NCBI GenBank assembly: GCA_964245825.1
Contig: CAXTNT010000002.1
Location: 223,728 to 287,727 of the forward strand
Reading direction: 5' to 3'
Length of the DNA stretch: 64,000 nucleotides
Origin: an uncultured bacterium
Lineage (GTDB): Bacteria > Actinomycetota > Actinomycetes > Mycobacteriales > CAJCIY01
This document shows positions 1-64,000 of the stretch, in pieces. Positions within the stretch are counted from its first letter, which is position 1. Each line of letters opens with the position of its first letter. The position numbers and the translations under genes were made by a program. Under the pieces are notes generated by a model, which saw nothing but the letters and a program-made list of their open reading frames with translations, searched no databases and had not been told where the DNA came from.

Positions 1-107
1 TCCGGGTGCATACACATCGGATCGCGGACGGTGCACAGGGTCGAACGGTTCGTCCGGGTGCATACACATCGGATCGCGGACGGTGCACAGGGTCGAACGG
101 TTCGTCC
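1..107. repeat. Perfect tandem direct repeat of a 52-bp unit (tccgggtgcatacacatcggatcgcggacggtgcacagggtcgaacggttcg), two copies plus a 3-nt partial third. It lies at the window edge upstream of the pirin gene.
   Basis: Read directly: positions 1-52 and 53-104 are identical and 105-107 restart the unit. The window begins inside the array, so more copies may lie upstream. Confidence 0.9.
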
Positions 108-269
108 TTGTGCGCGGGGGCGACCCGGCGACACGGGAGCACCCTCGACAGAGGGTCACGATGAGGCCGGTGCGAGATAACTGATTGAACTCGCAACCAA
201 ATCCCGGAACGACTCCCCGGAGCCTGGTGTTATGCCCGGCAGACAAGCCGTCCATCGAAGGAGCACCCG

Positions 270-1253
270 ATGCCCGCAGTGACCGCCGACACGCTCGCCC
301 TGCCTCGCCTGTCCAGCCCTGGCCTGGGCGACGTGGAGCGGCCCGTCCGCCGCGTCACCCACGCGCCGCTGGGCCACGAGGGCGAGGGCTTCCCGGTCCG
401 GCGCGCGTTCGCGGGCGTTCCGCAGAGCGAACTCGACCCGTTCGTGCACATGGACCAGATGGGGGAGATCGAGTACGCGGCCGGCGAGCCGAAGGGCACC
501 CCCTGGCACCCACACCGCGGCTTCGAGACGGTCACCTACATCATCGACGGCGAGTTCCTGCACCAGGACTCGCACGGGGGCGGCGGCACGATCAAGGACG
601 GCGCCACCCAGTGGATGACGGCCGGCGCCGGCATCCTGCACATCGAGACCCCGCCGGCCGCGCTCGTCGAGAGCGGAGGCCTGTTCCACGGGATCCAGCT
701 GTGGGTCAACCTGCCCGGCAAGGACAAGTTCCTCGCCCCGGCGTACCAGAACCTCGAGGGCCGCGACGTCGCCCTGCTGGCCTCTGATGACGGCGGTGCG
801 CTGGTACGGCTCATCGCCGGTGACCTCGAGGGTCACCGCGGTCCCGGGTCCACCCACACCCCGATCTCGGTCGCGCACGCCACCGTCGCGCCCGGCATGC
901 GCCTGTCGCTGCCGTGGCCCCCTGCCTTCAACGCCCTCGTGTACGTGCTGGCGGGCGCAGGCACGGTCGGCACCGAGGGTCGACCCGTGCAGACCGGCGA
1001 CCTCGCCGTGCTGGGGGCGGGTGACCGCCTGACGCTGCGGGCGGCCACCGCCTCGGACGGCCCGTCGGCGGCGTTCGAGGTGCTGCTCCTGGGTGGCCGG
1101 CCGATCCGCGAGCCGGTGGCGCAGTACGGCCCGTTCGTCATGAACACCCGCGCGGAGTTGGCCCAGGCGGTCGAGGACTTCCAGGCGGGGCGCCTCGGGG
1201 TCATCCCGGACGGCGCGCTGATGCCGCACGTGTACTCGGGCGCTCGCGGCTGA
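270..1253 (+). CDS. Pirin-family bicupin protein (quercetinase/YhhW-like)
   Basis: 327-aa ORF with the pirin N-terminal cupin signature HPHRGFETVTYIIDGEF and a second cupin half (GILHIETPP...). It uses high-GC third positions. Confidence 0.85.
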   Translation: MPAVTADTLALPRLSSPGLGDVERPVRRVTHAPLGHEGEGFPVRRAFAGVPQSELDPFVHMDQMGEIEYAAGEPKGTPWHPHRGFETVTYIIDGEFLHQDSHGGGGTIKDGATQWMTAGAGILHIETPPAALVESGGLFHGIQLWVNLPGKDKFLAPAYQNLEGRDVALLASDDGGALVRLIAGDLEGHRGPGSTHTPISVAHATVAPGMRLSLPWPPAFNALVYVLAGAGTVGTEGRPVQTGDLAVLGAGDRLTLRAATASDGPSAAFEVLLLGGRPIREPVAQYGPFVMNTRAELAQAVEDFQAGRLGVIPDGALMPHVYSGARG

Positions 1254-1418
1254 TCGGCGCCACTCGCCCGCCTGCCGTCCTGGGATCCGGCCCAGCCCCC
1301 GCGGCGAGCAGCGTGCGCCGCGCGGCTGGGTCCCACCGCGGAGCGTCCGGCGCAAGCGGCCGATCGACGCGGCGTGTCGCGGGCAGGAATTGTCGGACCC
1401 TTCCCGCAGGATCGCGTC

Positions 1419-1697
1419 ATGTCCTTGTCATCGGTCGCCACGCCACTCACCCCTTCCTCGCTGCCGCGTCGCGAGCCTGCCGCGCCCGACCACGAGTTGG
1501 AGCGGCTCGAGGACTGGGGCCTGCTGAACACAGTTCTGACCGCACTGACGGCCGAGGAGTTCGAAGCCTGCCCCGGCGCCCTGGTCGTGCATATCGACGG
1601 CCGGACGGAGTGCGTCGAGGCCGAGGGCTGTCCGCCCGACCCGGCCCTGCACGCCGGCATCGTGTCGTGCGCGGACCTGCCCGGCTGCTCCTGCTGA
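1419..1697 (+). CDS. Small hypothetical protein with a Cys-rich C-terminus (6 Cys in the last ~45 aa)
   Basis: Internal ATG of the 1374..1697 ORF. The composition is protein-like (not R/P/G-rich), and the ORF sits in an otherwise empty gap between the pirin and the permease. No recognisable family. Confidence 0.35.
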   Translation: MSLSSVATPLTPSSLPRREPAAPDHELERLEDWGLLNTVLTALTAEEFEACPGALVVHIDGRTECVEAEGCPPDPALHAGIVSCADLPGCSC

Positions 1698-1707
1698 GTG
1701 CCGGAGC

Positions 1708-3171
1708 TCAGGGCAGGGTGATCGACCGGACGTCCGGGAGCACGATGGTCTCCTCGACGTCTCCCTGCCGGGTGGCCACGAAGAACGCCGCGTAGACGAG
1801 CGCCGAGATCAGGAAGCCCACCTCGAAGGCGAGGTCACCGAGGCCCGGGTGATGCCGCGCCACGAACCCGTGGAACTTCGTCTGGTTCGAGAACAGGGTG
1901 ATCGAGATCGCCATCCCGAGCGCCATCGCGACGACGCCGCCGACTGGGTTGTGCCGGCGGTCGAACGGCAGCCCCGAGACGTCCCGGCTCCGCCGCAGGA
2001 ACTGGTCGACCAGCACGACCCCGAGCCACGGCCCGATCCAGTACGCGATGACGAGCAGGAAGTTCTCGTACCGGCCCGGGTCGTTCAGGCTGGTCGCCGC
2101 GAGCACTGTCCCGACCGTGCCGAACGCGACCGCGGCGATCGCCCGGCGTAGCCCCAGCGACAGCGTGAGGCCAAGGGCGAGGAACGACATCGCACCGGAG
2201 TAGACGTTGAGCGCGTTGGCCGCGATGGCGCCGATCGCAATGGCGAGCAGAGTCAGGTCGCCGAGCCAGGTGGCCATCGGCTGGGTGAACAGCGTCGCCG
2301 GGTTGGTGCCGAACCAGCCGCCGATCGGCAGGCTCGGGATCGTCACCGCCGCGGCACCCACGATCTCCAACAGCAGGCAGGACACCAGCACACCGGACCC
2401 GGCGAACAGACCCGTCCGGAAACGGCTCGCCGAGGTCGGCAGATAGCGCGTGTAGTCGGTGGCGTACGGGTTCCAGCCGGCGGCGTAGCCGAACGTGGTG
2501 CCCACCGTGAGCAGGAAGCCGCCGGTGCCGCCATGCTGGTGCACCGAGGTCGGGTGCGCCTTGCTGAAGATCACGATGGCGGCCAGCACGAAGATCACCG
2601 TCAGGACGGGGACCGCGTACCGCTCGAAAGCCTGGATCAGGTTGTGCCCGATGAAGGCCACGAGCAGTTGCACGATCACGACGATGGCCAGCGCCAGCCC
2701 CTTGGCCATATGGGTGAGGCTGGCGAGGGCGAGGGCACCGCTGACGGAGTTCACCGCGAACCAGCCCGCGCCGGCGGTCACGGCGTTCAGCCCCGCCGGC
2801 AGGATGTTGCCGAGCCGGCCGAAGCCGGTCCGCGACAGGATCATCTGCGGCAGCCCGGACCTCGGCCCGCGCGAGGACAGCACGCCCATCGTGAGCGAGC
2901 CCAGCGCGGTGCCCACGACGATCGCCGCGACGGCCTGCAGGAAGGACTGGCCGAAGGCCGCGATCGCCAGCACGCCGACGAAGACCGTCGCGAACTCCAT
3001 GTTCGGCGAGATCCACGTCCACAGCAGGTCCAGCGGACGGCCGTGCCGCTCGTCGAGCGGCACCATCTCGGCGCCGCCGGGCTCGACGGCGAAGACCTTC
3101 CCGCCGTACGTGCCCTCGCGGATCTCGGCCGGGATGGCCTGCGGCTTGCTGCGGGCAGGGGCGGTGGTCAT
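1708..3171 (-). CDS. NCS1-family nucleobase:cation symporter (cytosine/purine permease, CodB-like)
   Basis: A 12-TM-like hydrophobic profile and conserved NCS1 blocks (GWNPYATDYTRY, SGAMSFLALGL). The start is assigned to the internal ATG (MTTAPARSKP...), giving a 487-aa protein. The upstream part of the 542-aa ORF is Arg/Pro-rich junk. Confidence 0.8.
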   Translation of the reverse strand: MTTAPARSKPQAIPAEIREGTYGGKVFAVEPGGAEMVPLDERHGRPLDLLWTWISPNMEFATVFVGVLAIAAFGQSFLQAVAAIVVGTALGSLTMGVLSSRGPRSGLPQMILSRTGFGRLGNILPAGLNAVTAGAGWFAVNSVSGALALASLTHMAKGLALAIVVIVQLLVAFIGHNLIQAFERYAVPVLTVIFVLAAIVIFSKAHPTSVHQHGGTGGFLLTVGTTFGYAAGWNPYATDYTRYLPTSASRFRTGLFAGSGVLVSCLLLEIVGAAAVTIPSLPIGGWFGTNPATLFTQPMATWLGDLTLLAIAIGAIAANALNVYSGAMSFLALGLTLSLGLRRAIAAVAFGTVGTVLAATSLNDPGRYENFLLVIAYWIGPWLGVVLVDQFLRRSRDVSGLPFDRRHNPVGGVVAMALGMAISITLFSNQTKFHGFVARHHPGLGDLAFEVGFLISALVYAAFFVATRQGDVEETIVLPDVRSITLP

Positions 3172-3293
3172 GCACGCTCCACGGGTGCGGGCCGGCCTCC
3201 GGATGGTCCCGGCTGGGCCGAACCGTAGGGGTTCCGTGTGACAACCGTGTTGCGCGCACTGAACCAGGCGGCCAGTGGGTACGGACGTCCTGC

Positions 3294-4004
3294 ATGAGCC
3301 ACTCCCCGCCCCGCGAGCCCGAGGCCACCTGGGCACTGACGCTGCCCGTCGCCGACGAGCCGAGGGCGGTGGTCCTGGTCCTGCACGGGGGCAGGGCGGT
3401 CAGCCACGACCGGTCGAGCGGGCGCCACCTGTCCGCGGCCCGGATGGTCCCGGCCGCGCATGCGCTGCGCCGCGGGACGACGGAGCTGGACGCGGAGGTA
3501 CGACTGCTGCGCTACCGCTACCGGGGCTGGAATCGCACCGAGGCCTCGCCCGTAACCGACGCCCACTGGGCGCTGGCCCAGCTGCGCGAGCAGCGGCCGG
3601 GCCTGCCCATCGTGCTGGTCGGGCACTCGATGGGGGGCCGGGCTGCCCTGCGGGTGGCCGGTGACCCCTCGGTCGTCGGCGTCGTGGCCCTCGCGCCCTG
3701 GTGCGACCGCGGCGACCCGGTGTCCCAGCTCGCCGGCCAGCGGGTGCGGATCCTGCACGGCACCCGGGACCGCTGGACCAGCCCGGCAGCCTCCCAGGCC
3801 TTCGCACACGCCGCGACCGCCGTCGGCGCCGACGTGCGCTGGGTCGCCATGGGCCCGGTCGGGCACTTCATGCTCCGCGGGTACGGCCGGTGGCAGGAGC
3901 TGACCTCGTACCTGGTGCTCGACGCGCTGCTGGCGGCCGGGGTGGACGGCACGCCACAATCGGTACCGCGGCGAACCGGTGCGGCGCGGGCGACGAACGA
4001 CTAA
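3294..4004 (+). CDS. Alpha/beta-hydrolase fold protein (esterase/lipase-like)
   Basis: Nucleophile-elbow motif GHSMGG in a 236-aa ORF with downstream Asp/His candidates (ILHGTRDRW, GHFM). The start is uncertain. Confidence 0.7.
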   Translation: MSHSPPREPEATWALTLPVADEPRAVVLVLHGGRAVSHDRSSGRHLSAARMVPAAHALRRGTTELDAEVRLLRYRYRGWNRTEASPVTDAHWALAQLREQRPGLPIVLVGHSMGGRAALRVAGDPSVVGVVALAPWCDRGDPVSQLAGQRVRILHGTRDRWTSPAASQAFAHAATAVGADVRWVAMGPVGHFMLRGYGRWQELTSYLVLDALLAAGVDGTPQSVPRRTGAARATND

Positions 4005-4036
4005 GCAAGACCTTCCCTGCCGGCGAGAGGACCACC

Positions 4037-5305
4037 GTGAGCACCGACCACCCGCGCCCCACGGTCGCCGTGGTGGGCTCGGGCGTCGCCGGTCTCACCG
4101 CCGCCTGGGCGCTGCACACCAGCCGCGACGTCACGCTCTACGAGGCCGACGACCGGCTCGGCGGCCACGCGCACACCCACGAGCGGACCGGTCCCAGCGG
4201 TCGCACCGTCGCGGTCGACACCGGGTTCATCGTGCACAACCGGCGCACGTACCCGACTCTGCTGCGGCTGTTCGCCGACCTCGGCGTCCAGACCCAGGAG
4301 TCGGAGATGTCGATGTCCGTGCGCTGCGACGGGTGTGGGCTGGAGTACGCCGGGGCCAGGCGGCTGCCGGGACTGTTCGCGCAGGGCGTGCGGTCGCTGC
4401 GACCGCGCTACCTGCGGATGCTGGTCGAGATCAAGCGGTTCCACCGGCAGGCCACCGCGCTGCTCGCGCGGGAGGGCGACGAGATGGAGCTCGGCGAATT
4501 CCTCGACCGGGGCGGCTACTCGCGCTACTTCCGCACCCACTTCATGGTGCCGGTCGTCGCGGCCGTCTGGTCGACCGCGCCGTCGCAGGCGTTGCGGTAC
4601 CCGGCCCGCTACCTGCTCTCGTTCCTGGACAACCACGGGATGCTGACCGTCACCGGGTCGCCAACCTGGCGCACGGTCGTCGGCGGCTCCGGTACGTATG
4701 TGGAGCGCGTCGCCAAGGAGCTCGCGGCGGTCCGCACGTCGGCGCCGGTGACCGCCGTCCGGCGCGGCCTCGACCACGTCGAGATCACCGCCGACGGGCG
4801 CAGCGAGTCCTACGACGCCGTGGTGATCGCGACCCACCCGCACCAGGCGCTCGCGCTGCTGGCAGACCCCACGGCGGCAGAGACCGAGCTGCTCGGCGCG
4901 ATCACGTACACGGTGAACGACACCGTGCTGCACGACGACACCTCGATCCTGCCGACCGCCCCCGGCGCGGCGGCGTCCTGGAACGTCCGGATCGCCGGCT
5001 GCGGCGCGGACGAGGACGCGGTGCTGGTCAGCTACGACATGAACCGGCTGCAGCGCCTCGACACCCCGGACCGGTACGTGGTGAGCCTCAACGCCGACGG
5101 CCGCATCGACGACGCGCGCGTGCTGGCGCGGATGACCTACGAGCACCCGCTCTACACGACCGCCTCGGTCGCGGCGCAGCGTCGGCTGCCCGAGATCACC
5201 ACCGGCCGGACCGCGTTCGCCGGCGCCTACCACGGCTGGGGCTTCCACGAGGACGGCGCCCTTTCGGGGCTACGCGCGGCCGAGTCGCTCGGGGCGACGT
5301 GGTGA
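4037..5305 (+). CDS. NAD(P)/FAD-dependent oxidoreductase (amine-oxidase-like Rossmann flavoprotein) of the cfa/DUF1365 cluster
   Basis: GTG start preceded by a gagagga RBS. It carries the dinucleotide-binding motif VAVVGSGVAGLTAAWAL...LYEADDRLGGHAHTHE and is 422 aa. The 5' part of the 534-aa ORF overlaps the hydrolase in another frame. Confidence 0.8.
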   Translation: MSTDHPRPTVAVVGSGVAGLTAAWALHTSRDVTLYEADDRLGGHAHTHERTGPSGRTVAVDTGFIVHNRRTYPTLLRLFADLGVQTQESEMSMSVRCDGCGLEYAGARRLPGLFAQGVRSLRPRYLRMLVEIKRFHRQATALLAREGDEMELGEFLDRGGYSRYFRTHFMVPVVAAVWSTAPSQALRYPARYLLSFLDNHGMLTVTGSPTWRTVVGGSGTYVERVAKELAAVRTSAPVTAVRRGLDHVEITADGRSESYDAVVIATHPHQALALLADPTAAETELLGAITYTVNDTVLHDDTSILPTAPGAAASWNVRIAGCGADEDAVLVSYDMNRLQRLDTPDRYVVSLNADGRIDDARVLARMTYEHPLYTTASVAAQRRLPEITTGRTAFAGAYHGWGFHEDGALSGLRAAESLGATW

Positions 5306-5346
5306 CCGCCGCCGCTGCCGAGCTACGGCGCGAGCCCGAGCTCTCG

Positions 5347-6078
5347 ATGCCGGTCGCGCCCCGCATCTACGACACGGTCGTGACGCACGTACGGTCGACG
5401 CCGCTGCGCAACGCCTTCTCGTACAAGAGTTCCTCCTGGCTGGTGGATCTGGACGCGCTCCCGGCGCTGCCGCGGCTCGCGCGTCCGTTCGCTCGGTTCG
5501 AGTCCCGCGACCACTTCGACGGCACCGCGCCCTCGATCCGGGCCGGCCTCGACCGGGTCCTCGCCGCCGAGGGCGTCGAGGATGTCGCGCACGTGGTGAT
5601 GCTCGCGAGCCCCCGGTCGCTGGGCTACGTCTTCAACCCGCTCTCGGTGTACTGGTGCCACCGCGCGGACGGCTCGCTCGCGGCCACCGTCGCCGAGGTG
5701 CACAACACCTACGGCGAGCGGCATGCGTACGTGGTGCACCCCGACGAGCGGGGCCGCGCCGACGTCCCCAAGGCCTTCTACGTCTCGCCGTTCAACGACA
5801 CGGCCGGCAGCTACACGATGAGCCTGCCCGAGCCGGGCGCGACGCTGACGCAGTCGGTGACGCTGCACCGCGACGGCGAGACCCCGTTCGTGGCCTCGGT
5901 CCGCGGCGTCGCGCACCCCGCCACCGTGGCGGGTCTGGTCCGCTCGGCCCTCCGCTGTCCCGGCGCCTCTTTCGGCGTCGCGCTCAAGATCCGCCTCCAA
6001 GGCGGTCGACTGTGGTTACGCCGGGTCTCGGTCGTTCCGCGGCCTCCCCGCCCAGATCAGGAAGGCGTCACCCGATGA
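5347..6078 (+). CDS. DUF1365-family protein
   Basis: MPVAPRIYDTVVTHVRSTPLRNAFSYKSSSWLVDLDAL is a typical DUF1365 N-terminus. It shares a 4-nt overlap (ATGA) with the next gene. A GTG at 5302 overlapping the upstream stop is an alternative start. Confidence 0.75.
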   Translation: MPVAPRIYDTVVTHVRSTPLRNAFSYKSSSWLVDLDALPALPRLARPFARFESRDHFDGTAPSIRAGLDRVLAAEGVEDVAHVVMLASPRSLGYVFNPLSVYWCHRADGSLAATVAEVHNTYGERHAYVVHPDERGRADVPKAFYVSPFNDTAGSYTMSLPEPGATLTQSVTLHRDGETPFVASVRGVAHPATVAGLVRSALRCPGASFGVALKIRLQGGRLWLRRVSVVPRPPRPDQEGVTR

Positions 6079-7355
6079 CCGCCACCATCTCTGCGCCCAC
6101 CTACCGCCACGCCGCGGTCGACCCGGCGCTGTGGCCGGACATCGCCCGGGTACCGCGCAAGCCGCTCCGCGCCACGATTGCCAAGGCCCTGCTGACGCGG
6201 GCGGCGGAGCGGCTCGCGCTGCGGTTCCAGTTGCCGGGTGGAGACCTCCGCGGCGGCGGCGACGCGTCGTCCCCGCTGATGATGGTGACCGATCCTGACG
6301 CGGTGTACGCGCGGCTGGGCAACAACGGTCTGGTCGGTTTCGGCGAGGCGTACATGGCCGGGGACTGGGACACCGACGACCTCGCCGGCCTGCTCACCGT
6401 CTTCGCCGGCAGTGTGGCCTCGCTGGTCCCGCCCCGCCTGCAGGGCTTCCGGCGGCTCGCGGTGCTGGCGCAGCCGGCCAGCGAGCGCAACACCACGCAC
6501 AACTCGCGCACCAACATCAGCCGGCACTACGACCTGTCCAACGACATGTTCGAGACGTTCCTCGACGAGACGATGACCTACTCCTCGGCACTGTTCGAGG
6601 CCGGCCCCGACGGCGCGCTGGTCGCTACCGAGGCCGAGCTCGCGGACGCCCAGCGACGCAAGGTCGACCGGTTGCTCGACGGAGTGGGCGTCGGCCCCGG
6701 GACCGAACTGCTGGAGATCGGCACCGGCTGGGGCGAGCTGTCGCTGCGCGCGGCCGAGCGGGGGGCGCGGGTCACCTCGCTCACGCTGTCGAGCGAGCAG
6801 CGCGCGCTGGCGCAGCAGCGCATCGCCGCCGCGGGCCTGTCCGACCGGGTGACCGTCGAGCTGCGCGACTACCGCGCCCAGCAGGGGCAATTCGACGCTG
6901 TGGTCTCCGTCGAGATGATCGAGGCCGTCGGCTACGACTACTGGCCGGTCTACTTCGCCACCCTCGACCGCCTGCTGCGTCCGGGCGGGAGGGTCGGGCT
7001 GCAGGCGATCACGATGCCGCACGAGCGGATGCTGGCCTCACGCAACACCTACACCTGGATCCACAAGTACATCTTCCCGGGCGGAATCATCCCCTCGACC
7101 ACCTCGATCGAGCACAACGTGCGGACCGACACCTCGCTGACGGTCACCGACGCGTTCGCGTTCGGGCCGAGCTACGCCGAGACGCTGCGGCTGTGGCGGG
7201 CGCGCTTCGACGGGCAGGCCGCGCAGGTCGAGGCGCTGGGGTTCGACGAGACCTTCCGCCGGATGTGGGCGTTCTACCTCGCCTACTCGGAGGCCGGCTT
7301 CCGCAGCGGCTACCTCGACGTCTACCAGTACGTGCTGACGAAGGCCGCGGCATGA
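6075..7355 (+). CDS. Cyclopropane-fatty-acyl-phospholipid-synthase-family SAM-dependent methyltransferase (paralog 1)
   Basis: CFAS-family blocks (HYDLSNDMFETFLDETMTYSSALF) and the SAM motif LLEIGTGWGELSL; 426 aa. The start and stop overlap both neighbours. Confidence 0.85.
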   Translation: MTATISAPTYRHAAVDPALWPDIARVPRKPLRATIAKALLTRAAERLALRFQLPGGDLRGGGDASSPLMMVTDPDAVYARLGNNGLVGFGEAYMAGDWDTDDLAGLLTVFAGSVASLVPPRLQGFRRLAVLAQPASERNTTHNSRTNISRHYDLSNDMFETFLDETMTYSSALFEAGPDGALVATEAELADAQRRKVDRLLDGVGVGPGTELLEIGTGWGELSLRAAERGARVTSLTLSSEQRALAQQRIAAAGLSDRVTVELRDYRAQQGQFDAVVSVEMIEAVGYDYWPVYFATLDRLLRPGGRVGLQAITMPHERMLASRNTYTWIHKYIFPGGIIPSTTSIEHNVRTDTSLTVTDAFAFGPSYAETLRLWRARFDGQAAQVEALGFDETFRRMWAFYLAYSEAGFRSGYLDVYQYVLTKAAA

Positions 7356-8659
7356 CCGTCCTGACCTCCGGCCGGCGCGGGGGCGCCGCGCAGCGCCTGG
7401 CTCCCCTGGTGGAGCCGCTCTTCGGTGGTGACCTGCCGATCCGGCTCACCGCGTGGGACGGCTCGTCCGTCGGCCCCGCGGACGGCCCGGCCGTGGTGAT
7501 CCGCTCGCGCCGCGCGCTGCGCCGGCTGCTCTGGCAGCCCGACGAGCTGGGCCTGGCCCAGGCGTACGTGACGGGCGAGCTCGACGTGGAGGGCGACCTG
7601 CTCGAGGGCCTCGCCCGGGTGTGGTCGGCGGCCCGGTCGCGCGGCCTGCACATCCAGCGGCCGCCCGTCCGGGAGCTGGCGAAGGCCGCGCTGACGGCGC
7701 TGTCGTTCGGCGCGGTCGGCCCGCGACCGAAGGCGCCCCGTACGCAGGCGAAGCTGGCCGGCCGGCTGCACTCGCTGCGGCGCGACCGGGCCGCGATCAG
7801 CCACCACTACGACCTGTCGAACGAGTTCTACGCGCTGATCCTCGACCCGCACATGGCGTACTCCTCGGCGTACTGGGTCGACCCCGAGGGCACGGTCGAG
7901 CAGGCGCAGGCGGCGAAGCTCGCGCTGGTCTGCCGCAAGCTCGACCTGCGGCCTGGCATGCGCCTGCTGGACGTCGGCTGCGGCTGGGGCTCGCTCTCGC
8001 TCTACGCCGCCGAGCACTTCGGCGCACGGGTCACCGGCGTGACGCTGTCGGCCGAGCAGAAGGCCTTCGTCGACGCCCGCATCGCCGAGCGGGGGCTGGC
8101 CGACCGAGTCGAGATCCGACTGCAGGACTACCGCGAGATCGACGACGGCCCGTACGACGCGGTCGCCTCGCTGGAGATGGGCGAGCACGTCGGCCAGGAG
8201 AACTACCCCACCTACGCCGGTCAGCTGCACCGGCTGGTGCGCGAGGAGGGGCGGGTGCTGATCCAGCAGATGTCGCGCGGCGACCGCTTCCCCGGCGGCG
8301 GCCCCTTCATCGAGTCCTACATCGCGCCGGACATGCACATGCGGCCGGTCGGCGAGACCGTCGCGTTCATCGAGCGCGCGGGGCTCGAGGTGCGCGACGT
8401 GCATGCGCTGCGCGAGCACTACGTCTGGACGGTACGGGCCTGGCTCGACACCTTCGAGGCCAACCTCGAGCAGGCGGTCGCTCTCGTCGGTGAGGAGGTG
8501 GCCCGGGTGTGGCGGCTCTACCTCGTCGGCGGGCTGCTGACCTTCCGCGAGGGGCGGATGGGCGTCGACCAGATCCTCGCCGTGAAGCCCTCGGCCGCCG
8601 GCACCAGCGGCATGCCCCCGGTCCGCTCGGACTGGCTGACCGACGGGTCCCCGGCGTAG
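7352..8659 (+). CDS. Cyclopropane-fatty-acyl-phospholipid-synthase-family SAM-dependent methyltransferase (paralog 2)
   Basis: HYDLSNEFYALILDPHMAYSSAYW and the SAM motif LLDVGCGWGSLSLYAA; 435 aa. ATGA overlap with paralog 1. Confidence 0.85.
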   Translation: MTVLTSGRRGGAAQRLAPLVEPLFGGDLPIRLTAWDGSSVGPADGPAVVIRSRRALRRLLWQPDELGLAQAYVTGELDVEGDLLEGLARVWSAARSRGLHIQRPPVRELAKAALTALSFGAVGPRPKAPRTQAKLAGRLHSLRRDRAAISHHYDLSNEFYALILDPHMAYSSAYWVDPEGTVEQAQAAKLALVCRKLDLRPGMRLLDVGCGWGSLSLYAAEHFGARVTGVTLSAEQKAFVDARIAERGLADRVEIRLQDYREIDDGPYDAVASLEMGEHVGQENYPTYAGQLHRLVREEGRVLIQQMSRGDRFPGGGPFIESYIAPDMHMRPVGETVAFIERAGLEVRDVHALREHYVWTVRAWLDTFEANLEQAVALVGEEVARVWRLYLVGGLLTFREGRMGVDQILAVKPSAAGTSGMPPVRSDWLTDGSPA

Positions 8660-8662
8660 GAC

Positions 8663-9496
8663 ATGTTCGCCACCGTGCCCTTCCTCGAGGCGCTCGGGTG
8701 GACGCTGCTCGCGTCCTTTCTGCTGCTGTCCGCCACCTTCGTGATCTCGCTGCTGCAGAAGCGCAACAGCGTCGTCGACGTCGCCTGGGGCCTGGCCTTC
8801 GTCGCCGTCGCCGTCGTCGCGACGGCGCTCTCGGCGGGTCACGGGGACGATGCGCGGCGCTTCCTGGTTCTGGGCATGGTGGTCGTCTGGGGCGGCCGGC
8901 TGGCCGCGTTCATCGGCTGGCGCAACCGCGGCAAGGGCGAGGATCCCCGGTACGCGGAGATGCTCGCCAAGGGTGGTGGGCACCCGATGGTGACGGCGTA
9001 CCTGAAGGTGTTCGCCCTGCAGTCGGTCATCGCCTGGTTCGTGGCGATGCCGGTGGTGGTCTCCGCGTTCAACCGTGGCGGGCTGACCTTCGTGGCATGG
9101 ATCGGGGTGGTGGTCTGGGCGGTCGGCGTCTTCTTCGAGGCGACGGGTGACCAGCAGCTGCTGCGGTTCAAGGCCGACCCGGCGCACAAGGGCAAGACCA
9201 TGGACCGGGGCCTCTGGCGCTACACCCGGCACCCGAACTACTTCGGGGACGCCTGCGTGTGGACCGGCATCTTCCTGGTCGCCGCCGAGCACCTGCCGGG
9301 GGTCGCGACGATCCTCTCGCCGGTGGCGATGGTGCTGCTGCTGACCAAGGGCAGCGGCAAGCCGATCACCGAGCGCAAGATGGCCACGGAGAAACCCGAC
9401 TTCGCCGATTACGTCGCACGGACCAGCGGCTTCTTCCCGCTGCCGCCGAAGAAGCACGTCACCGAAGCCGACCGCGAGGCCGTGCGGTCCGGGTGA
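8663..9496 (+). CDS. DUF1295-family membrane protein (steroid-5-alpha-reductase/ICMT-like fold)
   Basis: A multi-TM 277-aa ORF with the conserved C-terminal block RHPNYFGD typical of DUF1295/ICMT-like methyltransferase-reductase folds. Confidence 0.75.
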   Translation: MFATVPFLEALGWTLLASFLLLSATFVISLLQKRNSVVDVAWGLAFVAVAVVATALSAGHGDDARRFLVLGMVVVWGGRLAAFIGWRNRGKGEDPRYAEMLAKGGGHPMVTAYLKVFALQSVIAWFVAMPVVVSAFNRGGLTFVAWIGVVVWAVGVFFEATGDQQLLRFKADPAHKGKTMDRGLWRYTRHPNYFGDACVWTGIFLVAAEHLPGVATILSPVAMVLLLTKGSGKPITERKMATEKPDFADYVARTSGFFPLPPKKHVTEADREAVRSG

Positions 9497-10242
9497 CCGA
9501 CCTCGTCTACCGGGCGATGGTGCGGGTCGGCCTGCTGCTGTTCTGGGCGCTGCGGCTCGACATCCGCGGCGTCGACGACGAGCGCATCCCGGCCACCGGC
9601 GGCGCGGTGCTGGCGATCACCCACTTCGGGTATCTCGACTTCGCGATCACCGAACGCGTCGTGTGGGGCCGGCGGCGGCGCTATGTCCGCTTCCTGGCCA
9701 CCGACGCGTCCTTCCGGCACCCGATCTCCGGGCCGCTGATGCGCGGCATGCACCACGTGCCGGTCGACCGCTCGGCGGGCGCGGGCGCTTACGCGGAGGC
9801 GAGCGCGCGGCTGCGCGCCGGCGAGATCATCGGCGTGTTCCCCGAGGCGCAGGTCAACCGGGCGTGGGTCGTCGGCGAGTGCAAGACCGGTGCGGTCCGG
9901 CTGGCGGCCGAGGCGGGCGTACCGCTGATCCCGGTCGCCGTCTGGGGCGGGCACCGGGTGCTGACCCGCGGCCATCCGATGCGACTGCGCGACCGGCGCG
10001 GCATCGCGGTACGGGTGCATGTGGGCGCGCCGATGTCCACGCGCAGGCACCAGGTGGTCGCGCAGACCGAGGCGCTCCGGGCCCGGCTGCAGGGCCTGGT
10101 CGAGACGGCGCAGCAGAGCTATCCGCAGAGCGCCGCGGGCGAGCCGTGGTGGCAGCCTGCCGCGCTCGGCGGCAGCGCGCCGACGCCGGCGGAGGCCGCC
10201 GGCCTCGACGCCGCCGACGACGCGGCCACCCTGGCATCCTGA
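9493..10242 (+). CDS. 1-acyl-sn-glycerol-3-phosphate acyltransferase family (PlsC-like lysophospholipid acyltransferase)
   Basis: A GTG start overlapping the upstream stop. It has acyltransferase motif I H-x4-D (ITHFGYLDF), the FPEAQ block (FPEG-like) and VPLIPVAV (motif IV). Confidence 0.8.
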   Translation: MTDLVYRAMVRVGLLLFWALRLDIRGVDDERIPATGGAVLAITHFGYLDFAITERVVWGRRRRYVRFLATDASFRHPISGPLMRGMHHVPVDRSAGAGAYAEASARLRAGEIIGVFPEAQVNRAWVVGECKTGAVRLAAEAGVPLIPVAVWGGHRVLTRGHPMRLRDRRGIAVRVHVGAPMSTRRHQVVAQTEALRARLQGLVETAQQSYPQSAAGEPWWQPAALGGSAPTPAEAAGLDAADDAATLAS

Positions 10243-10274
10243 TCGCACTGCACGACCCGAGGAGAGGACCACCC

Positions 10275-10733
10275 ATGAAGGCCGGCGACATCGCCCCCGA
10301 CTTCACCCTGCCCGACGAGGACGGCACCCCCCGCACGCTGTCCACCCTGCTGGCCGACGGCCCGGTCGTGCTGTTCTTCTTCCCGTACGCGATGACCAGC
10401 GGCTGCACCCGCGAGAGCTGCCACTTCCGCGACCTGGCGAGCGAGTACGCGCAGGCCGGCGCGCAGCGGGTCGGCATCAGCATGGACTCGGTGGCCAAGC
10501 AGAAGGAGTTCTCCGACAAGCATTCCTTCGACTACCCGCTGCTGTCGGACGAGGCCGGCGAGGTGGCGACGGCGTTCGGGGTCAAGCGCGGCGTCCTGCT
10601 CAAGAAGCTGACGCCGGTGAAGCGGGCCACCTTCGTGATCGGTACGGACCGGACGATCCTCGAGGTGATCTCGAGCGAGATGAAGTTCGAGATGCACGCC
10701 GACGAGGCGCTGAAGGTGCTCGCCAAGGCCTGA
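10275..10733 (+). CDS. bcp: Peroxiredoxin, Bcp-type thiol peroxidase (AhpC/TSA family)
   Basis: RBS ggagagga precedes the ATG. The 152-aa ORF has the peroxidatic/resolving Cys arrangement FFFPYAMTSGCTRESC (Bcp C-x4-C). Confidence 0.85.
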   Translation: MKAGDIAPDFTLPDEDGTPRTLSTLLADGPVVLFFFPYAMTSGCTRESCHFRDLASEYAQAGAQRVGISMDSVAKQKEFSDKHSFDYPLLSDEAGEVATAFGVKRGVLLKKLTPVKRATFVIGTDRTILEVISSEMKFEMHADEALKVLAKA

Positions 10734-10788
10734 GGCGCTGGTTTCTCGGCGCCGGAAGACGCTCGCGAGCGGCTGGCGCCGGAGCTGC

Positions 10789-11232
10789 TCAGTTGATCAG
10801 GAAGGCCGGGAAGTCGGGTGCGGCGGCGCGGAGGGCCTCGTCGGTGGAGTCGGCCTTCAGGCCGGGGAAGAACTGCCCGACCTCGAAGCCCCAGCGGCGC
10901 AGGTACTCCCGCAGCACCGGTGGCTTGGCGTCGTCGGTGAGTTCGACGACGGTGATCGCCTCGGTACGCCGGCCCAGGCGCAGCTCGCCGCCGCCGGCCG
11001 CCCGGATGTTGCGTACCCACTGGGTCTGACCGCGGGGGGCGACGAGGTGGCGCCGGCCGTCGAGGCTGAGCACGTTGACGGGGGTGCTGCGCCACTCGCC
11101 GGTGCTGCGGCCGCGTACCCGCAGCTCCCGAGAGCCCACGAGGCTGATGCCGAGCCGGGCAAGCCCGCGGACGAGCGGGTTGAGGACGCGGCGGGTGAAG
11201 GGGTCCGGGGCGCGGTATCGGGGTTCGTCCAT
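10789..11232 (-). CDS. Nitroreductase-family deazaflavin (F420)-dependent oxidoreductase-like protein (DUF385)
   Basis: 147 aa with the conserved layout of the actinobacterial Ddn/DUF385 family (RRVLNPLVRGLARLG...TTGRRSGEWRSTPV...HLVAPRGQTQWVRNIRA). Confidence 0.7.
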   Translation of the reverse strand: MDEPRYRAPDPFTRRVLNPLVRGLARLGISLVGSRELRVRGRSTGEWRSTPVNVLSLDGRRHLVAPRGQTQWVRNIRAAGGGELRLGRRTEAITVVELTDDAKPPVLREYLRRWGFEVGQFFPGLKADSTDEALRAAAPDFPAFLIN

Positions 11233-11397
11233 GTGCTCTCCTCGTTTCTCGGCGGCGACCGCCGGCGCTTCCGGGCATCATCTGCTGTCGGCCTGGGGAT
11301 GCCAAGACGTCTGGCGTGGCTAGGTTGGGGAGGGCGCGCGGCGTCGGGCGCGAGGCGCTCGCCCCTGCCCTGCGTACCTGGGACACTCGCCGGTGCC

Positions 11398-11470
11398 GGG
11401 CCGTTAGCTCAACTGGCAGAGCAGCGGACTTTTAATCCGCGGGTTCTGGGTTCGACCCCCAGGCGGCCCA
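11398..11470 (+). tRNA. tRNA-Lys (anticodon UUU)
   Basis: GGGCCGTTAGCTCAACTGGCAGAGCAGCGGACTTTTAATCCGCGGGTTCTGGGTTCGACCCCCAGGCGGCCCA. It has a 7-bp acceptor stem (with one G-U pair), a D-loop, an anticodon loop cTTTTaa and a T-arm GGTTCGA. CCA is not fully encoded. Confidence 0.9.
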
Positions 11471-11496
11471 CCTACCGAAGGCCCACCTACCGAAGG
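11467..11496. repeat. 15-nt perfect tandem direct repeat (cccacctaccgaagg x2) overlapping the tRNA-Lys 3' end; att-core-like duplication
   Basis: Read directly; the first copy contains the last nucleotides of the tRNA acceptor stem. Confidence 0.8.
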
Positions 11497-11858
11497 TCAA
11501 CAGGCCCACTCTTACTGTGCGGGTACACCTGCCGCTTGACTGTGCTTCGGCTCATGCTTGACGCCTGATTCGGCCGTTCGTCGACACCCAGGGAGACCAG
11601 CGTGGCTGAGCAGAGGCATTGCTTCTGCTGCACCGTCGTCGACGCCAGCCAGTGACGTCCCCTGTGGTGGTCTAGCTCCTCGGGTCTCACGGAGTTGGTG
11701 ACCACGTGCGCTGTGGCCAGCGTGTGATGGTCAGCGAGACCACGCCAATGGTTCTCGCGGAAGGACACAGAGAGACCAGTGACGCCGTGTCCCATGCAGG
11801 CGTCTCCTTGTTATTGGCATCATGTGAGACCGAGCTGTCTACCGTCAGCAGTCGGCAA

Positions 11859-12566
11859 CTAAGGATCCTGTTCTCTATCCCGTGTTGCATGTCTTGCCGC
11901 TGCGTCAAGAAGGGTTTGTCTGATCTGAGCCCGACGAAGGTTCTCGGCGCTGTCACCCTCAACTGACGTTGATAGCCCTTGTGTTTGAAACGGGCCACCC
12001 TCGACGATCATCTCACGGTGGGGTGCAGGTTCGAGGCTGGCGTCGTACTTGCCCCGTTCGCTCTCCAGTCTCAGCACGATTATGTCTTTGACGGGTGCGG
12101 GCCAGACCTGAAAGAGGTACCTCTCAATGATGGGGTCGGGCGGCATCATCTGGTCGTCCTCGTTCTCGTACTCCTCAGTCATCACGACGCCGTCGTAATT
12201 TGCGTCTCGACCCCGAGCATGGACGCGGATGCGGTACGTACCGGGCCCGGCGGGACTCAGAACCGGGAACTCGTCGTCAACGTCCATGCCAAGCGCAGCG
12301 AAGCCGAGATCACCGGACGGTACCTCGATGCTCGCCTCGACGATGTCTTCCCAATCACCAGCATCTAGATCGGTCGGCGCGCTGGCGAGCACGTGCACAT
12401 CGACCCCGACAGGGCCAGCTGCTATGCCCGTGTTTATGTAGAGCGAGTGGGGAGAGACCCCGACTAACCCGTTGCCCGAAGTATCAGCCCAGGGAAAGGG
12501 AGCTTCCATGACGTCCCCGATGTAGAACTGGTGGTAGTCAACCGGAACTGTGCCCATGGGTTCCAT
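11859..12566 (-). CDS. Hypothetical acidic protein encoded in the lower-GC islet
   Basis: A 235-aa ORF, strongly acidic (D/E-rich), with non-repetitive protein-like composition. It lies in DNA of visibly lower GC than its surroundings. No recognisable family. Confidence 0.5.
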   Translation of the reverse strand: MEPMGTVPVDYHQFYIGDVMEAPFPWADTSGNGLVGVSPHSLYINTGIAAGPVGVDVHVLASAPTDLDAGDWEDIVEASIEVPSGDLGFAALGMDVDDEFPVLSPAGPGTYRIRVHARGRDANYDGVVMTEEYENEDDQMMPPDPIIERYLFQVWPAPVKDIIVLRLESERGKYDASLEPAPHREMIVEGGPFQTQGLSTSVEGDSAENLRRAQIRQTLLDAAARHATRDREQDP

Positions 12567-12829
12567 GTCACTCCCGCTCCCAGAGGGTGCTGCGGCTCCG
12601 CTGAGGCGCCGTTCGAGCTAACGTACCGCCATGAAAGCGCGCTTGGGAGTGCTCTTCGTCGAACCTGCCGGCGCTCTGGGCGGCATTCGGCGCGCCGTTC
12701 GGCGACGACCGGGAGGCGCTCGCGGCCGCGTTCAGATCCCGCTACGCCGAGGTACACGAAGCCAGCGTCGGGGAGTGGTTCACGGCGCACGACGTTCCAA
12801 AACGCGTCTGGTCACGCGTCGAAGACTGA

Positions 12830-13175
12830 GTGACCTCCCAGATTCCGACGGCGTCCTCGTCGACGGTGCGACCTACGGGCAGCAGGCAGCGGCGGCGGGC
12901 GAACGCGGACCGGAACGCTGGTTGTCGGTGAGGGTCTCCAGTCGGGCGTTGATCAGCCGACTGCCGATCGAGGGGTCTTTCGCCCAGGACGGGACCAGTC
13001 CCCACCGCAACGCCACCAGTTTCCGCTGCCCGTGGCGGTCGACCGCGGCGGGCACTGGCTTGGTCGGGGCCACGTTGTAGTCCGGCTCGGCCAGCGCCTC
13101 CCCGGTCTCGTCGCTCGCCCCCAGCAGCACGGCCAGGTCGGAGGTGGACCGGGCCGAGGCGTACCTGCCGCACAT
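12830..13175 (-). pseudogene. SOS-response-associated peptidase (SRAP/YedK/HMCES, DUF159) pseudogene, frameshifted and truncated
   Basis: The N-terminus MCGRYA... carries the catalytic Cys2, followed by ...WGLVPSWAKD...LINARLET, then a premature stop. The next conserved SRAP block (KPAFRSAFARRRCLLP) continues in a different reading frame. Similarity is lost after about 115 aa of an expected ~230. Confidence 0.75.
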
Positions 13176-13332
13176 GACCGGAGCGTAGAACGGACGGTCA
13201 CGGCACGCCGCCGCCGCCGTGACAGGTCAACCGTGCTCACCGCGGCTGGGTTGCCCCGAATGGGCTACAGACCGCGCAGTGCGGGCCCGAAAGACTCGGT
13301 CGCACTTTCGGGTGACCGCGGAGGAGACCGAC

Positions 13333-13731
13333 GTGAGAGCAGCACTTGGCTTCGCCCTGGCCGGGGTCAGCATCGCCGGTCTGACGCTTACCGCGAATGC
13401 CGCGGTCGCGGCCCCGACGAAGAACCCGCCGGCTCATCCGATCGCGAACACACAACAGACCTTCGATCAGTACTACCGTGATGGGTCCGGCTACACCGAA
13501 GAAGTCGTGTTCACGGGCAACACGTGGTCACTGCCCGGTTATGCCGACGAGGGCACGTTCACCAACAAGGGCGAGTCGCTCACGATGAAGACCACGTCGG
13601 CCCACGACCGGGGCTGCACCTACAAGGGCACCTACGTCGCCAGCACAACCCTCTACACAGGCAAGTTGAAGTGCCCCAACAGCGGAGCGAAGGGCACCTT
13701 CACGGTGACGACGACAGGGCAGAGCGGCTGA
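13333..13731 (+). CDS. Small secreted hypothetical protein
   Basis: A GTG start after a ggagga RBS, then a signal-peptide-like N-terminus (AALGFALAGVSIAGLTLTANAAVAAP) and a Thr/Gly-rich mature part with 2 Cys. GC is lower than in the flanking DNA. Confidence 0.5.
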   Translation: MRAALGFALAGVSIAGLTLTANAAVAAPTKNPPAHPIANTQQTFDQYYRDGSGYTEEVVFTGNTWSLPGYADEGTFTNKGESLTMKTTSAHDRGCTYKGTYVASTTLYTGKLKCPNSGAKGTFTVTTTGQSG

Positions 13732-13811
13732 CACGGTCCCGACCGCGCTGGCCGAGGTCTCCCAGCAGCGCCGCATCATCAGCACCCGGCGCGCAGCGCC
13801 GTACCTGACAG

Positions 13812-15107
13812 TCAGGCCGGTTCCGGTGGTCTCGCTGTCAGCGCGCCTTCGAGCATGCGGGCGGCGACTCTCGGCAGGAAGCCATTGCGTTCCTCGGCGG
13901 GGCAGGCGGCGAGCGCGCGACGCGCCTGTTCGACGTCTCGAACCTGGAGCTCGACCATGGCACGCACCGCGCACCGGTTGGCCAGTAGCTGGCCGGACAG
14001 GGTGTGATCCGCTGCGGCGAGTATGGCGCGGGCCTCGAGGGGGCGGTCTCCGAACATCAACGCCACCGCGCGCGCCGTACCCGTACGGTCGGCGTCCGGG
14101 GCAACCCGCTGCGCGAGTGCGGCCCATCGGCCGACGCGCGCCACGTCCAGTTCGGCGACGCTGGGGTGCGCGGGGGTGATCACCTCTCGGATGATCACGA
14201 TTGTCCACAGCTCCACCACCGCGCAGGCCAGCGCGGCCGTGGTCTGCGCGGTCTGGCCGCTCGTGGCCGCGCGCTCCAGGTTCGTGTCGGCCCGTTCGAG
14301 GATGAAGCGGGCGTCGGGCGCCGGCCCATGCGCCAGCAGCGTGAGCAGTCTGCCGGCAGCCGCCGCAGCCACCTCCGGCCGTCCGTCAGTCAGCGCCGTC
14401 CGGAGCACGTCGCGATTGGTGCTCCGGGTCAGCTCGATGACGGCTCGTCGGCTGTTCTCGAGGTTCCGCTGCGCAGTCGGGTGGAAGAGCCACCGGCCGA
14501 TCGTCAGACCGTCGCTGGCGAGTGCGCCATCCTGAACAGGGATCAGGTTCATGAACACGAGCCACGCGCCGGTGACACCCGCGCCCAGCAGCAGGCAGCG
14601 GACACCGACCGACGGGCTCCGCGCAGCGAACCACCACGCCACCGCGGTGAGCACGGCGTTCGCCGCCGGACCGCCGCCCGCGAACACGATGCGAAGCGGT
14701 CGTTCCAGGACGCGCGCCTCGCCCCACTGCGCCTGGACATGATTTCTGCTGGCGATAGGCGGGAGCCCGCCTCGACGCCAGACATACACCCCCAGGACGC
14801 GGACGGCCACCACCCGCAGTCGCAGGGACAGCGCGGCCAGCAGATGGCCTCCCTCGTGTGCCGGGATGTTCACGAGGGTCCCGACGATCAGGCCGACGTA
14901 GGCACAGGTGACGCCGACGAATCCGCCGATGGCGCCGGCCCAGACGAGAGTCAGCACGACCGCGACGAGGGCCAGGGCCAGGTGTCCCAGCCGAAGACCG
15001 CTCCTGTCCGCCCCGGTCGAGACCACGGCACAGGGTGTCAGCGCACCGGCCGCCCCACAAGGGTCAGGCTGGGTGGTACGCACTGTCGGTGAGGCACGGG
15101 ATCTCAT
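13812..15107 (-). CDS. Site-2-protease-like (peptidase M50 family) membrane metalloprotease with a C-terminal soluble helical-repeat extension
   Basis: HExxH inside a TM segment (NIPAHEGGHLLAA) and a second TM motif NLIPVQDGALASDG (the LDG-like ligand region). About 200 C-terminal residues form an Ala/Leu-rich helical domain. The start is uncertain. Confidence 0.6.
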   Translation of the reverse strand: MRSRASPTVRTTQPDPCGAAGALTPCAVVSTGADRSGLRLGHLALALVAVVLTLVWAGAIGGFVGVTCAYVGLIVGTLVNIPAHEGGHLLAALSLRLRVVAVRVLGVYVWRRGGLPPIASRNHVQAQWGEARVLERPLRIVFAGGGPAANAVLTAVAWWFAARSPSVGVRCLLLGAGVTGAWLVFMNLIPVQDGALASDGLTIGRWLFHPTAQRNLENSRRAVIELTRSTNRDVLRTALTDGRPEVAAAAAGRLLTLLAHGPAPDARFILERADTNLERAATSGQTAQTTAALACAVVELWTIVIIREVITPAHPSVAELDVARVGRWAALAQRVAPDADRTGTARAVALMFGDRPLEARAILAAADHTLSGQLLANRCAVRAMVELQVRDVEQARRALAACPAEERNGFLPRVAARMLEGALTARPPEPA

Positions 15108-15170
15108 CAGGCGCCGGCCCTGCTGCGGGGTTAGTGTTCCGGCGCTGAATGCCGAGGGCGCGGGGGGACC

Positions 15171-15410
15171 ATGGACGACGACGAGGCCGACGACCGGCTG
15201 CTGGGCCGGATCGGCCGGGTGACCGTCCCGATTCCCAAGGCCGGTCCCGGCGAGGTCTTCGTGGCGATCCGGGGCGGCACCGAGGCCTTCGCTGCCTGGT
15301 CGGACGAGGAGATCGGCCGCAACAAGGCGGTGGTCGTGGTCGAGGTCCGCTCACCCCGTTCCGTCACCGTCACCCCATTCCCCGAAGCTGACTCCCTGGT
15401 GGTGGTCTAG
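15171..15410 (+). CDS. NfeD-like OB-fold protein (short form), partner of the downstream flotillin
   Basis: A 79-aa beta-rich ORF (GRVTVPIPKAGPGEVFVAIRGGTEAFAAWSDEEIGRNKAVVVVEV). Its stop abuts the GTG start of the SPFH gene, the classic nfeD-floT arrangement. Confidence 0.55.
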   Translation: MDDDEADDRLLGRIGRVTVPIPKAGPGEVFVAIRGGTEAFAAWSDEEIGRNKAVVVVEVRSPRSVTVTPFPEADSLVVV

Positions 15411-16901
15411 GTGTTGTTCTGGCACGTCCCCGCGCCCGACGAGGCGCTGTTGATATCCGGCTCCAGGCACAAGGACGGGACGACGCAGTTCCGCATCGTC
15501 ACCGGGCACGGCTCCTTCGTGCTGCCGATCAAGCAGAAGGCGCGGCTGCTGTCGCTGGCGCTGCGGGAAGCCGAGCTCTACGAAGAGTGCGTCACCACCC
15601 AGGGCATCCCGATGCGGGTACGCGCGGTGGCCGTCTTCAAGGTGGGTGACGACCCAGCCTCGATCGCGAACGCCGCCCGCCGGTTCCTCGCCGAGCAGGA
15701 CCGCATGGAGGAGCTGTGCGGACGCATCTTCGCCGGGCACCTGCGCTCGATCATCGGCAGGCTGACGGTCGAGGAGATCATCCGCGAGCGCGACAAGGTC
15801 TCGCAGGAGGTGAAGGACGGCAGCCACCTCGAGATGGAGAAGCTCGGCATCATCGTCGACGGCCTCCAGATCCAGGAGATCGAGGACCCGACCAGCTACA
15901 TCCAGAACCTCGCCGCGCCGCATGCCGCCGCGGTCGCGTCCGCCGCGCGGATCGCCGCGGCCGAGCGCGATCAGGAGGCGGCCGAGAAGGAGCAGCAGGC
16001 GGCGCGGGCCAAGGCGCAGTTCGAGCGGGAGACCGCCATCGCCCGCGCCCGGATCGAGGCGGAGGTGCAGGAGGCGCAGGCGCAGGCCGCGCAGGCCGGC
16101 CCGCTCGCGGAGGCGAAGGCGTCGCAGAACGTGATCGCCGAGCAGACGGTGCTGGCCGAGCGGGCCGCCGCGCTGACCGACAAGCGACTGGAGTCCGACG
16201 TACGCCGCCCCGCGGACGCCGAGGCCTACAAGCAGCGCACCCTGGCAGAGGCCGCCCGGGACGCGGTCAAGCACTCCACCGAAGGGGAGGCGTTCAAGCA
16301 GCGAGCCATGGCGGAGGCCGGCCGCGACACCACGCTGCTGAGCACCGAGGCGGAGGCCAAGCGCCGGCGTGCCATCGCAGAGGCCGAGGCGGACGCACAG
16401 CGGGTCACGGCACAGGCCGGCTCCGACGCGGTGAAGGCCAAGGCGGACGGCGACGCCTACGCGCAACGCGCCATCGCCGACGCGGAGGCGGCGGCGATCA
16501 ACGTACGGGCCAGCGCCCTCTCGGGGGAGAACCAGGAGCTGATCGCCGCCAACAAGCTGGTCGACATGCTGCCCAGCCTCGTGCAGGCAGCCGCCGGCGG
16601 CATCTCCGGCTCGCATCTGACCGTGCTGAACGGGTCCGCCGGGATGAACGAGGTTGCCGTCGGTCTCGTCGCCCAGGGGCTGGCGATCTTCGAGAACCTG
16701 CGCTCCGGTCTTGCGCACAACGGCGACCATCCGGAGCTGGAGCTGTGGCCGTACCGGGTCGTGCCGCCACCGGCGCCGGCGACGCCTCGATCGACCAGAC
16801 CCCGCAGCACAACGGGAGCGCCCCGCGGCCGGCACGGCGGAAGCCCGTGTCGCCGTAATTGGTCGAGGCCGCGAAACCCTGGCGCTGGCCTTCGGCTGTA
16901 G
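15411..16901 (+). CDS. Flotillin-family SPFH/band-7 protein
   Basis: A GTG start immediately after the upstream stop. It has an SPFH domain followed by a long Ala/Glu/Gln-rich coiled-coil region (EAEVQEAQAQAAQAG...), typical of FloT/YuaG-like flotillins. Confidence 0.85.
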   Translation: MLFWHVPAPDEALLISGSRHKDGTTQFRIVTGHGSFVLPIKQKARLLSLALREAELYEECVTTQGIPMRVRAVAVFKVGDDPASIANAARRFLAEQDRMEELCGRIFAGHLRSIIGRLTVEEIIRERDKVSQEVKDGSHLEMEKLGIIVDGLQIQEIEDPTSYIQNLAAPHAAAVASAARIAAAERDQEAAEKEQQAARAKAQFERETAIARARIEAEVQEAQAQAAQAGPLAEAKASQNVIAEQTVLAERAAALTDKRLESDVRRPADAEAYKQRTLAEAARDAVKHSTEGEAFKQRAMAEAGRDTTLLSTEAEAKRRRAIAEAEADAQRVTAQAGSDAVKAKADGDAYAQRAIADAEAAAINVRASALSGENQELIAANKLVDMLPSLVQAAAGGISGSHLTVLNGSAGMNEVAVGLVAQGLAIFENLRSGLAHNGDHPELELWPYRVVPPPAPATPRSTRPRSTTGAPRGRHGGSPCRRNWSRPRNPGAGLRL

Positions 16902-16944
16902 CCGTGCGTAGCAGTTCGTAGCGCCTGCAGATTACAGTGTGGGG

Positions 16945-17199
16945 ATGACCCGGGAGATCAGTCAGCGCGAACTGCGCAACGACAGCGGAGCGATCCTCCG
17001 AGCGGTGGAGTCCGGCGAGGACTTCGTCGTCACCCGCAACGGAACCGCCCTCGCCGAACTACGCCCGCTGCGCCGTCGCCGCTTCGTGGCCGCCGCCGAG
17101 CTGCTGGCGACTGCTCGGCAGCTGGCGCCCCTCGATGCCACGGCCTTCCGCCGCGACGTCGATGAGTTCCTGGACCAGACCCCGACGGGCGAGCACTGA
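16945..17199 (+). CDS. vapB: Type II antitoxin (VapB/Phd-like) of a VapBC pair
   Basis: An ~85-aa ORF (MTREISQRELRNDSGAILRAVESGEDFVVTRNGTALAELRP) with the YefM/Phd-like antitoxin pattern. Its stop overlaps the PIN gene start (ATGA). Confidence 0.8.
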   Translation: MTREISQRELRNDSGAILRAVESGEDFVVTRNGTALAELRPLRRRRFVAAAELLATARQLAPLDATAFRRDVDEFLDQTPTGEH

Positions 17200-17591
17200 T
17201 GCCGGAGACAGGGCTTCTGGACACGTCCGTGGTGATCGACCTGCCGGTCGCGGATGGCCTGCTTCCGGCCGAGGCTGCGATCACGACCATGACCCTTGCC
17301 GAGCTTGCCGCCGGGCCCCACGCGACCGCCGACCCGGTTGAGCGATCGATCCGCCAGGAGCGACTGCAATGGGCCGAGGCGACGTTCGACGCGTTTCCCT
17401 TCGACATCGCGGCGGCGCGAAGCTACGGACGGGTCTACGCGCTGGTGCGATCGGCTCGTCGGCAGCCGCGCGGTCGCCTCGCCGACCTCATGATCGTCGC
17501 GATCGCCGCGTCCCAGCAGCTACCCCTGTACACCCGCAACCCCGACGACTTCATCGCGCTCGAGCAGATGGTCACCGTCGTCCCGGTCTGA
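17199..17591 (+). CDS. vapC: PIN-domain ribonuclease toxin VapC
   Basis: 130 aa with the PIN acidic residues (LLDTSVVID ... MTLAELA ... DLMIVAIA ... TRNPDDF). Confidence 0.85.
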   Translation: MPETGLLDTSVVIDLPVADGLLPAEAAITTMTLAELAAGPHATADPVERSIRQERLQWAEATFDAFPFDIAAARSYGRVYALVRSARRQPRGRLADLMIVAIAASQQLPLYTRNPDDFIALEQMVTVVPV

Positions 17592-17700
17592 CACGCGGGT
17601 CACCTCGGCGCAGACATGCCAGCCAGAATGCACGAGGGACCGGCTTCCGTAGCGATGCGCTCGCTTACTGACCGCATGATCGTTCGGTTACCGTCGGCCG

Positions 17701-18498
17701 ATGTCGAGTGAGGCCTCCGCGGAACCCGTGCTCGTCGAGCGCGCGGAGGGCGTCGCGACGCTGACGTTGACCGGCCCGTCGCTGACCGCGCAGGCCAAGG
17801 ACGCGTTGCGTACGCAACTCCAGGACGTCGCCGCCGACTCCGCGATCCGCGCGGTGGTGCTGACCGGCTCGGGAAAGATCTTCTGCGCCGGCCAGGACCT
17901 GGGAGAGCATGCTCGAGCGCTGGAGTCCGGCTCTGCCGCGGCGTTCGAGACGCTCGCCCGCGACTACGAGCCGATCGTCACGACCCTGCTGATGATGCCG
18001 AAGCCGGTGGTAGCCGCGGTGAACGGCACCTGCGTCGGCGCGGGCCTGTCCCTCGCGCTCGCCTGCGACCTCCGGCTGGCCCGGAGCACCGCGACGTTCG
18101 CCACGGCCTTCACCGCCATCGGGCTGTCGTTCGACAGCGGCCTGTCCGCGACCTTGGCGCGCGCCATCGGCACCGCGCGAGCCAGCGAGCTGATGCTGCT
18201 CGGTAGCAGGATCTCGGCGGAGACCGCGCTCGCCTGGGGACTGGTCGGCACGGTGGTCGAGGAGGCCGACTGGGACGGCACCGTGCGCGAGGTCGCGGGC
18301 CGACTCGCCACCGGCCCCACCCAGGCGTACGTCGCAGTCAAGCGGGCCATCGCCGCGGCGTGGTCCGCCTCGCTGCCGGACGTGTTCGACGCCGAGCGCG
18401 CGGCGCAGATCGACCTGGGCGGTACGGCCGACCACCGGGCCGCCGTGGCGGCCTTCCTGGCCAAGCGGCGCCCGACCTTCGACGGCCGGCCGCCGTAG
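17701..18498 (+). CDS. Enoyl-CoA hydratase/isomerase (crotonase) family, probable PaaG-type enzyme of the phenylacetate pathway
   Basis: A crotonase fold (VLTGSGKIFCAGQDL, AAVNGTCVGAGLSLALACDLRLA); it sits directly upstream of paaABCDE. Confidence 0.8.
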   Translation: MSSEASAEPVLVERAEGVATLTLTGPSLTAQAKDALRTQLQDVAADSAIRAVVLTGSGKIFCAGQDLGEHARALESGSAAAFETLARDYEPIVTTLLMMPKPVVAAVNGTCVGAGLSLALACDLRLARSTATFATAFTAIGLSFDSGLSATLARAIGTARASELMLLGSRISAETALAWGLVGTVVEEADWDGTVREVAGRLATGPTQAYVAVKRAIAAAWSASLPDVFDAERAAQIDLGGTADHRAAVAAFLAKRRPTFDGRPP

Positions 18499-18525
18499 TC
18501 TGCTTCAGACGCGAAGGAGCGTGGC

Positions 18526-19485
18526 ATGGCGCAGGTGCTCGACAACGACAGCGCATCGCCCGCGCTGACCGAAGGGTTCGAGGCGACCATCGCCCGGGAC
18601 CGCCGGATCGAGCCCCGCGACTGGATGCCCGAGGCGTACCGGAAGACCATGATCCGCCAGATCGCGCAGCACGCGCACTCGGAGATCATCGGCATGCAAC
18701 CCGAGGGCAACTGGATCACCCGCGCACCCTCCCTGCGGCGCAAGGCGATCCTGCTGGCCAAGGTCCAGGACGAGGCCGGACACGGCATGTACCTCTACTC
18801 CGCCGCCGAGACCCTCGGCGCCGACCGCGCCGACCTCACCGACAAGCTGGTGCACGGCCGGCAGAAGTACTCCTCGATCTTCAACTACCCCGCCCTCAGC
18901 TACGCCGACGTCGGCGTCATCGGCTGGCTCGTCGACGGCGCAGCGATCTGCAACCAGGTCCCGCTGTGTCGCAGCAGCTACGGCCCGTACGCCCGCGCCA
19001 TGGTCCGCATCTGCAAGGAGGAGTCCTTCCACCAGCGGCAGGGCTACGAGCTGCTGCTGACGATGATGCGCGGGACGGCGGCCCAGCGGGCCATGGTCCA
19101 GGCCGCGGTCGACCGCTTCTGGTGGCCGTCGCTGATGATGTTCGGGCCGCCTGACGAGGCGTCGCCGAACACGGCGCAGTCGATGGCCTGGGGCGTGAAG
19201 CGGCACACCAACGACGAGCTGCGGCAGCGGTTCGTGGACATGTCCGTCCCGCAGGCCGAGCAGCTCGGCGTCACCCTCCCCGACCCCGCGCTGCGCTGGA
19301 ACGACGAGCGGGGCAGCTACGACTTCGGGGCGGTCGACTGGGCCGAGTTCGACGCCGTGGTCAGGGGCGACGGCCCCTGCAACGCCCAGCGCGTCGCGCA
19401 CCGCAAGGCGGCGCATGACGACGGCGCGTGGGTACGGGCGGCCGCCAGTGCGCACGCCGCGAAGACGCAGGGGGCGAGACGATGA
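18526..19485 (+). CDS. paaA: 1,2-phenylacetyl-CoA epoxidase subunit A
   Basis: A di-iron monooxygenase subunit with the typical PaaA sequence ([25 protein letters not shown]). Confidence 0.9.
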
Positions 19486-19522
19486 GTGCGCACGCCGCGA
19501 AGGCGCAGGGGGCGGGCCGGTG
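19447..19522. repeat. 38-bp imperfect tandem duplication spanning the paaA stop and paaB start
   Basis: agtgcgcacgccgcgaagacgcagggggcgagacgatg / agtgcgcacgccgcgaaggcgcagggggcgggccggtg. Copy 1 ends at the paaA TGA and copy 2 ends in the paaB GTG. Confidence 0.85.
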
Positions 19523-19882
19523 AGCGAGCTCGCGGCGGAGGGCGGCCACGGCGCCGTGCCGCTCACCGGCATTCCCGTTGCGCCGCAGGCAGCTGCGGTG
19601 CGTTCCGACTGGCCGCTGTACGAGGTGTTCCTGCGCGGCAAGCGGGGCCTCAACCACGTGCACGTCGGGTCGCTGCATGCCGCCGACCCGGTGATGGCGC
19701 TGCACCATGCCCGCGACCTGTACACCCGCCGCAACGAGGGCGTCAGCATCTGGGTCGTCCCGAGCGCGGCCATCACGGCCAGCAGCCCCGACGAGAAGGA
19801 CCCGTTCTTCGCCCCGGCGGCCGACAAGGTCTATCGGCACCCGACGTTCTACGTCATCCCCGACGACGTCCCGCACATGTGA
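19520..19882 (+). CDS. paaB: 1,2-phenylacetyl-CoA epoxidase subunit B
   Basis: A PaaB-family small subunit (WPLYEVFLRGKRGLNHVHVGSLHAADPVMALHHARDLYTRR). The GTG start is created by the second copy of a 38-bp tandem duplication. Confidence 0.85.
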   Translation: MSELAAEGGHGAVPLTGIPVAPQAAAVRSDWPLYEVFLRGKRGLNHVHVGSLHAADPVMALHHARDLYTRRNEGVSIWVVPSAAITASSPDEKDPFFAPAADKVYRHPTFYVIPDDVPHM

Positions 19883-20775
19883 GCGGTGTGGCCATCAGCA
19901 ACGACGAGAGCGTCTACCGGTCGCTCGCCGAGCAGGGCGAGGACCACCGCTGGGCGTTCGGCACCGGCTTCACCGATCCCCTCGAGGGCGTGGACACCAC
20001 GGTGCCCGCCGGCGTCGACGGCGCGGCGCTCGCCGCGTACTGCCTGATGCTCGGGGACGACGCGCTGATCTACTCGCATCGGCTGCAGCAGTGGATGACC
20101 CGCGCGCCGGAGCTGGAGGAGGAGACCGCGCTCGGCAACATCGCGCTGGACCTGCTCGGCGAGGCCAGGCTGCTGCTCTCCCGGGCGGGTCGGGCGGACG
20201 GCACCGGCCGGGACGAGGACGCCCTGGCCTTCTTCCGCGACGAGCGCGACTTCCGCAACGTCCGGCTCGTCGAGCGCCTGGACGCGGACTTCGCCGAGCT
20301 CATCGGCCGGCTGCTGGTGTTCTCCTGCTGGCGGCTCGCGCTGTTCGACCGCCTCCGCGACAGCCGCGACCCGGTCCTGGCCGCCATCGCCGGCAAGGGC
20401 GTCCACGAGCTGACCTACCACCGCGACTACGCGGCGCAGTGGGTCGTTCGGCTGGGGGACGGGACCCCCGAGTCCCACCGCCGCATGCAGTCCGCGCTGG
20501 ACGTCCTCTGGCCGCTGGTCGACGAGCTGTTCACCGGCCACCCGGTCGAGTCCGCGCTCCCCGGGGTCGCCGCGGCGGCGGCCGGGCTGCGGGTCGAGGT
20601 GGACCTCGTCCTCGACACCGTGCTGGCCGCAGCCGGTCTCGACCGGCCCGAGGTGCGGCCACTGGCGGGCGTCGGCGGCCTGGCCGGTCGCGACGGTCTG
20701 CACACCGAGGCGATGGGCTACCTCCTGGCCGAGTTGCAGAGCGTCGCCCGGGCCGACCCGGAGGCGACCTGGTGA
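19879..20775 (+). CDS. paaC: 1,2-phenylacetyl-CoA epoxidase subunit C
   Basis: A GTG start overlapping the paaB stop. It is a PaaC-like ferritin-fold protein, consistent with its position in the operon. Confidence 0.8.
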   Translation: MSGVAISNDESVYRSLAEQGEDHRWAFGTGFTDPLEGVDTTVPAGVDGAALAAYCLMLGDDALIYSHRLQQWMTRAPELEEETALGNIALDLLGEARLLLSRAGRADGTGRDEDALAFFRDERDFRNVRLVERLDADFAELIGRLLVFSCWRLALFDRLRDSRDPVLAAIAGKGVHELTYHRDYAAQWVVRLGDGTPESHRRMQSALDVLWPLVDELFTGHPVESALPGVAAAAAGLRVEVDLVLDTVLAAAGLDRPEVRPLAGVGGLAGRDGLHTEAMGYLLAELQSVARADPEATW

Positions 20776-21275
20776 GCGCACCGGCCAGCGCGGACGCCTG
20801 GGCCGTCGCCGCGGCCGTGCCCGACCCGGAGCTGCCGATGGTGACCCTCGCCGACCTCGGCATCCTGCGCGACGTCGAGACGGTGGGAGAGACGGTCACG
20901 GTGACCATCACGCCCACGTACACCGGCTGTCCGGCGATGGCGGAGATGGGCCGGGACCTGCGCAACCGCCTGCGGCAGAAGGGCTTTCTCCATGTCACGG
21001 TACGCACGGCACTCGCCCCCGCCTGGAGTAGTGACTGGATCACGCCAGCGGGCCGGGCGAAGCTGGCGGCCGCCGGGATCGCACCCCCGAACGCCGCCCG
21101 GCGCCAGGACGGCCCGATCCCGCTGACGCTGGTCGCGCGCCCGCGCACGGTCCGCTGCCCATACTGCGGCGCCGCGGAGACCCGGCAGACGGCAGCGTTC
21201 AGCGCCACCGCGTGCAAGGCGCTCTACCGGTGCGAGCGCTGCGACGAGCCGTTCGAGTACGTCAAGGAGCTCTGA
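20772..21275 (+). CDS. paaD: 1,2-phenylacetyl-CoA epoxidase subunit D (SufT/DUF59-like)
   Basis: A GTGA overlap with paaC. It has the C-terminal Cys cluster (CPYCG...CERCDEPFEY) and the DUF59 core (TVTITPTYTGCPAMAEM). Confidence 0.85.
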   Translation: MSAPASADAWAVAAAVPDPELPMVTLADLGILRDVETVGETVTVTITPTYTGCPAMAEMGRDLRNRLRQKGFLHVTVRTALAPAWSSDWITPAGRAKLAAAGIAPPNAARRQDGPIPLTLVARPRTVRCPYCGAAETRQTAAFSATACKALYRCERCDEPFEYVKEL

Positions 21276-21278
21276 GCT

Positions 21279-22328
21279 TTGGCCCGCCCCGACTTCCACG
21301 CCCTGCGCGTTGCCGCGGTCGATGCCCTCACCGACGACGCCGCCGCCGTGACCTTCGCCGTTCCGGACGCCCTCGCCGACCTGTTCGCCTTCGCGCCCGG
21401 ACAGTCCCTGACCCTCGAGGTCGGCGGGGAGCGCCGTTCGTACTCCATCTGCGCACCCGTCGGTCACCCGCCGCGCATCGGTGTGCGCGTGGTCGAGGGA
21501 GGCGCCGTCAGCGGCTGGCTGGTCCGCGCGGCGCGAACCGGCGACGTGGTGGCGGTCCAGCGTCCGGCCGGGTCCTTCACCCCCGACCTGGGCGTACCGG
21601 GTCACCACGTGCTCATCGCCGCCGGCTCCGGCATCACGCCCATGCTGTCGATCGCGGCGTCGGTGCTGGCGGCGAGCCCGGACTCCGGCGTGACCCTGCT
21701 GTACGGGAACCGGCGCAGCGACTCGGTGATGTTCGCCGACGAGATCGCCGACCTGAAGGACGCGTACCCGACGCGGATGCGGCTGGTGCACGTGCTGTCG
21801 CGGGAGCCGCAGGAGGTCGAGCTGTTCAGCGGACGCCTCGACGCCGACAAGCTGCGGGCGCTGCTGCCGGTGACCGTCGAGGTGGCGGACGTCGACCACT
21901 GGTGGCTCTGCGGTCCCTACGGCCTGGTCGCCGGCGCGATCGACGTCCTCGCCGGCCTCGGGGTGCCGAGGGACCGGGTGCACCGCGAGCTGTTCTACGT
22001 CGAGGACGACCCGCCGGCGGCGGCCCGGCACGACGAGGCGCCGATCGGGGTAGGGGCCGAGGTCACCGTGGTGCTGGACGGGCGCAGCACCACGGTCCTG
22101 GTGGCCCCGGGTACGCCGGTGCTCGACGGCGCCCAGCGGGTGCGGCCCGATCTGCCGTTCGCCTGCAAGGGCGGCGTCTGCGGGACGTGCCGGGCGCGGG
22201 TCACCGCCGGCGAGGTCCGGATGCGGCGCAACTTCGCGCTCGAACCGGCCGAGGTCGAGGCCGGCTTCGTGCTGACCTGCCAGGCCGTGCCGGTGTCGGC
22301 CACCGTGACGGTCGACTTCGACTCCTGA
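21279..22328 (+). CDS. paaE: Phenylacetyl-CoA epoxidase reductase subunit (FNR-like FAD/NAD module plus plant-type 2Fe-2S ferredoxin)
   Basis: A TTG start. It has the FAD motif RSYSI, an NAD motif (LIAAGSGITP) and a C-terminal 2Fe-2S domain (CKGGVCGTC...C). Confidence 0.85.
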   Translation: MARPDFHALRVAAVDALTDDAAAVTFAVPDALADLFAFAPGQSLTLEVGGERRSYSICAPVGHPPRIGVRVVEGGAVSGWLVRAARTGDVVAVQRPAGSFTPDLGVPGHHVLIAAGSGITPMLSIAASVLAASPDSGVTLLYGNRRSDSVMFADEIADLKDAYPTRMRLVHVLSREPQEVELFSGRLDADKLRALLPVTVEVADVDHWWLCGPYGLVAGAIDVLAGLGVPRDRVHRELFYVEDDPPAAARHDEAPIGVGAEVTVVLDGRSTTVLVAPGTPVLDGAQRVRPDLPFACKGGVCGTCRARVTAGEVRMRRNFALEPAEVEAGFVLTCQAVPVSATVTVDFDS

Positions 22329-22369
22329 CCGGGCGACCCGGGACAGGCGAGCCACGCTGCGGACACAGG

Positions 22370-22412
22370 GACGAGCCCCTGCCGGCGAGAAGGTCGCCAG
22401 CAGGGGCTCGTC
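22370..22412. terminator. Strong GC-rich hairpin between convergent paaE (+) and the G1-like gene (-), a probable bidirectional intrinsic terminator
   Basis: A perfect 13-bp inverted repeat gacgagcccctgc...gcaggggctcgtc around a 17-nt spacer. The spacer itself contains a nested 5-bp stem (ggcga/tcgcc). There is no U-tract, which is common in high-GC actinobacteria. Confidence 0.6.
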
Positions 22413-22425
22413 AGCGCGAGCTGGT

Positions 22426-23172
22426 CTACTGGTGCTTCCAGGCCACCGTGAAGGTCTCGTGGTGGGTGTTCAGGCTGCCTGGCTTGGCCTGCGTGACCCC
22501 GTTCAGCATCTCGGTCACCGCCGAGGTGGTGTGCGTGTTGATGTACGCACCGTCGAGCACCGTGTCGGAGAACGTCACCGTTCCGAAGCCGGCCAGGCTG
22601 TAGAACGGAACCTCGAGGTTGCCGGTCAGGAACTGGTTGTCGATCTCGGCCTGCGGGCCGTCGTCGATGTACGCCTCGGCTCCGGTCGTCTCGTCGTAGG
22701 CGTAGACGTCTGTCTCCGAGTTGCTCTCGTAGACGTAGGTCTGCACCCGGTCACCGGGTGCAGCCGCGGCCGTGTTTATCTGGTTGTTGCGGACGTCGTA
22801 GGCCTGCAAAGCCGCGGTCGCCATGCCGTGGCTGCACCCGTACGCGACGAGGGCCTGCGCGTTGTACGCCTTGGCGGTGGTGAAGCCGACCGTACCCAGG
22901 AACGCGTAGCCGTCCTTGGAGCAGTGGGTGGGGATGGTGAACTGGGAGTACGAGTAGTAGTCGGCCCCGGGCTTGCTGATATACCCGGCCCCGAGCGTGG
23001 TCTTGCCCGCCTTCGCAACGGCCGCCGGGCGCAGGCCCGAGGTGTGCGGCATCGCCGCGACGGGAGCGGGGCGGGTCTGGTGGAGGCTGGCCGCACCGGC
23101 TGAGCTGCCGATCAGCAGCAGTGCCAGTCCGGCGCCGGCGGCGGCCACGGTGGGAAGTACGCGAGCGAACAT
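22426..23172 (-). CDS. Secreted protein, possibly a G1/peptidase-A4 (eqolisin)-like fold
   Basis: A signal peptide (MFARVLPTVAAAGAGLALLLIGSSAGAAS) followed by a beta-rich domain. Its motifs (SQFTIP, ATAALQ, AEAYIDDG, LAGFGTVTFSDT) resemble scytalidoglutamic-peptidase blocks (TGEFTVP, TAILQ, AEFIIEDFE, FADFGSVTF). It lies downstream of the S8 peptidase gene on the same strand. The family assignment is tentative. Confidence 0.45.
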   Translation of the reverse strand: MFARVLPTVAAAGAGLALLLIGSSAGAASLHQTRPAPVAAMPHTSGLRPAAVAKAGKTTLGAGYISKPGADYYSYSQFTIPTHCSKDGYAFLGTVGFTTAKAYNAQALVAYGCSHGMATAALQAYDVRNNQINTAAAAPGDRVQTYVYESNSETDVYAYDETTGAEAYIDDGPQAEIDNQFLTGNLEVPFYSLAGFGTVTFSDTVLDGAYINTHTTSAVTEMLNGVTQAKPGSLNTHHETFTVAWKHQ

Positions 23173-23273
23173 CGAAACTCCTATGGTGAGTGCGAGCACG
23201 GGGTCGGGTCTCCGCCCCGTGCTGATAGGAGGCGATGGGGGTCGCGCTGATACGTCGCGGCCAGCCGGTCGGG

Positions 23274-24569
23274 TCAGTAGCCCCGAGGGTCGGGGTCGTA
23301 GGTCATGCCCGGCTCGGCCACCGCACCCACTCCTGGGGTCGCGTTCCGCAGCGCGAGCCGGAGGATCGAGTCAGCGGCCTGCCGACCGCTCTGACCCGTG
23401 TTCGACATCCGGGCCGCGATCATCCCGGCCACGATCGGAGTCGAGAAGGAGGTGCCGCTCCAGGTGGCCATGCCGTTGCTGAACTCGGCGGTCTGCCCGA
23501 TGCGCGGTGGCTCCCGGTAGAGGTACGTGCCGTCGGGATAGGCGTTGACGATGTCGCGTCCGACGGCGTACACGTCGACCCAGCTGCCGTGGTCGGAGAA
23601 GTCGGCGCGGGTTCCGTCTCGTTCCAGCGCGCCGACGGAGACGGCCCAGGGAAAGGCGGCGGGCCAGAACGGCTGCCGGCTGCTGTTATTGCCCGCCGCT
23701 GCGACCAGGACTGCGCCCTTGGCGTACCGCAGCCTGTGCTCCCAGAGGACCTCGAACCCCAGCGGCGGCAGGTCGTGGCGGGTCGTGCCGCCTGCGGACA
23801 TGCTGATCACGTCGGGCGTCCGGTCCATGGCGTGGGCCAGCTGACGGAGCATGCCGGACTCCGTGACGGCACCGGCCCGGTTGAGCAGGTCCTCCACGTG
23901 CACGTCGGCGTACGGCGCCAGACACCGGACGACCCCGGCCACGAACGTGCCATGTCCGACGTACGGACCGATGTCCGTCGGATCGTACGGCTCCGGCTGC
24001 CCGGTGACGCCGGACAGCCAGCCGTGCTGGGCGTCTTCCAGGGCCAGGATCAGACCGGTGTCCACGACCTCGACCCGACACCCCTGACCACCGGCGCCGC
24101 CGGCCGGGGCGAGGGAGACCGGCGGGTCCGGATCGACGGACGGGACGGGCGTGGGCTCCGTCGCCGGGCAACAGCTGCGGGGTGTGACGTAGAAGATGTG
24201 GTCAGGGGTCGCGATGCCGACGCCGAGGGCCGCGTCGATCGCCGCTAGCGCGGCCAACGTCGTCAGCCCCTCGGGCGCATAGGCGGTCAGGCCGTTCACC
24301 AGCGCGTCGACGACCCGGCCCGGGACTTCCGCGCGTACCCGCTCGAGGTCCTCGTCACGAACCAGGATGCGGCCTTCGACATAGAGGTACTCCATGTCCG
24401 CCGGCCGCCCCGGCGGGTAGACCGCCGCGCCCTCGATCGCCGACAGGATGAGCTCGACCTGGATCCCCAGTCGTTCGCGCTGCCAGTCCCGCCCCGGCCG
24501 CTGGCGGCCGCCGTCACCGGGCTGGCCGCGTTTCGCCACGGAGCCGCCGCTGTCGGCCATCGCGATCAC
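23274..24569 (-). CDS. S8-family serine peptidase (subtilase) with no signal peptide, predicted cytoplasmic
   Basis: Catalytic triad blocks: D (VEVVDTGL), H (HGTFVAGVV) and S (GTSFSTPIVAG). There is an N-terminal ~130-aa non-catalytic domain with no hydrophobic leader. Confidence 0.85.
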   Translation of the reverse strand: MIAMADSGGSVAKRGQPGDGGRQRPGRDWQRERLGIQVELILSAIEGAAVYPPGRPADMEYLYVEGRILVRDEDLERVRAEVPGRVVDALVNGLTAYAPEGLTTLAALAAIDAALGVGIATPDHIFYVTPRSCCPATEPTPVPSVDPDPPVSLAPAGGAGGQGCRVEVVDTGLILALEDAQHGWLSGVTGQPEPYDPTDIGPYVGHGTFVAGVVRCLAPYADVHVEDLLNRAGAVTESGMLRQLAHAMDRTPDVISMSAGGTTRHDLPPLGFEVLWEHRLRYAKGAVLVAAAGNNSSRQPFWPAAFPWAVSVGALERDGTRADFSDHGSWVDVYAVGRDIVNAYPDGTYLYREPPRIGQTAEFSNGMATWSGTSFSTPIVAGMIAARMSNTGQSGRQAADSILRLALRNATPGVGAVAEPGMTYDPDPRGY

Positions 24570-24687
24570 CTCGTTCGCAGGGAAAAGCGATGTCTACCAT
24601 CGCGACGTGGCAGCGGAAAGGTCCGGCAGCGTCGCCGACGTCCAGGCCACCGCACCCCGATGGCCAGCGGGACCGGACCTCCTGGCG

Positions 24688-27243
24688 ATGGCTCTGTCGA
24701 CTCCCGCGCAGGCGCTCGAGCTGGCCCACCGAACCCTGGCGGCGGATCCCGATGACGGCGCCGCGTCCTATGCGCACCAGGCGGCCGGCATCGTGCTGCG
24801 TGATCGAGGGGAGCTGTCCACGGCGTTGCCCGAGCTGCGTGCCGCGCTCCGTAGTGCGCGCCGGTCCGGCGCACGCGAACGTGTCGTCGACGTCCAGGCG
24901 ACGCTGGGCGCCGCGGAGGCGATGGCCGGCCACAGCGGGCGGGGTCTGGCCCGGCTGGAGTCGGCTGCCCAGGATGCCCATGGCTTGCTGCTGGCCACGG
25001 TGCGGCTCCGGCGGGCGTACGTACTGGGTGACCTCGGCCGGTTCGAGGAGGCGCTGCGCGATCTCCGGTTGGCACTGCGGGCAGCACGTCGGTGCGGAGA
25101 CCGGCTCTGGGAGGCGCGCATCCTCCACAACCGCGCGTGGACCTGGCTCGCCATCGGAGCGCTGGGCCGAGCCGATGCGGATGCAGCCGCCGCCGGGCGC
25201 CTGTTCGACCAGCTGGGTCAGACGTTGGAATCGGTGCAGGCTCAGCACAATCGGGCCGCCGTGGCCGCGGGGCGGGGGGACCTCCCACGAGCGCTGCACC
25301 TGCTGGACGCCGCGGAGTCCCGGTACCAGACACTCGGGGTCTTCGAGCCGGAGCTGGTCGTCAACAGGGGGCACGTCCTGCTCGCGGCAGGGCTCGCCAC
25401 GGAGGCCGCGGCCGCGGCCGAGGCCGCGATCGTGGGGGGCACGTCGCACCCCGTCCACCACGCCGAGCTCCTGCTGTTCGCGGCCAGGGCGGCCCTGGCG
25501 GCCGAGCAGCCCGAGCGCGCGCAGCGGTGGGCCCGCGCCGCGCTCCGGCTCTTCAAATCCCAGCAGCGTCCCGGCTGGGTGCTGCGGGCGCGGCTCCTGC
25601 ACTGCCAGGCCCGGTACGCCCACGGCGACCGGACACACCGGCTTCTCGCCGCGGCGGCGCAGGTCGCCGAGCAGCTGCGCGAGCGCGACGACGAGGAGGC
25701 CGCCTTGGCCTTCCTGCTCGCCGCCCGGCTGGCGCAGGCCCGGGGCCAGGACGCACTGGGTGCGTCGAGCCTGCGAAGCGCGGCGGGCTACCGCCGGCGC
25801 GGGTCGGCCCTGACGCGCGCCACCGGATGGCTGGCGGCAGCCATGGAGCATGCGTCGGTCGGTGACGAGCGGGGTCTGCTGTCCGCCTGCGGGCGGGGGC
25901 TCGACGCGCTGGACGAGCACCGGCTGCTGTTCGGCGCCGCCGAGATCCGGGCCATCGCCACCTGGCACGGCCGCGATCTGGCCTCCTTCGCCATCGACGC
26001 CGCCAGTCGGCGGGCCTCCCCTCGCTTGATGCTGACCTGGACCGAGCGCTCCCGCGCGATCTCGCTGGCCGAGCCGTCGGTGCGGGCACAGCCCGACCCC
26101 GAGCTGGAGCAGGAGCTCGGCGCCGTCCGCGACGCGGCGAGGCGTTGTGCGGACGCGGAGCGGAGCGGCGCCGGAGTGACGAGCGCGCTGCAGCAACGCG
26201 ACGCTGGCGAGCGCGCGGTACGCCGGCGGCGTCGCCAGCTCTCGGGCTCCACCGGCTCGGTCCCGCGGCTCGACATCGAGCTCCTGTTGGCGGAGCTCGG
26301 GGCCGCCACGCTGCTTTCGCTGGTGGAGACGGGCGGGCGCCTGCAGGTGTTGCAGGTCGGCCACGGTCGGGTGCGCCGGCATGACGTCGGACCGGTCTCC
26401 GCTGCGGTCAGGGAGCTCGACTACGTGCTGTTCGCCCTGCGCCGGGCCGCGTACGGGCGCGCCGGCGGGACGGCGGCGCTGGCTGCCCGGCTGGAGCAGG
26501 CGGTGCTCGGAGCTGTCGGACGGGTTGTGCCCGACGGTCCCGTGGTCGTGGTGCCGTCCACCCGGTTCCACGCCCTGCCGTGGGGATTGCTGCCCGCACT
26601 GGCAGACCGGCCGGTGGCGGTGGCGCCGTCGGCGCAGGTGTGGCAACGCGCGGCCTGCGCCGCCACGCGTCCGTGCCCGGACCGACGGGTGCTGCTGGTC
26701 GCCGGACCCGACCTGGGAACCCGAGCCGCCGAGGTCGTCGCGCTGGCGTCGGTGCACGCGTCGCCAGAGGTGGTCGGTCGTGCGGCAGCTGCCCCCGCTG
26801 CCACCGTCGACCGCGTCGTGGCCGGCATGAACGGCGCCTGGGTCGCGCACATTGCTGCGCACGGCGACTTCCGCGCCGACAGCCCGCTGTTCTCCTCGGT
26901 ACGACTCGACGACGGCGCGCTGTTCGTGCACGACCTCGACCGGGTCCGGCAGGCGCCCCGCACCGTCGTGCTGTCCGCGTGCGAGACCGGGGTCGGGGTC
27001 CCGGTAGGTACGCAGGAGCTGCTCGGACTGGTCAGCGGCCTGCTGCGGGCGGGGACCGCGAGCGTGTGTGCCAGCGTCGTGCCGGTACACGACGCTGCGG
27101 CGATCCCCATCGTGTCGGCCGTGCACCGGGCCCTGGCCGACGGCAGGACGCTGCCGGAAGCGGCCCTGGCCGGTCGGCGCGCCGCAGCCGGCGACGAGCT
27201 GGCGGTCTGCACCGCCGCCTCGTTCAGCGTCTGGGGTGCCTAG
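24688..27243 (+). CDS. Tetratricopeptide-like helical repeat protein with a C-terminal CHAT (caspase-like) domain
   Basis: About 600 aa of Ala/Leu/Arg-rich TPR-like repeats, then a CHAT domain with a His/Cys dyad (GAWVAHIAAHGDF ... VVLSACETGVG). It is transcribed divergently from the S8 gene (118-bp spacer). The start is taken as the first ATG after the spacer; an upstream GTG is possible. Confidence 0.8.
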   Translation: MALSTPAQALELAHRTLAADPDDGAASYAHQAAGIVLRDRGELSTALPELRAALRSARRSGARERVVDVQATLGAAEAMAGHSGRGLARLESAAQDAHGLLLATVRLRRAYVLGDLGRFEEALRDLRLALRAARRCGDRLWEARILHNRAWTWLAIGALGRADADAAAAGRLFDQLGQTLESVQAQHNRAAVAAGRGDLPRALHLLDAAESRYQTLGVFEPELVVNRGHVLLAAGLATEAAAAAEAAIVGGTSHPVHHAELLLFAARAALAAEQPERAQRWARAALRLFKSQQRPGWVLRARLLHCQARYAHGDRTHRLLAAAAQVAEQLRERDDEEAALAFLLAARLAQARGQDALGASSLRSAAGYRRRGSALTRATGWLAAAMEHASVGDERGLLSACGRGLDALDEHRLLFGAAEIRAIATWHGRDLASFAIDAASRRASPRLMLTWTERSRAISLAEPSVRAQPDPELEQELGAVRDAARRCADAERSGAGVTSALQQRDAGERAVRRRRRQLSGSTGSVPRLDIELLLAELGAATLLSLVETGGRLQVLQVGHGRVRRHDVGPVSAAVRELDYVLFALRRAAYGRAGGTAALAARLEQAVLGAVGRVVPDGPVVVVPSTRFHALPWGLLPALADRPVAVAPSAQVWQRAACAATRPCPDRRVLLVAGPDLGTRAAEVVALASVHASPEVVGRAAAAPAATVDRVVAGMNGAWVAHIAAHGDFRADSPLFSSVRLDDGALFVHDLDRVRQAPRTVVLSACETGVGVPVGTQELLGLVSGLLRAGTASVCASVVPVHDAAAIPIVSAVHRALADGRTLPEAALAGRRAAAGDELAVCTAASFSVWGA

Positions 27244-27273
27244 CCGGCGGGTCGACACCCAGCCGAGCGGCGT

Positions 27274-27741
27274 TCAGAGGCGTACCCACGCGGTGGTGAT
27301 GCGGCGTCCTCCGAGTCGGAAGCGTACGAGGGCGTCGGGAACGGTCGCGAACGCGAAGCGCGCATCCGCGTCGACGACCGACGTGACGAGCGCTCCGTCG
27401 GCCGCTTCGAGCACGACCTCCGTGACCTCTCCGGCGGCGACGCCGTCGACGAGGCCGAGCAGGGAACGCCGACCCCCGTCCCCGACGACCTGGATGTCGA
27501 TCGTGATCCCCGCGCACTGGAACGACACCAGCCGTATCTCGGCCGCCCCGGCACGGACGGTGCCGGCAGCGGTGAGGGAGTCGGCCACCAGCGTCGCCAG
27601 CTCGTCGTCGAGATGGCGCCGACCGAAGACGCCGCGGCCGAGCTCGTAGGTCAGCTCGGGAACGGGATCGATCACGCGGGCGATGTCAGCCAGCCGCGCG
27701 AGCAGGTCCTCTTCCTCGGGCGACGACGTCGGTCCGGTCAC
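27274..27741 (-). CDS. Hypothetical protein co-transcribed with the ECF sigma factor (candidate anti-sigma/regulatory partner, no TM segment)
   Basis: 155 aa with protein-like composition; the overlapping alternative ORFs are R/P/S-rich junk. Its start overlaps the sigma-factor stop by 4 nt. Confidence 0.55.
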   Translation of the reverse strand: MTGPTSSPEEEDLLARLADIARVIDPVPELTYELGRGVFGRRHLDDELATLVADSLTAAGTVRAGAAEIRLVSFQCAGITIDIQVVGDGGRRSLLGLVDGVAAGEVTEVVLEAADGALVTSVVDADARFAFATVPDALVRFRLGGRRITTAWVRL

Positions 27742-28391
27742 GGTGATCCCTCCGCTGTGGCGGTGCCGAAGGCGTAGCCGCTGGCGGCCAGCAGCTCACG
27801 CAGCCGGTCGAGGCAGCGCATGCGGGTGGGTCCGATGGAGCCGATCGGCAGGCCCAGCGCGGTCGAGATCTCGGCGTAACTGGTGCGCTCGACCGACATC
27901 AGGACGCGGAGCAGGGTCTGGCATCGCGCGGACAGCCCGCCGAAGCTCTGCCACAGGGCGGCGTCGCGCTCGGCCAGGAGCAGGTGATGGTCGACGGGTG
28001 GTGCCCCCTCGTCCGGGACCTCGAGCATGGCCTCGTCACTCCACTCGGGTGCTTCCCGCCCGGACCGCCTGAGCGTCGCCAGACATTCGCGCCGCGCCGT
28101 CGTCGCCAGCCAACCGGCCAGCGTCTCCGGATCGCGGATGGTGTCGAGGTTCTCCAACAGCCGGAGCCAGGTCGTCTGGATGACGTCGGCCGCAGCGCCG
28201 GTGTCGAGCCGGTACGCCCGGCCTATCGACCAGAGCAGGTTGGTGAACCGGTCGACGAGGAGGTTCCACGCGAGCTCGTCGCCGTCCGCGGCTCGTCGCA
28301 CGAGCTCCGTCAGGTCGTCGGGTGCCGGCACGACGGAGTCGTCCTCACAGGAGCTGACCCACCTCGCAGTCCCGACCGCACAGCTCATCAT
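27738..28391 (-). CDS. ECF-type (sigma-70 family) RNA polymerase sigma factor
   Basis: Sigma region 2 (LVRRAADGDELAWNLLVDRFTNLLWSIGRAY ... DVIQTTWLRL) and a region 4 helix-turn-helix (SYAEISTALGLPIGSIGPTRMRCLDRLR). Confidence 0.85.
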   Translation of the reverse strand: MMSCAVGTARWVSSCEDDSVVPAPDDLTELVRRAADGDELAWNLLVDRFTNLLWSIGRAYRLDTGAAADVIQTTWLRLLENLDTIRDPETLAGWLATTARRECLATLRRSGREAPEWSDEAMLEVPDEGAPPVDHHLLLAERDAALWQSFGGLSARCQTLLRVLMSVERTSYAEISTALGLPIGSIGPTRMRCLDRLRELLAASGYAFGTATAEGSP

Positions 28392-28531
28392 GGCATCCGA
28401 CGCATCCCGTCTGGGTTCCGCCCGCCGCCGACGACGAACACGTGAACGAGAGGCGCGGGTGACGCGGGTGATACATCCCGTCTCCCTCTCGTCCGGGCAA
28501 ACCGGGCGGGCACGCCTCTAGGGTCGGTGCC

Positions 28532-29272
28532 GTGCGCGGTCCGGCGGTCTCCGACCCGATGACCGACGCGATGTCCGAGGACGCCGTCTGCCTGGCCCTG
28601 CTGGCCGCCGGTGCCCTGAGCGTGCGGGACGTCGACGCCGGCGAGGAGCCCTTCCTGTACAGCTCGGGCAACCACGGACCCGGGTACGTGATGGTGAAGG
28701 CGCTGGTCGCACGGCAGGCCGTGTTCCGGGCGCTGATCGACGCCCTGGCCGCGAAGCTCATCGACGCCGGGGTGCCCTTCGACCACGTCATCGGCAACGC
28801 GACCGGCGGGATGATCCCGGCGTACGCGCTCCGGGAGGCCTACCAACGCCGTAGCGGCCGGACCGACGTGGAGTACGTGTACGTGCGGGGCGCTCGGAAG
28901 GAGGGCGGTCACCGCGAGCTGGTCACCGGACTCGAGCACATCGCCCCGCGTACGCAGGCCGGCGCGCCATCCTCCTGGCTCGTCGTGGAGGACATGGTCA
29001 ACTTCGCCGAGACCCCGGTGAACTCGCTGCTGCTGCTGCGCAGTCTCGGCTTCGTGGCCCGGGAGGCCGCCGCGATCCTGCACGTCGACCAGCCCGAGGG
29101 GAACCGGCGGCTGCGCGCGCACGATGTCCGCCTGACCACCCTGACCTCCATGCCCCGACTGCTGGACGTCGCCGTCCGGGAGGGGTACGCCGGTCGCAGC
29201 GCCGTCGAGGGATACCGCGCCTACCTCGAGGACCCGGGCGGCTGGCAGCGGGCCAGGGGCCTCGGCGGATGA
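28532..29272 (+). CDS. Orotate-phosphoribosyltransferase-like type I PRTase with a degenerate PRPP loop
   Basis: It has the PyrE-like hood (EPFLYSSGNHGPGYV) and a flexible-loop region YVRGARKEGGHRELVTG that aligns with the PyrE loop (VRKSAKAHG..LIEG). The PRPP motif reads LVVEDMVNFAETPVNS instead of the canonical VVDDVxTTG. The start is uncertain (three in-frame Met candidates). Confidence 0.65.
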   Translation: MRGPAVSDPMTDAMSEDAVCLALLAAGALSVRDVDAGEEPFLYSSGNHGPGYVMVKALVARQAVFRALIDALAAKLIDAGVPFDHVIGNATGGMIPAYALREAYQRRSGRTDVEYVYVRGARKEGGHRELVTGLEHIAPRTQAGAPSSWLVVEDMVNFAETPVNSLLLLRSLGFVAREAAAILHVDQPEGNRRLRAHDVRLTTLTSMPRLLDVAVREGYAGRSAVEGYRAYLEDPGGWQRARGLGG

Positions 29273-29970
29273 GCCTGCTGTACGTCGGCCTCGACGGCGG
29301 CAAGCGGGAGGGCAACCTGGCGCTTGCCCATGAGCTGGCCGCGACCACCGACGGCGAGATCGGGTTCAAGGTCAACCTGGACCATGCGCTGGTGTGGGGG
29401 GAGTCGTACATCGCCGCGGTCGTCGCCTTGGGGCGCCCCGTGTTCGTCGACCTCAAGATGAACAACGGTCCGCGCACGATGAGCACGGTGGTGCGGTGGC
29501 TCGGCAGTCTCGGCGTGACGCACACCGATGTCTGGGCGTACGCCGAGAGCAACCTCACCCGGACCCTCGAGGAGCTGGCGGGGGTCACCGACCGGCCGGC
29601 CATCTTCGCGGCGACCTTCTACACCCGGTGGGACGAGGCGTACGCCCAGACGCATCACCGGATGTCGGTGGACGCGCTGATCGGCCACTGGGCGCGGGTG
29701 GCCGTCGAGCACGGCGCAGAGGGGGTCATCGTCCCCGCCACGCGGCTGGTGGCCCTCGGCGACCTGTCCACCGTCCGGATGAGTCCCGGCATCCGGCTGC
29801 CCGGGCAGCGGACGGGGAGTGCCCAGCAGCACGTCGCCACACCCGGGGAGGCACTGCTCGCCGGTGCGGACATCCTGGTGATGGGCAGCCCCATCCAACA
29901 GGCTCCGGACCCCGTCGCGGCGCTCGCCGAGGTGCTCGCCGCGATGCGCCGGGTCGAGGCGGCATCCTGA
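29269..29970 (+). CDS. Orotidine-5'-phosphate-decarboxylase-like TIM-barrel protein (OMPDC suprafamily)
   Basis: VGLDGG ... FKVNLD ... VFVDLKMNNGP gives the D-x-K-x-x-D-like catalytic arrangement. It is 233 aa and overlaps the PRTase-like gene by 4 nt. Confidence 0.65.
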   Translation: MSLLYVGLDGGKREGNLALAHELAATTDGEIGFKVNLDHALVWGESYIAAVVALGRPVFVDLKMNNGPRTMSTVVRWLGSLGVTHTDVWAYAESNLTRTLEELAGVTDRPAIFAATFYTRWDEAYAQTHHRMSVDALIGHWARVAVEHGAEGVIVPATRLVALGDLSTVRMSPGIRLPGQRTGSAQQHVATPGEALLAGADILVMGSPIQQAPDPVAALAEVLAAMRRVEAAS

Positions 29971-30020
29971 CTGGGCCGCGCAGGGCGAGACTGGGGGCGA
30001 ACCCCGACCCAGGAGCTGAC

Positions 30021-30356
30021 ATGGACCAGAGCCAGGCACAGGAACTTCTCGCCGCCGACCGGACGCGGGTGCAGGAGCTGCTCGCGGACACGGTCGCCGC
30101 CGGCCGCGAGGACCGGCTGGCCGAGGCAGAGCCCGGCGACATGGAAGACCCGGCGCAGGCGCTGGGACAGCAGGGCGTCGACGACGCGGTGGCGGCCAGC
30201 CTCCGCGAGCGCCTGGCCGCGATCGAGCGGGCCGAGCAGCGCCTGCGCGACGGGACGTACGGGGTGTCGACGCGCAGCGGTGCGCCCATCCCCGACGAAC
30301 GCCTCCGGGCCGACCCCACGGCGGAGCTCACCGTCGAGGAGGCGGCCAGCTCCTGA
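30021..30356 (+). CDS. DksA/TraR-family-like protein lacking the Cys4 zinc finger
   Basis: RBS aggag precedes the ATG. The coiled-coil and C-terminal pattern RLAAIERAEQRLRDGTYGVSTRSGAPIPDERLRADPTAEL matches the TraR/DksA zinc-finger region, but with the Cys positions replaced. Confidence 0.55.
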   Translation: MDQSQAQELLAADRTRVQELLADTVAAGREDRLAEAEPGDMEDPAQALGQQGVDDAVAASLRERLAAIERAEQRLRDGTYGVSTRSGAPIPDERLRADPTAELTVEEAASS

Positions 30357-30481
30357 GTCCCAGCCGATCGACAACGCCACCTCCCCCCTCCCTCTCCGCC
30401 GAGATGCGGCGTGTTCACCACGACACGCCGCCCCCTGCGTACATCTCCCACATCTCGGCGACGAAGGGGGCCGGGCTCAGC

Positions 30482-31879
30482 TCAACCCGACGCCGCGCGG
30501 AGTCGGGCCGCCGCGCACAGCGCAGGCAACTGCGTCACCTCCTCGTCGGCCTCGTGTACGTCGCGGTCCCGCAGGGCGGCTCGCATCCTCGGCCCGGCGG
30601 TGTCCAGGTGCACCGTGGCCAGCCGCAGCCGTCGCTGCACCGGACCCTGCGTCCGCCGGATGCTCTGCACCTTCTCTAGCGGCACCCAGTGGCTGACCCG
30701 GCGCAGCCGGCCGCTGCAGGTGGCGACGCAGCTCGCGTTTCTTCCGACCGACAGCCGGTGGTAGCTCAGCGGTGCCTTCCAGCGGGCCCGGCCCGGCGCC
30801 TTGACCTGGGTCACCGCGAGGTCCTGCAGGACCAGGCCCATCACCTGGTACGCCTGCGCGTAGCTGCCGACAGGCAACAGTGCCCGCCGCCGTGAGCCCT
30901 GGGCGCCGTCCTCCTGGCGGCTGCGCTTGCCCGCGACCGCCGCCTCGACGCGGCACCACCCGAAAGGCCGCCACAGCAGCGGTTCCACCACGCGCAGCGC
31001 CTGTACCCGACCTGGCGGCAGGAGCTCGGTGGTGGTCTGGATCAACCCCGACCGTAGCTCCAGGCCCCGGCCCGACCGGAGCACGGTCAGGTGGAACTCT
31101 CCGTTGAAGCGGCGCCACAGCGCGGTGCCGAGCCCGATCAGGAAGACCGCGCCACTCCCGACCAGGGCACCTGCGGCGGCTGGGCTGAAGACGGCGGTGA
31201 CGAGGACGGCGGTGAGGTAGAGCGCCGCGAACAGTCCGCTCACGCTCAACAAGAGCGAGGCGACGAGCCGGCCGGCAGCCACGCGCAGGACGAGGGCGCC
31301 CGCCTCGCCCGGTGCCGCGGTGGCGGCTGACGCGGTGGCGGCTGGTGCGGTGGCGGCTGGTGCGGTGGCGGCTGGTGCGGCGCCGGCTGGTGCGGTGCCG
31401 GCAGTCGTGGCGCCGGCGTGTGCGGGCAGTGCCAGCAGCTGTTCGCGCAGCGCGCGCGCGTCGGCGTTCGGCAGGCAGGCGAGTCGGCCTTTGCCGCTGC
31501 CGCCGGCCATCCGCAGCCGCAGCTCGGCCAGGCCCAGCACCCGGGCCAGGCCGGTCTGCACCACGTCGATGGCCTGGACCTGACGGAGCGGATAGCGCTG
31601 GCTGCTGCGCCGGAGCAGGCCTGTCTCGATGCGCAGGTCGGCGCCCTCGACCCGCCACCGCGTCACCAGCCAGGAGACGACGCCGGCGAGCAGGGCGATC
31701 CCGACCCCGGCCGCGTCGACGAGCAGTCCGGCGAGGTCCCGGTGGCTGGTGAGCAACCGCGGGATCGCGAGCACGAGCAGCAGGATCAGCGCCCGCCCAC
31801 CCCGTATCAGCGGAGAGAGGGGATGCAGCCGGTGCCACCCTTCGAGCCCGTCGCCGGACGGCGCAGGCGGCGCGGTCAC
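30482..31879 (-). CDS. YdbT-like membrane protein with repeated bacterial PH (bPH_2) domains
   Basis: A GTG start overlapping the YdbS stop (GTGA). It has TM hairpins alternating with three bPH-like modules, plus an internal Ala/Thr/Pro linker encoded by 15-bp tandem repeats. Confidence 0.7.
   Translation of the reverse strand: MTAPPAPSGDGLEGWHRLHPLSPLIRGGRALILLLVLAIPRLLTSHRDLAGLLVDAAGVGIALLAGVVSWLVTRWRVEGADLRIETGLLRRSSQRYPLRQVQAIDVVQTGLARVLGLAELRLRMAGGSGKGRLACLPNADARALREQLLALPAHAGATTAGTAPAGAAPAATAPAATAPAATASAATAAPGEAGALVLRVAAGRLVASLLLSVSGLFAALYLTAVLVTAVFSPAAAGALVGSGAVFLIGLGTALWRRFNGEFHLTVLRSGRGLELRSGLIQTTTELLPPGRVQALRVVEPLLWRPFGWCRVEAAVAGKRSRQEDGAQGSRRRALLPVGSYAQAYQVMGLVLQDLAVTQVKAPGRARWKAPLSYHRLSVGRNASCVATCSGRLRRVSHWVPLEKVQSIRRTQGPVQRRLRLATVHLDTAGPRMRAALRDRDVHEADEEVTQLPALCAAARLRAASG
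31316..31410. repeat. In-frame tandem repeat of a 15-bp unit (gcggtggcggctggt, ~6 copies with variants) inside the YdbT-like gene
   Basis: Read directly; it encodes the (TAPAA)n-like low-complexity linker. Confidence 0.8.
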
Positions 31880-32388
31880 AGGCCCATGCTCCGGGCCTCG
31901 CCGCGTTCGGCCAGCGCGTCGCGCAGTCGCTGGGCATCGGCACCGGCCAGGCCGGGGATGCGGGCGTCGCTCGCGGCGGCGGCGGTGTGCAGCCGCACGG
32001 TCGAGAGCCCGAAGGCCCGCTCGAACGGCCCGGCGCTCACGTCCACGAACTGCATCCGGCCGTACGGGACCACCGACAGCCGCCGGAACATCAGCCCCCG
32101 CCGTACCAGCAGGTCGTCCTGGCGCTCCAGATAGCCCCAGGCCCGGACGCGCCGGTGGCTCAGCAACAGCGCCGCCGAGCCCAGGGCCACGGTGATCGCT
32201 CCGAGGACCAGCGCCGTCACCCGGTTGCCGGCCAGCAGCGGCAGCACGACGAGCACGACCAGGACCGCGGCCGTGACGAGCCCCACCTGCGTGCGCCGCA
32301 CCAGCAGCAGCCGGGGTGAGGGGTGCTGCCACGCGAGGCCGTCATCCACGGCGCACAGTGTGACCCGGCGTCGGCCCGCTTCGCTCAA
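31876..32388 (-). CDS. YdbS-like bPH_2-domain membrane protein
   Basis: 170 aa with a two-TM hairpin followed by a PH-like domain (GYLERQDDLLVRRGLMFRRLSVVPYGRMQFVDV). Confidence 0.7.
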   Translation of the reverse strand: MSEAGRRRVTLCAVDDGLAWQHPSPRLLLVRRTQVGLVTAAVLVVLVVLPLLAGNRVTALVLGAITVALGSAALLLSHRRVRAWGYLERQDDLLVRRGLMFRRLSVVPYGRMQFVDVSAGPFERAFGLSTVRLHTAAAASDARIPGLAGADAQRLRDALAERGEARSMGL

Positions 32389-32481
32389 GACGGCCGCGGC
32401 CGGCGCCGATGCCCAGAGGGTCTGTCGTCAGCAGACTCCGGCGGTACGGCGACCGGACAGCGCGAAGGTCGGGGAGCCCGG

Positions 32482-33579
32482 ATGGCTGGCTGTGTCGGCT
32501 GCACGTGTCAGCGCAGCCCGGGTGTCGGAACCGGCGGTTGGGTCTTCTTGGCCAGCCGCGTCTCGCACACCGTCGCCGCCCTGGAGTCGGTGCTGGCCCG
32601 TACGGAGGCCTCGGTCACCCGGCGGGCACCCGGACTGCTCGCAGCCGCCACCACCGACCCGAGCGGCCTGCTCGCCGCGGCACGCGCCGCGCTGACGGCG
32701 ACCGAGGCCGAGGAGGTTCGCGCGGCCGTGCTGGGCGACCTCGACCACGATGACCTGCTGGCAGCGGCCTTCACCGCGCCGACGCTCGCGCAGTGCGGCG
32801 CGCGGGTCGACCATGCCCGCCTGCTGCCGCTGCTCGACGACGAGCTGAACGCCTTCCACTCGGTGTACCAGCCGATCGTGTCCCTGCGGCCGGAGGCCGG
32901 TCACGCCGTGGTCGGCCACGAGGCACTGCTGCGGGCGACCGGCCCCGACGGTCCGGTCCTGCCCGACCAGATGTTCGCCGCCGCGTCTGCCGCCGGCTGG
33001 CTGCACGCCCTGGATCGCGTCGGCCGCACGACCGCGCTCCGCGGGGCGGCTGGCTGGCTCGGCGACGATCTGCTGTTCGTCAACTTCGTCCCGACCACGA
33101 TCTACCGGCCCGAGGTGTGCCTGCGGACCACCGAACAGGCCGCCCGGACCGCCGGGCTGCGTTTGGACCAGCTCGTCTTCGAGGTGACCGAGAGCGAGCG
33201 GGTCACGGACATCGACCACCTGAGCTTCGTGTTCGACTACTACCGGCGACGCGGCTGCCGGGTGGCGCTGGACGACCTGGGCTCCGGCTTCTCCTCGCTG
33301 AACCTGCTGGTGCGGCTGCGCCCCGACGTGGTCAAGCTGGACAAGGAGTTGGTGCAGGGTCTACCCGACCCGGTCAACACCGCGGTCGTCGCGGCGATCG
33401 TGCAGATGACGCACAGCTACGGCGGATCGGTGCTCGCCGAGTGCATCGAGACCGCGGAGCAGGCGGCCTCGGCCACCGACCTCGGCGTGGACCTGGGTCA
33501 GGGCTGGTTCTTCGGCCGTCCGCAACCACGGACACGAGCGGCCACCGGGACTCGTCCCGTCCTGACCCCGGCCGGCTAG
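32482..33579 (+). CDS. EAL-domain c-di-GMP phosphodiesterase (stand-alone EAL with an N-terminal uncharacterised region)
   Basis: SVYQPIVSL, EALLR, FEVTESE, LDDLGSGFSSL, KLDKELV and GQGWFFGRP match an intact EAL catalytic set. The start is uncertain; a GTG at 32323 opens the ORF. Confidence 0.8.
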   Translation: MAGCVGCTCQRSPGVGTGGWVFLASRVSHTVAALESVLARTEASVTRRAPGLLAAATTDPSGLLAAARAALTATEAEEVRAAVLGDLDHDDLLAAAFTAPTLAQCGARVDHARLLPLLDDELNAFHSVYQPIVSLRPEAGHAVVGHEALLRATGPDGPVLPDQMFAAASAAGWLHALDRVGRTTALRGAAGWLGDDLLFVNFVPTTIYRPEVCLRTTEQAARTAGLRLDQLVFEVTESERVTDIDHLSFVFDYYRRRGCRVALDDLGSGFSSLNLLVRLRPDVVKLDKELVQGLPDPVNTAVVAAIVQMTHSYGGSVLAECIETAEQAASATDLGVDLGQGWFFGRPQPRTRAATGTRPVLTPAG

Positions 33580-33691
33580 GACCCACGACCACTCGGATCG
33601 GCACACTCGGGCGGCGTTGGGGGCGCCGAGGAAGGAACGGCACCGGCAACAGTTCGGGATCGCCCGTCGGCGGTTGTGGTGCGATGGCCCG

Positions 33692-35230
33692 GTGACACCC
33701 GTCGTCGTCGGCATCGGTCCGCTCGCCCCGGCGGACGTCCTCGCGGTGGCGCGGCACCAGGCACCCGTCGTGCTTTCCCCACCGGCACTTGCCGCCGTCG
33801 CCGCGACCCGTGCGGTGATCGAGGCACTGGCGGAGGACCCTGAACCGCACTACGGAATCTCGACCGGCTTCGGGGCGCTGGCGGCCCGGCACATCCCGGT
33901 CGCCTCGCGCGCCCGGCTGCAGCGCAGCCTGGTTCGGTCGCACGCCGCCGGCAGCGGAGCCGAGGTCGAGACCGAGGTCGTCCGCGCGCTCATGCTGCTA
34001 AGGCTCTCGACGCTTGCCACCGGGCGGACCGGCGTTCGGCCGGCCACCGCCCAGGCGTACGTGGAGATGCTGAACGCCGGGATCACCCCCGTCGTCTACG
34101 AGTACGGCTCGCTCGGCTGCTCGGGTGACCTCGCGCCGCTGGCCCACGTCGCCCTGGCCGCGATGGGCGAGGGACCGGTGCGGGTACGGGACGGTGAGCC
34201 GGTGCCGGCGGCGGAAGCCCTTGCGGCACAGGGCCTTTCGCCCGTCGTGCTAGCCGAGAAGGAGGGCCTGGCCCTCATCAACGGCACCGACGGCATGCTC
34301 GGGATGCTGGTGCTCGCGCTGCACGACCTGACCGCGCTGCTCAAGGTCGCCGACGTGACGGCGGCGATGAGCGTCGAGGCACTGCTGGCCACCGACGCCG
34401 TGTTCGCCGCCGACCTGCAGGCGCTGCGCCCGCAGACCGGACAGGCGCTGTCCGCGGCGAACCTGCGCACCCTCCTGGGCGGCTCCGCGATCATGGCCAG
34501 CCACCGCGAGCCCGGCTCGTGTACGCGGGTGCAGGACGCGTACTCCCTGCGGTGCTCCCCGCAGGTGCACGGCGGTGCCCGCGACACGGTCGACCATGCG
34601 GCGCTGGTCGCCGGCCGGGAGCTGGCCAGCGCCATCGACAACCCCGTCGTCACCCTCGACGGCCGGGTCGAGTCGAACGGCAACTTCCACGGCGCGCCCG
34701 TCGCGTACGTGCTGGACTTCCTCGCGATCGTCGCGGCCGACGTGGCCTCGATCAGCGAGCGGCGTACCGACCGGATGCTGGACGCGCACCGCAGCGCGGG
34801 CCTGCCGCCGTTCCTCGCCGACGACCCCGGCGTGGACTCCGGCCACATGATCGTCCAGTACACCCAGGCGGCGATCGTCAGCGAGCTCAAGCGGCTGGCC
34901 GCGCCGGCGTCGGTCGACTCCATCCCGTCGTCGGGGATGCAGGAGGACCACGTCTCGATGGGCTGGTCCGCCGCCCGCAAGCTGCGGCGCTCGGTGGACG
35001 GGCTGACCCGGGTGCTCGCGATCGAGCTGCTGACCGCGGCCCGCGCGCTGGACCTGCGGACGCCGCTGACCCCCGCACCCGCGACGGCGGCGGCGGTGGC
35101 GGCGCTGCGCGCGATGGTCGCCGGTCCGGGGCCCGACCGCCACCTCGCGCCCGAGATCGAGGCGGCGGTCGCGCTCGTACGCGGCGGACTGCTCGACGCG
35201 GTCGAAGCCGTCACCGGTCCGCTCGCCTGA
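33692..35230 (+). CDS. hutH: Histidine ammonia-lyase
   Basis: An MIO-enzyme family protein (YGISTGFGALA, GSLGCSGDLAPLAH, NGTDGMLG). The N-terminal GTG is chosen to match the canonical ~510-aa length. Confidence 0.85.
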   Translation: MTPVVVGIGPLAPADVLAVARHQAPVVLSPPALAAVAATRAVIEALAEDPEPHYGISTGFGALAARHIPVASRARLQRSLVRSHAAGSGAEVETEVVRALMLLRLSTLATGRTGVRPATAQAYVEMLNAGITPVVYEYGSLGCSGDLAPLAHVALAAMGEGPVRVRDGEPVPAAEALAAQGLSPVVLAEKEGLALINGTDGMLGMLVLALHDLTALLKVADVTAAMSVEALLATDAVFAADLQALRPQTGQALSAANLRTLLGGSAIMASHREPGSCTRVQDAYSLRCSPQVHGGARDTVDHAALVAGRELASAIDNPVVTLDGRVESNGNFHGAPVAYVLDFLAIVAADVASISERRTDRMLDAHRSAGLPPFLADDPGVDSGHMIVQYTQAAIVSELKRLAAPASVDSIPSSGMQEDHVSMGWSAARKLRRSVDGLTRVLAIELLTAARALDLRTPLTPAPATAAAVAALRAMVAGPGPDRHLAPEIEAAVALVRGGLLDAVEAVTGPLA

Positions 35231-35350
35231 CCGTGTCCACCGTCAGGACATAGGACGAGTCGCTCCCGTGATGGAACGCGGCGAGTGGCGATCATCGAGC
35301 CCCGCCAGCCCGCGCCGCCGGCCGCGCCGGAACCTGGCTCGTGGTCGCGG

Positions 35351-36676
35351 CTAGGGCGGCGGATGAGCGGTGACGGCACCGTCGGGAGCGCGGGTGAGGG
35401 TCCATCCGTCGTCATGGACCGTCGTGTGGTGGTGCGGGCAGAGCAGCACCAGGTTGCTGAGGTCGGTCGGTCCGCCGCGGGCCCAGTGCACGAGGTGGTG
35501 GGCGTCGCACCAGCCCGCCGGCCGGTCGCAGCCGGGGAACACGCAGCCGCGGTCGCGGTGGCGGAGCGCCCGGCGCTGGGCGGCGGTGACGAGGCGCTGG
35601 GTGCGGCCGGCGTCGAGGATCTGGGTGGGGAGCCCGCCGAGCGCCGGCGCGAGCTGCTGCAAGGCTCGGCGTACCAGGTCGTGGGCTTGGCCGGCGCCGC
35701 CGGTGGCGCTCTCGGTGGCGCTCGCAGTGCCGGTGGCCAGCCAACCGACGTTGGCGTCGCAACCGAGGCGTTCGGTGGCGGCCGCCGACAGCCGCCCGCC
35801 GTCGGGGAGCCGCCCCGTCCCCAGCCCGGGGCCGTGCCCGGCGGTGAGGTCGACAAGGACGGTGAGCTGCGGTCGCTGCCCGCCGTGTGTGGGCAGCTGG
35901 TCTGGGGTCAGGAGCCGCCGGGCGGCCTCGGCGAGGGCGTCGGCACGGCGCTGGGCGGCAGTGCGCAGGTCGGGCAGGCCGTCGGCCTCGGGTCGAGGCG
36001 CGGATAGCGGGTCGAGCACGGCCTGCAGGGTCGCGCCCGCTTCGACGGTCAGGAGGGCGTCGAGCGCGTAGTGGTCGCCGCAGCGGGACAGGTGCAGCCT
36101 GCGGCCGGCATGAGCGGCGGCCTGACGGGCGGCGGCGGGGTCGTCCTGCCCGTCTGCGTACGCCTCAGCAGCGTGTTCGCACACCGCCTCGGCGACCTGG
36201 CCCGCCGCGTCGACACCGAGCGTGGTGGCCGCCTCGGCGACGAGAGGCTCGGCGGCGTCGAACGCGGCAGGGGCGAGGGTGGCGGTGGCGCGGGCGATGA
36301 CCCGGGCGTGCCCGACACTCAGCCGCCCGGTCTCGAGCAGCTCGGCGGTGGTGGTCAGCGGCCGCAGGTCGCCCGAGTGCAGGCGGCGGGCGAGCCGGAC
36401 GTCGGCCGCGGCCGACCGCGCCGGGCACCGGGTGTGGCGACGCACCCAGGCAGCGGTGGAGGCGGACCCGTCGGCGGCGGCGACCCCGGCGCCGTCGAGC
36501 GCGGCGAGCCAGCGCAGGCCGACGACCTCGAGCTGGTCGACGAGCCGACGCAGGGCCAGGTAGTCGTCGCCAAGGGTGGTGCCGACGCCAGTGGTGGGTT
36601 CGTCGAGCACCGCGAGTGCGCTGCCCACCCGCCGTACCAGATCCTGCGTCGAACACATGTTCGAATCATACCGCAT
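35351..36676 (-). CDS. DUF222 plus HNH endonuclease protein (REP13E12-like selfish element gene)
   Basis: An N-terminal DUF222 domain and a C-terminal HNH motif (CVFPGCDRPAGWCDAHHLVHWARGGPTDLSNLVLLCPHHH). It interrupts the hut operon on the opposite strand. The start is uncertain (two nearby ATGs). Confidence 0.8.
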   Translation of the reverse strand: MRYDSNMCSTQDLVRRVGSALAVLDEPTTGVGTTLGDDYLALRRLVDQLEVVGLRWLAALDGAGVAAADGSASTAAWVRRHTRCPARSAAADVRLARRLHSGDLRPLTTTAELLETGRLSVGHARVIARATATLAPAAFDAAEPLVAEAATTLGVDAAGQVAEAVCEHAAEAYADGQDDPAAARQAAAHAGRRLHLSRCGDHYALDALLTVEAGATLQAVLDPLSAPRPEADGLPDLRTAAQRRADALAEAARRLLTPDQLPTHGGQRPQLTVLVDLTAGHGPGLGTGRLPDGGRLSAAATERLGCDANVGWLATGTASATESATGGAGQAHDLVRRALQQLAPALGGLPTQILDAGRTQRLVTAAQRRALRHRDRGCVFPGCDRPAGWCDAHHLVHWARGGPTDLSNLVLLCPHHHTTVHDDGWTLTRAPDGAVTAHPPP

Positions 36677-36779
36677 GACGTAGCCACCGAGTGGCGAAAC
36701 CCTTGTGGATAAAGGCGTTGTGCGGCTGAACGAAGCAACCGGTCCCACGTGATCGAATGCCGCAGGAACTCCGCCGCAG

Positions 36780-37178
36780 CTACAGGCTCACCGACACGGC
36801 GTACCTCAGGCCGTCTGCATTCGTGACGGCGACCGTGAATTGCGCACGCAAGGGGTGGATGCCGACGGCTGCCAGCCGCCCATCCTGCGTCTTTGCGCTC
36901 TCGACAATGGTGGCGGCGCCGCTCGGAACCTCGATGGTCGCCCCCTTCGTGCATCCGCGGGCGAGGCGGAGATAGATCCCCGCGCCTGACGTTCCGGTGT
37001 CGATGGTCACCGGCCCCTGCGAGGCGTCCTCGATGTTCGCTCCGGCGGGCGTGTCGTTGAGAACCTGGCCACACACCTTGAGCGGCGGCGCCGCATTGAT
37101 GACGGAACGTGAACTGGCGCACGCCGAGACGCTCGCCACGACCAGGACGGAGGCAAGGAAACCTGCTCGGACCGTCAT
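36780..37178 (-). CDS. Small lipoprotein (signal peptide plus lipobox VSAC)
   Basis: The C-terminal 132 aa of the 470-aa ORF: [23 protein letters not shown].... The upstream 338 aa of that ORF are antisense to hutU. Confidence 0.55.
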
Positions 37179-37292
37179 CGGCCGCGCGCATACCCGTCGC
37201 GCGCCGTCGCCGTCGGACACGTGATCAACGCTACGCGCCCCGGTGCGACCGGGCAGACTGCAGACCCGGCCCGCTGGCGTAAGGAGATCGGA

Positions 37293-38941
<1,649 letters not shown>

Positions 38942-38945
<4 letters not shown>

Positions 38946-40105
38946 GCTTCGACCGGCTGTGGTCGGAGCTGGCCCCGATCGGCCGGGCCGCCTCGGGCGG
39001 CTACCGGCGGTACGCCTGGACCGCCGCCGATCTGGCTCTGCGCGAGTGGTTCGCCGGGGCCGCCGCGGACCGCGGGATGGACCTCGTCGTGGACCGCTGT
39101 GGCAACCAGTGGGCCTGGTGGGGCTCGTCCGGCAAGCCGGGCGTGGTCGTCGGCTCGCACCTCGACTCGGTGCCCGACGGCGGCGCGTACGACGGGCCGC
39201 TCGGCGTGGTCTCCGCGTTCCTGGCCGTGGATGCCCTGCGAGGCAAGGGGTTTCGGCCGTCCCGTCCCGTCGGCGTCGTCTGCTTCGGCGACGAGGAGGG
39301 CGCGCGCTTCGGTGTCGCGTGCGCGGGGTCGCGGCTGCTCACCGGCACCCTGGACGCCGCTCGCGGCCTCGGGCTCCGCGACGGCGACGGGGTGTCGATG
39401 GGCGAGGCCATGGGCGCCGCGGGCGTCGCGGCGGACGCTGTCGGGCGCGACGAGGAGGTCCTCGCCCGGGTCGGCACGTTCGTCGAGCTGCACGTCGAGC
39501 AGGGCCGTGGCCTCGTCGAGCTGGCGCGCCCGGTCGCGGTTGGCTCCGCCATCGTGGCGCACGGGCGGTGGCGCCTGGACCTGCTCGGCGAGGCCAACCA
39601 CGCCGGGACGACGCGCCTGGCCGACCGGGCCGACCCGATGCTCGCGCTGGCGGCGTCGGTGCTCGCCGCCCGCGCCGCGGCCACTGCGCACGGCTGCGTC
39701 GCGACCGTGGGGAAGGTCGCCGTCGAGCCCAACGGGGTGAACGCCATTCCGTCGCGGGTCACCGCGTGGCTGGACGCCCGGGGCGCCGCACCCGCGGCGG
39801 TGCGCGCCGTGGTCGAGGCCGTCGCTGCGGCCGGCGGGGCGGCCGCGGTCGAGGAGTCCTGGAGCCCCGCGGTGTCCTTCGACGACGGGCTGGTCGGCCG
39901 TTTCGCCGGGCTGCTCGACAACGCCCCGGTGCTGGGTACGGGCGCCGGCCACGACGCCGGGATCCTCGCTGCCGCAGGCATTCCCGCCGCGATGCTCTTC
40001 GTGCGCAACCCGACCGGGGTGTCGCACTCACCGGCCGAGCACGCCGAGCGCGACGACTGCCTGGCGGGTGTGGACGCGCTGACCACGGTGCTGGCGGCAC
40101 TGTGA
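38942..40105 (+). CDS. M20-family Zn-dependent amidohydrolase (allantoate amidohydrolase/N-carbamoyl-L-amino-acid hydrolase-like), a probable hut-pathway hydrolase
   Basis: The M20/AllC family metal-ligand pattern ([23 protein letters not shown]). It overlaps hutU and hutF by 4 nt each. Confidence 0.8.
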
Positions 40106-41403
40106 GCGCGTGGTGGGCGGCGCAGGCGATCCTGCCGACCGGCCTCGCCGCGGACGTGCGCTTCGAGGCCGCCGGTGGCCGGTTCACCGCCGTCGTTCCC
40201 GGCGTCCCGGCCGCCGGCGCGGCGATCCTGCCCGGCGTGGCGCTGCCCGGGTTCGCGGACGTCCACGGCCACGCCTTCCACCGCGCCCTCCGTGGGCGTA
40301 CGCACGACGGGAACGGCACCTTCTGGACCTGGCGCGACCGGATGTACGGCCTGGCCGGCCGCCTCGACCCGGACGGATACCTCGCGCTGGCGCGGGCGAC
40401 GTACGCGGAGCTGGCGCTGGGCGGGGTCACCACCGTCGGCGAGTTCCACTACCTGCACCACGGCCCCGGCGGGGTCCCGTACGCCGACCCCCAGGCCATG
40501 GCCGAGGCGCTGCGGCAGGCGGCCCGGGAGGCGGGCGTCCGTCTCACCCTGCTGGATGCCTGCTACCTCAGCGCCGGGCTCCGCGGCGAGGAGCTGAGCG
40601 AGGTGCAGCGACGCTTCGCCGACCCGGACGTCGACGCGTGGGCCGCGCGGGTCGCCGGGCTGCGGGACGACCGGGGGATGCGGGTGGGGGTGGCGGCGCA
40701 CTCGGTCCGCGCCGTACCCCGGGAGGCGCTGCCGACGGTGGTCGCCGCCGCCGCGGGCCGGCCGCTGCACGCGCACCTGTCGGAGCAGCCGGCCGAGAAC
40801 GCGGAGTGCGCCGCCGCATACGGCCTAAGCCCGACCCAGATCCTCGACGCCGCAGGCTTTCTCGGCCCGGCCGCGGTGCTGGTGCACGCCACCCACCTCG
40901 GCGCCGACGACATCGCGACGCTCGGGAGCCGGCGCAGCGGCGTCTGCGCCTGCCCGAGCACCGAGCGCGACCTCGCTGACGGGATCGGACCGCTGCGCGC
41001 CCTTGCCGACGCCGGCGTGCGCCTCAGCCTGGGCAGCGATCAGCACGTGGCCGCCGACCTGCTCGGCGAGGGGCAGGCGCTGGAGGCCGGCGAACGGCTG
41101 ATGTCCCTGCGGCGCGGGCGTTTCTCGCCTGCCGAGATCCTGGCGGCGATGACCGCCCACGACGCCCTCGGCTGGGACGGTGCGGGACTGCTGGCCGCGG
41201 GCGCCCGCGCCGACCTGGTCGCTGTCCGGCTGGACACCCCGCGGACGGCCGGCATCGACCCGGCCCAGGTGGTGTTGACGGCCGGTGCGCAGGACGTGGA
41301 CACGGTGATCGTCGAGGGGCGCACCGTGGTCGCCGGCGGCCGGCACCTGCTGGGCGACGTGGGTGCCCTGCTCGGCGCGGCGATCGGGCCGCTGTGGCCG
41401 TGA
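40102..41403 (+). CDS. hutF: Formimidoylglutamate deiminase (amidohydrolase superfamily)
   Basis: A GTGA overlap with the upstream gene. It has the metal-dependent hydrolase motifs ([27 protein letters not shown]). Confidence 0.8.
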
Positions 41404-42533
41404 GCACGGCCGTCGTCGGCATCGCCGAGCTGACGACGCACAACGATCTCGGCACGCTGCGCGACGCCGCCGTCGTCGCCGAGGCCGGCGTGATCACCTG
41501 GCTCGGGCCGGCGCGTGAGGTCCCGCCGGCCGACCGGCAGGTCGACCTCGGCGGCCGGGCCGTGGTCCCGGGTTTCGTCGACAGCCACACCCACCTCGTC
41601 TTCGCCGGGGACCGGTCCGCCGAGTTCGCGGCCAGGATGAGCGGCGAGGCGTACGACGGCGGTGGCATCGCGGCGACGGTGGCGGCGACCTCCGCGGCCG
41701 GCGACGCGGAGCTCGAAGTCCTGCTGGCACAGCGCATCTCGGCGATGCGGCAGAGCGGCACGACCACCGTCGAGATCAAGTCCGGCTACGGCCTGAGCAT
41801 CGCGGCAGAGCGGCGGCTGCTGTCGATCGCCCACGGCCGGACGCCAGAGACGACCTTCCTCGGTGCGCACGTCGTCCCCGCCGGCGTCGACCGCGCCGAG
41901 TACGTCCGCACGGTCACCGGGGCGATGCTCGAGGCCTGCGCGCCGCTGGCCCGCTGGGTCGACGTGTTCTGCGAGCCGGCATCCGCCCACGCCTTCGACG
42001 GGGACGAGGCGCGGGCGGTGCTGCTGGCCGGCGCGGCCGCGGGCCTGGGGCTCCGGGTGCACGGCAACCAGCTGTCGGCGGGCCCGGGCGTCCGCCTCGC
42101 GGTGGAGCTGGGTGCCGCGAGCGTCGACCACTGCTCGCACCTCGTGGCGGCAGATGTGGATGCGCTGGCCGCCGGCACGACCGTGGCGACCCTGCTGCCC
42201 GCGGTGGAGTTCTGCGGGCGCACGCCCTATCCGGACGCGCGCCGGCTGCTGGAGGCCGGGGTGACCGTCGCGCTCGCCACCGACTGCAACCCGGGGACGG
42301 CGTACACCTCCTCGATGCCGTTCGTCATCGCGCTGGCCGTCCGCGAGCTCGGCATGACCCCGGCAGAGGCGCTGTGGTCGGCCACCGCCGGGGGCGCGAA
42401 AGCCCTGCGGCGCAGCGACATCGGGACGATCCGGGTGGGCGGGCAGGCCGACCTGACCGTGGTCGACGGGCCGTCCTTCGTGCACCTCGCCTACCGCCCC
42501 GGCATGCCGGTCGCCCGCGCTCTCGAGCTGTAG
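41394..42533 (+). CDS. hutI: Imidazolonepropionase
   Basis: HutI-family blocks ([34 protein letters not shown]). A GTG start overlaps the hutF stop. Confidence 0.85.
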
Positions 42534-42534
42534 G

Positions 42535-43686
42535 TCAGAGACCGAGCTCGCGGGCGATCAGCATGAGCTGGACCTCGGTCGTGCCCTCGCCGATCTCGAG
42601 GATCTTGCTGTCGCGGTAGTGCCGCGCCACCGGGTAGTCGTTCATGAAGCCATAGCCGCCGTGCACCTGGGTCGCGTCGCGGGCGTTGTCCATCGCGGCC
42701 TCGCCGGCGACGAGCTTGGCGATCGAGGCCTGCTTCTTGAACGGCAGCCCGGCGAGCATCCGCGCGGCCGCGTCGTAGTAGGCGGTCCGGGCCGCGTGCA
42801 CCCGGGCCTCCATCCGCGCGATCTTGAAGGCGACGGCCTGGTACGCGCCGATCGGCCGGCCGAAGGCCTCGCGCTCGCGGGCGTACTGCACGCTCTCCTC
42901 GACGCACCCCTGGGCCGCGCCGACGCCGAGCGCCGCGATCGCGATGCGGCCCTCGTCGAGGATCTGCAGGAAGTTGGCGTACCCGCGGCCGCGCTCGCCC
43001 AGCAGGTTCGCCGCGGGGACGGCGACGTCGTCGAACGACAGCGGGTGGGTGTCGGAGGCGTGCCAGCCGACCTTGCTGTACGCCGGCCCCACGCCGAACC
43101 CGGCCGTCGGGACCGGGACGAGGATCGCGCTGATCTCCTTGCCGCCGCCCGCGGTCGTGCCGGTGACGGCGGTGACCGTCACCAGCCGCGTGAGGTCCGT
43201 GCCGGAGTTGGTGATGAAAGCCTTGCTGCCGTTGACGATCCACTGCCCGTCGCGCAGCTCGGCCGTGGTCCGGGTGCCGCCCGCGTCGCTGCCGGCCCCG
43301 GGCTCGGTGAGCCCGAACGCCCCCAGCGCGCTGCCGCTGCACAGCCGCGGCAGCCACTGCTCGCGCTGCGCGTCGGTCCCGAAGCGGTAGATCGGCATCG
43401 CGCCGAGCGACACGCCGGCCTCGAGCGTGATGGCGACGCTCTGGTCCACCCGTGCCAGCTCCTCGATCGCGAGACAGAGGGCGAAGTAGTCACCGCCCAT
43501 GCCGCCGTGCTCTTCGGGGAACGGCAGCCCGAACAGCCCCAGCTCCCCCATCTGCCGGACGACCTCGTACGGGAACGTCGCGGTCCGGTCGTGGTGGGCC
43601 GCGACCGGGGCGACGACATCGCGGGCGAAGGCCTCGACGGTCTTGCGCAGCTGGGCCTGCTCGTCGGTGAGCCGGGTGTCGAGCAT
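42535..43686 (-). CDS. Acyl-CoA dehydrogenase, probable isovaleryl-CoA dehydrogenase of the leucine catabolic cluster
   Basis: 383 aa from the internal ATG ([10 protein letters not shown]...). It has ACAD blocks (GLTEPGAGSDAGG, QVHGGYGFMNDYP, catalytic E near the C-terminus). It is the first gene downstream of MCC/HMG-CoA lyase on the same strand. Confidence 0.8.
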   Translation of the reverse strand: MLDTRLTDEQAQLRKTVEAFARDVVAPVAAHHDRTATFPYEVVRQMGELGLFGLPFPEEHGGMGGDYFALCLAIEELARVDQSVAITLEAGVSLGAMPIYRFGTDAQREQWLPRLCSGSALGAFGLTEPGAGSDAGGTRTTAELRDGQWIVNGSKAFITNSGTDLTRLVTVTAVTGTTAGGGKEISAILVPVPTAGFGVGPAYSKVGWHASDTHPLSFDDVAVPAANLLGERGRGYANFLQILDEGRIAIAALGVGAAQGCVEESVQYAREREAFGRPIGAYQAVAFKIARMEARVHAARTAYYDAAARMLAGLPFKKQASIAKLVAGEAAMDNARDATQVHGGYGFMNDYPVARHYRDSKILEIGEGTTEVQLMLIARELGL

Positions 43687-44612
43687 CAGGACTCCTGCGG
43701 GGGCGTGAGCGCGGTGAGGGTACGGGAGGGGCTGGGGCGCCCGAGCTGCGCGGCCATCCAGAGGCTGGTCTCCACCAGCGCGGCGAGGTCCACGCCGGTG
43801 TCGATGCCCAGTCCGTGCAGCTGCCAGACGAGGTCCTCGGTGGCGAGGTTGCCGGTCGCGCTGCCGGCGTACGGGCATCCGCCCAGGCCACCCGCCGCCG
43901 CGTCGACGACGGTGACTCCGGCCTGCAGCGCGGTGAGGGTGTTGGCCAGCGCCTGACCGTAGGTGTCGTGGAAGTGGACGGCGAGCCGGTCGACACCGAG
44001 TCCCCGCTCCCCCAGCAGCTCCAGCAGCGCGGCGACCTGCCCGGGCGTCCCGACGCCGATGGTGTCACCGAGGCTGATCTCGGTGCAGCCCAGCTCGGCC
44101 AGCCGCTCCGCCACGGCGGCCACCTGCGGCAGCGGGACGTCGCCCTCCCAGGGGTCGCCGAAGCACATGGACACGTACCCGCGGACGGGCAGCCCGGCGC
44201 CGCGGGCCGCGGCGACCACCGGGGCGAACATCTCGAGGGACTCCGCCACCGTGCGGTTGAGGTTGCGGCGGGCGAAGCTCTCGGTGGCGCTGGCGAACAC
44301 GGCGACCTCCCGTGCGCCGCAGGCCAGTGCCCGGTCCAGCCCGCGCATGTTCGGGACCAGCACCGGCGCCCGCGGCGGCTGCTGTGGCAGGAGGGCGAGC
44401 AGCTCCTCGGCGTCGCCGAGCTGCGGGATCCACGCGCGCGGGACGAAGCTGGTCAGCTCGATCGTGCGCAGACCCGCGGCCATCAGCCGCCGGACGAGCT
44501 CGGCCTTGACGGCGACCGGCACGATGGTCGACTCGTTCTGCAGGCCGTCGCGGGGCCCGACCTCGTAGATCTCGACGTGGGCCGGCAGACCGGGCAGCGG
44601 GCTGGCGCTCAT
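43686..44612 (-). CDS. Hydroxymethylglutaryl-CoA lyase
   Basis: 308 aa from the internal ATG. It has a DRE-TIM lyase fold ([31 protein letters not shown]). There are 4-nt overlaps on both sides. Confidence 0.85.
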
Positions 44613-46578
44613 GCGTCCGCCGGGGAGTGCACGGTGGCCAGGTGCTGGCCGACGACGACCTGGTCGCCGAGCCGGACGAGCACGTCGACGGCGCCGCCGA
44701 CCGCTGCCCGCAGGGTGTGCTCCATCTTCATCGCCTCGACGGCGAGCAGGGCCGTACCGGCCTCGACCGTGTCCCCGGTGCGCACGTGCACGGCGACGAC
44801 CGAGCCGGGCATCGGGCTGCGGACCTCGGCATCCCCGCGCACCGCGGCGGTGCGCAGCGCGAGCGGAGGGGCCGTGGCGACGGCGGTCGTCGTCCCGTCG
44901 ACGGCGACCCACGTCGTGTCGCCGTCGACGGCAAGCAGCACCGGGACCATCCGGCCGTCGACGGTCAGCAGCAGCCCGTCCGGCTGCGCCCGCGCGGAGA
45001 CCTCGTACGCCACCTCGCCGACCCGGACCTGCGCCTGCGCCGGGCCGCCGGTCACCGAGACCCGCAGCCGCTCGCCGGACCGCAGCACGTCCCAGCGCAC
45101 GGCCGGCCGCCCCGACAGCCGCCAGCCGACGAGCTCCGTCCACGGGCTGCCCGGCCGGCTCAGCGCGCCGACGCGGTGCATCGCGGCGGCGACCACGGGA
45201 AGGTCCGCCGGCCCGGCGGGTAGCAGGTCCGCGAGGGAGCGCTCGAGCAGGCCCGTGTCCAGGCGGCCGGCCCGGACCTCGGGGTGGGCCAGCAGCGCCC
45301 GCAGGAACGCGATGTTGGTGCCGACCCCGAGCAGCACGGTCTGGGCCAGTGCGGTGTCGAGCCGGGCCAGCGCCGTCGCCCGGTCCGGTGCCCAGGCGAT
45401 CACCTTGGCCAGCATCGGGTCGTACGCGGAGCCCACCGCCGCGCCCACCAGCAGCGAGCTGTCCACCCGGATGCCCTCGCCCTCCGGCTCGCGCAGCAGC
45501 AGCGCGGTCCCGCCGGTCGGCAGGAACCCGGCCGCGGGATCCTCCGCATACACCCGCGCCTCGACCGCGTGCCCGCTCAGCCGCACGTCGTCCTGCCCGA
45601 ACGCCAGCGGCTCACCGGCGGCGACCAGCAGCTGCTGCTCGACCAGATCCAGCCCGGTGACCAGCTCGGTCACCGGGTGCTCGACTTGGAGCCGCGTGTT
45701 CATCTCCATGAACAGCGGCTCGTCGGGGGCCTCGCCGGGGACGATGAACTCCACGGTGCCGACGCCGACGTAGCCGACGGCCCGGGCGGTCGCGACGGCG
45801 AGTTCGCCGTAGCGGTCGCGCTGCGCCGGGCTCAGCAGCGGCGACGGCGCCTCCTCGACCACCTTCTGGTGCCGGCGCTGCAGCGAGCACTCCCGCTCGC
45901 CGAGGTGCACCGTCGTGTCGTGGGTGTCGGCCAGAACCTGCACCTCGATGTGCCGTGGCCGCGGCACGAACCGCTCCAGGAACAGGGTGTCATCGCCGAA
46001 GCTGGCCGCCGCCTCCCGCCGTGCGCTCGCCAGCGCCGGGCCGAGGTCGGCGGCTCGTTCGACCAGGCGCATGCCCTTCCCGCCGCCACCGGCCGAGGGC
46101 TTGACCAGCACCGGGTAGCCGACCTCCTCGGCCGCGACGCGGAGGTCGGCGTCACGCATGCCGGGCTCGCTGCGCCCGGGGACCACCGGCACGCCCGCCG
46201 CCGCGACGGTCTGCTTGGCGCGGATCTTGTCGCCCATCACCTCGATGGCCGCCGGGGACGGCCCGATGAACACCAGCCCGGCCTCCGCGCAGGCCCGCGC
46301 GAAACCGGCGTTCTCGGCGAGGAAGCCGTACCCCGGGTGCACCGCCTGCGCGCCGGTCCCCTCGGCGGCCGCGAGCAGCCGCTCGATGCTCAGGTACGAC
46401 TCCCGCGCGGCCGCCGGCCCGAGGCGCACCGCGACGTCCGCGGCGCGGACGTGCCGGGCGCCGTCGTCGGCGTCGCTGTAGACGGCGACCGACCGGAGGC
46501 CCAGCCGGCGCAGGGTGCGGATCACCCGTACCGCGATCTCGCCGCGGTTGGCCACCAGCACCGTCTCGAACACGCCCG

Positions 46579-46582
<4 letters not shown>
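44609..46582 (-). CDS. Methylcrotonoyl-CoA carboxylase alpha subunit (biotin carboxylase plus BCCP)
   Basis: A GTG start overlapping the MCCB stop. It has biotin-carboxylase blocks ([34 protein letters not shown]) and a C-terminal biotinylation motif (EAMKME). The 430 aa upstream in the 1087-aa ORF are antisense junk. Confidence 0.85.
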
Positions 46583-48183
<1,601 letters not shown>

Positions 48184-48378
48184 GCCGACCTTCCTCGCCG
48201 CCGCGCCTCTTTCTCGGCAGACTAGGTGACCCGGATGCGGCGCCCCGGCTCTGGACGCTGCGCCGAGCTGACCGGCATCGATACCCTCCGCTCCGGCGGG
48301 TGGGGTTGCGTCGGCGATCTGGCAGTGCCAGGGTCGGGCTCGCTGGAGACGATCTTCGTCTGCCGCGCAGGAGGAGAC

Positions 48379-51300
48379 ATGGCCCTCGCCCGACGCAGGT
48401 CCCGGCTCATCGGAGCGGTCGTCGTCGCGACCGCGGTGGGCACTCTCGTCCCGTTCCTCGCCAGTCCGTCAGCCCGGGCGGCCACCGTGGCGGGCGCCGC
48501 GTCCGCCAAGCCTGTCCTCGTCGTGCTGCGCGACCAGCTCACGGCGAGTCCCGCCACCAGGGCCCACCTGGGTTCGCGCCGTACGCAGTCCTCCGCCGAC
48601 CAGAACGCCGTCCTGGCTCGGCTCGCCGGCCGCGGGCTCCGGGCGGGCGCGGTGAAGCACTACGTCGTCGGCAATGCGTTCTCCCTCAGCGCGACGCCCG
48701 CCCAGATCGCTGCCCTGACCGCAGATCCGGCCGTCGCCGCGGTCGTCCCCGACGTCACGATCAGCCGCCCGGCCCCCGCGAGCGACGCGGCAGCGGTCAA
48801 GACCGTCACCCCGGCGGCCGCGCCCGTGAAGGCCGCCGCCGGCAGGACCGCACGTGTCGCACCTGCACTGGGCACACCGCCGAGCTCGGCCATCTGCCCG
48901 ACTGACCCGTCCCAGCCGCTGCTCGAGCCGGAGGCGCTCGCGGACACCCACGACGCATCCGACGACCCGGAGGCCCCGACGGCCCAGCAGCTCACCACGG
49001 GGTCGGGCGTCACCGTCGGCTACATCGCCGACGGGATCGACCCCGACAACCCGGACTTCATCCGCGCCGACGGCTCCCACGTGATCATCGACTACCAGGC
49101 GTTCTCGGCCGATGGACCGGACCCCAGCGCGGGGGGTGAGGAGGCCTACGGAGACGCGTCCTCGATCGCCGCACAGGGCCTCGTGTCGCATGACCTGTCG
49201 AGCTTCGTGAACCCTGCCTATCCCCTGCCGGCCGGGTGCAACATCCGCATTCTCGGCATGGCGCCCGGCGCGAGCATCGTGGCGCTGAAGACCGACTTCT
49301 CGACCCTGTCGATCGTGCAGGCGATCGACTACGCCGTGAGCACCGACCATGTCGAGGTCCTGAACGAGTCCTTCGGCGGCGATCCGGTGCCCGACTCCTC
49401 CGCCCGGCAGGCGATCGACCTCTTCAACGACATGGCGGTCGCCGCCGGCACCACGGTGACCGTCTCGGCCGGTGACGCCGGCACCACCAGCACGATCGGC
49501 AACCCGGCGACCGATCCGCAGGTCATCTCGGTCGCTGCGAGCACCATCAACCAGGCCTACGCGCAGATCGGGTACGCCGGCGCCCGTACCTTCACAAACT
49601 CGACCTGGACGAACGACGAGATCTCCTCGTTCTCCTCGGGTGGTTTCACCCAGAGCGGAGGCACCGTCGACCTGACTGCTCCCGGCGAGTCCGGCTGGGC
49701 CGCCTGCGACCCCAACGTCTGCGGCGACTATGCAGGCACCGGCTCGGACATCCAGATGTTCGGCGGGACGAGCGAGTCGGCGCCGCTGACGGCCGGTGCC
49801 GCGGCGCTGGTCATCTCGGCCTACCGCTCGACGCACGCCGGTGCCTCACCCACCCCTGCCGTCGTCAAGCAGCTGCTGACCAGCACCGCCACCGACCTCG
49901 GCCTGCCCGCATTCGAGCAGGGTTCGGGGCTGCTCGACGCCCGCGCAGCGGTCGAGGCGGCACTCACCTATCCGGGCGGTACGGCGGCTCCGGCGGAAGT
50001 CAGCTCGAACATCGCGCTGTCGACGACGCAGCTCGACTGGGCGGGCGCGGCGGGCGGCTCGCACACTGCGACGGTCGGCGTCCGCGACGTCGGCGTCGCG
50101 CCGCTCACCGTGACCACGGGCACGCGAGACCTGACCCAGACCGCGGTCCAGACGCAGACCGCGACGCTCGACCCGAGCACCGACCCGACCTTCCCCTATG
50201 TCAACGGGGCGCCGCAGGCGTACACGCAGCTGTCTTTCGACGTACCGGCCGGGACCGATCGGGCTGCGCTGCAGATGTCCTGGCCGGGCGCGGGATCGAG
50301 GGTGGTCCGGCTCACCGTGGTCGACCCGTTCGGCTCCTTCGTCACCAACAGCCGCCCCCAGGGCTACGCCGACTACGCCAACGTCGACATCCGGGAACCG
50401 ATTTCCGGTACGTACACCGCGATCCTCTACACGCCCGCGAGCAGCGCCGGCTTCAGCGGTCAGGTCCAGCTGCGGACCACGTTCCAACAGGACGCCCCGG
50501 TCGGCCAGGTCACCCCGGCGACGCTGTCGTTGCAACCGGGCCAGTCCAAGAATTTCAAGGTCACGATCCCGACCCCCGCCAGCGGCGGCGACACCTCGTA
50601 CGCCGTCACCGTCGCCAGCTCCGACGGGCATCAGACCGCGATCCCGGTCGTCGTCCGGACGCTGATCCCCACACCCGGCGGGTCCGGGAGCTTTGGCGGC
50701 ACCATCACCGGCGGCAACGGGCGCAGCGCCATCGCGACACAGACCTTCTCCTATGCGTTCGACGTCCCCAGGACGGCGCCGGGGGTCAGCGTCGGGGTCA
50801 CCCTCGCCGGTGACGCGGGCTACACACTCGAGGGCGTACTCGTCGACCCCAACGGTGAGACGCAGGCCATCGACAGCAATGAGGTTCCCGACGGCAACGG
50901 CAACATCGTGAGCCGGGGGCTCACGCTCCAGCTCACCTCGGCGAGACCCGTCCACGGGCGCTGGCGACTCGTCCTCCTCGTCGTGAACCCGGTGCCGGGC
51001 GACGCCCTGGAGCAGGACTTCACCGGCACCGTGAGCTTCGAGACCGACGGGGTCGCCCCGACCGGCATCCCGAACTCAGCGCACACCAAGCTGGCAGCCG
51101 GCGTCCCGGTCACCGGGCAGGTGGCGGTCACCAACACCGGGATCGAGCCGCTGGAGGTCCAGCTCGACCCGCGGACCCGCGCGCTGCAGACACTCTCGCT
51201 GGTGTCTCCCTTCGGCCCTCAGACGTTCAATCTGCCTGGCGGCGAGGCACCGATCTTCCTCGTCCCGCCCAGGACGACCAGCATCACGGCAACTGCCACG

Positions 51301-51795
51301 TCGAGCGTCCCGGCGGTCGTCGACCTGGCGTCGGGCACCGACGGCATCGACGTGACGGGCGATCTGGCCGACGCGCAGTCCGGTGACGACGTGTCGTCGG
51401 CGACTGTGTCGGAAAGTGGTGGCACCGTCTCGGACGGGGTCTGGTTCACCGATGTGCAGGAGGTCGGCCCCGTCGGCGACGGCGGTGAGCCGGCTGCGAC
51501 GTCGACGGTCGACCTGAGCGCCGTCACGCCCGGTTTCGCCACGGACGTCACCAGCTCCACCGGGGACTTCTGGGGGTTGGCCACCGACCCGAACGCGGAC
51601 ACCGGCACGCCGGTGACCATCCAGCCGGGACAGACCCAGACGATCACGGTCACGATCACCCCTGATGCGGCGCCGGGCAGCGTCGTGAGCGGGACGCTGA
51701 CCATCTACACACCGCCCGTGTTCGCCTACCCGACCGTCTACGCCACCGGCGATGTGCTGGCGCAGATCCCCTATCGCTACACCGTGAGGCAGTGA
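48379..51795 (+). CDS. Large secreted S8-family subtilase (1138 aa) with a long C-terminal beta-rich extension
   Basis: RBS ggagga precedes the ATG. It has a signal peptide ([30 protein letters not shown]) and S8 triad blocks (GYIADGID; an H region; [15 protein letters not shown]). About 600 C-terminal residues are Thr/Gly/Val-rich repeats. Confidence 0.85.
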
Positions 51796-51886
51796 GCCGG
51801 CTCGAACATCGGCGGACGGCGCGGACTCTATCGGTTGGATAACACGGCACGAGGCGCATAGCCGGCGCCCGGTCGGCGTCCTGCGA

Positions 51887-52522
51887 CTAGCGTGGCTGCG
51901 GCAGGATGCCGCGCGCGATCGCCTCGGTGACCGCGTGGGTACGGTCGTCCACCCCGAGCTTGGCGAAGGCCCGCAGCAGGTGGGTCTTCACGGTCGACTC
52001 GCCGATGAACAGCTCGCGGCCGATGTCCGCGTTGGTCAGCCCGCGGGCGACCCCGCCGAGCACCTCCACCTCGCGCGGGGTCAGCTCCTCCGCAGCCGGC
52101 GTCCGCATCCGATGGACGAGCCGGGCGGCGATCGGCGGAGCGAGCACCGTCTCGCCCCGGGCCGCCGCCAGCACCGCGGCGACCAGGTCGGCGGCCGGTG
52201 TGTCCTTGAGCAGGTAGCCGGTCGCCCCGGCCTCGACCGCGCGCACGATGTCGGCATCCGTGTCGTACGTGGTCAGCACCAGGACGTGCACGGCGGGCTG
52301 CTCCAGCGCCAGCCGCCGGATGGCGCCGACGCCGTCGAGCCGCGGCATCCGCAGGTCCATCACGACCAGGTCAGGCGACAGCGCCCCCGCCCGCTCCACC
52401 GCCTCGACTCCGTCGGCTGCCGTCCCCACCACGGCGATGTCCTCGTGCGCGTCCAGCATCGCGACCAGGCCGTCGCGGACGACCGGGTGGTCGTCGGCGA
52501 CCACCACCCGGACGGGGGTCAC
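51887..52522 (-). CDS. NarL/FixJ (LuxR)-family response regulator
   Basis: A receiver domain (VVVADDHPVVRDG, D in VVMDLRMP) plus a LuxR helix-turn-helix (ELTPREVEVLGGVARGLTNADIGRELFIGESTVKTH). Confidence 0.9.
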   Translation of the reverse strand: MTPVRVVVADDHPVVRDGLVAMLDAHEDIAVVGTAADGVEAVERAGALSPDLVVMDLRMPRLDGVGAIRRLALEQPAVHVLVLTTYDTDADIVRAVEAGATGYLLKDTPAADLVAAVLAAARGETVLAPPIAARLVHRMRTPAAEELTPREVEVLGGVARGLTNADIGRELFIGESTVKTHLLRAFAKLGVDDRTHAVTEAIARGILPQPR

Positions 52523-53745
52523 AGCGAGACGGGGACCCGCGCGGCCAGCAGCGTGCCGTGGCCGGGCGAGGACTCCACGTCGAGCGCACCACCGACCTGC
52601 CGGACCCGCTCGCGCAGCCCCGACAGCCCGGTCCCCAGGGCGGCGGCCGGGTCGAAGCCGATGCCGTCGTCGCGGACCCGGACGACGACCTCGGCACCCT
52701 CGCAGGCGAGCGACAGCGCGACCGTCGTGGCGCCGGAATGCCTCCGGGCATTGGCCATCGCCTCCTGCGCGCTGCGCAGCAGGACGATCTCGTCGTCGCG
52801 CGTCAACGCGTACCCGAAGGGAATGTCGACGTCGACGCTCACCGCGACGCCGGTCTCCCGCCCGAACCGCTCCGCCAGCCGGCGCAGCGCATCCACGAGC
52901 GTCGAGCCGTCGAGCGCGACCGGTGCGAAGGCGGCGACGATCGCGCGGGTCTCGCGCAGGTTGTCACGCGCGACCTCCTCGATCAGGGTGAGCCGCTCGC
53001 GGGCGCGTTCGGGGGCGAGGGCCAGCTCGGCCGCCGCGGTCTGGGCCAGCACGACGACGCTCGTGTATCCCTGGGCCAGGGTGTCGTGCACCTCGCGGGC
53101 CAACCGCTCGCGCTCGGCCATGACGCCCTGGCTGTGGTGCGCCTCCGCCAGCCGTGACCGCGCCTGCTCCAGCTCGTCGATGAGGGCGGCGCGCTGCCTG
53201 CTCTGCGCCAGCACCCGCGCGACCCACAGCCCCATGGCGACGCTGAACACCAGACCCACCGCGGAGTCGGCCGCTGCCGACAGCGTCGACCCGCCCCGCT
53301 GCGCGACCCCGACGACCAGGCCGGTCGTGCTCGCGCCCGCCAGCAGCGTGGTCCAGATCAGGCCCGGTCGAGGCGACTCCACCAGGAACCACACCTGCGG
53401 GTACGCGAGGGTCAGCAGGAACAGCAGGCTCGGGTCGCTCCAGGCGACGACGCCCAGCGCGGACACGAGCAGCACGAGGTAGGTGACGGCGCGGCCGTCC
53501 GCCTGGTCCTCCACGGCACGCGAGCCGATCAGCAGGTAGCCCGCTGCGAGCACCCCCACCGCGGCGGCTGCCGTGTGGTCGCGCGGGCCGTCCGCGACGA
53601 GGGCGGTGACGAAGGTGAGGACGAGGATCAGCGCACTGAACACGTGCAGGCCGACCACGGTGTGCCGCCAGGCGGCCCCGGGCAGCGGCGCCGTGCAGTG
53701 CTCCCCGCCGCGCTGCGGGCGCACCGCCTCCCAGAGCCGGCTCAC
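52519..53745 (-). CDS. Sensor histidine kinase (HisKA_3 plus HATPase_c) with an N-terminal multi-TM sensor
   Basis: An H-box (LAREVHDTLAQ), and N/G boxes (ANARRHSGA, DDGIGFD, GTGLSGLRER). A GTG start (VSRLWEAV...) overlaps the ABC permease stop. The 5' 160 aa of the ORF are Arg-rich junk. Confidence 0.8.
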   Translation of the reverse strand: MSRLWEAVRPQRGGEHCTAPLPGAAWRHTVVGLHVFSALILVLTFVTALVADGPRDHTAAAAVGVLAAGYLLIGSRAVEDQADGRAVTYLVLLVSALGVVAWSDPSLLFLLTLAYPQVWFLVESPRPGLIWTTLLAGASTTGLVVGVAQRGGSTLSAAADSAVGLVFSVAMGLWVARVLAQSRQRAALIDELEQARSRLAEAHHSQGVMAERERLAREVHDTLAQGYTSVVVLAQTAAAELALAPERARERLTLIEEVARDNLRETRAIVAAFAPVALDGSTLVDALRRLAERFGRETGVAVSVDVDIPFGYALTRDDEIVLLRSAQEAMANARRHSGATTVALSLACEGAEVVVRVRDDGIGFDPAAALGTGLSGLRERVRQVGGALDVESSPGHGTLLAARVPVSL

Positions 53746-54587
53746 CGGCGCCGCCAGCGGAACTTCCACGCGCCCACCACGACGCCCATGATGACCCAGG
53801 CCGCGAGGACGAGTGCGGTCCGCCCGTGTTCCCAGCTGCCGGCGACCTCCGCGGCGGCCGCGTGCGGCGGCAGCAGGGACGAGCGAAGGCCCTGGGTCAT
53901 CCACTTGAGCGGGAAGACTGCTGCGACGTGCTGCATCCAGGCGGGCAGCTGGGCGTAGTCGAAGAACACGCCGCTGAAGAACTGCAGCACCAAGGCGATC
54001 GGAGCGATGACGACGCTGGCGGACTTGCCGTTCCGGGGCAGCGCCGAGGCCGCGATGCCGATCGCCGTCCCGGCCGCGGCGCCCAGCGCCCCGACCCAGG
54101 CGAAGGTCAGCCAGTGCGTCACGTCGACGGGGAGCGGCACCGAGAACAGCACTCGGGCGACCGCCAGCAGCAGCACCAGCTGGCCGGCGGTGGTGAGCGC
54201 GACCTGGCCGAGCTTGCCGGCGAAGTACGCCCACGGGGGCATGGTCGTGGCCTGCAGGCGCGCCAGCGTCCCGTCGTCCCGCTCGACCGCGATGGCGATG
54301 GCCACCGCCTGGAAGCTGGTGAGCATGATCCCGGTGGCGGCGATGCCGGCGAGAAAGTAGCGGGTGTAGGGGACCCCTCCGTCATCGATGTCCTGACCGT
54401 GGAACACCGACCCGAAGATCACCATCATGATCGACGGGTAGAGGAACGAGAAGAAGACCTGCTGCGGCTCGCGCAGGAACAGCGTGGTCTCCAGCCTGAT
54501 CCGGGCCAGGGCGATCGAGCGCCCCGAGGGCAGTGGTGGGCGGTCCGCCCGGGTGGACGCCGCGGGCGTGTGGGTGTCGGTGGTCAT
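53742..54587 (-). CDS. ABC-2-type transporter permease
   Basis: 281 aa from the internal ATG with 6 predicted TM segments. It overlaps the ATPase gene stop (ATGA). Confidence 0.75.
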   Translation of the reverse strand: MTTDTHTPAASTRADRPPLPSGRSIALARIRLETTLFLREPQQVFFSFLYPSIMMVIFGSVFHGQDIDDGGVPYTRYFLAGIAATGIMLTSFQAVAIAIAVERDDGTLARLQATTMPPWAYFAGKLGQVALTTAGQLVLLLAVARVLFSVPLPVDVTHWLTFAWVGALGAAAGTAIGIAASALPRNGKSASVVIAPIALVLQFFSGVFFDYAQLPAWMQHVAAVFPLKWMTQGLRSSLLPPHAAAAEVAGSWEHGRTALVLAAWVIMGVVVGAWKFRWRRR

Positions 54588-55441
54588 GCGCCGGCTCCTC
54601 GGTCGAGCAGGGTCAGGTAGACGTCCTCGAGCGAGGGCCGCGCGACGGTGAGCTCCGCCAGCTCGCCGGAAGTCCCGGCCAGCGCTTCCCGCAGCACGGC
54701 CGTGGGGGTGGCGGTGGCCACCCGGTGGCGTCGGCCGCCCGCCTCCCACGACACGACCGCCTCGAGCGACAACCGGCCACCGAGGTCCTCCGGCGCGGCG
54801 ACCTCGACCACCCTCCCGGCCGCGAGCACGCCGACGCGGTCGGCCAGGTGGGCCGCCTCGTCGAGGTAGTGGGTGGTCAGCAGGACGGTCGTGCCGTCGT
54901 CGCGGAGGCTCTCGATGAGCGACCAGAACTGCCGCCGGGCGGCCGGGTCGAAGCCGGTCGTCGGCTCGTCCAAGAACAGCAGCTCCGGCCTGCCCTGGAC
55001 GCCGAGCGCGACGTCGAGGCGGCGGCGCTGGCCACCCGACAGCGTCGGCACCCGCTGGGCCGCCTGCTCGGTCAGGCCCACGGCGGCGAGCAGATCGTCG
55101 GCCGGCCGCGGGTCGCCGTGGTAGCGCGCGAAGTGCGCCAGCATCTCGCGGACGGTCAGCGCCAGGGCGCCGTGGTCGGACTGAGCCACGACGCCGACGC
55201 GGGCCCGCCAGGCGCGATCCGCGTGCGCCGGGTCGGTGCCGAGCACCTCGACCGAACCGCCGTCGCGGCCGCGCAGGCCGGCGAGGATGTCGACGGTGGT
55301 GGTCTTGCCGGCCCCGTTCGGCCCGAGCAGCGCGAAGCACTCCCCCGTGCGTACCTCGAGGGAGACCTCGTCCACGACGCGCTTCCCGCCGTAGGAGCGG
55401 ACCAGGCCGCGCACGGTGATCGCCGATTCGTCGGTACGCAT
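54584..55441 (-). CDS. ABC transporter ATP-binding protein
   Basis: Walker A (GPNGAGKTT), the signature (LSGGQRRRL), Walker B (LLFLDEPTTGFD) and an H-loop (TTHYLDE). Confidence 0.9.
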   Translation of the reverse strand: MRTDESAITVRGLVRSYGGKRVVDEVSLEVRTGECFALLGPNGAGKTTTVDILAGLRGRDGGSVEVLGTDPAHADRAWRARVGVVAQSDHGALALTVREMLAHFARYHGDPRPADDLLAAVGLTEQAAQRVPTLSGGQRRRLDVALGVQGRPELLFLDEPTTGFDPAARRQFWSLIESLRDDGTTVLLTTHYLDEAAHLADRVGVLAAGRVVEVAAPEDLGGRLSLEAVVSWEAGGRRHRVATATPTAVLREALAGTSGELAELTVARPSLEDVYLTLLDRGAGA

Positions 55442-55528
55442 GAGGCGAGCGTGCCCCTTTGCCAGCCGCCGCGGCACCACCGGCGGGTGGTCACCGCCGT
55501 CCACCGACCGGTGGACGGGCCGGCGGCC

Positions 55529-56746
55529 TCAGGCGGTCGCGACGGTGTACGTGTGGCCCGCCGCGCGCAGGCGGTCGACCAGCCGGTCTCCCATCGCGGT
55601 GGCGGGCGTGAGCGACCCGGCGCGGTCGGGCAGCTCGTCGAACGCCAGGCACAGCGCACTCTCGCCCAACATCACCGCGGTCGCGGCGTAGCCGGGGTCG
55701 CCCTGGCCGGAGACCCTTGCGATGTAACGGGTCTTGGACGTCGTCAGCGCGTCCACCTCGTGTCGGAACCACCCGCGCTGGCGGGCCTGCTCGCTCGGCC
55801 CGGCTCCCGGCTTCGGCAGCACCCGGTCGAGCAACCCCCGCGCCGGCGGGAAGGAGAACGCGGCCAGGCCCGCCGCCAGACCCGCGGTCAGCCCCACCGC
55901 CATCGCCGGGGCCAGCGGGCCGCCGCCGAAGCCCATCGCCTCGCCGTACCGCAGGGACCGGCCGTAGGCCCAGTCCTGCAGGGCGTTGCTGCGTCGCACG
56001 ACCCGGGTGTTGTAGCTGGCCATCACGAAGGGCGCGGTCCACTCGCGGCCGATCCCCCGCCTCCCCGGTGGCAGTGCGTCGGGGGGCTGCGGCACGTCGG
56101 GCTCGCCGGCGAGGTCGGGGGACAGCGAGTACGGACCGGCGACGACCCGCCGCAGGGCCGGATCGGCGTCGGTGGCCTCCAGCTGGGCGCGGAGGGAGTC
56201 GATCGTGCCGCCGCTCAGACCGCCCTTCAGCGTGGCGACCAGGGTGACGTCGGTGAGCTCGCCCGCACCGTCCGCGACCGCCTGTTCGTGCAGCAGCAGC
56301 ACCGCCAGGTCGGAGGGCACCGAGTCGTACCCGCAGGAGTGCACGATCTTCGCGCCGCTCGCGGTCGCGATGTCGTGCCAGCGCTCCATCACCGCGCGGA
56401 CGAACAGGACCTCGCCGGTCAGGTCGGCGTAGTGCGTCCCCGCCCGGGCGCACGCCTCGACCACCGGCAGCCCGTAGCGCTGGTACGGGCCGACCGTCGT
56501 CGCGACGGCGGTGGCGGAGGCGGCCAGCGCCGCCAGGCTGTCGGCATCGCCGCTGTCGGCGACCACCAGCGGCCAGTCGCGGGCCGCGGCGGGCAGCGCC
56601 GCGCGGGCGGCCGTCAGCTTCTGCTCGGACCGGCCGGCCAGCCCGATCCGCGTCCCGGCGGGTGCGTGCTCGGCCAGGTACGCGGCGGTCAGCGCTCCGA
56701 CATACCCGGTCGCCCCGAACACGATGACGTCGAAGTCGCGGCTCAT
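55529..56746 (-). CDS. Saccharopine-dehydrogenase-like NAD(P)-binding oxidoreductase (trans-acting enoyl reductase family)
   Basis: An N-terminal Rossmann motif (VIVFGATGYVGAL) in the Sacchrp_dh family layout; 405 aa. Confidence 0.7.
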   Translation of the reverse strand: MSRDFDVIVFGATGYVGALTAAYLAEHAPAGTRIGLAGRSEQKLTAARAALPAAARDWPLVVADSGDADSLAALAASATAVATTVGPYQRYGLPVVEACARAGTHYADLTGEVLFVRAVMERWHDIATASGAKIVHSCGYDSVPSDLAVLLLHEQAVADGAGELTDVTLVATLKGGLSGGTIDSLRAQLEATDADPALRRVVAGPYSLSPDLAGEPDVPQPPDALPPGRRGIGREWTAPFVMASYNTRVVRRSNALQDWAYGRSLRYGEAMGFGGGPLAPAMAVGLTAGLAAGLAAFSFPPARGLLDRVLPKPGAGPSEQARQRGWFRHEVDALTTSKTRYIARVSGQGDPGYAATAVMLGESALCLAFDELPDRAGSLTPATAMGDRLVDRLRAAGHTYTVATA

Positions 56747-56830
56747 CGGCCGAGGTTACCGGGACTTCACCCGCGCCGGCGATCGGTCAGGATGCGCCGC
56801 ATGCTCTCGCTGCCGCGGCTCGCGCGCCCG

Positions 56831-58327
56831 ATGTCGATGACCGACTCGATGTTCCTGCTGGCCGAGAGTCGTCGCGCACCGATGCACACCGGGCTGCTGC
56901 AGCTCTTCGAGCCCGGGCCCGACGGACCGCCGGACCTGGCCGCGCTGTACGCGCGACTGCTCGAGGCCACCGACATCGCCCCGGTGTTCCGCAAGCGGCC
57001 CGTCCGCACGGTCGGGTCGCTGGGGCAGTGGGCCTGGGAGTACGACCCCGAGGTCGAGCTCGAGCACCACGTCCGCCGGTCGGCGCTGCCCGCGCCGGGC
57101 CGCCCGCGTGAGCTGCTGGAGCTGACCGGACGGCTGCACGCGAGCCTGCTCGACCAGCGGCGCCCGCTCTGGGAGGCCCATCTGGTCGAAGGGCTGTCGG
57201 AGCGCCGGTGGGCGGTCTACACCAAGGTGCACCACGCGGTGATGGACGGTGTCTCGGGCCTCCGGCTGCTCACCCGCAGCCTCACCACCGACCCGGACGA
57301 ACGGGACCTGCCCGCGCCGTGGGAGCGACGGGTGGGCTTCCGGCCCACCGTCGCCGCGGGCCTGGACCGCCCGGGCCACCACGACGGGGCGACCGACGAC
57401 CACGGCCGGCTGGCCACCCTGGCGGGCCGGCTGCCCGGTGTGGTGGGCACCGTGGCCGAGGCGGCGACCGCCACCGCCGGCGACCTCGCGGGCGACGCGG
57501 TGGGCCGGGCGGTCGACCTGCTCGGCGGCGCCGCGGGGGGCGCGGCGGAGGCGGCGGGCATCGTGCCGGCCTTCGTCCGTGCCCTGCGCCGGGGCATCAC
57601 CGAGCAGGCCGCGGCGCTGCCGTACACCGCGCCGCGCACGATCCTCAATGTCGAGATCTCCTCCAGCCGGCGGTTCGCCGCCGACGCGTGGGAGCTCGCC
57701 CGGCTCCAGGCCGTGGCGCGGTCCTTCGGCGGCACGATCAACGACGTCGTGCTGGCGATGTGCTCCGGGGCGTTGCGGTCGTGGCTGACCGACCTGGACG
57801 CATTGCCGGCCGATTCCCTGCTGGCGATGGTGCCGATGTCGCTGCGCGAGCCCGACGACCCCAGCGGGGCGGGCAATGCCGTCGGCGCGATCATCACCAG
57901 CCTCGGCACCGACCAGGCCGACGCCGGCGCGCGACTCGAGCGCGTGCACGACTCGATCCTGGCGGCGAAGGCCTCGTTCGCGGGGCTCTCCCAGACCCAA
58001 GCGCTGGCACTGTCGATGCCGGGGATGCTGCCGTTCGCCCTGGACCGGGTCGTGCCGGGGGCCTCCTCGCTGCGGCCACCGTTCAACCTCGTCATCAGCA
58101 ACGTGCCCGGCCCCCGGCGGCAGCTCTACTACGAAGGCTCCGCGCTGCGGGGCTGCTACCCGCTGTCGATCCCGCTCGACGGCCAGGCGATGAACATCAC
58201 CGTGGTCAGCAACGCCGACCAGCTGGGCTTCGGCATCGTCGGCTGCCGGAAGAACGCGCCGCACCTGCAGCGGCTCCTCGCCGGTCTGGAGACCGAGCTG
58301 GTCGAGCTGGAGAAGACCTTCGGCTGA
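56831..58327 (+). CDS. Wax ester synthase/diacylglycerol acyltransferase (WS/DGAT)
   Basis: The active-site motif HHAVMDGVSG (HHxxxDG) and N-terminal MTDSMFLLAESRRAPMHTG. Alternative in-frame ATGs lie at 56792 and 56801. The rest of the 1264-aa ORF is antisense to the ABC/HK genes. Confidence 0.8.
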   Translation: MSMTDSMFLLAESRRAPMHTGLLQLFEPGPDGPPDLAALYARLLEATDIAPVFRKRPVRTVGSLGQWAWEYDPEVELEHHVRRSALPAPGRPRELLELTGRLHASLLDQRRPLWEAHLVEGLSERRWAVYTKVHHAVMDGVSGLRLLTRSLTTDPDERDLPAPWERRVGFRPTVAAGLDRPGHHDGATDDHGRLATLAGRLPGVVGTVAEAATATAGDLAGDAVGRAVDLLGGAAGGAAEAAGIVPAFVRALRRGITEQAAALPYTAPRTILNVEISSSRRFAADAWELARLQAVARSFGGTINDVVLAMCSGALRSWLTDLDALPADSLLAMVPMSLREPDDPSGAGNAVGAIITSLGTDQADAGARLERVHDSILAAKASFAGLSQTQALALSMPGMLPFALDRVVPGASSLRPPFNLVISNVPGPRRQLYYEGSALRGCYPLSIPLDGQAMNITVVSNADQLGFGIVGCRKNAPHLQRLLAGLETELVELEKTFG

Positions 58328-58362
58328 CGGTCGTACGCTGAGAATCGAACCCGGAGGACACC

Positions 58363-59520
58363 ATGCGCCGCACCCTGTACGAGCCCGAGCACGAGGACTT
58401 CCGGGGCGCCGTACGCACCTTCGTGGAGAAGGAGATCTCGCCGCATGCAGAGGAGTGGGAGCGCGCCGGCATCGTGCCGCGGGAGGTGTTCGCGAAGGCC
58501 GGCGCGGCGGGCTTCCTCGGTACCGCGGTCCCCGAGTCCTACGGCGGCGGCGGTGTGGTCGACTTCCGCTTCAACGTGGTGCTCTCCGAGGAGCTGGCCC
58601 GCGCGGGCGCGGCGGCGGCCGGTCTCGGGCTGACCCTGCACACCGACATCTGCATGCCGTACTTCCTGCACCTGACCACCGAAGCCCAGCGCCGCCGCTG
58701 GCTGCCGGCCATCGCCCGCGGGGAGGCGATCACGGCGGTCGCCATGACCGAGCCGGCGATGGGCTCGGACCTCGCATCCATGCGTACCACCGCGATCCGC
58801 AGCCAGGACGGCAGCCACTACCTGGTGAACGGGTCGAAGACCTTCATCACGAACGGCATCAACGCCGACCTCGTGATCACCGCGGTCAAGACCGACCCGG
58901 CCGAGCGGCACCGCGGCATGTCGCTGCTGGTGCTCGAGCGCGGGATGCCGGGATTCGAGCGCGGCCGCAACCTGGACAAGATGGGGCAGCACGCGCAGGA
59001 CACCGCCGAGCTGTTCTTCACCGACGTGCGGGTGCCGGCCGAGAACCTGCTGGGCGCGGAGGGTCAGGGCTTCCGCCAGCTCACTGGGAACCTGCCGCAG
59101 GAGCGACTGTCGATCGCCGTCTACGGCGTCGCCGCGGCCCGCGCGGCCATGGACTGGACCGTCGAGTACGTGACCACGCGCACCGCGTTCGGCCAACCGG
59201 TCGGGGCTTTCCAGAACTCGAAGTTCCGGTTGGCGGAGCTGGCGACCGAGGTCGACGTCGCGCAGGCCTACCTCGACGCTTGCGTCCGCGCCCTGAACGC
59301 GGGCGAGCTCACCGTCGCCGACGCGGCGAAGGCGAAGTGGTGGTGCACCGAGCTGCAGGGGCGGGCCGTCGACCTCGGCGTGCAACTGCACGGCGGCTAC
59401 GGCTACATGGCCGAGTACCCGATCGCGCGGGCGTGGGCCGACGCCCGGATCACCCGCATCTACGGCGGGACGACCGAGATCATGAAGGAGGTCGTCGGCC
59501 GCGACCTGCTGGGTCTCTGA
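58363..59520 (+). CDS. Acyl-CoA dehydrogenase (FadE-like)
   Basis: 385 aa with ACAD blocks (AMTEPAMGSDLAS, QLHGGYGYMAEYP, IYGGTTEI). Confidence 0.85.
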   Translation: MRRTLYEPEHEDFRGAVRTFVEKEISPHAEEWERAGIVPREVFAKAGAAGFLGTAVPESYGGGGVVDFRFNVVLSEELARAGAAAAGLGLTLHTDICMPYFLHLTTEAQRRRWLPAIARGEAITAVAMTEPAMGSDLASMRTTAIRSQDGSHYLVNGSKTFITNGINADLVITAVKTDPAERHRGMSLLVLERGMPGFERGRNLDKMGQHAQDTAELFFTDVRVPAENLLGAEGQGFRQLTGNLPQERLSIAVYGVAAARAAMDWTVEYVTTRTAFGQPVGAFQNSKFRLAELATEVDVAQAYLDACVRALNAGELTVADAAKAKWWCTELQGRAVDLGVQLHGGYGYMAEYPIARAWADARITRIYGGTTEIMKEVVGRDLLGL

Positions 59521-59644
59521 TCCGTCCGGGGACCGGTGGGTGGCGGAACTCACGCCGACCCGGGCTGGCCCTCGGCGGCGAACAGGGTCACCCTGAGCTG
59601 AGCCCCGGCAGCGTCGCCATCCGTACCGGCCCCTGGAGGTCGCT

Positions 59645-59896
59645 GTGCTGACGCGTCTGATCGCCACCCTCGCCGGCGCCGTACGCCGTGAGCGGATCAC
59701 CGCCACCTTCCTCGTCACCTCGCCCGGCCACACCCGGGTGCGCGCCGACCTCTACGCGGCGGGCGTGAACTTCGCCGACGACCGGGTCGCGACCTTCGAC
59801 TGGTCCTTCCGCGTCCGCGCCAGCCGGCGGGCGTGGGAGCGGTTCTCCACCCACTGCCGGGAGCAGTTGCACCAGCTCGAGGTCGCTCCCGCCTGA
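59645..59896 (+). CDS. Small hypothetical protein (83 aa)
   Basis: An ORF with strong GC3 bias and non-junk composition; no recognisable family. Confidence 0.35.
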   Translation: MLTRLIATLAGAVRRERITATFLVTSPGHTRVRADLYAAGVNFADDRVATFDWSFRVRASRRAWERFSTHCREQLHQLEVAPA

Positions 59897-59930
59897 GCCT
59901 GCCGCCTGAGCCCGAAGCCTGAGGCCCCGC

Positions 59931-61340
59931 TCAGGCGTCGCGGGACAGGAGCCAGCCGCCGGGCGCGGCGAGTGAGTCCGCGGCCGGCGGCCCCCACGAG
60001 CCCGGCTCGTAACTCTGCACCGCCGGGCGGTCGGCGAGCACCGGCTCCACTGCCGCCCACGCGGTGGCCAGCCCCTCGGTCGTCGTGAACAGCGAGCGGT
60101 CGCCGGCCATCACGTCGAGCAGCAGCGCCCCGTACGCCGGCAGCGGGTGATGCCCGCCGATGTCGGCGAGCGACAGCACCGCCTCGCCCCGGGCGAGCGT
60201 CAGCTCCGGTCCTGGCGTCTTGACCACGAGATCCACGTCGATCCCGCCGCCGCCCTGGAGCGACAGGGTGAGCACGTTGCCCTGCGGCGGGATGTGGGTG
60301 AGTGGGCCCTCCGGCGGCCGGAGCACCAGCGACACCCGCTGCTCGCTCACCGCCAGCCGCTTGCCGGTACGCAGCAGGAAGGGCACGCCGTGCCACCGCT
60401 CGGTGTCCACCCACAGCCGCGCGGCGACGAACGTGTCCGTGTCCGAGTCGTCGGCCACCCCCTTCTGCGACTGGTAGCCGGTGAACTGGCCGAGGACGAC
60501 CTCCGCAGGGGACAGCGGCCGGAACGCCGCGATCACCCCCGCGCGGGCCGCTTGCAGGTCGGCGGCCCGCATCGATGCCGGCGGCTCCATCGCCACCTCC
60601 GCCACCACCTGGAACAGGTGCGTCACGAGCATGTCCAGCAGGGCGCCGGTCGCGTCGTAGAACTCGATCCGGTCGGCTACGTCGAGGGTCTCCGGCACGT
60701 CGATCTGCACCGCCTCGATGTGCTCGCGGTCCCAGACCGAGCCGAGCAACGTGTTGGCAAAGCGCAGCACGTGCAGGTTCTGGGTCGCCTCCTTGCCCAG
60801 GAAGTGGTCGATCCGGAAGACCTGCTCCTCGTCGAAGACCTCGTGCACCGCGGCGTCGAGCTCGCGGAAGCCCTGTGGCGACGTGCCGTACGGCTTCTCG
60901 TAGACGACCCGGGCCCCGGCGTCGAGGCCGTGCGCACCCATGGCCGCGGTGAAGCCGGCGAAGGAGACGGGCGGCGTCGCCACGTACAGCAGCACCTGCG
61001 GGTCGGCCAGCTCGCCGCGTACCTGGTCCAGGACCTCGAGCAGGGTGCCCGGGTCGTCGGCGGTGAAGCCGCCGCCCGCGAACAGGAGCCGGTCGGCGAA
61101 GGCGTCCCAGCCGGCCTCGTCGACGGCCACGTCCGCGTCGTCGAGCACGTCGCGGACGTGCGCGCGGAAGGCCTCGTGGCTGAGCTCACCGCGCCCGTTG
61201 CCGACCAGCCGCCAGTCCGCGGGCAGCAGCTGCTGTCGCTGCAGGTCGTAGAAGGCCGGCAGCACGAGCTGTCTGGCGAGGTCGCCGGTGGCACCGAACA
61301 GCACGAAGACGGTCGCGGGCAGGTCGGTCGGCGAGGGCAC
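59931..61340 (-). CDS. zwf: Glucose-6-phosphate 1-dehydrogenase
   Basis: An N-terminal NADP motif (VLFGATGDLARQ) and the G6PD signature RIDHFLGKE; 469 aa. Confidence 0.9.
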   Translation of the reverse strand: MPSPTDLPATVFVLFGATGDLARQLVLPAFYDLQRQQLLPADWRLVGNGRGELSHEAFRAHVRDVLDDADVAVDEAGWDAFADRLLFAGGGFTADDPGTLLEVLDQVRGELADPQVLLYVATPPVSFAGFTAAMGAHGLDAGARVVYEKPYGTSPQGFRELDAAVHEVFDEEQVFRIDHFLGKEATQNLHVLRFANTLLGSVWDREHIEAVQIDVPETLDVADRIEFYDATGALLDMLVTHLFQVVAEVAMEPPASMRAADLQAARAGVIAAFRPLSPAEVVLGQFTGYQSQKGVADDSDTDTFVAARLWVDTERWHGVPFLLRTGKRLAVSEQRVSLVLRPPEGPLTHIPPQGNVLTLSLQGGGGIDVDLVVKTPGPELTLARGEAVLSLADIGGHHPLPAYGALLLDVMAGDRSLFTTTEGLATAWAAVEPVLADRPAVQSYEPGSWGPPAADSLAAPGGWLLSRDA

Positions 61341-61443
61341 GGCGTGGCCCTACCCCGCGCGGCGGTTGCCTGACCGGGTTGCGGCCCTCGATCGCGGGAG
61401 GTACCGTGGCAAACAAGTTGAGTGTTCAACCAGAGGAGACGAC

Positions 61444-61956
61444 ATGGGCGTACGCCGGCTGAACCACGCGGTGCTGTACGTGCGCGACGTCGCCCGCAGC
61501 GTCGCCTTCTACCGTGACGTGCTGGGCTTCCGGGCGGTGGTCGAGCTGCCCGGCGCCGCGTTCCTGCAGGCGGCGGACTCCACCAACGACCACGACCTCG
61601 GGCTGTTCGAGATCGGGGCCGCCGCCGAGTCCTCGGGTGCCGGCCGCGGCCGCGTCGGCCTCTACCACCTCGCCTGGGAGGTCGACACCCTGCAGGCGCT
61701 CGCGGAGACCGCCGAACGGCTCGAGGCGGCGGGTGCGTTGGTCGGCGCCAGCGACCACGCGGCGACCAAGTCGCTGTACGCCCACGACCCCGACGGCCTC
61801 GAGTTCGAGGTGTGCTGGGTGCTCCCCGCCGAGCACGTCACCGACGCCGTCCGCGCGGCCGCGGTCGGCCGGCCGCTGCCGCTCGACCTCCGCCGGGAGA
61901 TCGCCACGTTCGGCGCACTGACGCCGGGCGGCATCGGCGTGTCCGTCCCGGCCTGA
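61444..61956 (+). CDS. VOC-family protein (glyoxalase/bleomycin-resistance/dioxygenase fold)
   Basis: RBS gaggag precedes the ATG. It shows a tandem beta-alpha-beta-beta-beta module pattern (RLNHAVLYVRDVARSVAFYRDVLGF ... GLYHLAWEVD). Confidence 0.7.
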   Translation: MGVRRLNHAVLYVRDVARSVAFYRDVLGFRAVVELPGAAFLQAADSTNDHDLGLFEIGAAAESSGAGRGRVGLYHLAWEVDTLQALAETAERLEAAGALVGASDHAATKSLYAHDPDGLEFEVCWVLPAEHVTDAVRAAAVGRPLPLDLRREIATFGALTPGGIGVSVPA

Positions 61957-62022
61957 CCTGCGCCCGCCACGACGGTTACCGTCGTCCCGGCCTGACCTGC
62001 GCCCGCCACGACGGTTACCGTC
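61944..62022. repeat. Perfect 39-bp tandem duplication (gtcccggcctgacctgcgcccgccacgacggttaccgtc x2) spanning the VOC stop and the start of the next gene
   Basis: Read directly; copy 1 is at 61944-61982 and copy 2 at 61983-62021. Confidence 0.9.
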
Positions 62023-62027
62023 GTCCC

Positions 62028-62417
62028 ATGCTCCGGCTCGCGCGCAGCCCCCGCTGGGTCGGCGCCCTCGCGGTGGCGGTGCTCGCGTCCGTCGTCTGCG
62101 CGCTGCTCGGCCGGTGGCAGTGGGACCGCAGCCAGTCCGCCGGCGGCGACCTGCAGAACCTCGCGTACGCCTTCAACTGGTGGCTGTTCTCCGCGCTCTG
62201 CCTCGGGGTCTGGGGCAAGGCGCTGCGCGAGGAGACCAGCAGGCTTGCCGACCCGGACGCGGAGCCGGTCGGGGTCGCGGGGGTCGCGGGTCGGCAGCGT
62301 CCGCCCGCCGTGGTCACGGCCGCCGCGATGGGCCACGAGGTCGACCCCGAGGTCGCGGAGTGGAACGACTGGCTGGCGGAGCTCGCCAGTCGGCCCGCCC
62401 GCCGGGCGCATCCGTGA
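62028..62417 (+). CDS. SURF1-like mini-protein (TM1 with a GRWQWDR motif and a C-terminal TM with YAFNWW, lacking the central domain)
   Basis: A 129-aa ORF whose two ends resemble the N- and C-terminal TM regions of SURF1-family proteins (LGxWQxxR ... YAxQWFxFA); the ~150-aa periplasmic middle is absent. Confidence 0.4.
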   Translation: MLRLARSPRWVGALAVAVLASVVCALLGRWQWDRSQSAGGDLQNLAYAFNWWLFSALCLGVWGKALREETSRLADPDAEPVGVAGVAGRQRPPAVVTAAAMGHEVDPEVAEWNDWLAELASRPARRAHP

Positions 62418-62471
62418 CGGTCGCGCCGATCGGCCGGCCCGCCCGCAGGGCCCACCCGTGACGGTCGCGCC
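62397..62471. repeat. ~31-bp imperfect duplication (gcccgccgggcgcatccgtgacggtcgcgcc / gcccgcagggcccacccgtgacggtcgcgcc) bracketing a stop/start junction
   Basis: Copy 1 contains the TGA of the SURF1-like ORF. Copy 2 contains the GTG start (VTVAPERP...) of the DUF3817 gene. Confidence 0.8.
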
Positions 62472-62865
62472 CGAGCGCCCGGACTGGCCGCTGCGCGCGT
62501 ACCGCACGGTCGCGATCATCGTGGGCATCGGCCTGCCGATCCTGCTGGTGGGTGCGATCTACGGTCTGGCGACCGCGCACGGCGCCTCCGTGTCCAAGGC
62601 GGCCGGTCGGCCGACCGCGGTCGAGGTGGTCGGGCCCATCCACGGCTTCCTGTACATCGCGCTGCTGCTGCTGGCCCTGACGCTGTCCTTCCGCGAGCGC
62701 TGGCCGATCGGGTTCACGCTGCTGGTGTGCCTGGCCGGCACGGTGCCCTTCGCGTCGTTCGTCGCCGAACGCGCGGTCACCCGGCGGGTACGAGGGCGGC
62801 GGCGGGGTCGGACTCGGGCGCCGGGCGGGGCGGCCGGTGCCGCCACGCATCCACCGAGAGCGTGA
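62458..62865 (+). CDS. DUF3817-family small membrane protein
   Basis: Three TM helices with the conserved GPIHGFLYIALLL block. The Arg-rich C-terminal tail is probably over-extended. Confidence 0.55.
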   Translation: MTVAPERPDWPLRAYRTVAIIVGIGLPILLVGAIYGLATAHGASVSKAAGRPTAVEVVGPIHGFLYIALLLLALTLSFRERWPIGFTLLVCLAGTVPFASFVAERAVTRRVRGRRRGRTRAPGGAAGAATHPPRA

Positions 62866-63688
62866 CCAGCGCCGCCCACACCAGCACGAAGCCCGCGAGC
62901 TCCGAGCCCGGCAGCGGCTCGTGCCGGATGCCGACGGCGACCGCCAGCTGGAGGATCGGCGTGAGGTACTGCAGCAGCCCCAGCGTCGAGAGCGGCAGCC
63001 GACTCGCCGCGCCGGCGAAGGCCAGCAGCGGGATCGCGGTGACCACCCCCGCGGAGACCAGCAGCAGCGGGTGACCCACGCCGTGCCCGGCCACCGTGCC
63101 GTGGCCGGTGAGGTTGAGCACGAGCAGCACCACCGCGGCGGCCGGGGTCAGCACGCCCGCCTCGACGAACAGACCCTCGGTGGCGGGCACCCCGACCTGC
63201 TTCTTCGCCAGCCCGTACCCACCGAAGGAGAACGCGAGCACCAGAGCAAGCCACGGTGGGTGGCCGTACCCGACGGCGATCACTCCGACCGCCAGCAGGC
63301 CGAGGCCGAGCGCGGCCCACTGGGTCCGGCGCAGTCGCTCGCCCAGCACCAGCACCCCCAACGCCACGGTGACGAGGGGGTTGATGAAGTACCCGAGAGA
63401 GGCCTCGACGACGTGGGCGTGGTCGACGGCGTAGATGTACGTACCCCAGTTCACCGCGATCAGGACGCTGGCGACCGAGAGGCGCAGCAGGGCCGACCGG
63501 CCCAGGTGCAGCGCGCCGCCGAGCCGGCGGGTGGCCAGCAGCACCAGGCCGGTGAACAGCGCCGAGAAGGCGATCCGGCTCGCCAGCACCTCGGCCGTCC
63601 CGGCCGGGTCGAGCAGCGGGAAGTAGAGCGGGAACGTGCCCCAGAGCAGGTACGCGGCGAGCCCGTAGACCAGACCCTGCCGCTGCAC
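62777..63688 (-). CDS. rarD: EamA/RarD-family transporter
   Basis: 303 aa with 10 TM helices and the RarD N-terminus (GLVYGLAAYLLWGTFPLYFPLL). Confidence 0.8.
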   Translation of the reverse strand: MQRQGLVYGLAAYLLWGTFPLYFPLLDPAGTAEVLASRIAFSALFTGLVLLATRRLGGALHLGRSALLRLSVASVLIAVNWGTYIYAVDHAHVVEASLGYFINPLVTVALGVLVLGERLRRTQWAALGLGLLAVGVIAVGYGHPPWLALVLAFSFGGYGLAKKQVGVPATEGLFVEAGVLTPAAAVVLLVLNLTGHGTVAGHGVGHPLLLVSAGVVTAIPLLAFAGAASRLPLSTLGLLQYLTPILQLAVAVGIRHEPLPGSELAGFVLVWAALVTLSVDAWRHRPPRPAPESDPAAALVPAG

Positions 63689-63822
63689 GGACTGACGGTA
63701 ACCGGCTCCGAGCGGGGGGCGGCGAGCGCCCGGCTCCCCGGATCAGTCAGACTCCCGCGCCGCTCCAGCGACGCCACGTTCTGACTGATCGGACTGCGGA
63801 GGGCGGGGCGGCGCGTCAGCTC

Positions 63823-64000
63823 TCAGCCGGGCGGTGGCCGCCAGCGGTACGGCGTGGTGGTGTCGATCGCCTCCATCCCCAGCCGCTCCAGGATCGGGCG
63901 GCTGTCGGGCGTGCAGTCGACCTGCAGGAAGCGGTGTCCGGCCGCGCGGGCGAGCAGGGCGCGTCGTCGGACCAGCGCACGGTAGATGCCGCGGCCACGC
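63823..64000 (-). CDS. GNAT-family N-acetyltransferase, C-terminal fragment (the gene continues beyond the window edge)
   Basis: The minus-strand frame reads ...GRGIYRALVRRRALLARAAGHRFLQVDCTPDSRPILERLGMEAIDTTTPYRWRPPPG*, an acetyl-CoA-binding RGxGxxL-type motif followed by a GNAT C-terminus. The supplied ORF track shows a different, junk frame for this region. Confidence 0.5.
   Translation of the reverse strand, partial: RGRGIYRALVRRRALLARAAGHRFLQVDCTPDSRPILERLGMEAIDTTTPYRWRPPPG

Follow-up and report, generated by a model that had tools for sequence, protein, structure and literature searches.

A tightly packed actinobacterial operon matching the bacterial methylated/furan fatty acid gene set

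A row of six genes in the 64-kb stretch of DNA analysed here (the window) encodes an amine-oxidase-like FAD protein, a DUF1365 protein, two CFAS-family SAM methyltransferases (CFAS1 and CFAS2), a DUF1295 membrane protein and a PlsC-type acyltransferase. The question that the locus raises is which product such a combination makes, since its members recall both furan and tuberculostearic acid synthesis. The row (4037–10242) proves to be a genuine operon with tight packing, and its content corresponds to the known bacterial methylated/furan fatty acid gene set.

Operon anatomy and upstream region

Genes were called from a GC3 frame plot and inspection of start codons, and the six genes have a GC3 of 0.91–0.97 in the called frames (Table 1). 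Deposited gene calls on the same contig give identical lengths of 258, 426, 435 and 277 aa (P0001, P0242, P0241 and P0121), and Pfam confirms each of the six domain assignments made in the preliminary description. The junctions read, in order, GTGA, ATGA, ATGA, a 3-nt spacer (TAG GAC ATG) and GTGA, so that four of the five are 4-bp stop/start overlaps; the coupling by overlapping codons claimed for the whole row holds for these and not between CFAS2 and DUF1295. Use of an alternative DUF1365 start (ATG 5347 rather than GTG 5302) would turn the FAD/DUF1365 junction into a 41-nt gap.

Table 1 Features of the locus and its upstream region
Feature	Position	Strand	Evidence
Upstream intergenic region, candidate promoter, not SigK-type	3225–3293	+	Footprint common with L001
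Alpha/beta-fold serine hydrolase	3294–4004	+	Pfam Hydrolase_4, Abhydrolase_6, Abhydrolase_1; GHSMG nucleophile elbow (GxSxG)
FAD protein, amine-oxidase/phytoene-desaturase-like, UfaD-like	4037–5305	+	Pfam Amino_oxidase 97 bits, NAD_binding_8
DUF1365 protein, UfaO-like	5302–6078	+	Pfam DUF1365 223 bits
CFAS1, CFAS-family SAM methyltransferase, UfaM-type	6075–7355	+	Pfam CMAS 286 bits
CFAS2, CFAS-family SAM methyltransferase, BfaB sister clade	7352–8659	+	Pfam CMAS 281 bits
DUF1295 membrane protein	8663–9496	+	Pfam DUF1295 249 bits, Steroid_dh 3e-8, PEMT 1e-4, ICMT 3e-4
PlsC/LPLAT-type acyltransferase	9493–10242	+	Pfam Acyltransferase 89 bits; HX4D motif (HFGYLD)
AhpC/TSA (Bcp-type) thiol peroxidase	10275–10733	+	Pfam AhpC-TSA 117 bits, Redoxin 83 bits
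Convergent gene downstream of Bcp	10789–11217	-	Follows Bcp on the opposite strand

The transcription unit probably comprises eight genes (3294–10733), two of which lay outside the extent first proposed. The hydrolase gene ends 33 nt before the FAD gene, which is preceded by an RBS-like GAGAGGA, and 32 nt with an RBS-like GAGGAGAGGA separate PlsC from Bcp. Of the related actinobacterial loci, 71 have complete flanks, and in 21 of these a hydrolase orthologue directly adjoins the cluster; the hydrolase gene probably opens the operon and its product is a candidate (lyso)phospholipase. Bcp, the probable last gene, has orthologues downstream of the cluster in four relatives (L001, L041, L058 and L075). 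The PlsC protein matches NCBIfam AGP_acyltrn at 62 bits, under the cut-off, and its GTGA overlap with DUF1295 indicates translational coupling. The PlsC coupling, earlier read as a sign of dedicated lipid assembly, is real at this locus but lineage-specific, as PlsC is fused to the cluster here and in L001 only (1/71 relatives).

The alignment of the window with its closest relative, L001, reveals a shared footprint that ends 9 nt before ATG 3294 and contains TGAACC (3260–3265) followed by GGGTACGGA; the motif occurs once within the 64-kb window. No match to a sigma-70 consensus was found in the region upstream of the hydrolase. In the relatives, a SigK-type motif, C[AC]ATCC-N16-CGAA[TC], lies upstream of the cluster in 51/78 loci and also upstream of the sigma gene in 21/38 hits, and sigK-rskA adjoins the cluster in about 28/80 loci, along with fasciclin and photolyase genes. 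Neither this motif nor a sigK/rskA pair was found in the 64-kb window, and the SigK-type promoter is lost at this locus; ECF-sigma regulation, as first proposed, therefore fits the relatives but not the window. The missing promoter and sigma/anti-sigma pair, which tie the relatives to a stress regulon, count against the furan-type reading proposed below.

FAD protein, DUF1365 protein and CFAS1

The first three genes of the row share their families and order with ufaD-ufaO-ufaM of Rhodopseudomonas palustris (RPA2571-2569) and Halomonas sp. YLGW01, which upholds the likeness to the Rhodobacter ufa genes noted at the outset; in Cereibacter (Rhodobacter) sphaeroides these are RSP1091-1090 and the unlinked RSP2144. 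The ufa furan fatty acid genes were reportedly described by Lemke et al. in 2020 and Choi et al. in 2025. UfaD is an FAD/NAD-binding desaturase and UfaO a DUF1365 protein (PMC7380195). The FAD and DUF1365 genes are kept in 71/71 related loci and CFAS1 in 70/71, so the arrangement is not due to chance.

The FAD protein shows similarity to the HpnE and CrtI families (NCBIfam, all matches under cut-off), and its top PDB match is LkcE (146 bits). It is 43–46% identical to a flavoprotein that adjoins DUF1365 and ChrR-sigmaE on alpha-proteobacterial plasmids, and the DUF1365 protein is 34–38% identical to its counterparts near ChrR-sigmaE on such plasmids.

CFAS1 is closest to the functionally tested UfaM of Halomonas (44.5% identity and 278 bits, the identity resting on a UfaM sequence stitched from OCR-damaged DNA); its scores against E. 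coli Cfa and BfaB are lower, at 172 and 149 bits. CFAS1 and UfaM form one clade with 94% bootstrap and carry the same signature at the bicarbonate positions (S-E-Q-I-Y), with Ser in place of Cys139 and Gln in place of His266 in both. In Halomonas, ufaD-ufaO-ufaM are consecutive, and its UfaM expressed in E. coli yields 11-methyl-octadec-12-enoate (PMC12089945). CFAS1 is thus best regarded as a putative UfaM-type methyltransferase, with a cis-monounsaturated phospholipid acyl chain as its predicted substrate.

We infer, with reasonable though far from full confidence, that the locus is an actinobacterial counterpart of ufaD-ufaO-ufaM and modifies unsaturated acyl chains esterified in membrane phospholipids. 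In a SAM-dependent step, CFAS1 would produce a methyl-branched trans-olefin from a cis-monoenoic chain, the FAD protein would desaturate this to a conjugated methyl-diene, and the DUF1365 beta-barrel protein would close the methylated furan ring with O2, giving a sacrificial antioxidant lipid. DUF1295 would probably reduce a C=C bond in one product of the cluster, and the hydrolase, PlsC and Bcp, attached in this lineage, could together remove, re-acylate and detoxify oxidised chains. A point against this pathway is that cis-monoenoic acyl chains are scarce in many actinomycetes. The literature yielded no description of furan fatty acids made with UfaO by an actinobacterium, the sole actinobacterial furan fatty acid report, from Agrococcus, concerning a non-methylated C12 compound and a genome without a UfaO homologue (PMC9323897). 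Moreover, the in-operon CFAS-like RSP1089 of R. sphaeroides is dispensable for furan fatty acids, as are RSP1088 and RSP1087 (PMC7380195), so operon position is no proof of function.

CFAS2, DUF1295 and alternative products

CFAS2 is 37–41% identical to five verified BfaB proteins over its full length, including the N-terminal domain (245–283 bits), and scores lower against UfaM (169 bits) and E. coli Cfa (165 bits); it forms the sister clade of BfaB with 94% bootstrap. This placement makes methylene or methyl-branch chemistry possible. In its active site, CFAS2 nevertheless carries a change like that of UfaM, Gln in place of His266. By analogy, CFAS2 most likely would add a second methyl group (compare FufM) or make a separate methyl or methylene branch; either second C-methylation or methylenation is a candidate role. 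The DUF1295 protein (predicted model with pLDDT 92.2) is structurally most similar in Foldseek to delta14-sterol reductase 4quv and PbSRD5A 7c83 (probability 1.0, TM about 0.5), followed by Ma-ICMT, and UsgR, a DUF1295-like fungal protein, is an ene-reductase (PMC8597850). The modelled fold points to NAD(P)H-dependent reduction of C=C bonds as the probable function, a methyltransferase role being a possible alternative.

These two proteins are central to the least unlikely alternative, in which saturated fatty acids with a mid-chain methyl branch (tuberculostearic-type) would be made by a route independent of BfaA, which might also run as a side branch beside the furan pathway. Here CFAS2, and perhaps CFAS1, would methylenate an oleoyl chain, and DUF1295 would replace BfaA in reducing the exomethylene group. 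The BfaB sister placement, the sterol/steroid-reductase-like fold with its ene-reductase relative, and the adjacency of CFAS2 and DUF1295 across the 3-nt spacer are consistent with this route, as is M. tuberculosis UfaA1, reported to yield 10-methylstearate in crude extracts with NADPH (summarised in PMC5660069). Against it, the bfa genes have been described as different from ufaA1 (PMC7791843). CFAS2 (46/71 loci) and DUF1295 (53/71) vary independently and are not an obligate pair: DUF1295 occurs in 0/14 and CFAS2 in 7/14 Micrococcaceae loci, against 29/29 and 15/29 in Streptomycetales. The route would also give no function to the FAD and DUF1365 genes, which are linked in every related locus.

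The comparison with the 10-methylstearic (tuberculostearic) acid operon bfaA-bfaB (tmsA-tmsB), reportedly the work of Machida in 2017 and Blitzblau in 2021, bears on the same point. Both operons have 4-bp overlaps, both contain methyltransferases of the sister clades (about 40% identical from end to end), and the predicted role of the locus, SAM-dependent modification of a phospholipid-bound monoene, is the same. However, no homologue of the FAD_binding_4 reductase BfaA was found in the window. The bfa genes are adjacent, whereas here DUF1365 lies between the methyltransferases and a flavoprotein of another fold family. Cys139, His266 and Ile268 are kept in 5/5 BfaB references, whereas the equivalents of the last two are Gln and Met in 46/46 CFAS2 orthologues; Cys139 is Ser in both window paralogs and retained in 26/46 CFAS2 orthologues. 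The FAD protein, which belongs to the Amino_oxidase/phytoene-desaturase-like family and has no detectable similarity to BfaA (E > 1), is unrelated to this reductase. The tuberculostearic logic originally drawn from the flavoprotein and methyltransferases is therefore an analogy only, of which the relationship of CFAS2 to BfaB survives.

The public annotation implies that both paralogs are ordinary cyclopropane fatty acid synthases, with accessory genes beside them, which is very improbable. Both paralogs have a full-length CMAS domain, cyclopropane synthases as top PDB matches and public names of the 'cyclopropane-fatty-acyl-phospholipid synthase family protein' kind, and share with E. coli Cfa (PDB 6BQC) a two-domain architecture, the SAM-binding motif (xxDxGCGWG / LEIGTGWG) and the Glu239 and Tyr317 equivalents. 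They are only 32–37% identical to it, miss the NCBIfam equivalog cut-offs widely (251 versus 600, 238 versus 400 and 309 versus 650) and, on the point raised in the preliminary description, both fall outside the group of cyclopropane synthases from E. coli, Aquifex and Lactobacillus. The essential bicarbonate ligand His266, kept by three cyclopropane synthases and the five BfaB proteins, is Gln in 72/72 CFAS1 and 46/46 CFAS2 sequences, and the product of the enzyme nearest to CFAS1 is a methyl-branched olefin, not a cyclopropane. Just as improbable is a set of tailoring genes for a non-lipid substrate or a secondary metabolite (for example, an LkcE-like amine oxidase with C-methyltransferases acting on a polyketide or isoprenoid), since the neighbourhood contains no PKS, NRPS or terpene synthase genes, characterised homologues work on phospholipid acyl chains, and the core recurs in very different actinobacterial genera and, beside ChrR-sigmaE, in Proteobacteria, a distribution that fits a housekeeping or stress function and not a strain-specific metabolite.

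Relation to known ufa systems

In M. tuberculosis, Rv0449c-Rv0446c lies beside sigK-rskA and codes for a flavoprotein of the amine-oxidase-like kind, a DUF1365 protein, UfaA1 of the CFAS family and a membrane protein resembling DUF1295; presumably UfaA1 is its only methyltransferase, and PlsC is not known to be present. The related loci show this sigK-rskA linkage, together with a conserved SigK-type promoter, whereas the linkage is lost in the window. The relatives' association with ECF sigma/anti-sigma, fasciclin and photolyase genes resembles the proteobacterial singlet-oxygen regulon, although their pair is SigK-RskA (ECF18/19-type) and not RpoE-ChrR; the window itself contains no ECF promoter and no sigma factor of this kind. 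The Chlamydomonas singlet-oxygen regulon includes CFA1, CFA2, DUF1365, DUF1295, DUF2177 and a fasciclin-like protein (PMC4067076).

Compared with the ufa systems, the favoured furan-type reading places the genes in an actinobacterial host, inserts a tandem second methyltransferase from the BfaB sister clade, and couples DUF1295, PlsC, an alpha/beta hydrolase and Bcp to the core. The locus would thus represent a variant of the known ufa set, a furan-type cluster in an actinobacterium with an extra methyltransferase and lipid-handling genes.

Organization of the operon and its ufa-type core

The locus is a ufa-like operon, a known type of system and not a new kind. The G+C content of the window is approximately 72%, so that raw lists of open reading frames are full of spurious frames; genes were called from a GC3 frame plot with a GC3/GC2 filter and inspection of start codons, and the derived protein lengths match exactly those of public gene calls of the same contig (records P0001, P0242, P0241 and P0121). 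Mycobacteriales MAGs, Sporichthya, Embleya and Streptomyces are the nearest named relatives.

Features of the window and conservation of the operon genes (loci with complete flanks, n = 71, among the 80 closest actinobacterial loci listed)
Feature	Position	Strand	Family, motif or content	Loci
Pirin	270-1253
Cytosine/purine-type permease	1708-3336	-
Alpha/beta hydrolase	3294-4004	+	GHSMG nucleophile elbow	21/71
FAD protein	4037-5305	+	Amino_oxidase + NAD_binding_8	71/71
DUF1365 protein	5302-6078	+	Pfam PF07103	71/71
CFAS1	6075-7355	+	CFAS-family methyltransferase	70/71
CFAS2	7352-8659	+	CFAS-family methyltransferase	46/71
DUF1295 protein	8663-9496	+	Pfam DUF1295	53/71
PlsC	9493-10242	+	Acyltransferase PF01553	1/71 (L001, closest relative)
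AhpC/TSA (Bcp) peroxiredoxin	10275-10733	+		3/71
Convergent gene after Bcp	10789-11217
tRNA-Lys(TTT)	11398-11472
Putative element remnant	11398-15100		Lower G+C after the tRNA
Truncated SRAP-domain ORF	12873-13175	-
Phenylacetate catabolism genes	17695-19882		Enoyl-CoA hydratase, paaA, paaB
Subtilase	23274-24578	-
TPR-CHAT protein	24421-27243	+	940 aa
ECF-like sigma factor	27738-28367	-	Region 2

The preliminary description had joined six genes, from the FAD protein to PlsC, by overlapping stop and start codons, and its domain names all agree with Pfam. Four of the five junctions overlap (GTGA, ATGA, ATGA and GTGA), among them the 4-bp overlap of the FAD protein and DUF1365 genes, and the fourth junction is a 3-nt spacer. 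The hydrolase gene ends 33 nt before the start of the FAD protein gene, upstream of which lies an RBS-like GAGAGGA, and the Bcp gene begins 32 nt after the end of the PlsC gene, its start preceded by GAGGAGAGGA; the transcription unit therefore probably comprises eight genes instead of six. A terminator scan returned four terminator-like matches, every one inside coding sequence. A pirin gene and a permease gene lie upstream, and the layout from pirin to hydrolase is kept in L001, the contig of the closest relative.

The furan fatty acid pathway of Proteobacteria supplies the closest functional precedent (Lemke et al. 2020, PMC7380195). In it, chains bound in phospholipids are modified in three steps: the SAM-dependent CFAS-family methylase UfaM makes 11-methyl-12-trans-18:1 from cis-vaccenate, the FAD/NAD-binding UfaD, kin of the phytoene desaturases, forms a 10,12-diene, and the DUF1365 protein UfaO is responsible for O2-dependent formation of the furan fatty acid 9M5-FuFA. 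In R. palustris, formation of 9M5-FuFA requires RPA2571-2570-2569 (ufaD-ufaO-ufaM), and these three genes suffice for it (PMC7380195). The three genes are also consecutive in Halomonas, whose UfaM yields 11-methyl-octadec-12-enoate when expressed in E. coli (Choi et al. 2025, PMC12089945).

The first three of the six genes named in the preliminary description correspond one by one to ufaD-ufaO-ufaM in protein family and gene order. The FAD protein combines Amino_oxidase and NAD_binding_8 matches with similarity to the HpnE and CrtI families, as expected of a UfaD-type protein, and its closest solved structure is LkcE. The DUF1365 protein matches PF07103, the family of UfaO (PMC7380195), with 223 bits over profile positions 1-234 of 235; a PDB sequence search with it gave no match. 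On alpha-proteobacterial plasmids (Rhizobium, Azospirillum and Qingshengfaniella), flavoproteins with 43-46% identity to the FAD protein precede DUF1365 proteins with 34-38% identity to that of the window, and these pairs adjoin ChrR-sigmaE, fasciclin, DUF2177, DUF1295 and SDR genes. CFAS1 is closer to the tested Halomonas UfaM than to Cfa in score, tree clade and Ser/Gln signature. The resemblance to the ufa (methylated/furan fatty acid) operon noted at the outset is thus upheld by families, gene order and the phylogeny of CFAS1 and UfaM, and from the same three lines we infer by homology that the core would catalyse methylation, desaturation and O2-dependent furan closure. Caution against over-reading the locus is nonetheless warranted, because RSP1087-1089 of R. 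sphaeroides are dispensable (PMC7380195), no actinobacterial product of such a cluster is known, and a search with the CFAS1 and CFAS2 alignment returned homologues with generic public names only, which linked neither paralog to UfaA1.

Two divergent methyltransferases

CFAS1 and CFAS2 share 34% identity. Reference sequences of E. coli Cfa, BfaB (six) and BfaA (several) were taken from the Blitzblau 2021 supplement, and a Halomonas UfaM protein had to be stitched across frameshifts because the ufaM DNA in its source (Choi 2025 supplement) was OCR-damaged. CFAS1 is most similar to this stitched UfaM reference (44.5% over 371 aa, 278 bits), ahead of E. coli Cfa (32%, 172 bits) and BfaB (31%, 149 bits). 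CFAS2 shows 37-41% identity to five BfaB references (245-283 bits), the best being T. curvata BfaB (41% end to end, 283 bits), as against 35.5% (169 bits) for the stitched UfaM reference and 37%, over the catalytic domain only, for E. coli Cfa (165 bits).

A Kimura-corrected neighbour-joining tree (379 columns, 100 bootstraps; not a maximum-likelihood tree) places the CFAS1 orthologues and Halomonas UfaM in one clade with 94% bootstrap support. The CFAS2 orthologues (99%) are sister to the BfaB clade (100%) and lie outside it, with 94% support for the joint node, and the cyclopropane synthases of E. coli, Aquifex and Lactobacillus group with neither paralog. All scores of CFAS1 and CFAS2 at the NCBIfam equivalog level are far below the cut-offs. 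Placement and scores therefore dispose of the possibility, raised with the preliminary description, that both methyltransferases cluster with true cyclopropane synthases, at least by neighbour-joining.

Residues Cys139, Glu239, His266, Ile268 and Tyr317 bind bicarbonate and matter for cyclopropanation in the E. coli and mycobacterial enzymes. These E. coli positions, the five highlighted in the Blitzblau 2021 supplement (PMC7791843), were mapped onto 127 aligned sequences. Three cyclopropane synthases and five BfaB proteins read C-E-H-I-Y, 72 CFAS1 sequences S/A-E-Q-I-Y and 46 CFAS2 sequences C/S-E-Q-M-Y, so that the His266 equivalent is Gln in both window paralogs and in 118 of 118 orthologues. 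The stitched Halomonas UfaM reference has the same Ser and Gln (motifs MYSSAIF, SVEMIEAVG and LQAIT). By bicarbonate set, equivalog scores and tree group, neither CFAS1 nor CFAS2 belongs to the cyclopropane synthases. The Gln is common to the olefin-forming UfaM and both window paralogs, and the His-to-Gln exchange is thus a simple shared marker, which we predict to identify those members of the CFAS family that form no cyclopropanes. For these genes, the public label 'cyclopropane-fatty-acyl-phospholipid synthase' is predicted to be misleading.

The combination of an FAD oxidoreductase with a CFAS-family enzyme had also been read as the logic of tuberculostearic acid synthesis, a reading that fails at its flavoprotein. 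BfaA (Rv3719) is an FAD_binding_4 protein (PF01565), whereas the FAD protein of the window belongs to the Amino_oxidase family and has no similarity to it (E > 1); no BfaA-like sequence occurs in the 64-kb window, and bfaA and bfaB are adjacent in a real bfaAB locus (Tsukamurella, L087), unlike the arrangement in the window. The shared flavoprotein-plus-CFAS logic is so a matter of analogy, not homology. The bfa genes are, moreover, distinct from ufaA1 (Blitzblau et al., PMC7791843). What is left of the tuberculostearic reading is BfaB as the nearest relative of CFAS2 by sequence, and CFAS2 itself falls outside the BfaB proteins in both clade and signature (C/S-E-Q-M-Y versus the C-E-H-I-Y of five BfaB).

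FufM (RPA0924), the methylase of 9M5-FuFA, has 26% identity to UfaM (PMC7380195). By analogy with FufM, CFAS2 may attach a further methyl group, or it may introduce a separate branch on the chain. A plasmid search with CFAS2 gave no close homologue (>45% identity) outside Actinobacteria as a FufM stand-in. On a plasmid of Rhizobium sp. CIAT894 (L083), positions 2331-7780 carry sigma-ChrR-DUF1295-CFAS(345 aa)-hypothetical-DUF2177-DUF2147-DUF1365. The short CFAS protein, with 28-30% identity to CFAS1 and CFAS2 and a 4-bp gene overlap with DUF1295, is a third methyltransferase type paired with DUF1295, and might be FufM-like.

Distribution and regulation of the cluster

In a scan of species-representative genomes, the 80 closest actinobacterial loci were listed and the 71 with complete flanks were counted; carriers include Streptomyces, Rhodococcus, Arthrobacter and Nocardioides. 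The counts identify the tandem methyltransferases as a common, uncharacterised variant, and the PlsC fusion is specific to the window lineage. CFAS2 and DUF1295 vary independently across taxa: among the loci listed, CFAS2 is found in 7 of 14 from Micrococcaceae and 15 of 29 from Streptomycetales, and DUF1295 in 0 of 14 and 29 of 29, respectively. An obligate methylenase/reductase pair of CFAS2 and DUF1295 was downgraded for this reason.

L001 (CAJCIY010000067.1), a 16.5-kb contig labelled 'Candidatus Melainabacteria', is collinear with the window from pirin to Bcp at 70-90% protein identity and is most likely mis-binned or mislabelled. The R. erythropolis plasmid plas2 (L082, NZ_CP050126.1), 31 kb long and classed as a plasmid in its record, carries the whole hydrolase-FAD-DUF1365-CFAS1-CFAS2-DUF1295 cluster at 6095-12138; its CFAS2 orthologue (~10057-11329) aligns in two pieces and lacks an annotated CDS, which may reflect a pseudogene with a frameshift or a fault in the assembly.

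Among relatives, the commonest flanking families are an ECF sigma factor together with an RskA-type anti-sigma factor (approximately 28 of the 80 closest loci listed), photolyase (approximately 20 of the loci listed) and a fasciclin (MPT70/83-like) protein (15). In an unbiased count of bipartite motifs, 51 of 78 loci listed had C[AC]ATCC-N15-17-CGAA[TC] ahead of their first cluster gene (shuffled-control maximum, 7). The ECF sigma gene is likewise preceded by this motif in 21 of 38 hits, compared with a background rate of 0.027 per 300 nt. Its presence before both the cluster and the sigma gene is the pattern of an autoregulated ECF regulon. The motif, a consensus derived de novo from these loci, is probably a SigK-type promoter that would place the cluster in the SigK regulon across genera; Veyrier et al. 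2020 (PMC7509140) describe high conservation of SigK sites throughout Actinobacteria.

Control by an ECF sigma factor, noted in the preliminary description for the ufa operon, thus holds for the relatives and does not extend to the window. The proteobacterial ufa genes are controlled by an RpoE-ChrR pair, whereas the 64-kb window has no RskA, ChrR or SigK homologue and no C[AC]ATCC-N16-CGAA[TC], even with one mismatch. A footprint common to the window and L001, including TGAACC and GGGTACGGA, lies within 70 nt upstream of the hydrolase gene, and a sigma-70 promoter scan gave no match. Operon control appears, from these sequences, to have been rewired in the window lineage. The ECF-like sigma factor of the window was rejected as the operon regulator: it matches in region 2 only, has CHAT/TPR and subtilase neighbours and shares no promoter motif with the operon. 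The grouped subtilase, TPR-CHAT and sigma genes appear unrelated to the lipid operon.

Elsewhere in the window, the tRNA-Lys gene, the sole match of an Rfam scan, is followed by approximately 3.7 kb of lower G+C (0.60-0.70 versus approximately 0.72) with ORFs that have no Pfam matches and a truncated SRAP-domain ORF; this stretch resembles what is left of an element that had integrated at the tRNA. Phenylacetate catabolism genes begin at 17.7 kb.

Accessory proteins and a putative furan lipid system

The predicted structure of the DUF1295 protein (pLDDT 92.2) is closest in Foldseek to a delta14-sterol reductase and to steroid 5-alpha-reductases from bacteria and humans, with ICMT ranking lower (4quv, 7c83, 7bw1 and 4a2n); a PDB sequence search gave no match. 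Among its Pfam families (DUF1295, Steroid_dh, PEMT and ICMT), Steroid_dh ranks above PEMT and ICMT, and a C-terminal RHPNYFGD, an RHPxY-type motif for a cofactor that may be NADPH or SAM, is invariant in 37 aligned sequences. We take this motif to be nearer the RHxNYxGD of sterol reductases than the ICMT motif. A fungal DUF1295-like protein is a proven ene-reductase (PMC8597850). The protein may be a methyltransferase; the ranking of folds and families, the motif and the fungal enzyme together favour a C=C reductase, which would reduce a double bond.

PlsC matches PF01553 with 89 bits, has the HX4D motif HFGYLD at residues 44-49 and scores below the cut-off of TIGR00530. Together, hydrolase, PlsC and Bcp could remove, re-acylate and detoxify oxidised chains. 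The roles of this trio, of CFAS2 and of DUF1295 are put forward as hypotheses only.

Furan fatty acids act as potent scavengers of radicals and singlet oxygen, and to our knowledge the bacterial pathway has been proven in a few Proteobacteria only. The window and 71 related loci show that Actinobacteria also carry the three-gene ufa core; two thirds of these loci have an additional methyltransferase, distinct from cyclopropane synthases, BfaB and UfaM alike. We predict that, under stress that induces SigK, Actinobacteria synthesise acyl chains of methylated olefinic or furan type. A wider reading, which we consider rather unlikely, is that the operon is a self-contained actinobacterial system in which a sacrificial antioxidant lipid of the membrane is both made and repaired. 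Its UfaM/UfaD/UfaO-type core would build a furan fatty acid; CFAS2 and DUF1295 would convert it, or a pathway intermediate, to a lipid not yet described, such as a dimethyl-furan fatty acid or, independently of BfaA, a reduced chain with a methyl branch; and hydrolase, PlsC and Bcp would then cut out spent chains, replace them and detoxify them. In most relatives this core lies behind a probable SigK-type promoter, and if the wider reading is right, it would also name what the SigK-RskA regulon shared by mycobacteria produces biochemically, long an unknown.

Follow-up and report, generated by a model that had tools for sequence, protein, structure and literature searches.

The closest described counterparts of the junctions analysed here are the MIRUs, units of 40-100 bp that lie, often in tandem, between co-transcribed genes (Supply et al. 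1997, via PMC12548453, PMC3184786). According to two later accounts (PMC12548453, PMC3184786), the small ORF of a MIRU overlaps the stop codon of one neighbour and the start codon of the other by 4 nt, is coupled at this -4 spacing, and has a tetranucleotide repeat on both sides. At nine of the 12 classical MIRU loci the units measure 53 or 77 bp, both 2 mod 3, and the other three loci are given with 51 bp and 54 bp, one of them also with 52 (PMC3558156). Termination-reinitiation coupling is almost abolished at an intergenic distance of ~20 nt (PMC10666635), and short ORFs can 'deliver' ribosomes to a downstream start at -4 spacing (PMC12548453).

The window in this report is the whole 64-kb stretch of DNA that was analysed (72.8% G+C). 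Comparison of the window with itself at every offset from 18 to 150 returned no more than seven tandem-like matches; the five best are listed here.

1-107: period 52, perfect
31317-31425: period 30, 86% identity, an in-frame coding repeat
61944-62027: period 39, perfect
19447-19541: period 38, 84% identity over 57 nt, with 34/38 in the first unit
62391-62471: period 44, 34/37 identical

The best of these matches score 28-55 (paaA/paaB junction, 30; 39-bp repeat, 45; SURF1-like/DUF3817 junction, 28), whereas random windows reach no more than 16 (maximum tandem score 12-16 in 20 second-order Markov controls). Each of the last three units is present as two adjacent copies with no others in the 64-kb window, and the number of second copies expected from dinucleotide shuffles is 0 for each. 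The three repeats are real and far above chance, and chance similarity as their source was rejected. Two of them, at paaA/paaB and SURF1-like/DUF3817, are true stop/start junction duplications; the third, of 39 bp, differs, and both it and the 52-bp duplication lie in untranslated DNA without a start/stop overlap. An Rfam search of the window returned one tRNA and nothing else, and promoter and terminator consensus scans gave no match in either region with a tool that does not model actinobacterial promoters. Relay mini-ORFs, short frames that start on one gene's stop codon and stop on the next gene's start codon, were sought with a strict relay scan of the window alone and a flank-identity scan of NTGA pairs. 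A GC3-based scan free of gene calls was dropped as noisy, having missed both known cases and returned C-termini of real genes, and a third candidate at 3238-3294 proved spurious, lying antisense to a real permease gene.

The 38-bp duplication that the first-pass annotation had placed at 19447-19522, between paaA and paaB, is confirmed, with a period of 38 and 34 of 38 positions identical. The features of this junction (junction 1) are as follows.

18526-19485, + strand: paaA, 319 aa (Pfam PaaA_PaaC, E 8.6e-96; 319-aa product on record)
19447-19484, + strand: copy A of the 38-bp unit, from self-comparison; encodes the present PaaA tail
19485-19522, + strand: copy B of the 38-bp unit, 34/38 identical to copy A
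19482-19523, + strand: predicted relay mini-ORF 1, 13 codons, from frame reading of the sequence
19520-19882, + strand: paaB, 120 aa, GTG start at 19520-19522 (Pfam and NCBIfam PaaB; 120-aa product on record)

The paaA stop codon TGA (19483-19485) stands at the end of copy A, which itself ends in an ATG (19482-19484) overlapping that stop as ATGA. Mini-ORF 1 starts on this overlap and terminates with TGA 19521-19523 on the paaB start (GTGA), and the purine-rich AGGGGG occurs 8 nt upstream both of its start and of the paaB start. Copy B repeats SAHAAK, a PaaA tail motif conserved in relatives, and keeps a junction of ancestral appearance (...ggggcgggccgGTGAgcga) that is closely matched by the junction of relative L099 (...ggggcgggcggcGTGAgcga...). 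On the strength of this match copy B appears to be the older state, and the divergence, including a GTG-to-ATG change, seems to lie in copy A, which now forms the PaaA tail; the differences between the copies are not confined to synonymous ones. The core ccGTGA(c/g)cg that had been proposed as common to the junctions shrinks to the NTGA overlap, copy A here reading cgATGAgtg. The N-terminal extension of PaaB (...AEGGHGAVP...) is conserved in L002, L007, L012, L032, L067 and L074 and is thus coding, making GTG 19520 the genuine paaB start, and the junction overlap persists in four other members of the PaaB cluster drawn at 90% identity (the lineages of P0054, P0048, P0059 and P0052). The 38-bp unit is flanked by a 19-nt imperfect in-phase repeat (74% similar). 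RNA folding of the junction is no more stable than that of shuffles (z = +0.5), and none of the loci compared came from a relative close enough (above 90% nucleotide identity) for dating the duplication.

The duplication at the SURF1-like/DUF3817 junction (junction 3), which had been given as ~31 bp at 62397-62471, exists but is longer, pairing 62391-62427 with 62435-62471 at a period of 44.

62028-62417, + strand: gene for a SURF1-like small membrane protein, 129 aa (NCBIfam SURF1_Mycobac, sub-threshold; 129-aa product on record)
62391-62427, + strand: copy A (RPARRAHP and stop / GTGA / cggtcgcgcc), from self-comparison
62435-62471, + strand: copy B, period 44, 34/37 identical to copy A
62414-62461, + strand: predicted relay mini-ORF 2, 15 codons, VTVAPIGRPARRAHP and stop, from frame reading and the window relay scan
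62458-62865, + strand: gene for a DUF3817 membrane protein, 135 aa, GTG start (Pfam DUF3817, E 3e-20)

The match of the 129-aa protein to SURF1_Mycobac (NCBIfam) covers only its N-terminal part and lies below the cut-off; its tail reads ...ELASRPARRAHP before the stop TGA (62415-62417), and orthologs were found in L082, L184, L187 and L188. Mini-ORF 2 starts with GTG 62414 on this stop (GTGA), terminates with TGA 62459-62461 on the DUF3817 start (GTGA), and is composed of the first five DUF3817 residues (VTVAP) and the last eight SURF1-like residues (RPARRAHP). All three differences between the copies are synonymous in the frame that ends in RPARRAHP, and with L184 as outgroup at least two of them fall in the mini-ORF copy. 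Indels obscure where the 44-bp unit begins and ends, and RNA folding of the junction gave z = -2.3, a value not used as evidence. A 135-aa protein on record (P0001) is 100% identical to the DUF3817 product, and the independent public annotation of the 319-, 120-, 129- and 135-aa products places the gene ends at both junctions in the same positions. NTGA stands at both ends of both mini-ORFs (ATGA 19482-19485 and GTGA 19520-19523; GTGA 62414-62417 and GTGA 62458-62461). The two downstream genes retain an SD-like sequence of their own in copy B, and independent initiation is possible.

An alignment of orthologous junctions, the check that the first-pass annotation had proposed, shows mostly undisturbed 4-nt overlaps in relatives and marks the window duplications as derived. 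For paaA/paaB, 80 loci from genomes, found with PaaA, and 80 from metagenomes, found with PaaB, together provided ~137 readable junctions. The 4-nt NTGA overlap is present in ~103 of these and a 1-nt overlap in ~17; longer overlaps occur in a few, palindromic inserts fill the spacer in three, and the spacer is a relay mini-ORF in four lineages, the window included. The SURF1-like/DUF3817 pair overlaps by NTGA in all four relatives (L082, L184, L187, L188), one of which, L188, shares the complete VOC / SURF1-like / DUF3817 / EamA synteny with the window. The spacers of the window equal the period minus 4 (34 = 38 - 4 at paaA/paaB; 40 = 44 - 4 at SURF1-like/DUF3817), which, together with the overlaps in relatives, indicates that the 34- and 40-nt spacers were derived by local duplication.

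These junctions share with MIRUs the presence of two copies each of the 38- and 44-bp units between co-directional genes, at or slightly below the lower size limit, the overlap of the mini-ORFs (19482-19523, 62414-62461) with both flanking genes at -4 spacing, and the 2-mod-3 arithmetic, which is obeyed by the periods 38 and 44 as well as by the 41, 50, 77 and 20 found in other actinobacteria (see below). However, MIRUs form a dispersed family of related sequences, with ~40-50 copies per genome, and are thought to be mobile, transposition being suggested by filled and empty sites, whereas the two window units show no relationship to one another, and each matches only its own neighbour within the 64-kb window. 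Here, the extra DNA is not foreign but reproduces the neighbouring gene end at 89-92% identity (SAHAAK, VTVAP), and the local units described here occur outside Mycobacterium. Being neither dispersed nor foreign to their flanks, the window units are filed as a local variant of the MIRU arrangement, not as MIRUs. With termination-reinitiation at -4 and -1 overlaps, as presented in Huber et al. 2019, 2023 and the review PMC12548453, the junctions have in common that their ancestral form is the canonical same-operon NTGA overlap and that PaaA and PaaB belong, as subunits, to a single complex; after duplication, two such overlaps are chained. The classical case has no intervening ORF, whereas coupling in the window, if kept, would cross a relay of 13-15 codons. 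Synthetic bicistronic designs and 'delivery' short ORFs (cited in PMC12548453) likewise have a leader ORF whose stop overlaps the target start and which brings ribosomes to it; those are engineered or leader-region uORFs, whereas the window mini-ORFs lie between two genes and are by-products of duplication. Minisatellite or VNTR-type slippage duplications are also head-to-tail, with flanking microhomology, some copies perfect and recent and others older and diverged; the mechanism would be the same, and what distinguishes the window junctions is the position on a stop/start overlap and the reading-frame consequence.

The 39-bp repeat had wrongly been grouped with the two junction duplications; the VOC and SURF1-like genes never overlapped.

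61438-61956, + strand: VOC/glyoxalase gene, start approximate (Pfam Glyoxalase, E 3e-17)
61944-62027, + strand: perfect 39-bp duplication, 2.15 copies (61944-61982, 61983-62021 and CGTCCC at 62022-62027)

Reported earlier at 61944-62022, the repeat does consist of perfect copies over 61944-62021 but extends by six further bases, CGTCCC, to 62027. The unit begins 10 nt before the VOC stop (TGA 61954-61956, inside copy 1) and covers the entire ancestral 32-nt spacer; the VOC ortholog in L188 ends in ...GVSVPV. CGTCCC heads both copies and recurs once more after the second, a signature of slippage between 6-bp microhomologies. The proposal that the second copy supplies the downstream start holds for paaA/paaB and SURF1-like/DUF3817 but fails here: the SURF1-like ATG 62028 sits 6 nt past the second full copy, after the third CGTCCC, and thus outside the repeat, which is not its source. 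What the duplication has doubled, besides the VOC stop, is the palindrome ACGACGGTTACCGTCGT (61969-61985 and 62008-62024) and a -10-like TACCGT (61977-61982 and 62016-62021). Actinobacterial -10 boxes have the form TANNNT, and leaderless mRNAs are known in these bacteria. The arrangement of GGTTACCGTC, 6 nt and a start codon is conserved in L188/L189, and L082 has a near-identical one (GGCTACCGTC, 6 nt, start codon), which makes TACCGT a candidate -10 element, now in two copies. Most likely, then, the 39-bp repeat is a separate and recent slippage event that doubled a palindrome and a probable -10 box and involved no start/stop overlap. RNA folding of this region gives z = -1.9, a value due to the palindrome and not used as evidence.

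For the two junction duplications we consider it likely that local slippage duplicated DNA across the NTGA overlap, that the products were tolerated since both genes were spared, and that they left relay mini-ORFs which preserve coupling, the 39-bp repeat being a separate event. Slipped misalignment would have involved direct repeats, short, imperfect and in phase with one another, of which one lies in the alanine/arginine-rich end of the upstream gene and the other at the beginning of the downstream one. The copies are adjacent and head-to-tail and the orthologous sites hold a single copy, as is characteristic of slippage duplications, and microhomology is found at the boundaries (the 6-bp CGTCCC for the 39-bp unit, the imperfect 19-nt in-phase repeat for the 38-bp unit). 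After a duplication that spans the junction, the upstream gene would remain complete, ending in copy A, and the downstream gene complete, starting in copy B; a junction duplication is therefore tolerated where the same event inside a gene would shift the frame. The duplication origin and this tolerance are well supported. The orphan start left on the upstream stop opens a mini-ORF of 13 or 15 codons, in which copy B is read in the frame that the upstream gene formerly used and whose stop codon falls right on the downstream start. Having terminated on paaA (or on the gene for the SURF1-like protein), a ribosome may thus reinitiate on the mini-ORF and again on paaB (or the DUF3817 gene), so that two successive -4 overlaps would carry the coupling over a gap of 34-40 nt that would otherwise interrupt it. 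This predicted role draws on published behaviour, namely that coupling is near nil at ~20 nt and that short ORFs deliver ribosomes at -4 spacing (PMC10666635, PMC12548453). The earlier suggestion of slippage with kept coupling accordingly fits two of the three repeats (local DNA, ancestral overlaps, periods of 2 mod 3), with coupling inferred, and does not extend to the 39-bp repeat.

The relay architecture recurs independently in other actinobacteria (L055, L027, L164, L097 and L107), and all of its periods there are 2 mod 3. At the paaA/paaB junction of Myceligenerans salitolerans (L055), AGCAGGAGGCGGCGTGA occurs three times within perfect repeats, with spacings of 50 and 77 nt, giving two successive mini-ORFs of 17 and 26 codons that each stop on the next GTG; copy number varies in this relative. 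In Sphaerisporangium rhizosphaerae (L027), three tandem 14-codon mini-ORFs (MTT...RR and stop, period 41) precede a TetR-family gene whose 5' end they copy, each stop overlapping the next ATG. L164 carries a 20-bp duplication over the GTGA at which the conserved portion of PaaD begins, ~70 nt beyond the stop codon of paaC, and relay mini-ORFs with an eroded repeat are present in L097/L098 (spacing 41) and L107 (spacing 23). When 952 kb were scanned, without bias, for pairs of NTGA whose flanks are nearly the same, all cases on a real start codon whose period is not a multiple of 3 proved to be 2 mod 3. No junction-spanning duplication with a period of 1 mod 3 was found in the 952 kb, and the two 1-mod-3 cases that the scan did contain (19-bp repeats in L055 and L070) both lie in untranslated DNA. 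Periods of 0 mod 3 lead to in-frame N-terminal extensions, as in L175, where a 15-bp unit present three times repeats AAKH and its stop and lengthens PaaB by PPSTE three times, and in L070, with in-frame SEKP repeats; the PaaA tails of L066, L075, L076 and L027 contain in-frame repeats as well. Of the 18 tandem repeats found among relatives, 16 have a period divisible by 3 and in frame; the remaining two (L027, period 41; L055, period 19) sit where a gene begins or between genes.

The frame arithmetic has a simple basis: with a period of 2 mod 3 (38, 44), the orphan start of copy A comes into frame with the stop of copy B. This class is probably kept as it maintains termination-reinitiation coupling. 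Yet the duplications may be real and local and the mini-ORFs idle, with the downstream genes using their own ribosome-binding sites and the 2-mod-3 periods coming from slippage between in-phase, codon-periodic microhomologies that flank a -1 frame junction. A microhomology census of 112 intact junctions does prefer periods of 2 over 1 mod 3, by 1.3-fold for k=4-6 and by 2.7-fold for k=7-8, since both tails and heads show codon periodicity and their frames are offset by -1. The 19-nt in-phase imperfect repeat flanking the 38-bp unit agrees with such an origin, as do the SD-like AGGGGG still present upstream of paaB and the PaaA tails, which are unconstrained and rich in in-frame repeats in many lineages. 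Under this microhomology null, six of six events at 2 mod 3 have a probability of roughly 0.03-0.15, so that the pattern is suggestive rather than decisive, and mutational bias can account for part of it. Idle mini-ORFs fit less well with the 1-mod-3 events, which number 0 of 6-8, fewer than the null predicts (p 0.01-0.15), or with the junction-3 differences, all synonymous and at least two of them in the mini-ORF copy by outgroup L184; moreover, an SD-bearing orphan start on the upstream stop should be translated, and its frame would affect access to the downstream start. The absence of 1-mod-3 periods from 6-8 events and the synonymous-only differences at junction 3 weakly favour constraint, and we regard a neutral origin of the mini-ORFs as somewhat unlikely.

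The remaining explanations fare far worse than local slippage. A MIRU-like mobile or dispersed element that inserted at start codons and duplicated a 4-nt NTGA target would produce geometry identical to that of MIRUs, the ORF ends overlapping the flanking genes and tetranucleotide direct repeats bordering the filled sites, and the unit sizes are similar, with 50- and 77-bp units in L055. The supposed inserts are nevertheless 89-92% identical to the DNA directly upstream and encode the conserved tail of the neighbouring gene, the two units are dissimilar to each other, and the 64-kb window holds no further copy, so that we think such an insertion highly improbable. Equally hard to credit is a sequence-specific enzymatic process acting on GTGA junctions, which the first-pass annotation had raised and for which the location of two events of one window on NTGA might speak. 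It finds no support: the units share only NTGA and each copies its own flank, the breakpoints lie 14-35 nt from NTGA and are unlike between the events, other duplications in the window have no start/stop overlap, and purifying selection alone predicts clustering at junctions, given that 16 of the 18 repeats among relatives are multiples of 3. That the repeats are assembly or sequencing artefacts might be suspected from the perfect copies of the 39-bp repeat and of the 52-bp repeat at 1-107 in a possibly metagenome-derived contig. However, the junction repeats differ at 3-4 positions (8-10% diverged), a pattern that errors of assembly do not generate, a single read is longer than a unit, and independent assemblies, isolate genomes among them (L027, L055), contain equivalent structures, leaving this a very improbable source, rejected for the diverged repeats.

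Beyond the window, it is tempting, though rather doubtful, to see in these cases a recurrent route from NTGA duplication to relay mini-ORFs in high-GC Actinomycetota, in which only periods of 2 mod 3 are selected and MIRU-type elements would be the amplified, dispersed end-state. The novelty is modest, the events being ordinary duplications; what goes beyond the prior descriptions found is the frame arithmetic, the independent recurrence across actinobacterial lineages and the likeness to MIRUs. As a rule of arithmetic, a period of 2 mod 3 yields a relay ORF and one of 0 mod 3 lengthens the N-terminus, while periods of 1 mod 3 are missing. Should the relay be functional, operons could absorb frame-breaking insertions at junctions with stoichiometric co-translation kept, part of the recurrent appearance and disappearance of short overlaps described in comparative studies (10.64898/2026.09.10.750558) would have a mechanism, and MIRU-like elements a testable origin. 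If it is not, the junctions are ordinary slippage duplications in places where selection tolerates them. In practical terms, the arrangement points to unannotated ORFs of 13-26 codons between genes and accounts for hypervariable C- and N-termini at duplicated junctions; the variable termini noticed at first pass are indeed seen in PaaA tails and PaaB N-termini.

Tandem duplication at gene junctions also generates relay mini-ORFs, i.e., short reading frames that start on the upstream stop codon and stop on the downstream start codon, in relatives' loci, including these two:

L027 (Sphaerisporangium rhizosphaerae), positions 548-671 on the minus strand: 14-codon mini-ORFs, three in a row with a period of 41
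L055 (Myceligenerans salitolerans), 3915-4045 and 4372-4425: repeat regions, the relay units and a separate 19-bp repeat

Each of the L027 mini-ORFs duplicates the 5' end of the TetR-family gene that follows, and each stop overlaps the next ATG. The paaA/paaB junction of M. salitolerans is VNTR-like, with perfect 50- and 77-bp units yielding two relay mini-ORFs. A separate 19-bp repeat (2.8 copies) lies in the untranslated paaB/paaC spacer. The 0-mod-3 counterpart of the relay is found at the paaA/paaB junction of L175, where three copies of the 15-bp unit GCCGCCAAGCACTGA read as AAKH* x three in the paaA frame and, in the frame of paaB, which starts within paaA, lengthen the N-terminus by PPSTE x three. 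In L151, a single reading frame without a stop spans paaA and paaB (junction near 1500), an apparent fusion that is either natural or a sequencing error. Long perfect inverted repeats fill the paaA/paaB spacers of L075 (about 3967-4030) and L135 (261 nt); these REP/MITE-like or terminator-like inserts are a different route to loss of the overlap.

The window also has the following features:

1-107: 2.06 perfect tandem copies of a 52-bp unit, a period that is 1 mod 3
11398-11472: tRNA-Lys(TTT)
11465-11496: perfect 15-bp repeat GGCCCACCTACCGAA, 2.1 copies, directly after the tRNA
31317-31425: within a coding region, about 6-7 copies of a GCGGTGGCGGCTGGT-like sequence, forming in-frame tandem repeats of 15/30/45 bp
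61969-61985 and 62008-62024: two copies of the 17-bp palindrome ACGACGGTTACCGTCGT

The palindrome overlaps a conserved TACCGT 6 nt 5' of the start codon of the SURF1-like gene, and the same layout is present in two relatives (L188 and L082). Together, ACGACGGTTACCGTCGT and TACCGT probably represent an operator and -10 box for a leaderless mRNA, an arrangement that is doubled by the 39-bp repeat.

The 52-bp repeat, which may extend past the left edge of the window, lies in untranslated, lower-GC DNA 5' of a pirin gene (ATG at 270). Together with the repeats of period 38, 39 and 44, it brings the tandem duplications of 38-52 bp to four in 64 kb; the relatives' loci contain about five non-multiple-of-3 tandem duplications in ~890 kb. 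The stretch after the GGCCCACCTACCGAA repeat has a GC content of 59-61%, compared with 73% window-wide, and the tRNA-Lys, repeat and low-GC region (11398-12500) may mark a small island or a site of integration.

Follow-up and report, generated by a model that had tools for sequence, protein, structure and literature searches.

A candidate ECF54-type signalling module of subtilase, TPR-CHAT protease, ECF sigma factor and small partner protein, conserved among actinobacterial loci

The window analysed here is a 64-kb stretch of DNA with a GC content of about 72%. It holds five adjacent genes set between two groups of metabolic genes, the paa operon and phosphoribosyltransferase/OMP-decarboxylase-like genes. 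These five genes, first proposed from the sequence, encode a secreted protein, an S8 subtilase, a TPR-CHAT protease, a 155-aa protein, and an ECF sigma factor. All of the open reading frames are present at the coordinates originally given, with a GC3 of 0.85-0.90 that is the signature of coding sequence.

The TPR-CHAT gene (24688-27243, plus strand) encodes an 851-aa protein identical to the recorded protein P0004 (NCBI/ENA sources). A Pfam search finds a CHAT domain (PF12770, E=1.4e-23), in which the predicted dyad of His725 (AHIAAHG) and Cys765 (LSAC) is aligned by the profile and invariant in 62 homologues; at least 457 homologues were found, and the best 120 are mostly full-length. The AF2 model (pLDDT 89.7, pTM 0.83) consists of about 26 N-terminal helices, with a TPR array of 520 residues, followed by a C-terminal alpha/beta caspase-like CHAT domain. 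Its best Foldseek matches are separase (1.4e-14), Csx29 (2.9e-13), and DdvA (8rot_A, 6.3e-12), with TM-scores of only 0.26-0.54, which are low because the repeat arrays differ. Since the predicted CHAT structure is closest to these three proteins, the comparison with Csx29 made in the original prediction is an apt one. As modelled, the 851-aa protein is a separase/craspase-type TPR-CHAT protease with an intact dyad.

Transcribed divergently from it is the S8 subtilase gene (23274-24569, minus strand), whose product has 431 aa if translated from GTG 24569 and 428 aa if translated from ATG 24560. The 118 bp previously stated for the intergenic region (24570-24687) holds with the first of these starts, while the second gives 127 bp. 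The protein matches Peptidase_S8 (PF00082, E=2.8e-24) and contains an N-terminal domain about 150 aa long and a conserved CCPxTEP junction motif. The catalytic triad Asp170 (VVDTG), His206 (GHGT), and Ser374 (SGTSFS) and the oxyanion Asn294 (AAGNN) follow the order of the family, and 64 homologues conserve them. The sequence as read begins with no recognisable signal peptide, in agreement with the leaderless, cytoplasmic subtilase that had been proposed. PADLOC returns only a generic subtilase match for this protein.

The ECF sigma factor (27738-28391, minus strand; 217 aa) contains only the sigma2 and sigma4 regions, and its initial identification is borne out by matches to Sigma70_r2 (PF04542, residues 45-112, E=5.9e-12) and TIGR02937 (residues 41-201, E=5.2e-16), together with a weak match to Sigma70_r4_2. 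Its stop codon overlaps the GTG start of the gene for the 155-aa protein (27274-27741, minus strand), and the junction reads GTGA instead of the ATGA first reported. This partner is identical to the recorded protein P0001 and has thousands of homologues in 2,207 representative clusters, which confirms it as the product of a real gene and, contrary to the initial view that it belonged to no known family, places it in a large one. The C-terminal half of the family weakly matches PF13620 (CarboxypepD_reg) in 17 of 53 members, with the window copy below threshold. The structure prediction called for at the outset gives a confident helical hairpin (helices 8-24 and 29-59), a linker of lowest confidence (60-68), and a confident 7-strand Ig-like (CarboxypepD_reg-like) sandwich. 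Conservation is highest in the hairpin and not in the sandwich. The linker carries a near-invariant Val62-Arg63, where Arg63 is 97% conserved even though the length of the linker varies.

No canonical anti-sigma factor, either membrane-bound or zinc-binding, is encoded beside the sigma gene, and the only gene coupled to it is that of the 155-aa protein. This protein has no HxxxCxxC zinc-binding motif, no hydrophobic segment, and no anti-sigma match in Pfam. With only two helices and without HxxxCxxC, it is therefore not a canonical anti-sigma domain. Sequence and profile searches found no relative of it in the PDB, which includes entries containing Csx30 such as 8eey.

The conservation of the region was assessed in 80 related actinobacterial loci around the CHAT gene, all of them Actinomycetota where taxonomic labels are present. 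The S8, TPR-CHAT, ECF sigma, and 155-aa protein genes lie within about 5 kb of each other in 70 of the 80, from sources that include Kribbella, Nocardioides, Marmoricola, Streptosporangiaceae, Nonomuraea, Actinoplanes, Micromonosporaceae, Nocardiopsis, and others, so that the neighborhood is not confined to one genome. The module is built from two fixed pairs that are joined in at least four arrangements. In one, S8/TPR-CHAT, CHAT has the S8 gene immediately upstream in 79 of the 80 loci. In the other, the sigma gene comes before that of the partner, and their junction is most often a 4-nt overlap (18 cases, 16 of them GTGA). Beyond these four families none is found in more than 12 of the 80 loci, and the gene for the secreted protein is absent from all 80; the conserved unit is thus one of four genes and not of five, as had been supposed.

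Chance could in principle explain five neighboring genes that are unrelated and share no function, given that the flanks are unrelated metabolic genes and that one of the five is an orphan. The four genes nevertheless stay linked in 70 of 80 loci, which span several actinobacterial families and differ in gene arrangement, and a promoter motif is common to the module loci, which makes this explanation barely credible. For the four core genes, chance juxtaposition is already refuted by the linkage and neighborhood counts.

Every one of the 70 complete loci has the partner gene in the orientation of the sigma gene and second in the pair, which is the anti-sigma position noted originally. This gene position makes the 155-aa protein a candidate soluble anti-sigma factor. 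A different role would follow if there were no anti-sigma factor at all and the proteases processed or degraded the sigma factor itself, with the 155-aa protein as a protease adaptor, substrate, or regulator. Reviews describe ECF54 as lacking an anti-sigma factor and suggest control by neighboring proteases (PMC8999054, PMC7826278), the partner shows no canonical anti-sigma features, peptidases use sandwiches of the CarboxypepD_reg type as accessory domains (Pfam family description), and in a type III-B system the protease PCaspase cuts the sigma factor directly (10.1101/2023.06.23.546230). However, an accessory of the proteases would not be expected from a gene that occupies the classical anti-sigma position without exception, that stays with the sigma factor rather than with the proteases when the pairs are rearranged, and whose product is most conserved in the helical hairpin instead of the sandwich. 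Direct processing of the sigma factor is accordingly considered unlikely, and the partner is treated below as a candidate anti-sigma factor.

A promoter position weight matrix (PWM) was derived from the regions upstream of the sigma genes, which share an ECF-type motif, TGTATCA-N14/15-CTC(C/T)GT. The core GTATC is present upstream of sigma in 58 of 71 sequences (70 loci and the window), and the PWM finds the motif there in 49 of the 70 loci. At a threshold of at least 16 bits, 138 sites occur in 1.68 Mb, as against about 8 expected from shuffles. Only two sites of at least 12 bits exist in the 64-kb window; ten shuffled versions of it yielded 0-1 sites of at least 16 bits. The stronger of the two precedes the sigma-partner operon as GATGTATCA-N14-CCTCTCGT (28446-28477, minus strand, 20.4 bits). 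As the sigma gene carries a conserved promoter of the ECF type, it is probably autoregulated, judging by sequence.

The motif is also found ahead of various flanking cargo genes, including those of an M10 matrixin and a second S8 protease. A promoter search upstream of the S8 and CHAT genes, suggested with the original prediction, gave a divided answer: the motif precedes S8 at 22 sites in other loci, within the S8/CHAT intergenic region and facing S8, but it never precedes CHAT (0 of 138 sites). In the window, the best PWM score in the S8/CHAT region (24480-24760) is -0.8 bits, and neither gene has a sigma-type promoter, so the feedback arm is not universal.

These promoters bear on the possibility that the S8 and TPR-CHAT proteases are outputs, induced as effectors by a sigma factor that answers to another cue, while the partner is an ordinary anti-sigma factor released by housekeeping proteases. 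The effector roles named for such an arrangement are stress proteolysis, abortive infection, and programmed cell death. Some defence systems employ CHAT and S8 proteases as effectors, a role with which the generic PADLOC subtilase match would agree, and both the 22 sites upstream of S8 and the further proteases among the motif-driven cargo fit proteases that are induced. Yet the motif is missing from every CHAT gene and from the S8 gene of the window, the adjacency of S8 and CHAT (79 of 80 loci) is kept more strictly than the S8 promoter, and a 520-residue TPR array joined to CHAT is the sensor or scaffold architecture of separase, Csx29, and DdvA. A purely effector role for the two proteases is for these reasons regarded as rather improbable.

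The second promoter of the window, also predicted, follows the S8 stop codon and precedes the start of the secreted-protein gene as GACGTATCA-N14-CCTCCTAT (23225-23256, minus strand, 17.9 bits), with a -10 element that is off consensus (CTCCTAT). The gene that follows (22426-23199, minus strand; GC3 0.90) encodes 257 aa from GTG 23199, while the recorded protein P0272 has 248 aa from ATG 23172, and the N-terminus, MFARVLPTVAAAGAGLALLLIGSSAGAAS, resembles a signal peptide. Neither Pfam nor NCBIfam has a family matching the protein at E<=0.1, PADLOC gives no match, the PDB has no sequence match at E<=10, and among 5.8 billion proteins it has no homologue except itself. The G1/eqolisin-like label that it had been given finds no support in these searches. 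By these comparisons the secreted orphan is a lineage-specific cargo gene and not a conserved member of the module, and it is a probable target of the sigma factor, apparently linked to the module only through the sigma-type promoter in front of it.

Taken together, the region is best explained as a single copy of a four-gene signalling module that is widespread in actinobacteria, of ECF54 type by its gene context, to which one probable lineage-specific target gene has been added. Of the earlier idea of a proteolytic signalling or defence cascade, the part retained is a dedicated module for proteolytic signalling in which a TPR-CHAT protease is combined with another cytoplasmic protease and with a sigma factor whose partner is co-translated.

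The mechanism proposed for this module has the TPR-CHAT protein as its sensor and the partner as a soluble anti-sigma factor whose proteolytic removal frees the sigma factor; as a whole, it is judged about equally likely to be right or wrong. With its two N-terminal helices, the partner would keep the sigma factor inactive. The TPR-CHAT protease would be made constitutively, sense a cytoplasmic signal through its TPR array, and set off the proteolytic loss of the partner, acting on it directly or by way of the S8 protease. Cleavage would most likely fall in the exposed linker of the partner around the near-invariant Arg63. Separase cuts after Arg; Craspase cleaves after Leu or Met and not after Arg, so that Arg63 as the cut site is only a guess. 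The freed sigma factor would then amplify its own operon, as well as S8 in many relatives, and turn on local cargo genes, here the secreted orphan; phage defence, envelope remodelling, and development are conceivable outputs. Support for this model comes from the close linkage of the four genes in 70 of the 80 loci, the sigma-first coupling with the partner, the shared promoter, the anatomy of the partner, the intact dyad and fold of CHAT, the conserved catalytic residues of S8, and the precedents described below. Set against it are a partner with neither canonical anti-sigma features nor a PDB relative, the lack of a recognisable anti-sigma factor stated for ECF54 (PMC7826278), the missing sigma-type promoter at both S8 and CHAT in the window and, at the orphan gene, a promoter whose -10 element departs from the consensus.

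If true, the cascade would resemble that of Craspase, Csx30, and its sigma factor. In that system an ECF-like sigma factor is blocked by Csx30 until the TPR-CHAT protease Csx29 cleaves the latter and so relieves the inhibition (PMC10028731). Both systems encode a TPR-CHAT protease with a His/Cys dyad beside an ECF-like sigma factor and a sigma-associated protein, and in the structural comparison Csx29 ranks among the top matches to the window protein (E about 3e-13). The two differ in that the TPR region is longer in the window protein, a second protease (S8) is obligatory in the module, and the partner, as compared by description, has 155 aa in a helical hairpin and an Ig-like sandwich, whereas Csx30 has several hundred residues with an annotated domain to residue 545 (PMC10028731). 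In addition, neither Cas7-11 nor any other CRISPR component is found among the conserved neighbors in the 80 loci, and the flanks of the window are metabolic; the activating signal of the module cannot be a target RNA bound by a Cas effector.

A second parallel is the DdvA-DdvS pair of Myxococcus xanthus, where TPR-CHAT is likewise coupled to the control of an ECF sigma factor and whose DdvA is a significant structural match (8rot_A, E=6e-12). DdvA is an anti-sigma factor with a TPR-CHAT domain, and caspase-like proteolysis is its proposed trigger (PMC11506125). Contrary to the module, DdvA is one transmembrane protein that combines a periplasmic TPR-CHAT region, whose CHAT active site is incomplete, with a zinc-binding three-helix anti-sigma domain. 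The module instead has CHAT on a cytoplasmic protein of its own whose dyad is intact, a soluble partner that lacks a zinc motif, and an additional S8 protease.

A similar logic, with two proteases or with a protease, an anti-sigma factor, and a sigma factor, is found in the SAVED-CHAT/PCaspase/PCc-sigma system (type III-B, Haliangium) and in CalpL-CalpT-CalpS. In the former, SAVED-CHAT activates a second protease that cleaves the sigma factor, while CalpL cleaves the anti-sigma factor CalpT (bioRxiv 10.1101/2023.06.23.546230); as in the model proposed here, cleavage begins with a protease linked to a sensor and proceeds in a cascade as far as a sigma factor. Their sensors, however, are SAVED domains that bind cyclic oligoadenylates and are tied to CRISPR or CBASS, and their second protease is a C14 caspase or Lon instead of S8. 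Among the 80 loci, no nucleotide-signalling genes are conserved beside the module.

The closest counterpart is ECF54. Although the original prediction could not match the combination to any described system, by sequence and context it is already catalogued as that of ECF54, whose published neighbors include subtilase, CHAT, and "carboxypeptidase" domains and whose regulation was proposed to be proteolytic (PMC8999054, citing Huang et al. 2015 and Casas-Pastor et al. 2021). The ECF classification papers recognise no anti-sigma factor for the group (PMC7826278). The module shares with ECF54 its actinobacterial origin, a minimal sigma2-sigma4 ECF, the lack of a membrane anti-sigma factor, and all three context domains (subtilase, CHAT, and carboxypeptidase-regulatory-like), a placement that rests on context and not on clade. 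A 4Fe-4S cluster protein is reported near ECF54 (Casas-Pastor et al. 2021), unlike here, where Pfam finds no Fe-S protein among the four conserved families around the CHAT gene. No experimental test of this module was found in the literature. The present comparison finds several features that go beyond the descriptions of ECF54 in the 2022 review and the 2021 classification, namely a small protein as a candidate anti-sigma factor, the TGTATCA-N14/15-CTCCGT promoter, a pattern in which this promoter is found on S8 and never on CHAT, and a variable cargo.

The S8 subtilase, the TPR-CHAT protein, the ECF sigma factor, and the 155-aa partner encoded directly after the sigma gene form a four-gene module conserved among Actinomycetota. 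At least 457 homologues of the CHAT protein were found, the best 120 of them mostly full-length, and an alignment of 15 of these homologues was used to fetch 80 related loci (L001-L080) from species-representative genomes, while 460 more relatives were not kept. All the taxonomically labelled loci belong to Actinomycetota and include Kribbella, Nocardioides, Marmoricola, Streptosporangiaceae, Nonomuraea, Actinoplanes, Micromonosporaceae, Nocardiopsis, and Jatrophihabitantaceae. When gene presence was scored by tblastn and then by family HMMs, S8 directly adjoined CHAT in 79 of the 80 loci (in the remaining one, a contig end interrupts the locus), and sigma and partner lay within approximately 5 kb of CHAT in 70. 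The neighborhood conservation by which the original prediction could be checked is therefore found for four genes together in 70/80 actinobacterial loci. The predicted five-gene unit shrinks to these four, since its secreted member is present in none of the 80. After clustering of all called proteins, the four core families were the only recurring ones, with the next commonest found in 12 loci, and no gasdermin, Fe-S protein, Cas protein, or nucleotide cyclase was among the conserved neighbors in the 80 loci. The module consists of two fixed pairs, S8/CHAT, which are almost always divergent, and sigma/partner, which are always co-oriented with sigma first, combined in at least four arrangements. 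Linkage that is kept through such rearrangement is strong evidence of joint function, and for the four core genes a chance juxtaposition is ruled out.

In several genomes the module is present twice, as in the tandem duplicate of L044 (CHAT at 4525-7095 and 10001-12511), and more than one copy is also found in the genomes of L011 and L057 (same Kribbella sancticallisti contig), L017 and L068, and L047 and L075. Promoter motifs are similar between the paralogous copies, so that cross-talk is conceivable.

In the window, with a GC content of ~72%, all five ORFs show a third-position GC bias of 0.85-0.90, the actinobacterial coding signature. Profile searches bore out three of the five labels first given to them: Peptidase_S8 (23274-24569, minus strand; E=2.8e-24), the TPR-CHAT protein (24688-27243, plus strand; CHAT E=1.4e-23, preceded by sub-threshold TPR matches), and the ECF sigma factor (27738-28391, minus strand; Sigma70_r2 5.9e-12, TIGR02937 5.2e-16), which is an ordinary minimal ECF protein by its Pfam and NCBIfam profiles. 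The overlap of the sigma stop with the start of the partner gene (27274-27741, minus strand), previously given as ATGA, reads GTGA in the sequence. Exact recorded counterparts, from sources that include NCBI and ENA, exist for the 851-aa CHAT protein (P0004), the 155-aa protein (P0001), and a 248-aa version of the secreted protein (P0272). The G1/eqolisin-like identity assigned to the latter (22426-23199, minus strand) was rejected, as it had no Pfam or NCBIfam match at E<=0.1, no PDB sequence match at E<=10, and no homologue but itself in a word-indexed search of 5.8 billion proteins. PADLOC returned a generic subtilase match and a marginal BovA match on CHAT, neither of which favors or excludes a defense role. 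The flanking metabolic genes are unrelated to the module: an enoyl-CoA hydratase and phenylacetate-catabolism genes (two PaaA/PaaC-family, one Fer2/NAD-binding reductase) at 17701-22328 (plus strand), and a phosphoribosyltransferase-domain protein overlapping an OMP-decarboxylase-family protein at 28532-29970 (plus strand). An EAL-domain protein and an aromatic amino-acid lyase lie farther out.

In the sequence ahead of the sigma genes, counts of bipartite words singled out GTATC paired with CTC(C/T)G. Of 71 sequences (the 70 loci and the window), 58 have GTATC upstream of sigma, and the promoter consensus is G-R-TGTATCA-N14/15-x-CTC(C/T)GT(A). Scanning the 80 loci with the corresponding PWM gave 138 sites of at least 16 bits in 1.68 Mb, against a background of ~8 extrapolated from ~0.3 sites per 64 kb in shuffles of the window. 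Sigma genes are preceded by 49 of these sites, S8 genes by 22, the partner by 4 (in loci without an adjacent sigma gene), and CHAT by none; the other 63 lie elsewhere, most of them flanking the module and many facing outward toward variable genes. The window holds exactly two sites of at least 12 bits, one before the sigma operon (28446-28477, minus strand; 20.4 bits) and one in the 74 bp separating the S8 stop from the secreted gene (23225-23256, minus strand; 17.9 bits). From the sites before sigma genes, that of the window included, it follows that the sigma factor very probably autoregulates. The secreted protein is probably a local target of sigma, which would explain why it was included in the original unit despite being unconserved. 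A promoter-motif search upstream of S8 and CHAT had also been proposed as a check, and it found no sigma-type site in the window's intergenic region between them. Across loci, the presence of the motif before S8 and its absence before CHAT suggest that CHAT acts upstream of sigma, with S8 at least partly downstream of it, as feedback or output. An alternative in which both proteases are outputs only would account for the S8 sites and would not account for the motif-free CHAT genes; it appears unlikely.

The neighboring genes that follow the motif are very diverse. Among their products are an M10 matrixin that carries both a peptidoglycan-binding domain and propeller repeats, another S8 that is likewise cytoplasmic, and proteins of the DUF6345, PhoX, PASTA-repeat, and APH-kinase-like (APH-family) types, as well as small or membrane proteins without family. 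Cargo genes directly follow promoters at L072:5721(+), L079:3466 and 5667(+), L043:7272(-), L015:7972(-), L067:13717(+), and L027:20362(-). Kribbella-type loci have a second strong sigma-type promoter (20-27 bits) just beyond the 3' end of S8, as at L005:8457-8640(+), with equivalents in L006, L007, L010, L011, L015, L017, L018, L019, L020, L022, L028, L032, L042, L074, and L008. In most of these S8 is on the opposite strand, so that the promoter is directed at it; L008 has both on one strand, with the second promoter upstream of S8. What follows this promoter is a conserved G-rich stretch of ~130 nt with no credible ORF, ending in a long perfect hairpin and folding at -79.4 kcal/mol (z=-4.96). 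This element has no Rfam match and is absent from the window; it could be an antisense transcript or a small RNA that depends on sigma.

The 155-aa partner, described at first as belonging to no known family, proved to have 2,207 matches at E<=1e-3 (1,051 at E<=1e-10) when a three-sequence profile was run on 1.84 billion representatives. Of the 150 best relatives listed, nearly all are 145-185 aa long, and PF13620 (CarboxypepD_reg) is matched by 17 of 53 family members. Structure prediction, proposed earlier as a check, gave a confident AF2 model (pLDDT 90.4) with helices at residues 8-24 and 29-59, a low-confidence linker, and a seven-strand sandwich. Conservation among 200 sequences is strongest at the helix residues L13, L17, P28, D45, L48, A49, L51, D54, and S55, and at Arg63, which is 97% conserved within a linker otherwise variable in length and sequence. 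Four loci (L037, L045, L053, and L080) keep S8, CHAT, and partner with no sigma gene adjacent. In these the partner gene itself directly follows the sigma-type promoter, which implies that a sigma factor from another locus acts on it in trans. The proteases might instead act on sigma itself, with the small protein as a protease accessory, a view implicit in the ECF literature, where no anti-sigma factor is seen; beside the sigma/partner pairing of the 70 complete loci and the conserved partner helices, this appears unlikely.

Both proteases have intact active sites. The CHAT dyad expected from the original prediction, His725 and Cys765, is invariant in 62 sequences, and Asp170, His206, Asn294, and Ser374 of S8 are conserved. 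The AF2 model of TPR-CHAT (pLDDT 89.7, pTM 0.83) shows approximately 26 helices followed by an alpha/beta domain, with human and yeast separase, Csx29 of Craspase, and the anti-sigma factor DdvA as best PDB matches (E 1e-14 to 6e-12). No signal peptide is visible in the S8 sequence. Between its ~130-residue N-terminal domain and the catalytic domain lies a CCPxTEP motif (residues 133-139; window 24153-24173, minus strand), near-invariant in the S8 homologues of L001-L080, which could be a processing, metal-binding, or docking site.

Four-gene linkage, the coupling of sigma and partner, active sites that are intact in S8 and CHAT alike, and the promoter motif with its distribution are shown, and they are consistent with a model, given roughly an even chance of being correct, in which the partner is a soluble anti-sigma factor removed by CHAT-triggered proteolysis, releasing sigma. 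The helical hairpin of the partner would bind and silence sigma, while TPR-CHAT, using its TPR array to sense a cytoplasmic cue, would cause cleavage of the partner, directly or via S8, at an exposed linker in which Arg63 is the obvious candidate. The freed sigma factor would then amplify the system and express the cargo.

The group closest to this module is ECF54, for which a review of non-canonical ECF factors (PMC8999054, with reference to Huang et al. 2015 and Casas-Pastor et al. 2021) reports a conserved context of carboxypeptidase, subtilase, and CHAT-domain proteins and says that proteolytic control without an anti-sigma factor has been proposed. The 2021 classification describes the group as actinobacterial, with no recognized regulator and a 4Fe-4S protein nearby (PMC7826278). 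The locus shares every tested feature of this context except the Fe-S neighbor, which is not conserved here. The combination, which the original prediction could not match, is therefore already catalogued, but its kind is defined bioinformatically alone, and full-text literature searches found no experimental study of an ECF54-type module.

ECF54 is among the few ECF groups without a known regulator, and the review and the 2021 classification list the protease-rich context and describe no mechanism. The new analytical elements, namely the promoter motif, the candidate anti-sigma factor with its candidate cleavage site Arg63, the CHAT/S8 asymmetry, and the variable cargo, turn that context into a testable circuit. 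The existence of the module would not surprise a specialist; its value is as a clean, testable case of caspase-like sigma control outside CRISPR. If the model holds, separase/craspase-type proteases control bacterial transcription without any CRISPR effector, the partner represents a new structural class of anti-sigma factor, and the module offers a protease-to-sigma switch, compact and orthogonal, that synthetic biology might exploit. Should the model be wrong, the locus is still a well-delimited example of a conserved, uncharacterized actinobacterial module.

Taken jointly, and more tentatively, the data can be read as a free-standing, CRISPR-independent counterpart of Craspase signaling, widespread in Actinomycetota. 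A separase-like TPR-CHAT sensor and a dedicated cytoplasmic subtilase would cut a soluble anti-sigma factor of a previously unrecognized class (a two-helix hairpin plus an Ig-like sandwich) at a near-invariant linker Arg. This would free an ECF sigma factor recognizing TGTATCA-N14/15-CTCCGT, which would drive itself, the subtilase, and a rapidly changing local cargo (exported proteins, with a candidate small RNA added in Kribbella), as a caspase-like immune or developmental switch. Among the functionally closest characterized systems are Craspase, where Csx30 blocks an ECF-like sigma factor and is cleaved by the TPR-CHAT protein Csx29 (PMC10028731), and DdvA-DdvS (PMC11506125), together with the SAVED-CHAT to PCaspase to sigma cascade and CalpL/CalpT/CalpS. 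Compared with these, the present module has no CRISPR or cyclic-nucleotide component, requires an S8 protease, and has a partner of different architecture.

Follow-up and report, generated by a model that had tools for sequence, protein, structure and literature searches.

A variant OPRT/OMPDC-like gene pair in an actinomycete belongs to a family centred on CPR bacteria and DPANN archaea

Introduction

We wondered what a divergent pair of pyrE- and pyrF-like genes might do in an actinomycete. Canonical pyr genes are near-universal in free-living actinomycetes, so canonical pyrE and pyrF are expected there. With these in place, the selective value of a further pair lacks an explanation. The pair lies in a 64-kb stretch of actinomycete DNA, referred to here as the window. 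A previous sequence-only reading described the two genes as encoding a PyrE-related type-I phosphoribosyltransferase (PRTase) and a barrel protein of the OMPDC suprafamily, held that they were not the canonical enzymes, and proposed from an altered PRPP-binding loop that they form and decarboxylate a nucleotide other than that derived from orotate. We examined the pair by profile and structure comparison, residue mapping, phylogeny and the gene neighborhoods of its relatives.

OMPDC is a textbook case of extreme catalytic proficiency, and both its DxKxxD motif and the arginine of its phosphodianion gripper are treated as universal and essential (PMC12874384). A family found in pyrimidine operons with Asn and Ser at these positions and an Arg moved elsewhere would offer a natural test of how much the residues contribute.

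Results

An intact, overlapping gene pair in an ordinary chromosomal setting

Both open reading frames exist, their 4-bp overlap consists of an ATGA in which stop and start codon are interlocked, and a GC3 of 0.927 in both ORFs versus a GC2 of approximately 0.49 is a typical coding signature, at least as strong as in the neighboring genes (Table 1). The view of two translationally coupled genes was thus confirmed. With both frames intact and every family-invariant residue kept, the actinobacterial copy is functional-looking at the sequence level. Because the homolog alignments of the PRTase-like ORF all begin at residue 10-14, translation of this gene probably starts at ATG 28559 or 28571. That would lengthen its spacer to the ECF sigma gene from 140 bp to 167-179 bp.

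Table 1. Positions of the gene pair, its motifs and the divergent neighbor within the window
Feature	Position	Strand	Remarks
ECF sigma gene, divergent from the pair	27738..28391	-	spacer 140 bp from GTG 28532, 167-179 bp from 28559/28571
PRTase-like gene (non-canonical PyrE, type-I phosphoribosyltransferase)	28532..29272	+	longest ORF 246 aa, GTG start at 28532
PyrE-like flexible loop YVRGARKEGGHRELVTG	28880..28930	+	aa 117-133 of the 246-aa ORF
PRPP-binding loop LVVEDMVNFAETPVNS	28979..29026	+	aa 150-165 of the 246-aa ORF
ATGA overlap, 4 bp (PRTase stop codon / decarboxylase start codon)	29269..29272	+	sequence reading; translational coupling
OMPDC-like gene (non-canonical PyrF, (beta/alpha)8 barrel)	29269..29970	+	ORF 233 aa, ATG start
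Active-site motif VDLKMNNGPRT	29446..29478	+	aa 60-70; Asp61, Lys63 and Thr70 kept
FYTRWDE	29617..29637	+	aa 117-123; Thr119 is the conserved pyrimidine-contacting Ser/Thr (Mt S127, Bs T123)
VMGSPI	29878..29895	+	aa 204-209; Ser207 for the phosphodianion-gripper Arg (Sc R235, Mt R203, Bs R215)

The ECF sigma gene is indeed transcribed divergently from the pair, as had been claimed, but only the two genes themselves are common to other actinobacterial loci and the link is therefore incidental. A functional connection to the ECF sigma, anti-sigma, CHAT or DksA-like neighbors was rejected, as none of them is conserved in those loci. The setting is ordinary core chromosome (hut genes, G6PD, carboxyltransferase), and the surroundings, which also include a subtilase and a nucleobase permease, did not support a natural-product cluster. 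By its urocanase (87% identity) the organism is placed near Angustibacter, Jatrophihabitans and Frankineae. Neither pyrB, pyrC nor pyrD is present within the 64-kb window, and tblastn detected no CysQ/IMPase-like third gene in it. Searches against Rfam found no riboswitch or other known RNA in positions 27600-30600 at E <= 1, and none in the regions preceding the pair at nine related loci. Scans for consensus promoters and terminators gave no matches, such scans being uninformative at 72% GC.

The PRTase-like protein has an OPRT fold and departs from the curated PyrE families

The PRTase-like protein just passes the Pfam profile PF00156 (Pribosyltran; 26.7 bits, cut-off 26.3) and misses the curated OPRT equivalog models by a wide distance: NF001729, the best PyrE model, gave 55 versus 245 bits, TIGR00336 33 versus 107 bits and TIGR01367 36 versus 150 bits. 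Its AF2 model (pLDDT 94.4) is predicted to adopt an OPRT fold, as the top 44 Foldseek matches in the PDB were OPRTs throughout, with 4ohc as the best (TM 0.81-0.86).

Both in sequence and in fold, the protein is closest to the Burkholderia/alpha-proteobacterial type of OPRT (NF001729; PDB 4ohc, 9e5g). The two share a length of about 230 aa, the same C-terminal helical extension with a conserved Trp at its end, and a departure from the classical PRPP-binding signature. They differ in that identity is only 24%, in the 55 bits against a cut-off of 245, and in invariant motifs which the PRTase-like family has for itself (EPFLYSSGN, GNATGG, VNFAET, PxxWQxxRG).

The PyrE-like flexible loop that had been pointed out, YVRGARKEGGHRELVTG, is present; it contains the catalytic stretch YVRGARKEGGH with its conserved Arg and Lys. 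Residues R106, K110, G112 and G113 are invariant in alignment A3 and R109 is nearly so (numbering from M14). The PRPP loop LVVEDMVNFAETPVNS retains the acidic pair E-D and deviates from the classical signature in the remainder. The family consensus reads VVEELVNFAETTxNS, with E140 invariant across the family. A pattern for the classical signature, which recognizes E. coli PyrE, matched none of 120 family members. The loop is thus off the classical signature, as originally observed. The bona fide Burkholderia-type OPRT (4ohc) fails the pattern too, and since this is the closest true OPRT type, the altered loop is a weak argument for a substrate other than orotate.

The OMPDC-like protein is a PyrF-type barrel and neither KGPDC nor HPS

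With 75.6 bits against a gathering cut-off of 27, the second protein clearly belongs to PF00215 (OMPdecase). It too misses the curated PyrF equivalog cut-offs (NF001273, the best, 107 versus 193 bits; TIGR01740 64 versus 92.3). Its AF2 model (pLDDT 94.5) matched 8cso, 3ru6, 1dbt and 1eix best in the PDB (TM 0.80-0.86, E ~1e-17), and the best 50 structural matches listed were all OMPDC chains, some of them deposited under another title. Both proteins of the pair therefore have the anticipated folds (TM ~0.85 to OPRT and OMPDC) and lie far below the thresholds for canonical PyrE and PyrF, in agreement with the sequence-only reading.

Compared with bacterial type-1 OMPDC (PyrF; E. coli 1eix, B. 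subtilis 1dbt, K. pneumoniae 8cso), the protein has the same (beta/alpha)8 fold (TM ~0.85) and equal length. Both contain the N-terminal Asp, the Lys-Asp-Lys core, the ribose-binding Thr, the base-binding Ser/Thr, the Gln and the PGIR Arg, and in relatives the gene occupies the operon position adjoining pyrE. In contrast, identity is only about 25%, the score of 107 bits stays below the PyrF cut-off of 193, DxKxxD is changed to DxKxxN and Ile to Gly, an additional Arg precedes the Thr, and GSP stands for GRP.

KGPDC and HPS, the Mg-dependent members of the OMPDC suprafamily, share the barrel and the D-x-K core with our protein. They differ from it at the position of Lys34, which in these enzymes is occupied by the metal-binding Glu. 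No KGPDC or HPS NCBIfam model matched at E <= 0.01. An identity as KGPDC or HPS was rejected on the strength of Lys34, the structural matches and the profile searches.

Two residues regarded as essential are replaced in the decarboxylase

Residues of the OMPDC-like protein were mapped onto the OMPDCs of E. coli, B. subtilis and M. thermautotrophicus. The catalytic Asp-Lys-Asp-Lys set, whose alignment had been suggested as a check, is present as D9, K34, D61 and K63 (compare Mt D20, K42, D70 and K72) and is invariant in the family, but the last Asp of DxKxxD is not: its position (Ec D76, Bs D65, Mt D75) is taken by Asn66. In the same motif Gly67 replaces Ile and Arg69 is gained. Asn occupies the second-Asp position in 57/57 family loci and an Arg precedes the Thr in 55/57; the OMPDC signature matches none of 91 family proteins versus 58 of 64 canonical ones. 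The motif G-S-P in place of G-R-P was found in 43 of the 44 readable family loci. Among 150 representatives the two features co-varied, Arg before Thr occurring with GSP and absence of such an Arg with GRP.

The contacts to base and ribose are kept (T119 for Mt S127, Q186 for Mt Q185 / Bs Q194, T70 for Mt T79'), as are the PGIR Arg176 (Bs R185) and G206. Directly behind the base-contacting Thr, R120-W121-D122 form an addition specific to family and clade, the family consensus being T-[RH]-[WYF]-D. We considered whether the pyrimidine-binding Ser (Sc S154) had been replaced by Arg/His and rejected this, since the mapping aligns S154 with Thr119 and places Arg120 next to it.

The second Asp of DxKxxD is reported in the OMPDC of all organisms; in the yeast enzyme D96'A abolishes all detectable activity and R235A carries a penalty of 5.6 kcal/mol (PMC12874384). 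With both residues replaced, canonical-style catalysis is not guaranteed. The more telling deviation of the pair, overlooked in the sequence-only reading, is in the decarboxylase active site (DLKMNNGPRT for DxKxxDIxxT and GSP for GRP).

The pair belongs to a small family with adjacent or fused genes

The pair is part of a small, coherent family of about 64 representative clusters below 1e-30. Nearly all members belong to CPR bacteria, Saccharibacteria among them, or to DPANN archaea. Carriers include the Woesearchaeota genome CP066683.1, a 1.0-Mb contig with locus L004 and a 208-kb contig with locus L024. PRTase and decarboxylase genes were adjacent in 12/12 genome and contig loci and in 70/80 metagenome loci, most of the other loci lying on truncated contigs. 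The junctions show the identical 4-bp overlap or, in most loci, gaps of a few to about 40 bases. A survey of the pair across genomes, which had been recommended, thus found it centered on CPR bacteria and DPANN archaea. Some members are single polypeptides fused in either order, PRT-DC or DC-PRT. This resembles UMP synthase, where the same two-step partnership and both domain orders are known (eukaryotic OPRT-OMPDC; kinetoplastid OMPDC-OPRT, PDB 3qw4); unlike UMP synthase, the actinomycete has two separate proteins, and the fused relatives carry family-specific and not canonical motifs.

In Actinobacteria the family is very rare, with only five high-GC clusters in a search of 5.8 billion proteins. 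Five or more diverged high-GC lineages have kept the pair, always with the 4-bp overlap. The active-site substitutions are invariant in the family, also where the genome measures only 0.7-1 Mb and where the pyr operon is intact. A full-text literature search found no description of the family.

Relatives occupy the pyrE/pyrF positions of pyrimidine operons

Since the window lacks pyrB, pyrC and pyrD, the pathway context comes from relatives only, with identities of 43-60%. The clearest case is L024, where a one-strand operon with gaps of 1-66 bp has the order pyrB–PRT–DC–pyrC–pyrD. Its pyrB, pyrC and pyrD are all bona fide (338, 297 and 429 bits; cut-offs 237, 279 and 267), and its decarboxylase carries the motifs DLKLNNGPRT and GSPI. 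In L025 the order is pyrB..PRT-DC-pyrC, in L040 a bona fide quinone-type pyrD adjoins the pair, and in L053 a pyrD-like gene is followed by pyrC-like, PRT and DC genes. Directly upstream of the pair, two Saccharibacteria loci (L006, L007) carry a class-1 pyrD-like gene and a divergent pyrC-like gene whose product shows the signature DVHAHLREPG. Orotate-forming genes thus lie beside the pair in four independent lineages. An unbiased Pfam tally of the 147 nearest neighbors (DHO_dh 3, OTCace 2, Amidohydro_1 2) gave de novo pyrimidine genes as the sole coherent pathway signal. Given relatives in the pyrE/pyrF positions of operons with bona fide pyrB, pyrC and pyrD, the earlier proposal of a non-orotate nucleotide is not favored.

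Discussion

We consider it likely that the pair is a xenologous, mechanistically variant OPRT/OMPDC that takes orotate and PRPP via OMP to UMP. Because the CPR/DPANN versions sit in pyrimidine operons, the pair most likely still converts orotate to UMP. It would form a self-contained, translationally coupled module in which a divergent OPRT makes OMP from orotate and PRPP and a divergent OMPDC turns OMP into UMP, as part of a family that is separate from canonical PyrE/PyrF and fills the pyrE/pyrF slots of CPR/DPANN pyrimidine operons. The decarboxylase has kept the Lys-Asp-Lys catalytic core and most substrate contacts, and its charge network is rebuilt, with the partner-subunit Asp of DxKxxD changed to Asn, the gripper Arg of GRP to Ser and a new Arg placed before the ribose-binding Thr. 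We are inclined to believe that these proteins are true OMPDCs that function in the absence of both the 'universal' DxKxxD aspartate and the arginine of the gripper.

The family-wide replacement of two residues held to be universal and essential, together with the gained Arg, could also reflect neofunctionalization. The PRTase-like enzyme would then join PRPP to a non-orotate carboxylated heterocycle, the OMPDC-like enzyme would decarboxylate or transform the nucleotide, and in Saccharibacteria a CysQ-like phosphatase would dephosphorylate it to yield a nucleotide or nucleoside other than UMP. Consistent with this, the Saccharibacteria/actinobacterial subclade has its own R120-W121-D122 charge insertion beside the base-binding Thr and tight linkage to the CysQ-like gene, which recurs elsewhere in other positions, and the actinomycete probably has canonical pyrE/pyrF already and shows no other pyr genes in the window. 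Against it stand the operons in which the pair takes the pyrE/pyrF slots among bona fide pyrB, pyrC and pyrD, the pyrC-like and pyrD-like genes that adjoin it in four independent lineages including Saccharibacteria, the conserved base-contacting Ser/Thr and Gln, the closest true OPRT type that equally lacks the classical PRPP signature, and surroundings in the window with neither a biosynthetic gene cluster nor a riboswitch. We therefore regard neofunctionalization as unlikely. It is decidedly unlikely that the Saccharibacteria/actinobacterial subclade in particular no longer makes UMP and builds another ribonucleotide from PRPP and a non-orotate heterocyclic carboxylate, followed by decarboxylation. 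If it did, the more cationic site (Asp to Asn, added Arg) would accommodate extra negative charge on the substrate, and the actinomycete would possess an undescribed nucleotide/nucleoside pathway acquired from an epibiont.

The biochemistry may be the same and the role a different one: a CPR-type pair could have displaced canonical pyrE/pyrF and become the only route from orotate to UMP in the actinomycete lineage. Full amelioration (GC3 0.927), conservation with the 4-bp overlap in at least five diverged high-GC lineages, the core-chromosome location near hut genes, G6PD and carboxyltransferase, and the clear role of the family as pathway pyrE/pyrF in CPR operons agree with such a housekeeping function. 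The great rarity of the family in Actinobacteria (the five high-GC clusters) and the near-universal canonical pyr genes of free-living actinomycetes make it somewhat unlikely. That the pair is a non-functional relic of horizontal acquisition with a crippled decarboxylase is scarcely conceivable. The missing Asp and gripper Arg would fit a relic, as would the lack of a detectable consensus promoter or terminator, for which scans are uninformative at 72% GC, but the conservation data contradict it: the identical substitutions are invariant family-wide, even in 0.7-1 Mb genomes and intact pyr operons, and the actinomycete copy combines intact frames and a strong GC3 coding signature with all family-invariant residues.

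Returning to the variant OPRT/OMPDC that we prefer, its origin is suggested by the tree, where actinobacterial and Saccharibacteria-type copies form a clade with 100% bootstrap that joins the pyrBCD-operon lineage with 85%. Cultured Saccharibacteria are known only from actinobacterial hosts (PMC9040727). The codon usage of the actinomycete pair is native (GC3 0.927), which rules out a recent horizontal transfer and places the acquisition long ago. Together with the grouping with Saccharibacteria copies, this suggests that the genes passed between an epibiont and its actinobacterial host in the distant past. The pair is thus a candidate xenolog from gene exchange between the epibiont phylum and its hosts, presumably in the direction of the actinomycete.

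As the NCBI label for the PRTase of the family is 'hypothetical' and both proteins score below threshold, pathway reconstructions can record the pyrE and pyrF steps as absent. Where CPR bacteria and DPANN archaea are reported to lack pyrimidine synthesis, this may in part be such an annotation artefact.

UMP synthesis offers no explanation for one further linkage: a CysQ-like phosphatase gene is found with the pair at each of the nine Saccharibacteria-type loci and at five further loci, and outside the Saccharibacteria/actinobacterial subclade it recurs in differing positions.

Two coding genes with PyrE and PyrF folds

The sequence-only reading had described two coupled genes, one for a PyrE-like phosphoribosyltransferase (PRTase) and one for an OMP decarboxylase (OMPDC)-like protein, transcribed divergently from an ECF sigma factor gene. 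Both ORFs exist and overlap by ATGA, and ORF and family-model evidence bears out the divergent sigma gene. GC3 (0.927) and GC2 (about 0.49) of the two genes equal or exceed the values of their neighbours in this window of about 72% G+C; their codon-position bias is that of real genes in this genome. In the first ORF, every homolog alignment begins only at residue 10-14, and for this reason the true start of this ORF is probably the ATG at 28559 or 28571. The flexible-loop and PRPP-motif sequences quoted in the earlier reading were both found in its product.

The pair is indeed non-canonical. The PRTase-like protein barely exceeds the Pfam Pribosyltran cut-off (26.7 against 26.3 bits) and stays below that of the best NCBIfam OPRT model (55 against 245 bits). 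The decarboxylase matches Pfam OMPdecase clearly (75.6 bits) and scores 107 bits against 193 on the best NCBIfam PyrF model. By sequence, the pair could be linked to no solved structures other than OPRTs (4ohc, E = 2e-7) and OMPDCs (3tr2, E = 7e-15). Confidence in the AlphaFold models is high (pLDDT 94.4 for the PRTase, 94.5 for the decarboxylase); type-1 bacterial OMPDCs are the best structural matches of the decarboxylase (TM about 0.85), and all top 44 hits of the PRTase are OPRTs, with TM 0.81-0.86 for Burkholderia 4ohc. Both proteins therefore belong within the PyrF and PyrE folds. Neither KGPDC or HPS, for the decarboxylase, nor any other PRTase class, for its partner, showed resemblance.

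Coordinates of the gene pair, its surroundings and features of related loci (L handles)
Locus	Feature	Position	Strand	Product
Window	PRTase-like ORF	28532..29272	+	246 aa
Window	OMPDC-like decarboxylase ORF	29269..29970	+	233 aa
Window	ECF sigma factor	27738..28391	-	
Window	Protein without family match	27274-27741	-	155 aa
Window	TPR and CHAT-domain protein	24448-27243	+	
Window	Weak DksA/TraR zinc-finger match	30021-30356	+	
Window	EAL-type domain features	32323-33579	+	
Window	HutH-type lyase and urocanase HutU	33617-35227 and 37221-38942		
Window	Nucleobase:cation symporter permease	1708-3336	-	
L001	CysQ-like gene	8722-9501		
L002	CysQ-like gene	8728-9510		
L004	CysQ-like gene	8722-9513		
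L005	CysQ-like gene	8718-9482		
L006	CysQ-like gene	8720-9490		
L007	CysQ-like gene	4161-4925		
L008	CysQ-like gene	~1706-2482		
L009	CysQ-like gene	8717-9496		
L006	pyrC-like/pyrD-like genes	4964-7119		
L007	pyrC-like/pyrD-like genes	1588-2568		
L005	Group I intron (RF00028)	6876-7066		
L010	Long PRTase-like gene	1852-3018		
L011	Long PRTase-like gene	6712-7911		
L010	GTP cyclohydrolase II-like gene	3889-4635		

A paired family of CPR and DPANN organisms

The two genes are adjacent in 12/12 of the loci found first and in 70 of 80 metagenome loci, most of the other ten being contigs that end too early. They usually overlap by 4 bp or are separated by a few to about 40 bases. Single polypeptides occur in both orders, PRTase-decarboxylase (representatives P0157, P0168, P0190, P0196, P0202 and P0205) and decarboxylase-PRTase (P0164, P0233 and P0274), resembling the eukaryotic and kinetoplastid UMP synthases but bearing the non-canonical motifs of the family. 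This arrangement indicates that the two proteins work together. Genome-level relatives come from Candidatus Saccharibacteria MAGs, one Moranbacteria, one Pacearchaeota and one gammaproteobacterial MAG. Further members occur in other Patescibacteria and in Woesearchaeota, there in a complete genome of 737 kb. The module belongs to CPR and DPANN organisms with tiny genomes, in which de novo nucleotide synthesis is generally described as incomplete (PMC7786006; bioRxiv 10.64898/2026.06.21.733656). Our literature search found no description of this family.

The PRTase family is the larger one and counts over 150 members, at 40-68% identity. Its invariants are EPFLYSSGN, GNATGG, a PyrE-like R-x-x-R-K-x-G-G-H loop, VVEELVNFAET and a C-terminal PxxWQxxRG; members are annotated as hypothetical at NCBI and as OPRT at JGI. 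The PRTase-like proteins of the Moranbacteria and gammaproteobacterial MAG loci (L010 and L011) are longer (388-399 aa) and match the window protein in three pieces that overlap, a pattern suggestive of an insertion or partial duplication. In L010, a GTP cyclohydrolase II-like gene follows the decarboxylase. On the Saccharibacteria-like contig L005, the PRTase gene is closely preceded by a group I intron (60.9 bits).

A rebuilt decarboxylase active site

Only about 27 relatives of the decarboxylase turned up among 5.8 billion proteins searched by word index; scanning 1.84 billion representatives in full with an HMM gave 64 clusters below 1e-30. D-x-K-M-x-N-G-x-R-T and G-S-P occur together in the top ~70 representatives; below about 1e-28 there is a sudden change to canonical DLKxHDIPNT with GRP. 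We mapped residues onto the E. coli enzyme, confirmed by the 1eix alignment, and onto what we take to be the B. subtilis (Bs) and M. thermautotrophicus (Mt) sequences; the numbering obtained from this map agrees with the residue numbers of the literature. The catalytic residues are retained as D9 (Mt D20), K34 (K42), D61 (D70) and K63 (K72), as are T70 (T79'), T119 (S127), R176 (Bs R185), Q186 (Bs Q194) and G206. A replaced base-binding Ser was ruled out by this conserved Thr119. Changed are N66 for D75', G67 for I76' and S207 for R203, and R69 is gained. Asn at the N66 position is found in 57/57 loci, Arg before Thr in 55/57 and GSP in 43 of 44 readable ones. The pattern we take to be the classical OMPDC signature matches 0/91 family proteins versus 58/64 canonical ones. 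Arg before Thr goes with GSP and its absence with GRP almost exclusively, a co-variation which suggests that an arginine may have relocated. The substitutions at N66 and S207 matter in the light of published work: in the yeast enzyme no activity was detectable for D96'A and R235A costs 5.6 kcal/mol, and DxKxxD is described as a motif shared by the OMPDCs of all organisms (PMC12874384).

Pathway context and the substrate of the pair

An unbiased tally of Pfam families among the 147 nearest neighbours in de-duplicated loci gave de novo pyrimidine synthesis as the sole coherent pathway signal (DHO_dh 3, Asp/Orn carbamoyltransferase 2, Amidohydro_1 2); PheRS recurs as lineage synteny. The 208-kb bacterial contig L024, with recA-recX-rny upstream, carries pyrB, PRTase, decarboxylase, pyrC and pyrD in this order, all in the same orientation and 1-66 bp apart. 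Its pyrB, pyrC and pyrD exceed their cut-offs (338/237, 297/279 and 429/267 bits), and its decarboxylase has DLKLNNGPRT and GSPI. The series pyrB..PRTase-decarboxylase-pyrC recurs in L025, a bona fide quinone-type pyrD adjoins the pair in L040, and in L053 a pyrD-like gene is followed by pyrC-like, PRTase and decarboxylase genes. Directly upstream of the pair in Saccharibacteria L006 and L007 lie a divergent dihydroorotase-like gene (DVHAHLREPG) and a class-1 DHODH-like gene (LNVSCPNV). These too score far under equivalog cut-offs (165 vs 279, 93 vs 301), and for this reason four pyrimidine steps in a row would escape automated pathway calls in these genomes. The window itself, over 64 kb, holds no pyrB, pyrC, pyrD or second pyrE/pyrF.

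In four independent lineages, then, the pair stands in the pyrE/pyrF places of pyrimidine operons, and mainly for this reason we favor orotate to OMP to UMP as the most likely reaction sequence over a new substrate. The sequence-only reading had proposed a non-orotate substrate, arguing from the degenerate PRPP signature. Although 0/120 PRTase family members match the classical PRPP signature, the Burkholderia-type OPRT, their closest true relative, does not match it either, which weakens the argument. We consider a non-orotate substrate unlikely, but three puzzles keep it alive: how an OMPDC would act with Asn at D75' and Ser at the gripper-Arg position, why a CysQ-like gene recurs beside the pair, and how the pair benefits an actinomycete presumed to own canonical enzymes. 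The CysQ-type Inositol_P family recurs seven times in the tally. In each of the nine Saccharibacteria-type loci, the gene right after the pair encodes a CysQ-like 3'(2'),5'-bisphosphate nucleotidase homolog (208-218 bits, just below the TIGR01331 cut-off of 229); in five more distant loci (L026, L030, L032, L039 and L057) such a gene lies upstream or downstream of the pair. It is absent from the window. UMP synthesis does not account for this linkage. On balance we regard the pair as part of a PyrE/PyrF family of CPR/DPANN type whose OMPDC active site is rebuilt.

Origin and surroundings of the actinomycete copy

The nearest relatives of the window copy are four other high-GC sequences, on contigs with actinobacterial markers (LmeA, MDMPI_N) and 65-68% G+C. 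In a concatenated tree of both proteins, bootstrap support was 100% for actinobacterial monophyly, 100% for a clade of actinobacterial and Saccharibacteria-type sequences and 85% for joining this clade with the pyrBCD-operon lineage; the actinobacterial sequences were nested in Saccharibacteria in 60% versus sister to them in 34%. The hosts of cultured Saccharibacteria are all Actinobacteria (PMC9040727). As the family is also broad in CPR/DPANN and rare in Actinobacteria, we infer an old transfer into an actinobacterial lineage; a recent one is disfavoured by the native GC3. We read the window pair as a xenolog in its actinomycete.

The two pair genes are the only ones shared with the other actinobacterial loci. 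The ECF sigma, anti-sigma, CHAT and DksA-like genes nearby are thus incidental, and the pair is unrelated to the sigma factor. The TPR and CHAT-domain gene is followed by a convergent two-gene unit in which the sigma gene overlaps that of the 155-aa protein, possibly its anti-sigma factor. The DksA/TraR-matching gene (19.9 bits, below the cut-off of 24.9) starts 50 bp 3' of the decarboxylase gene, shows no evident cysteine in the matching segment and is not kept beside the pair in other actinobacterial loci. The EAL-type cyclic-di-GMP phosphodiesterase features (YQPIVSL ... EALLR) were read from translation only. The permease gene, of the Pfam family Transp_cyt_pur for cytosine, purines, uracil and allantoin, is 25 kb away from the pair. 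Histidine-utilisation genes encode a HutH-type aromatic amino acid lyase (604 bits) and a urocanase that shares 87% identity with its counterparts in Angustibacter, Jatrophihabitans, Frankineae bacterium MT45 and Modestobacter. The host is an environmental actinomycete, which the urocanase places near Angustibacter, Jatrophihabitans and Frankineae.
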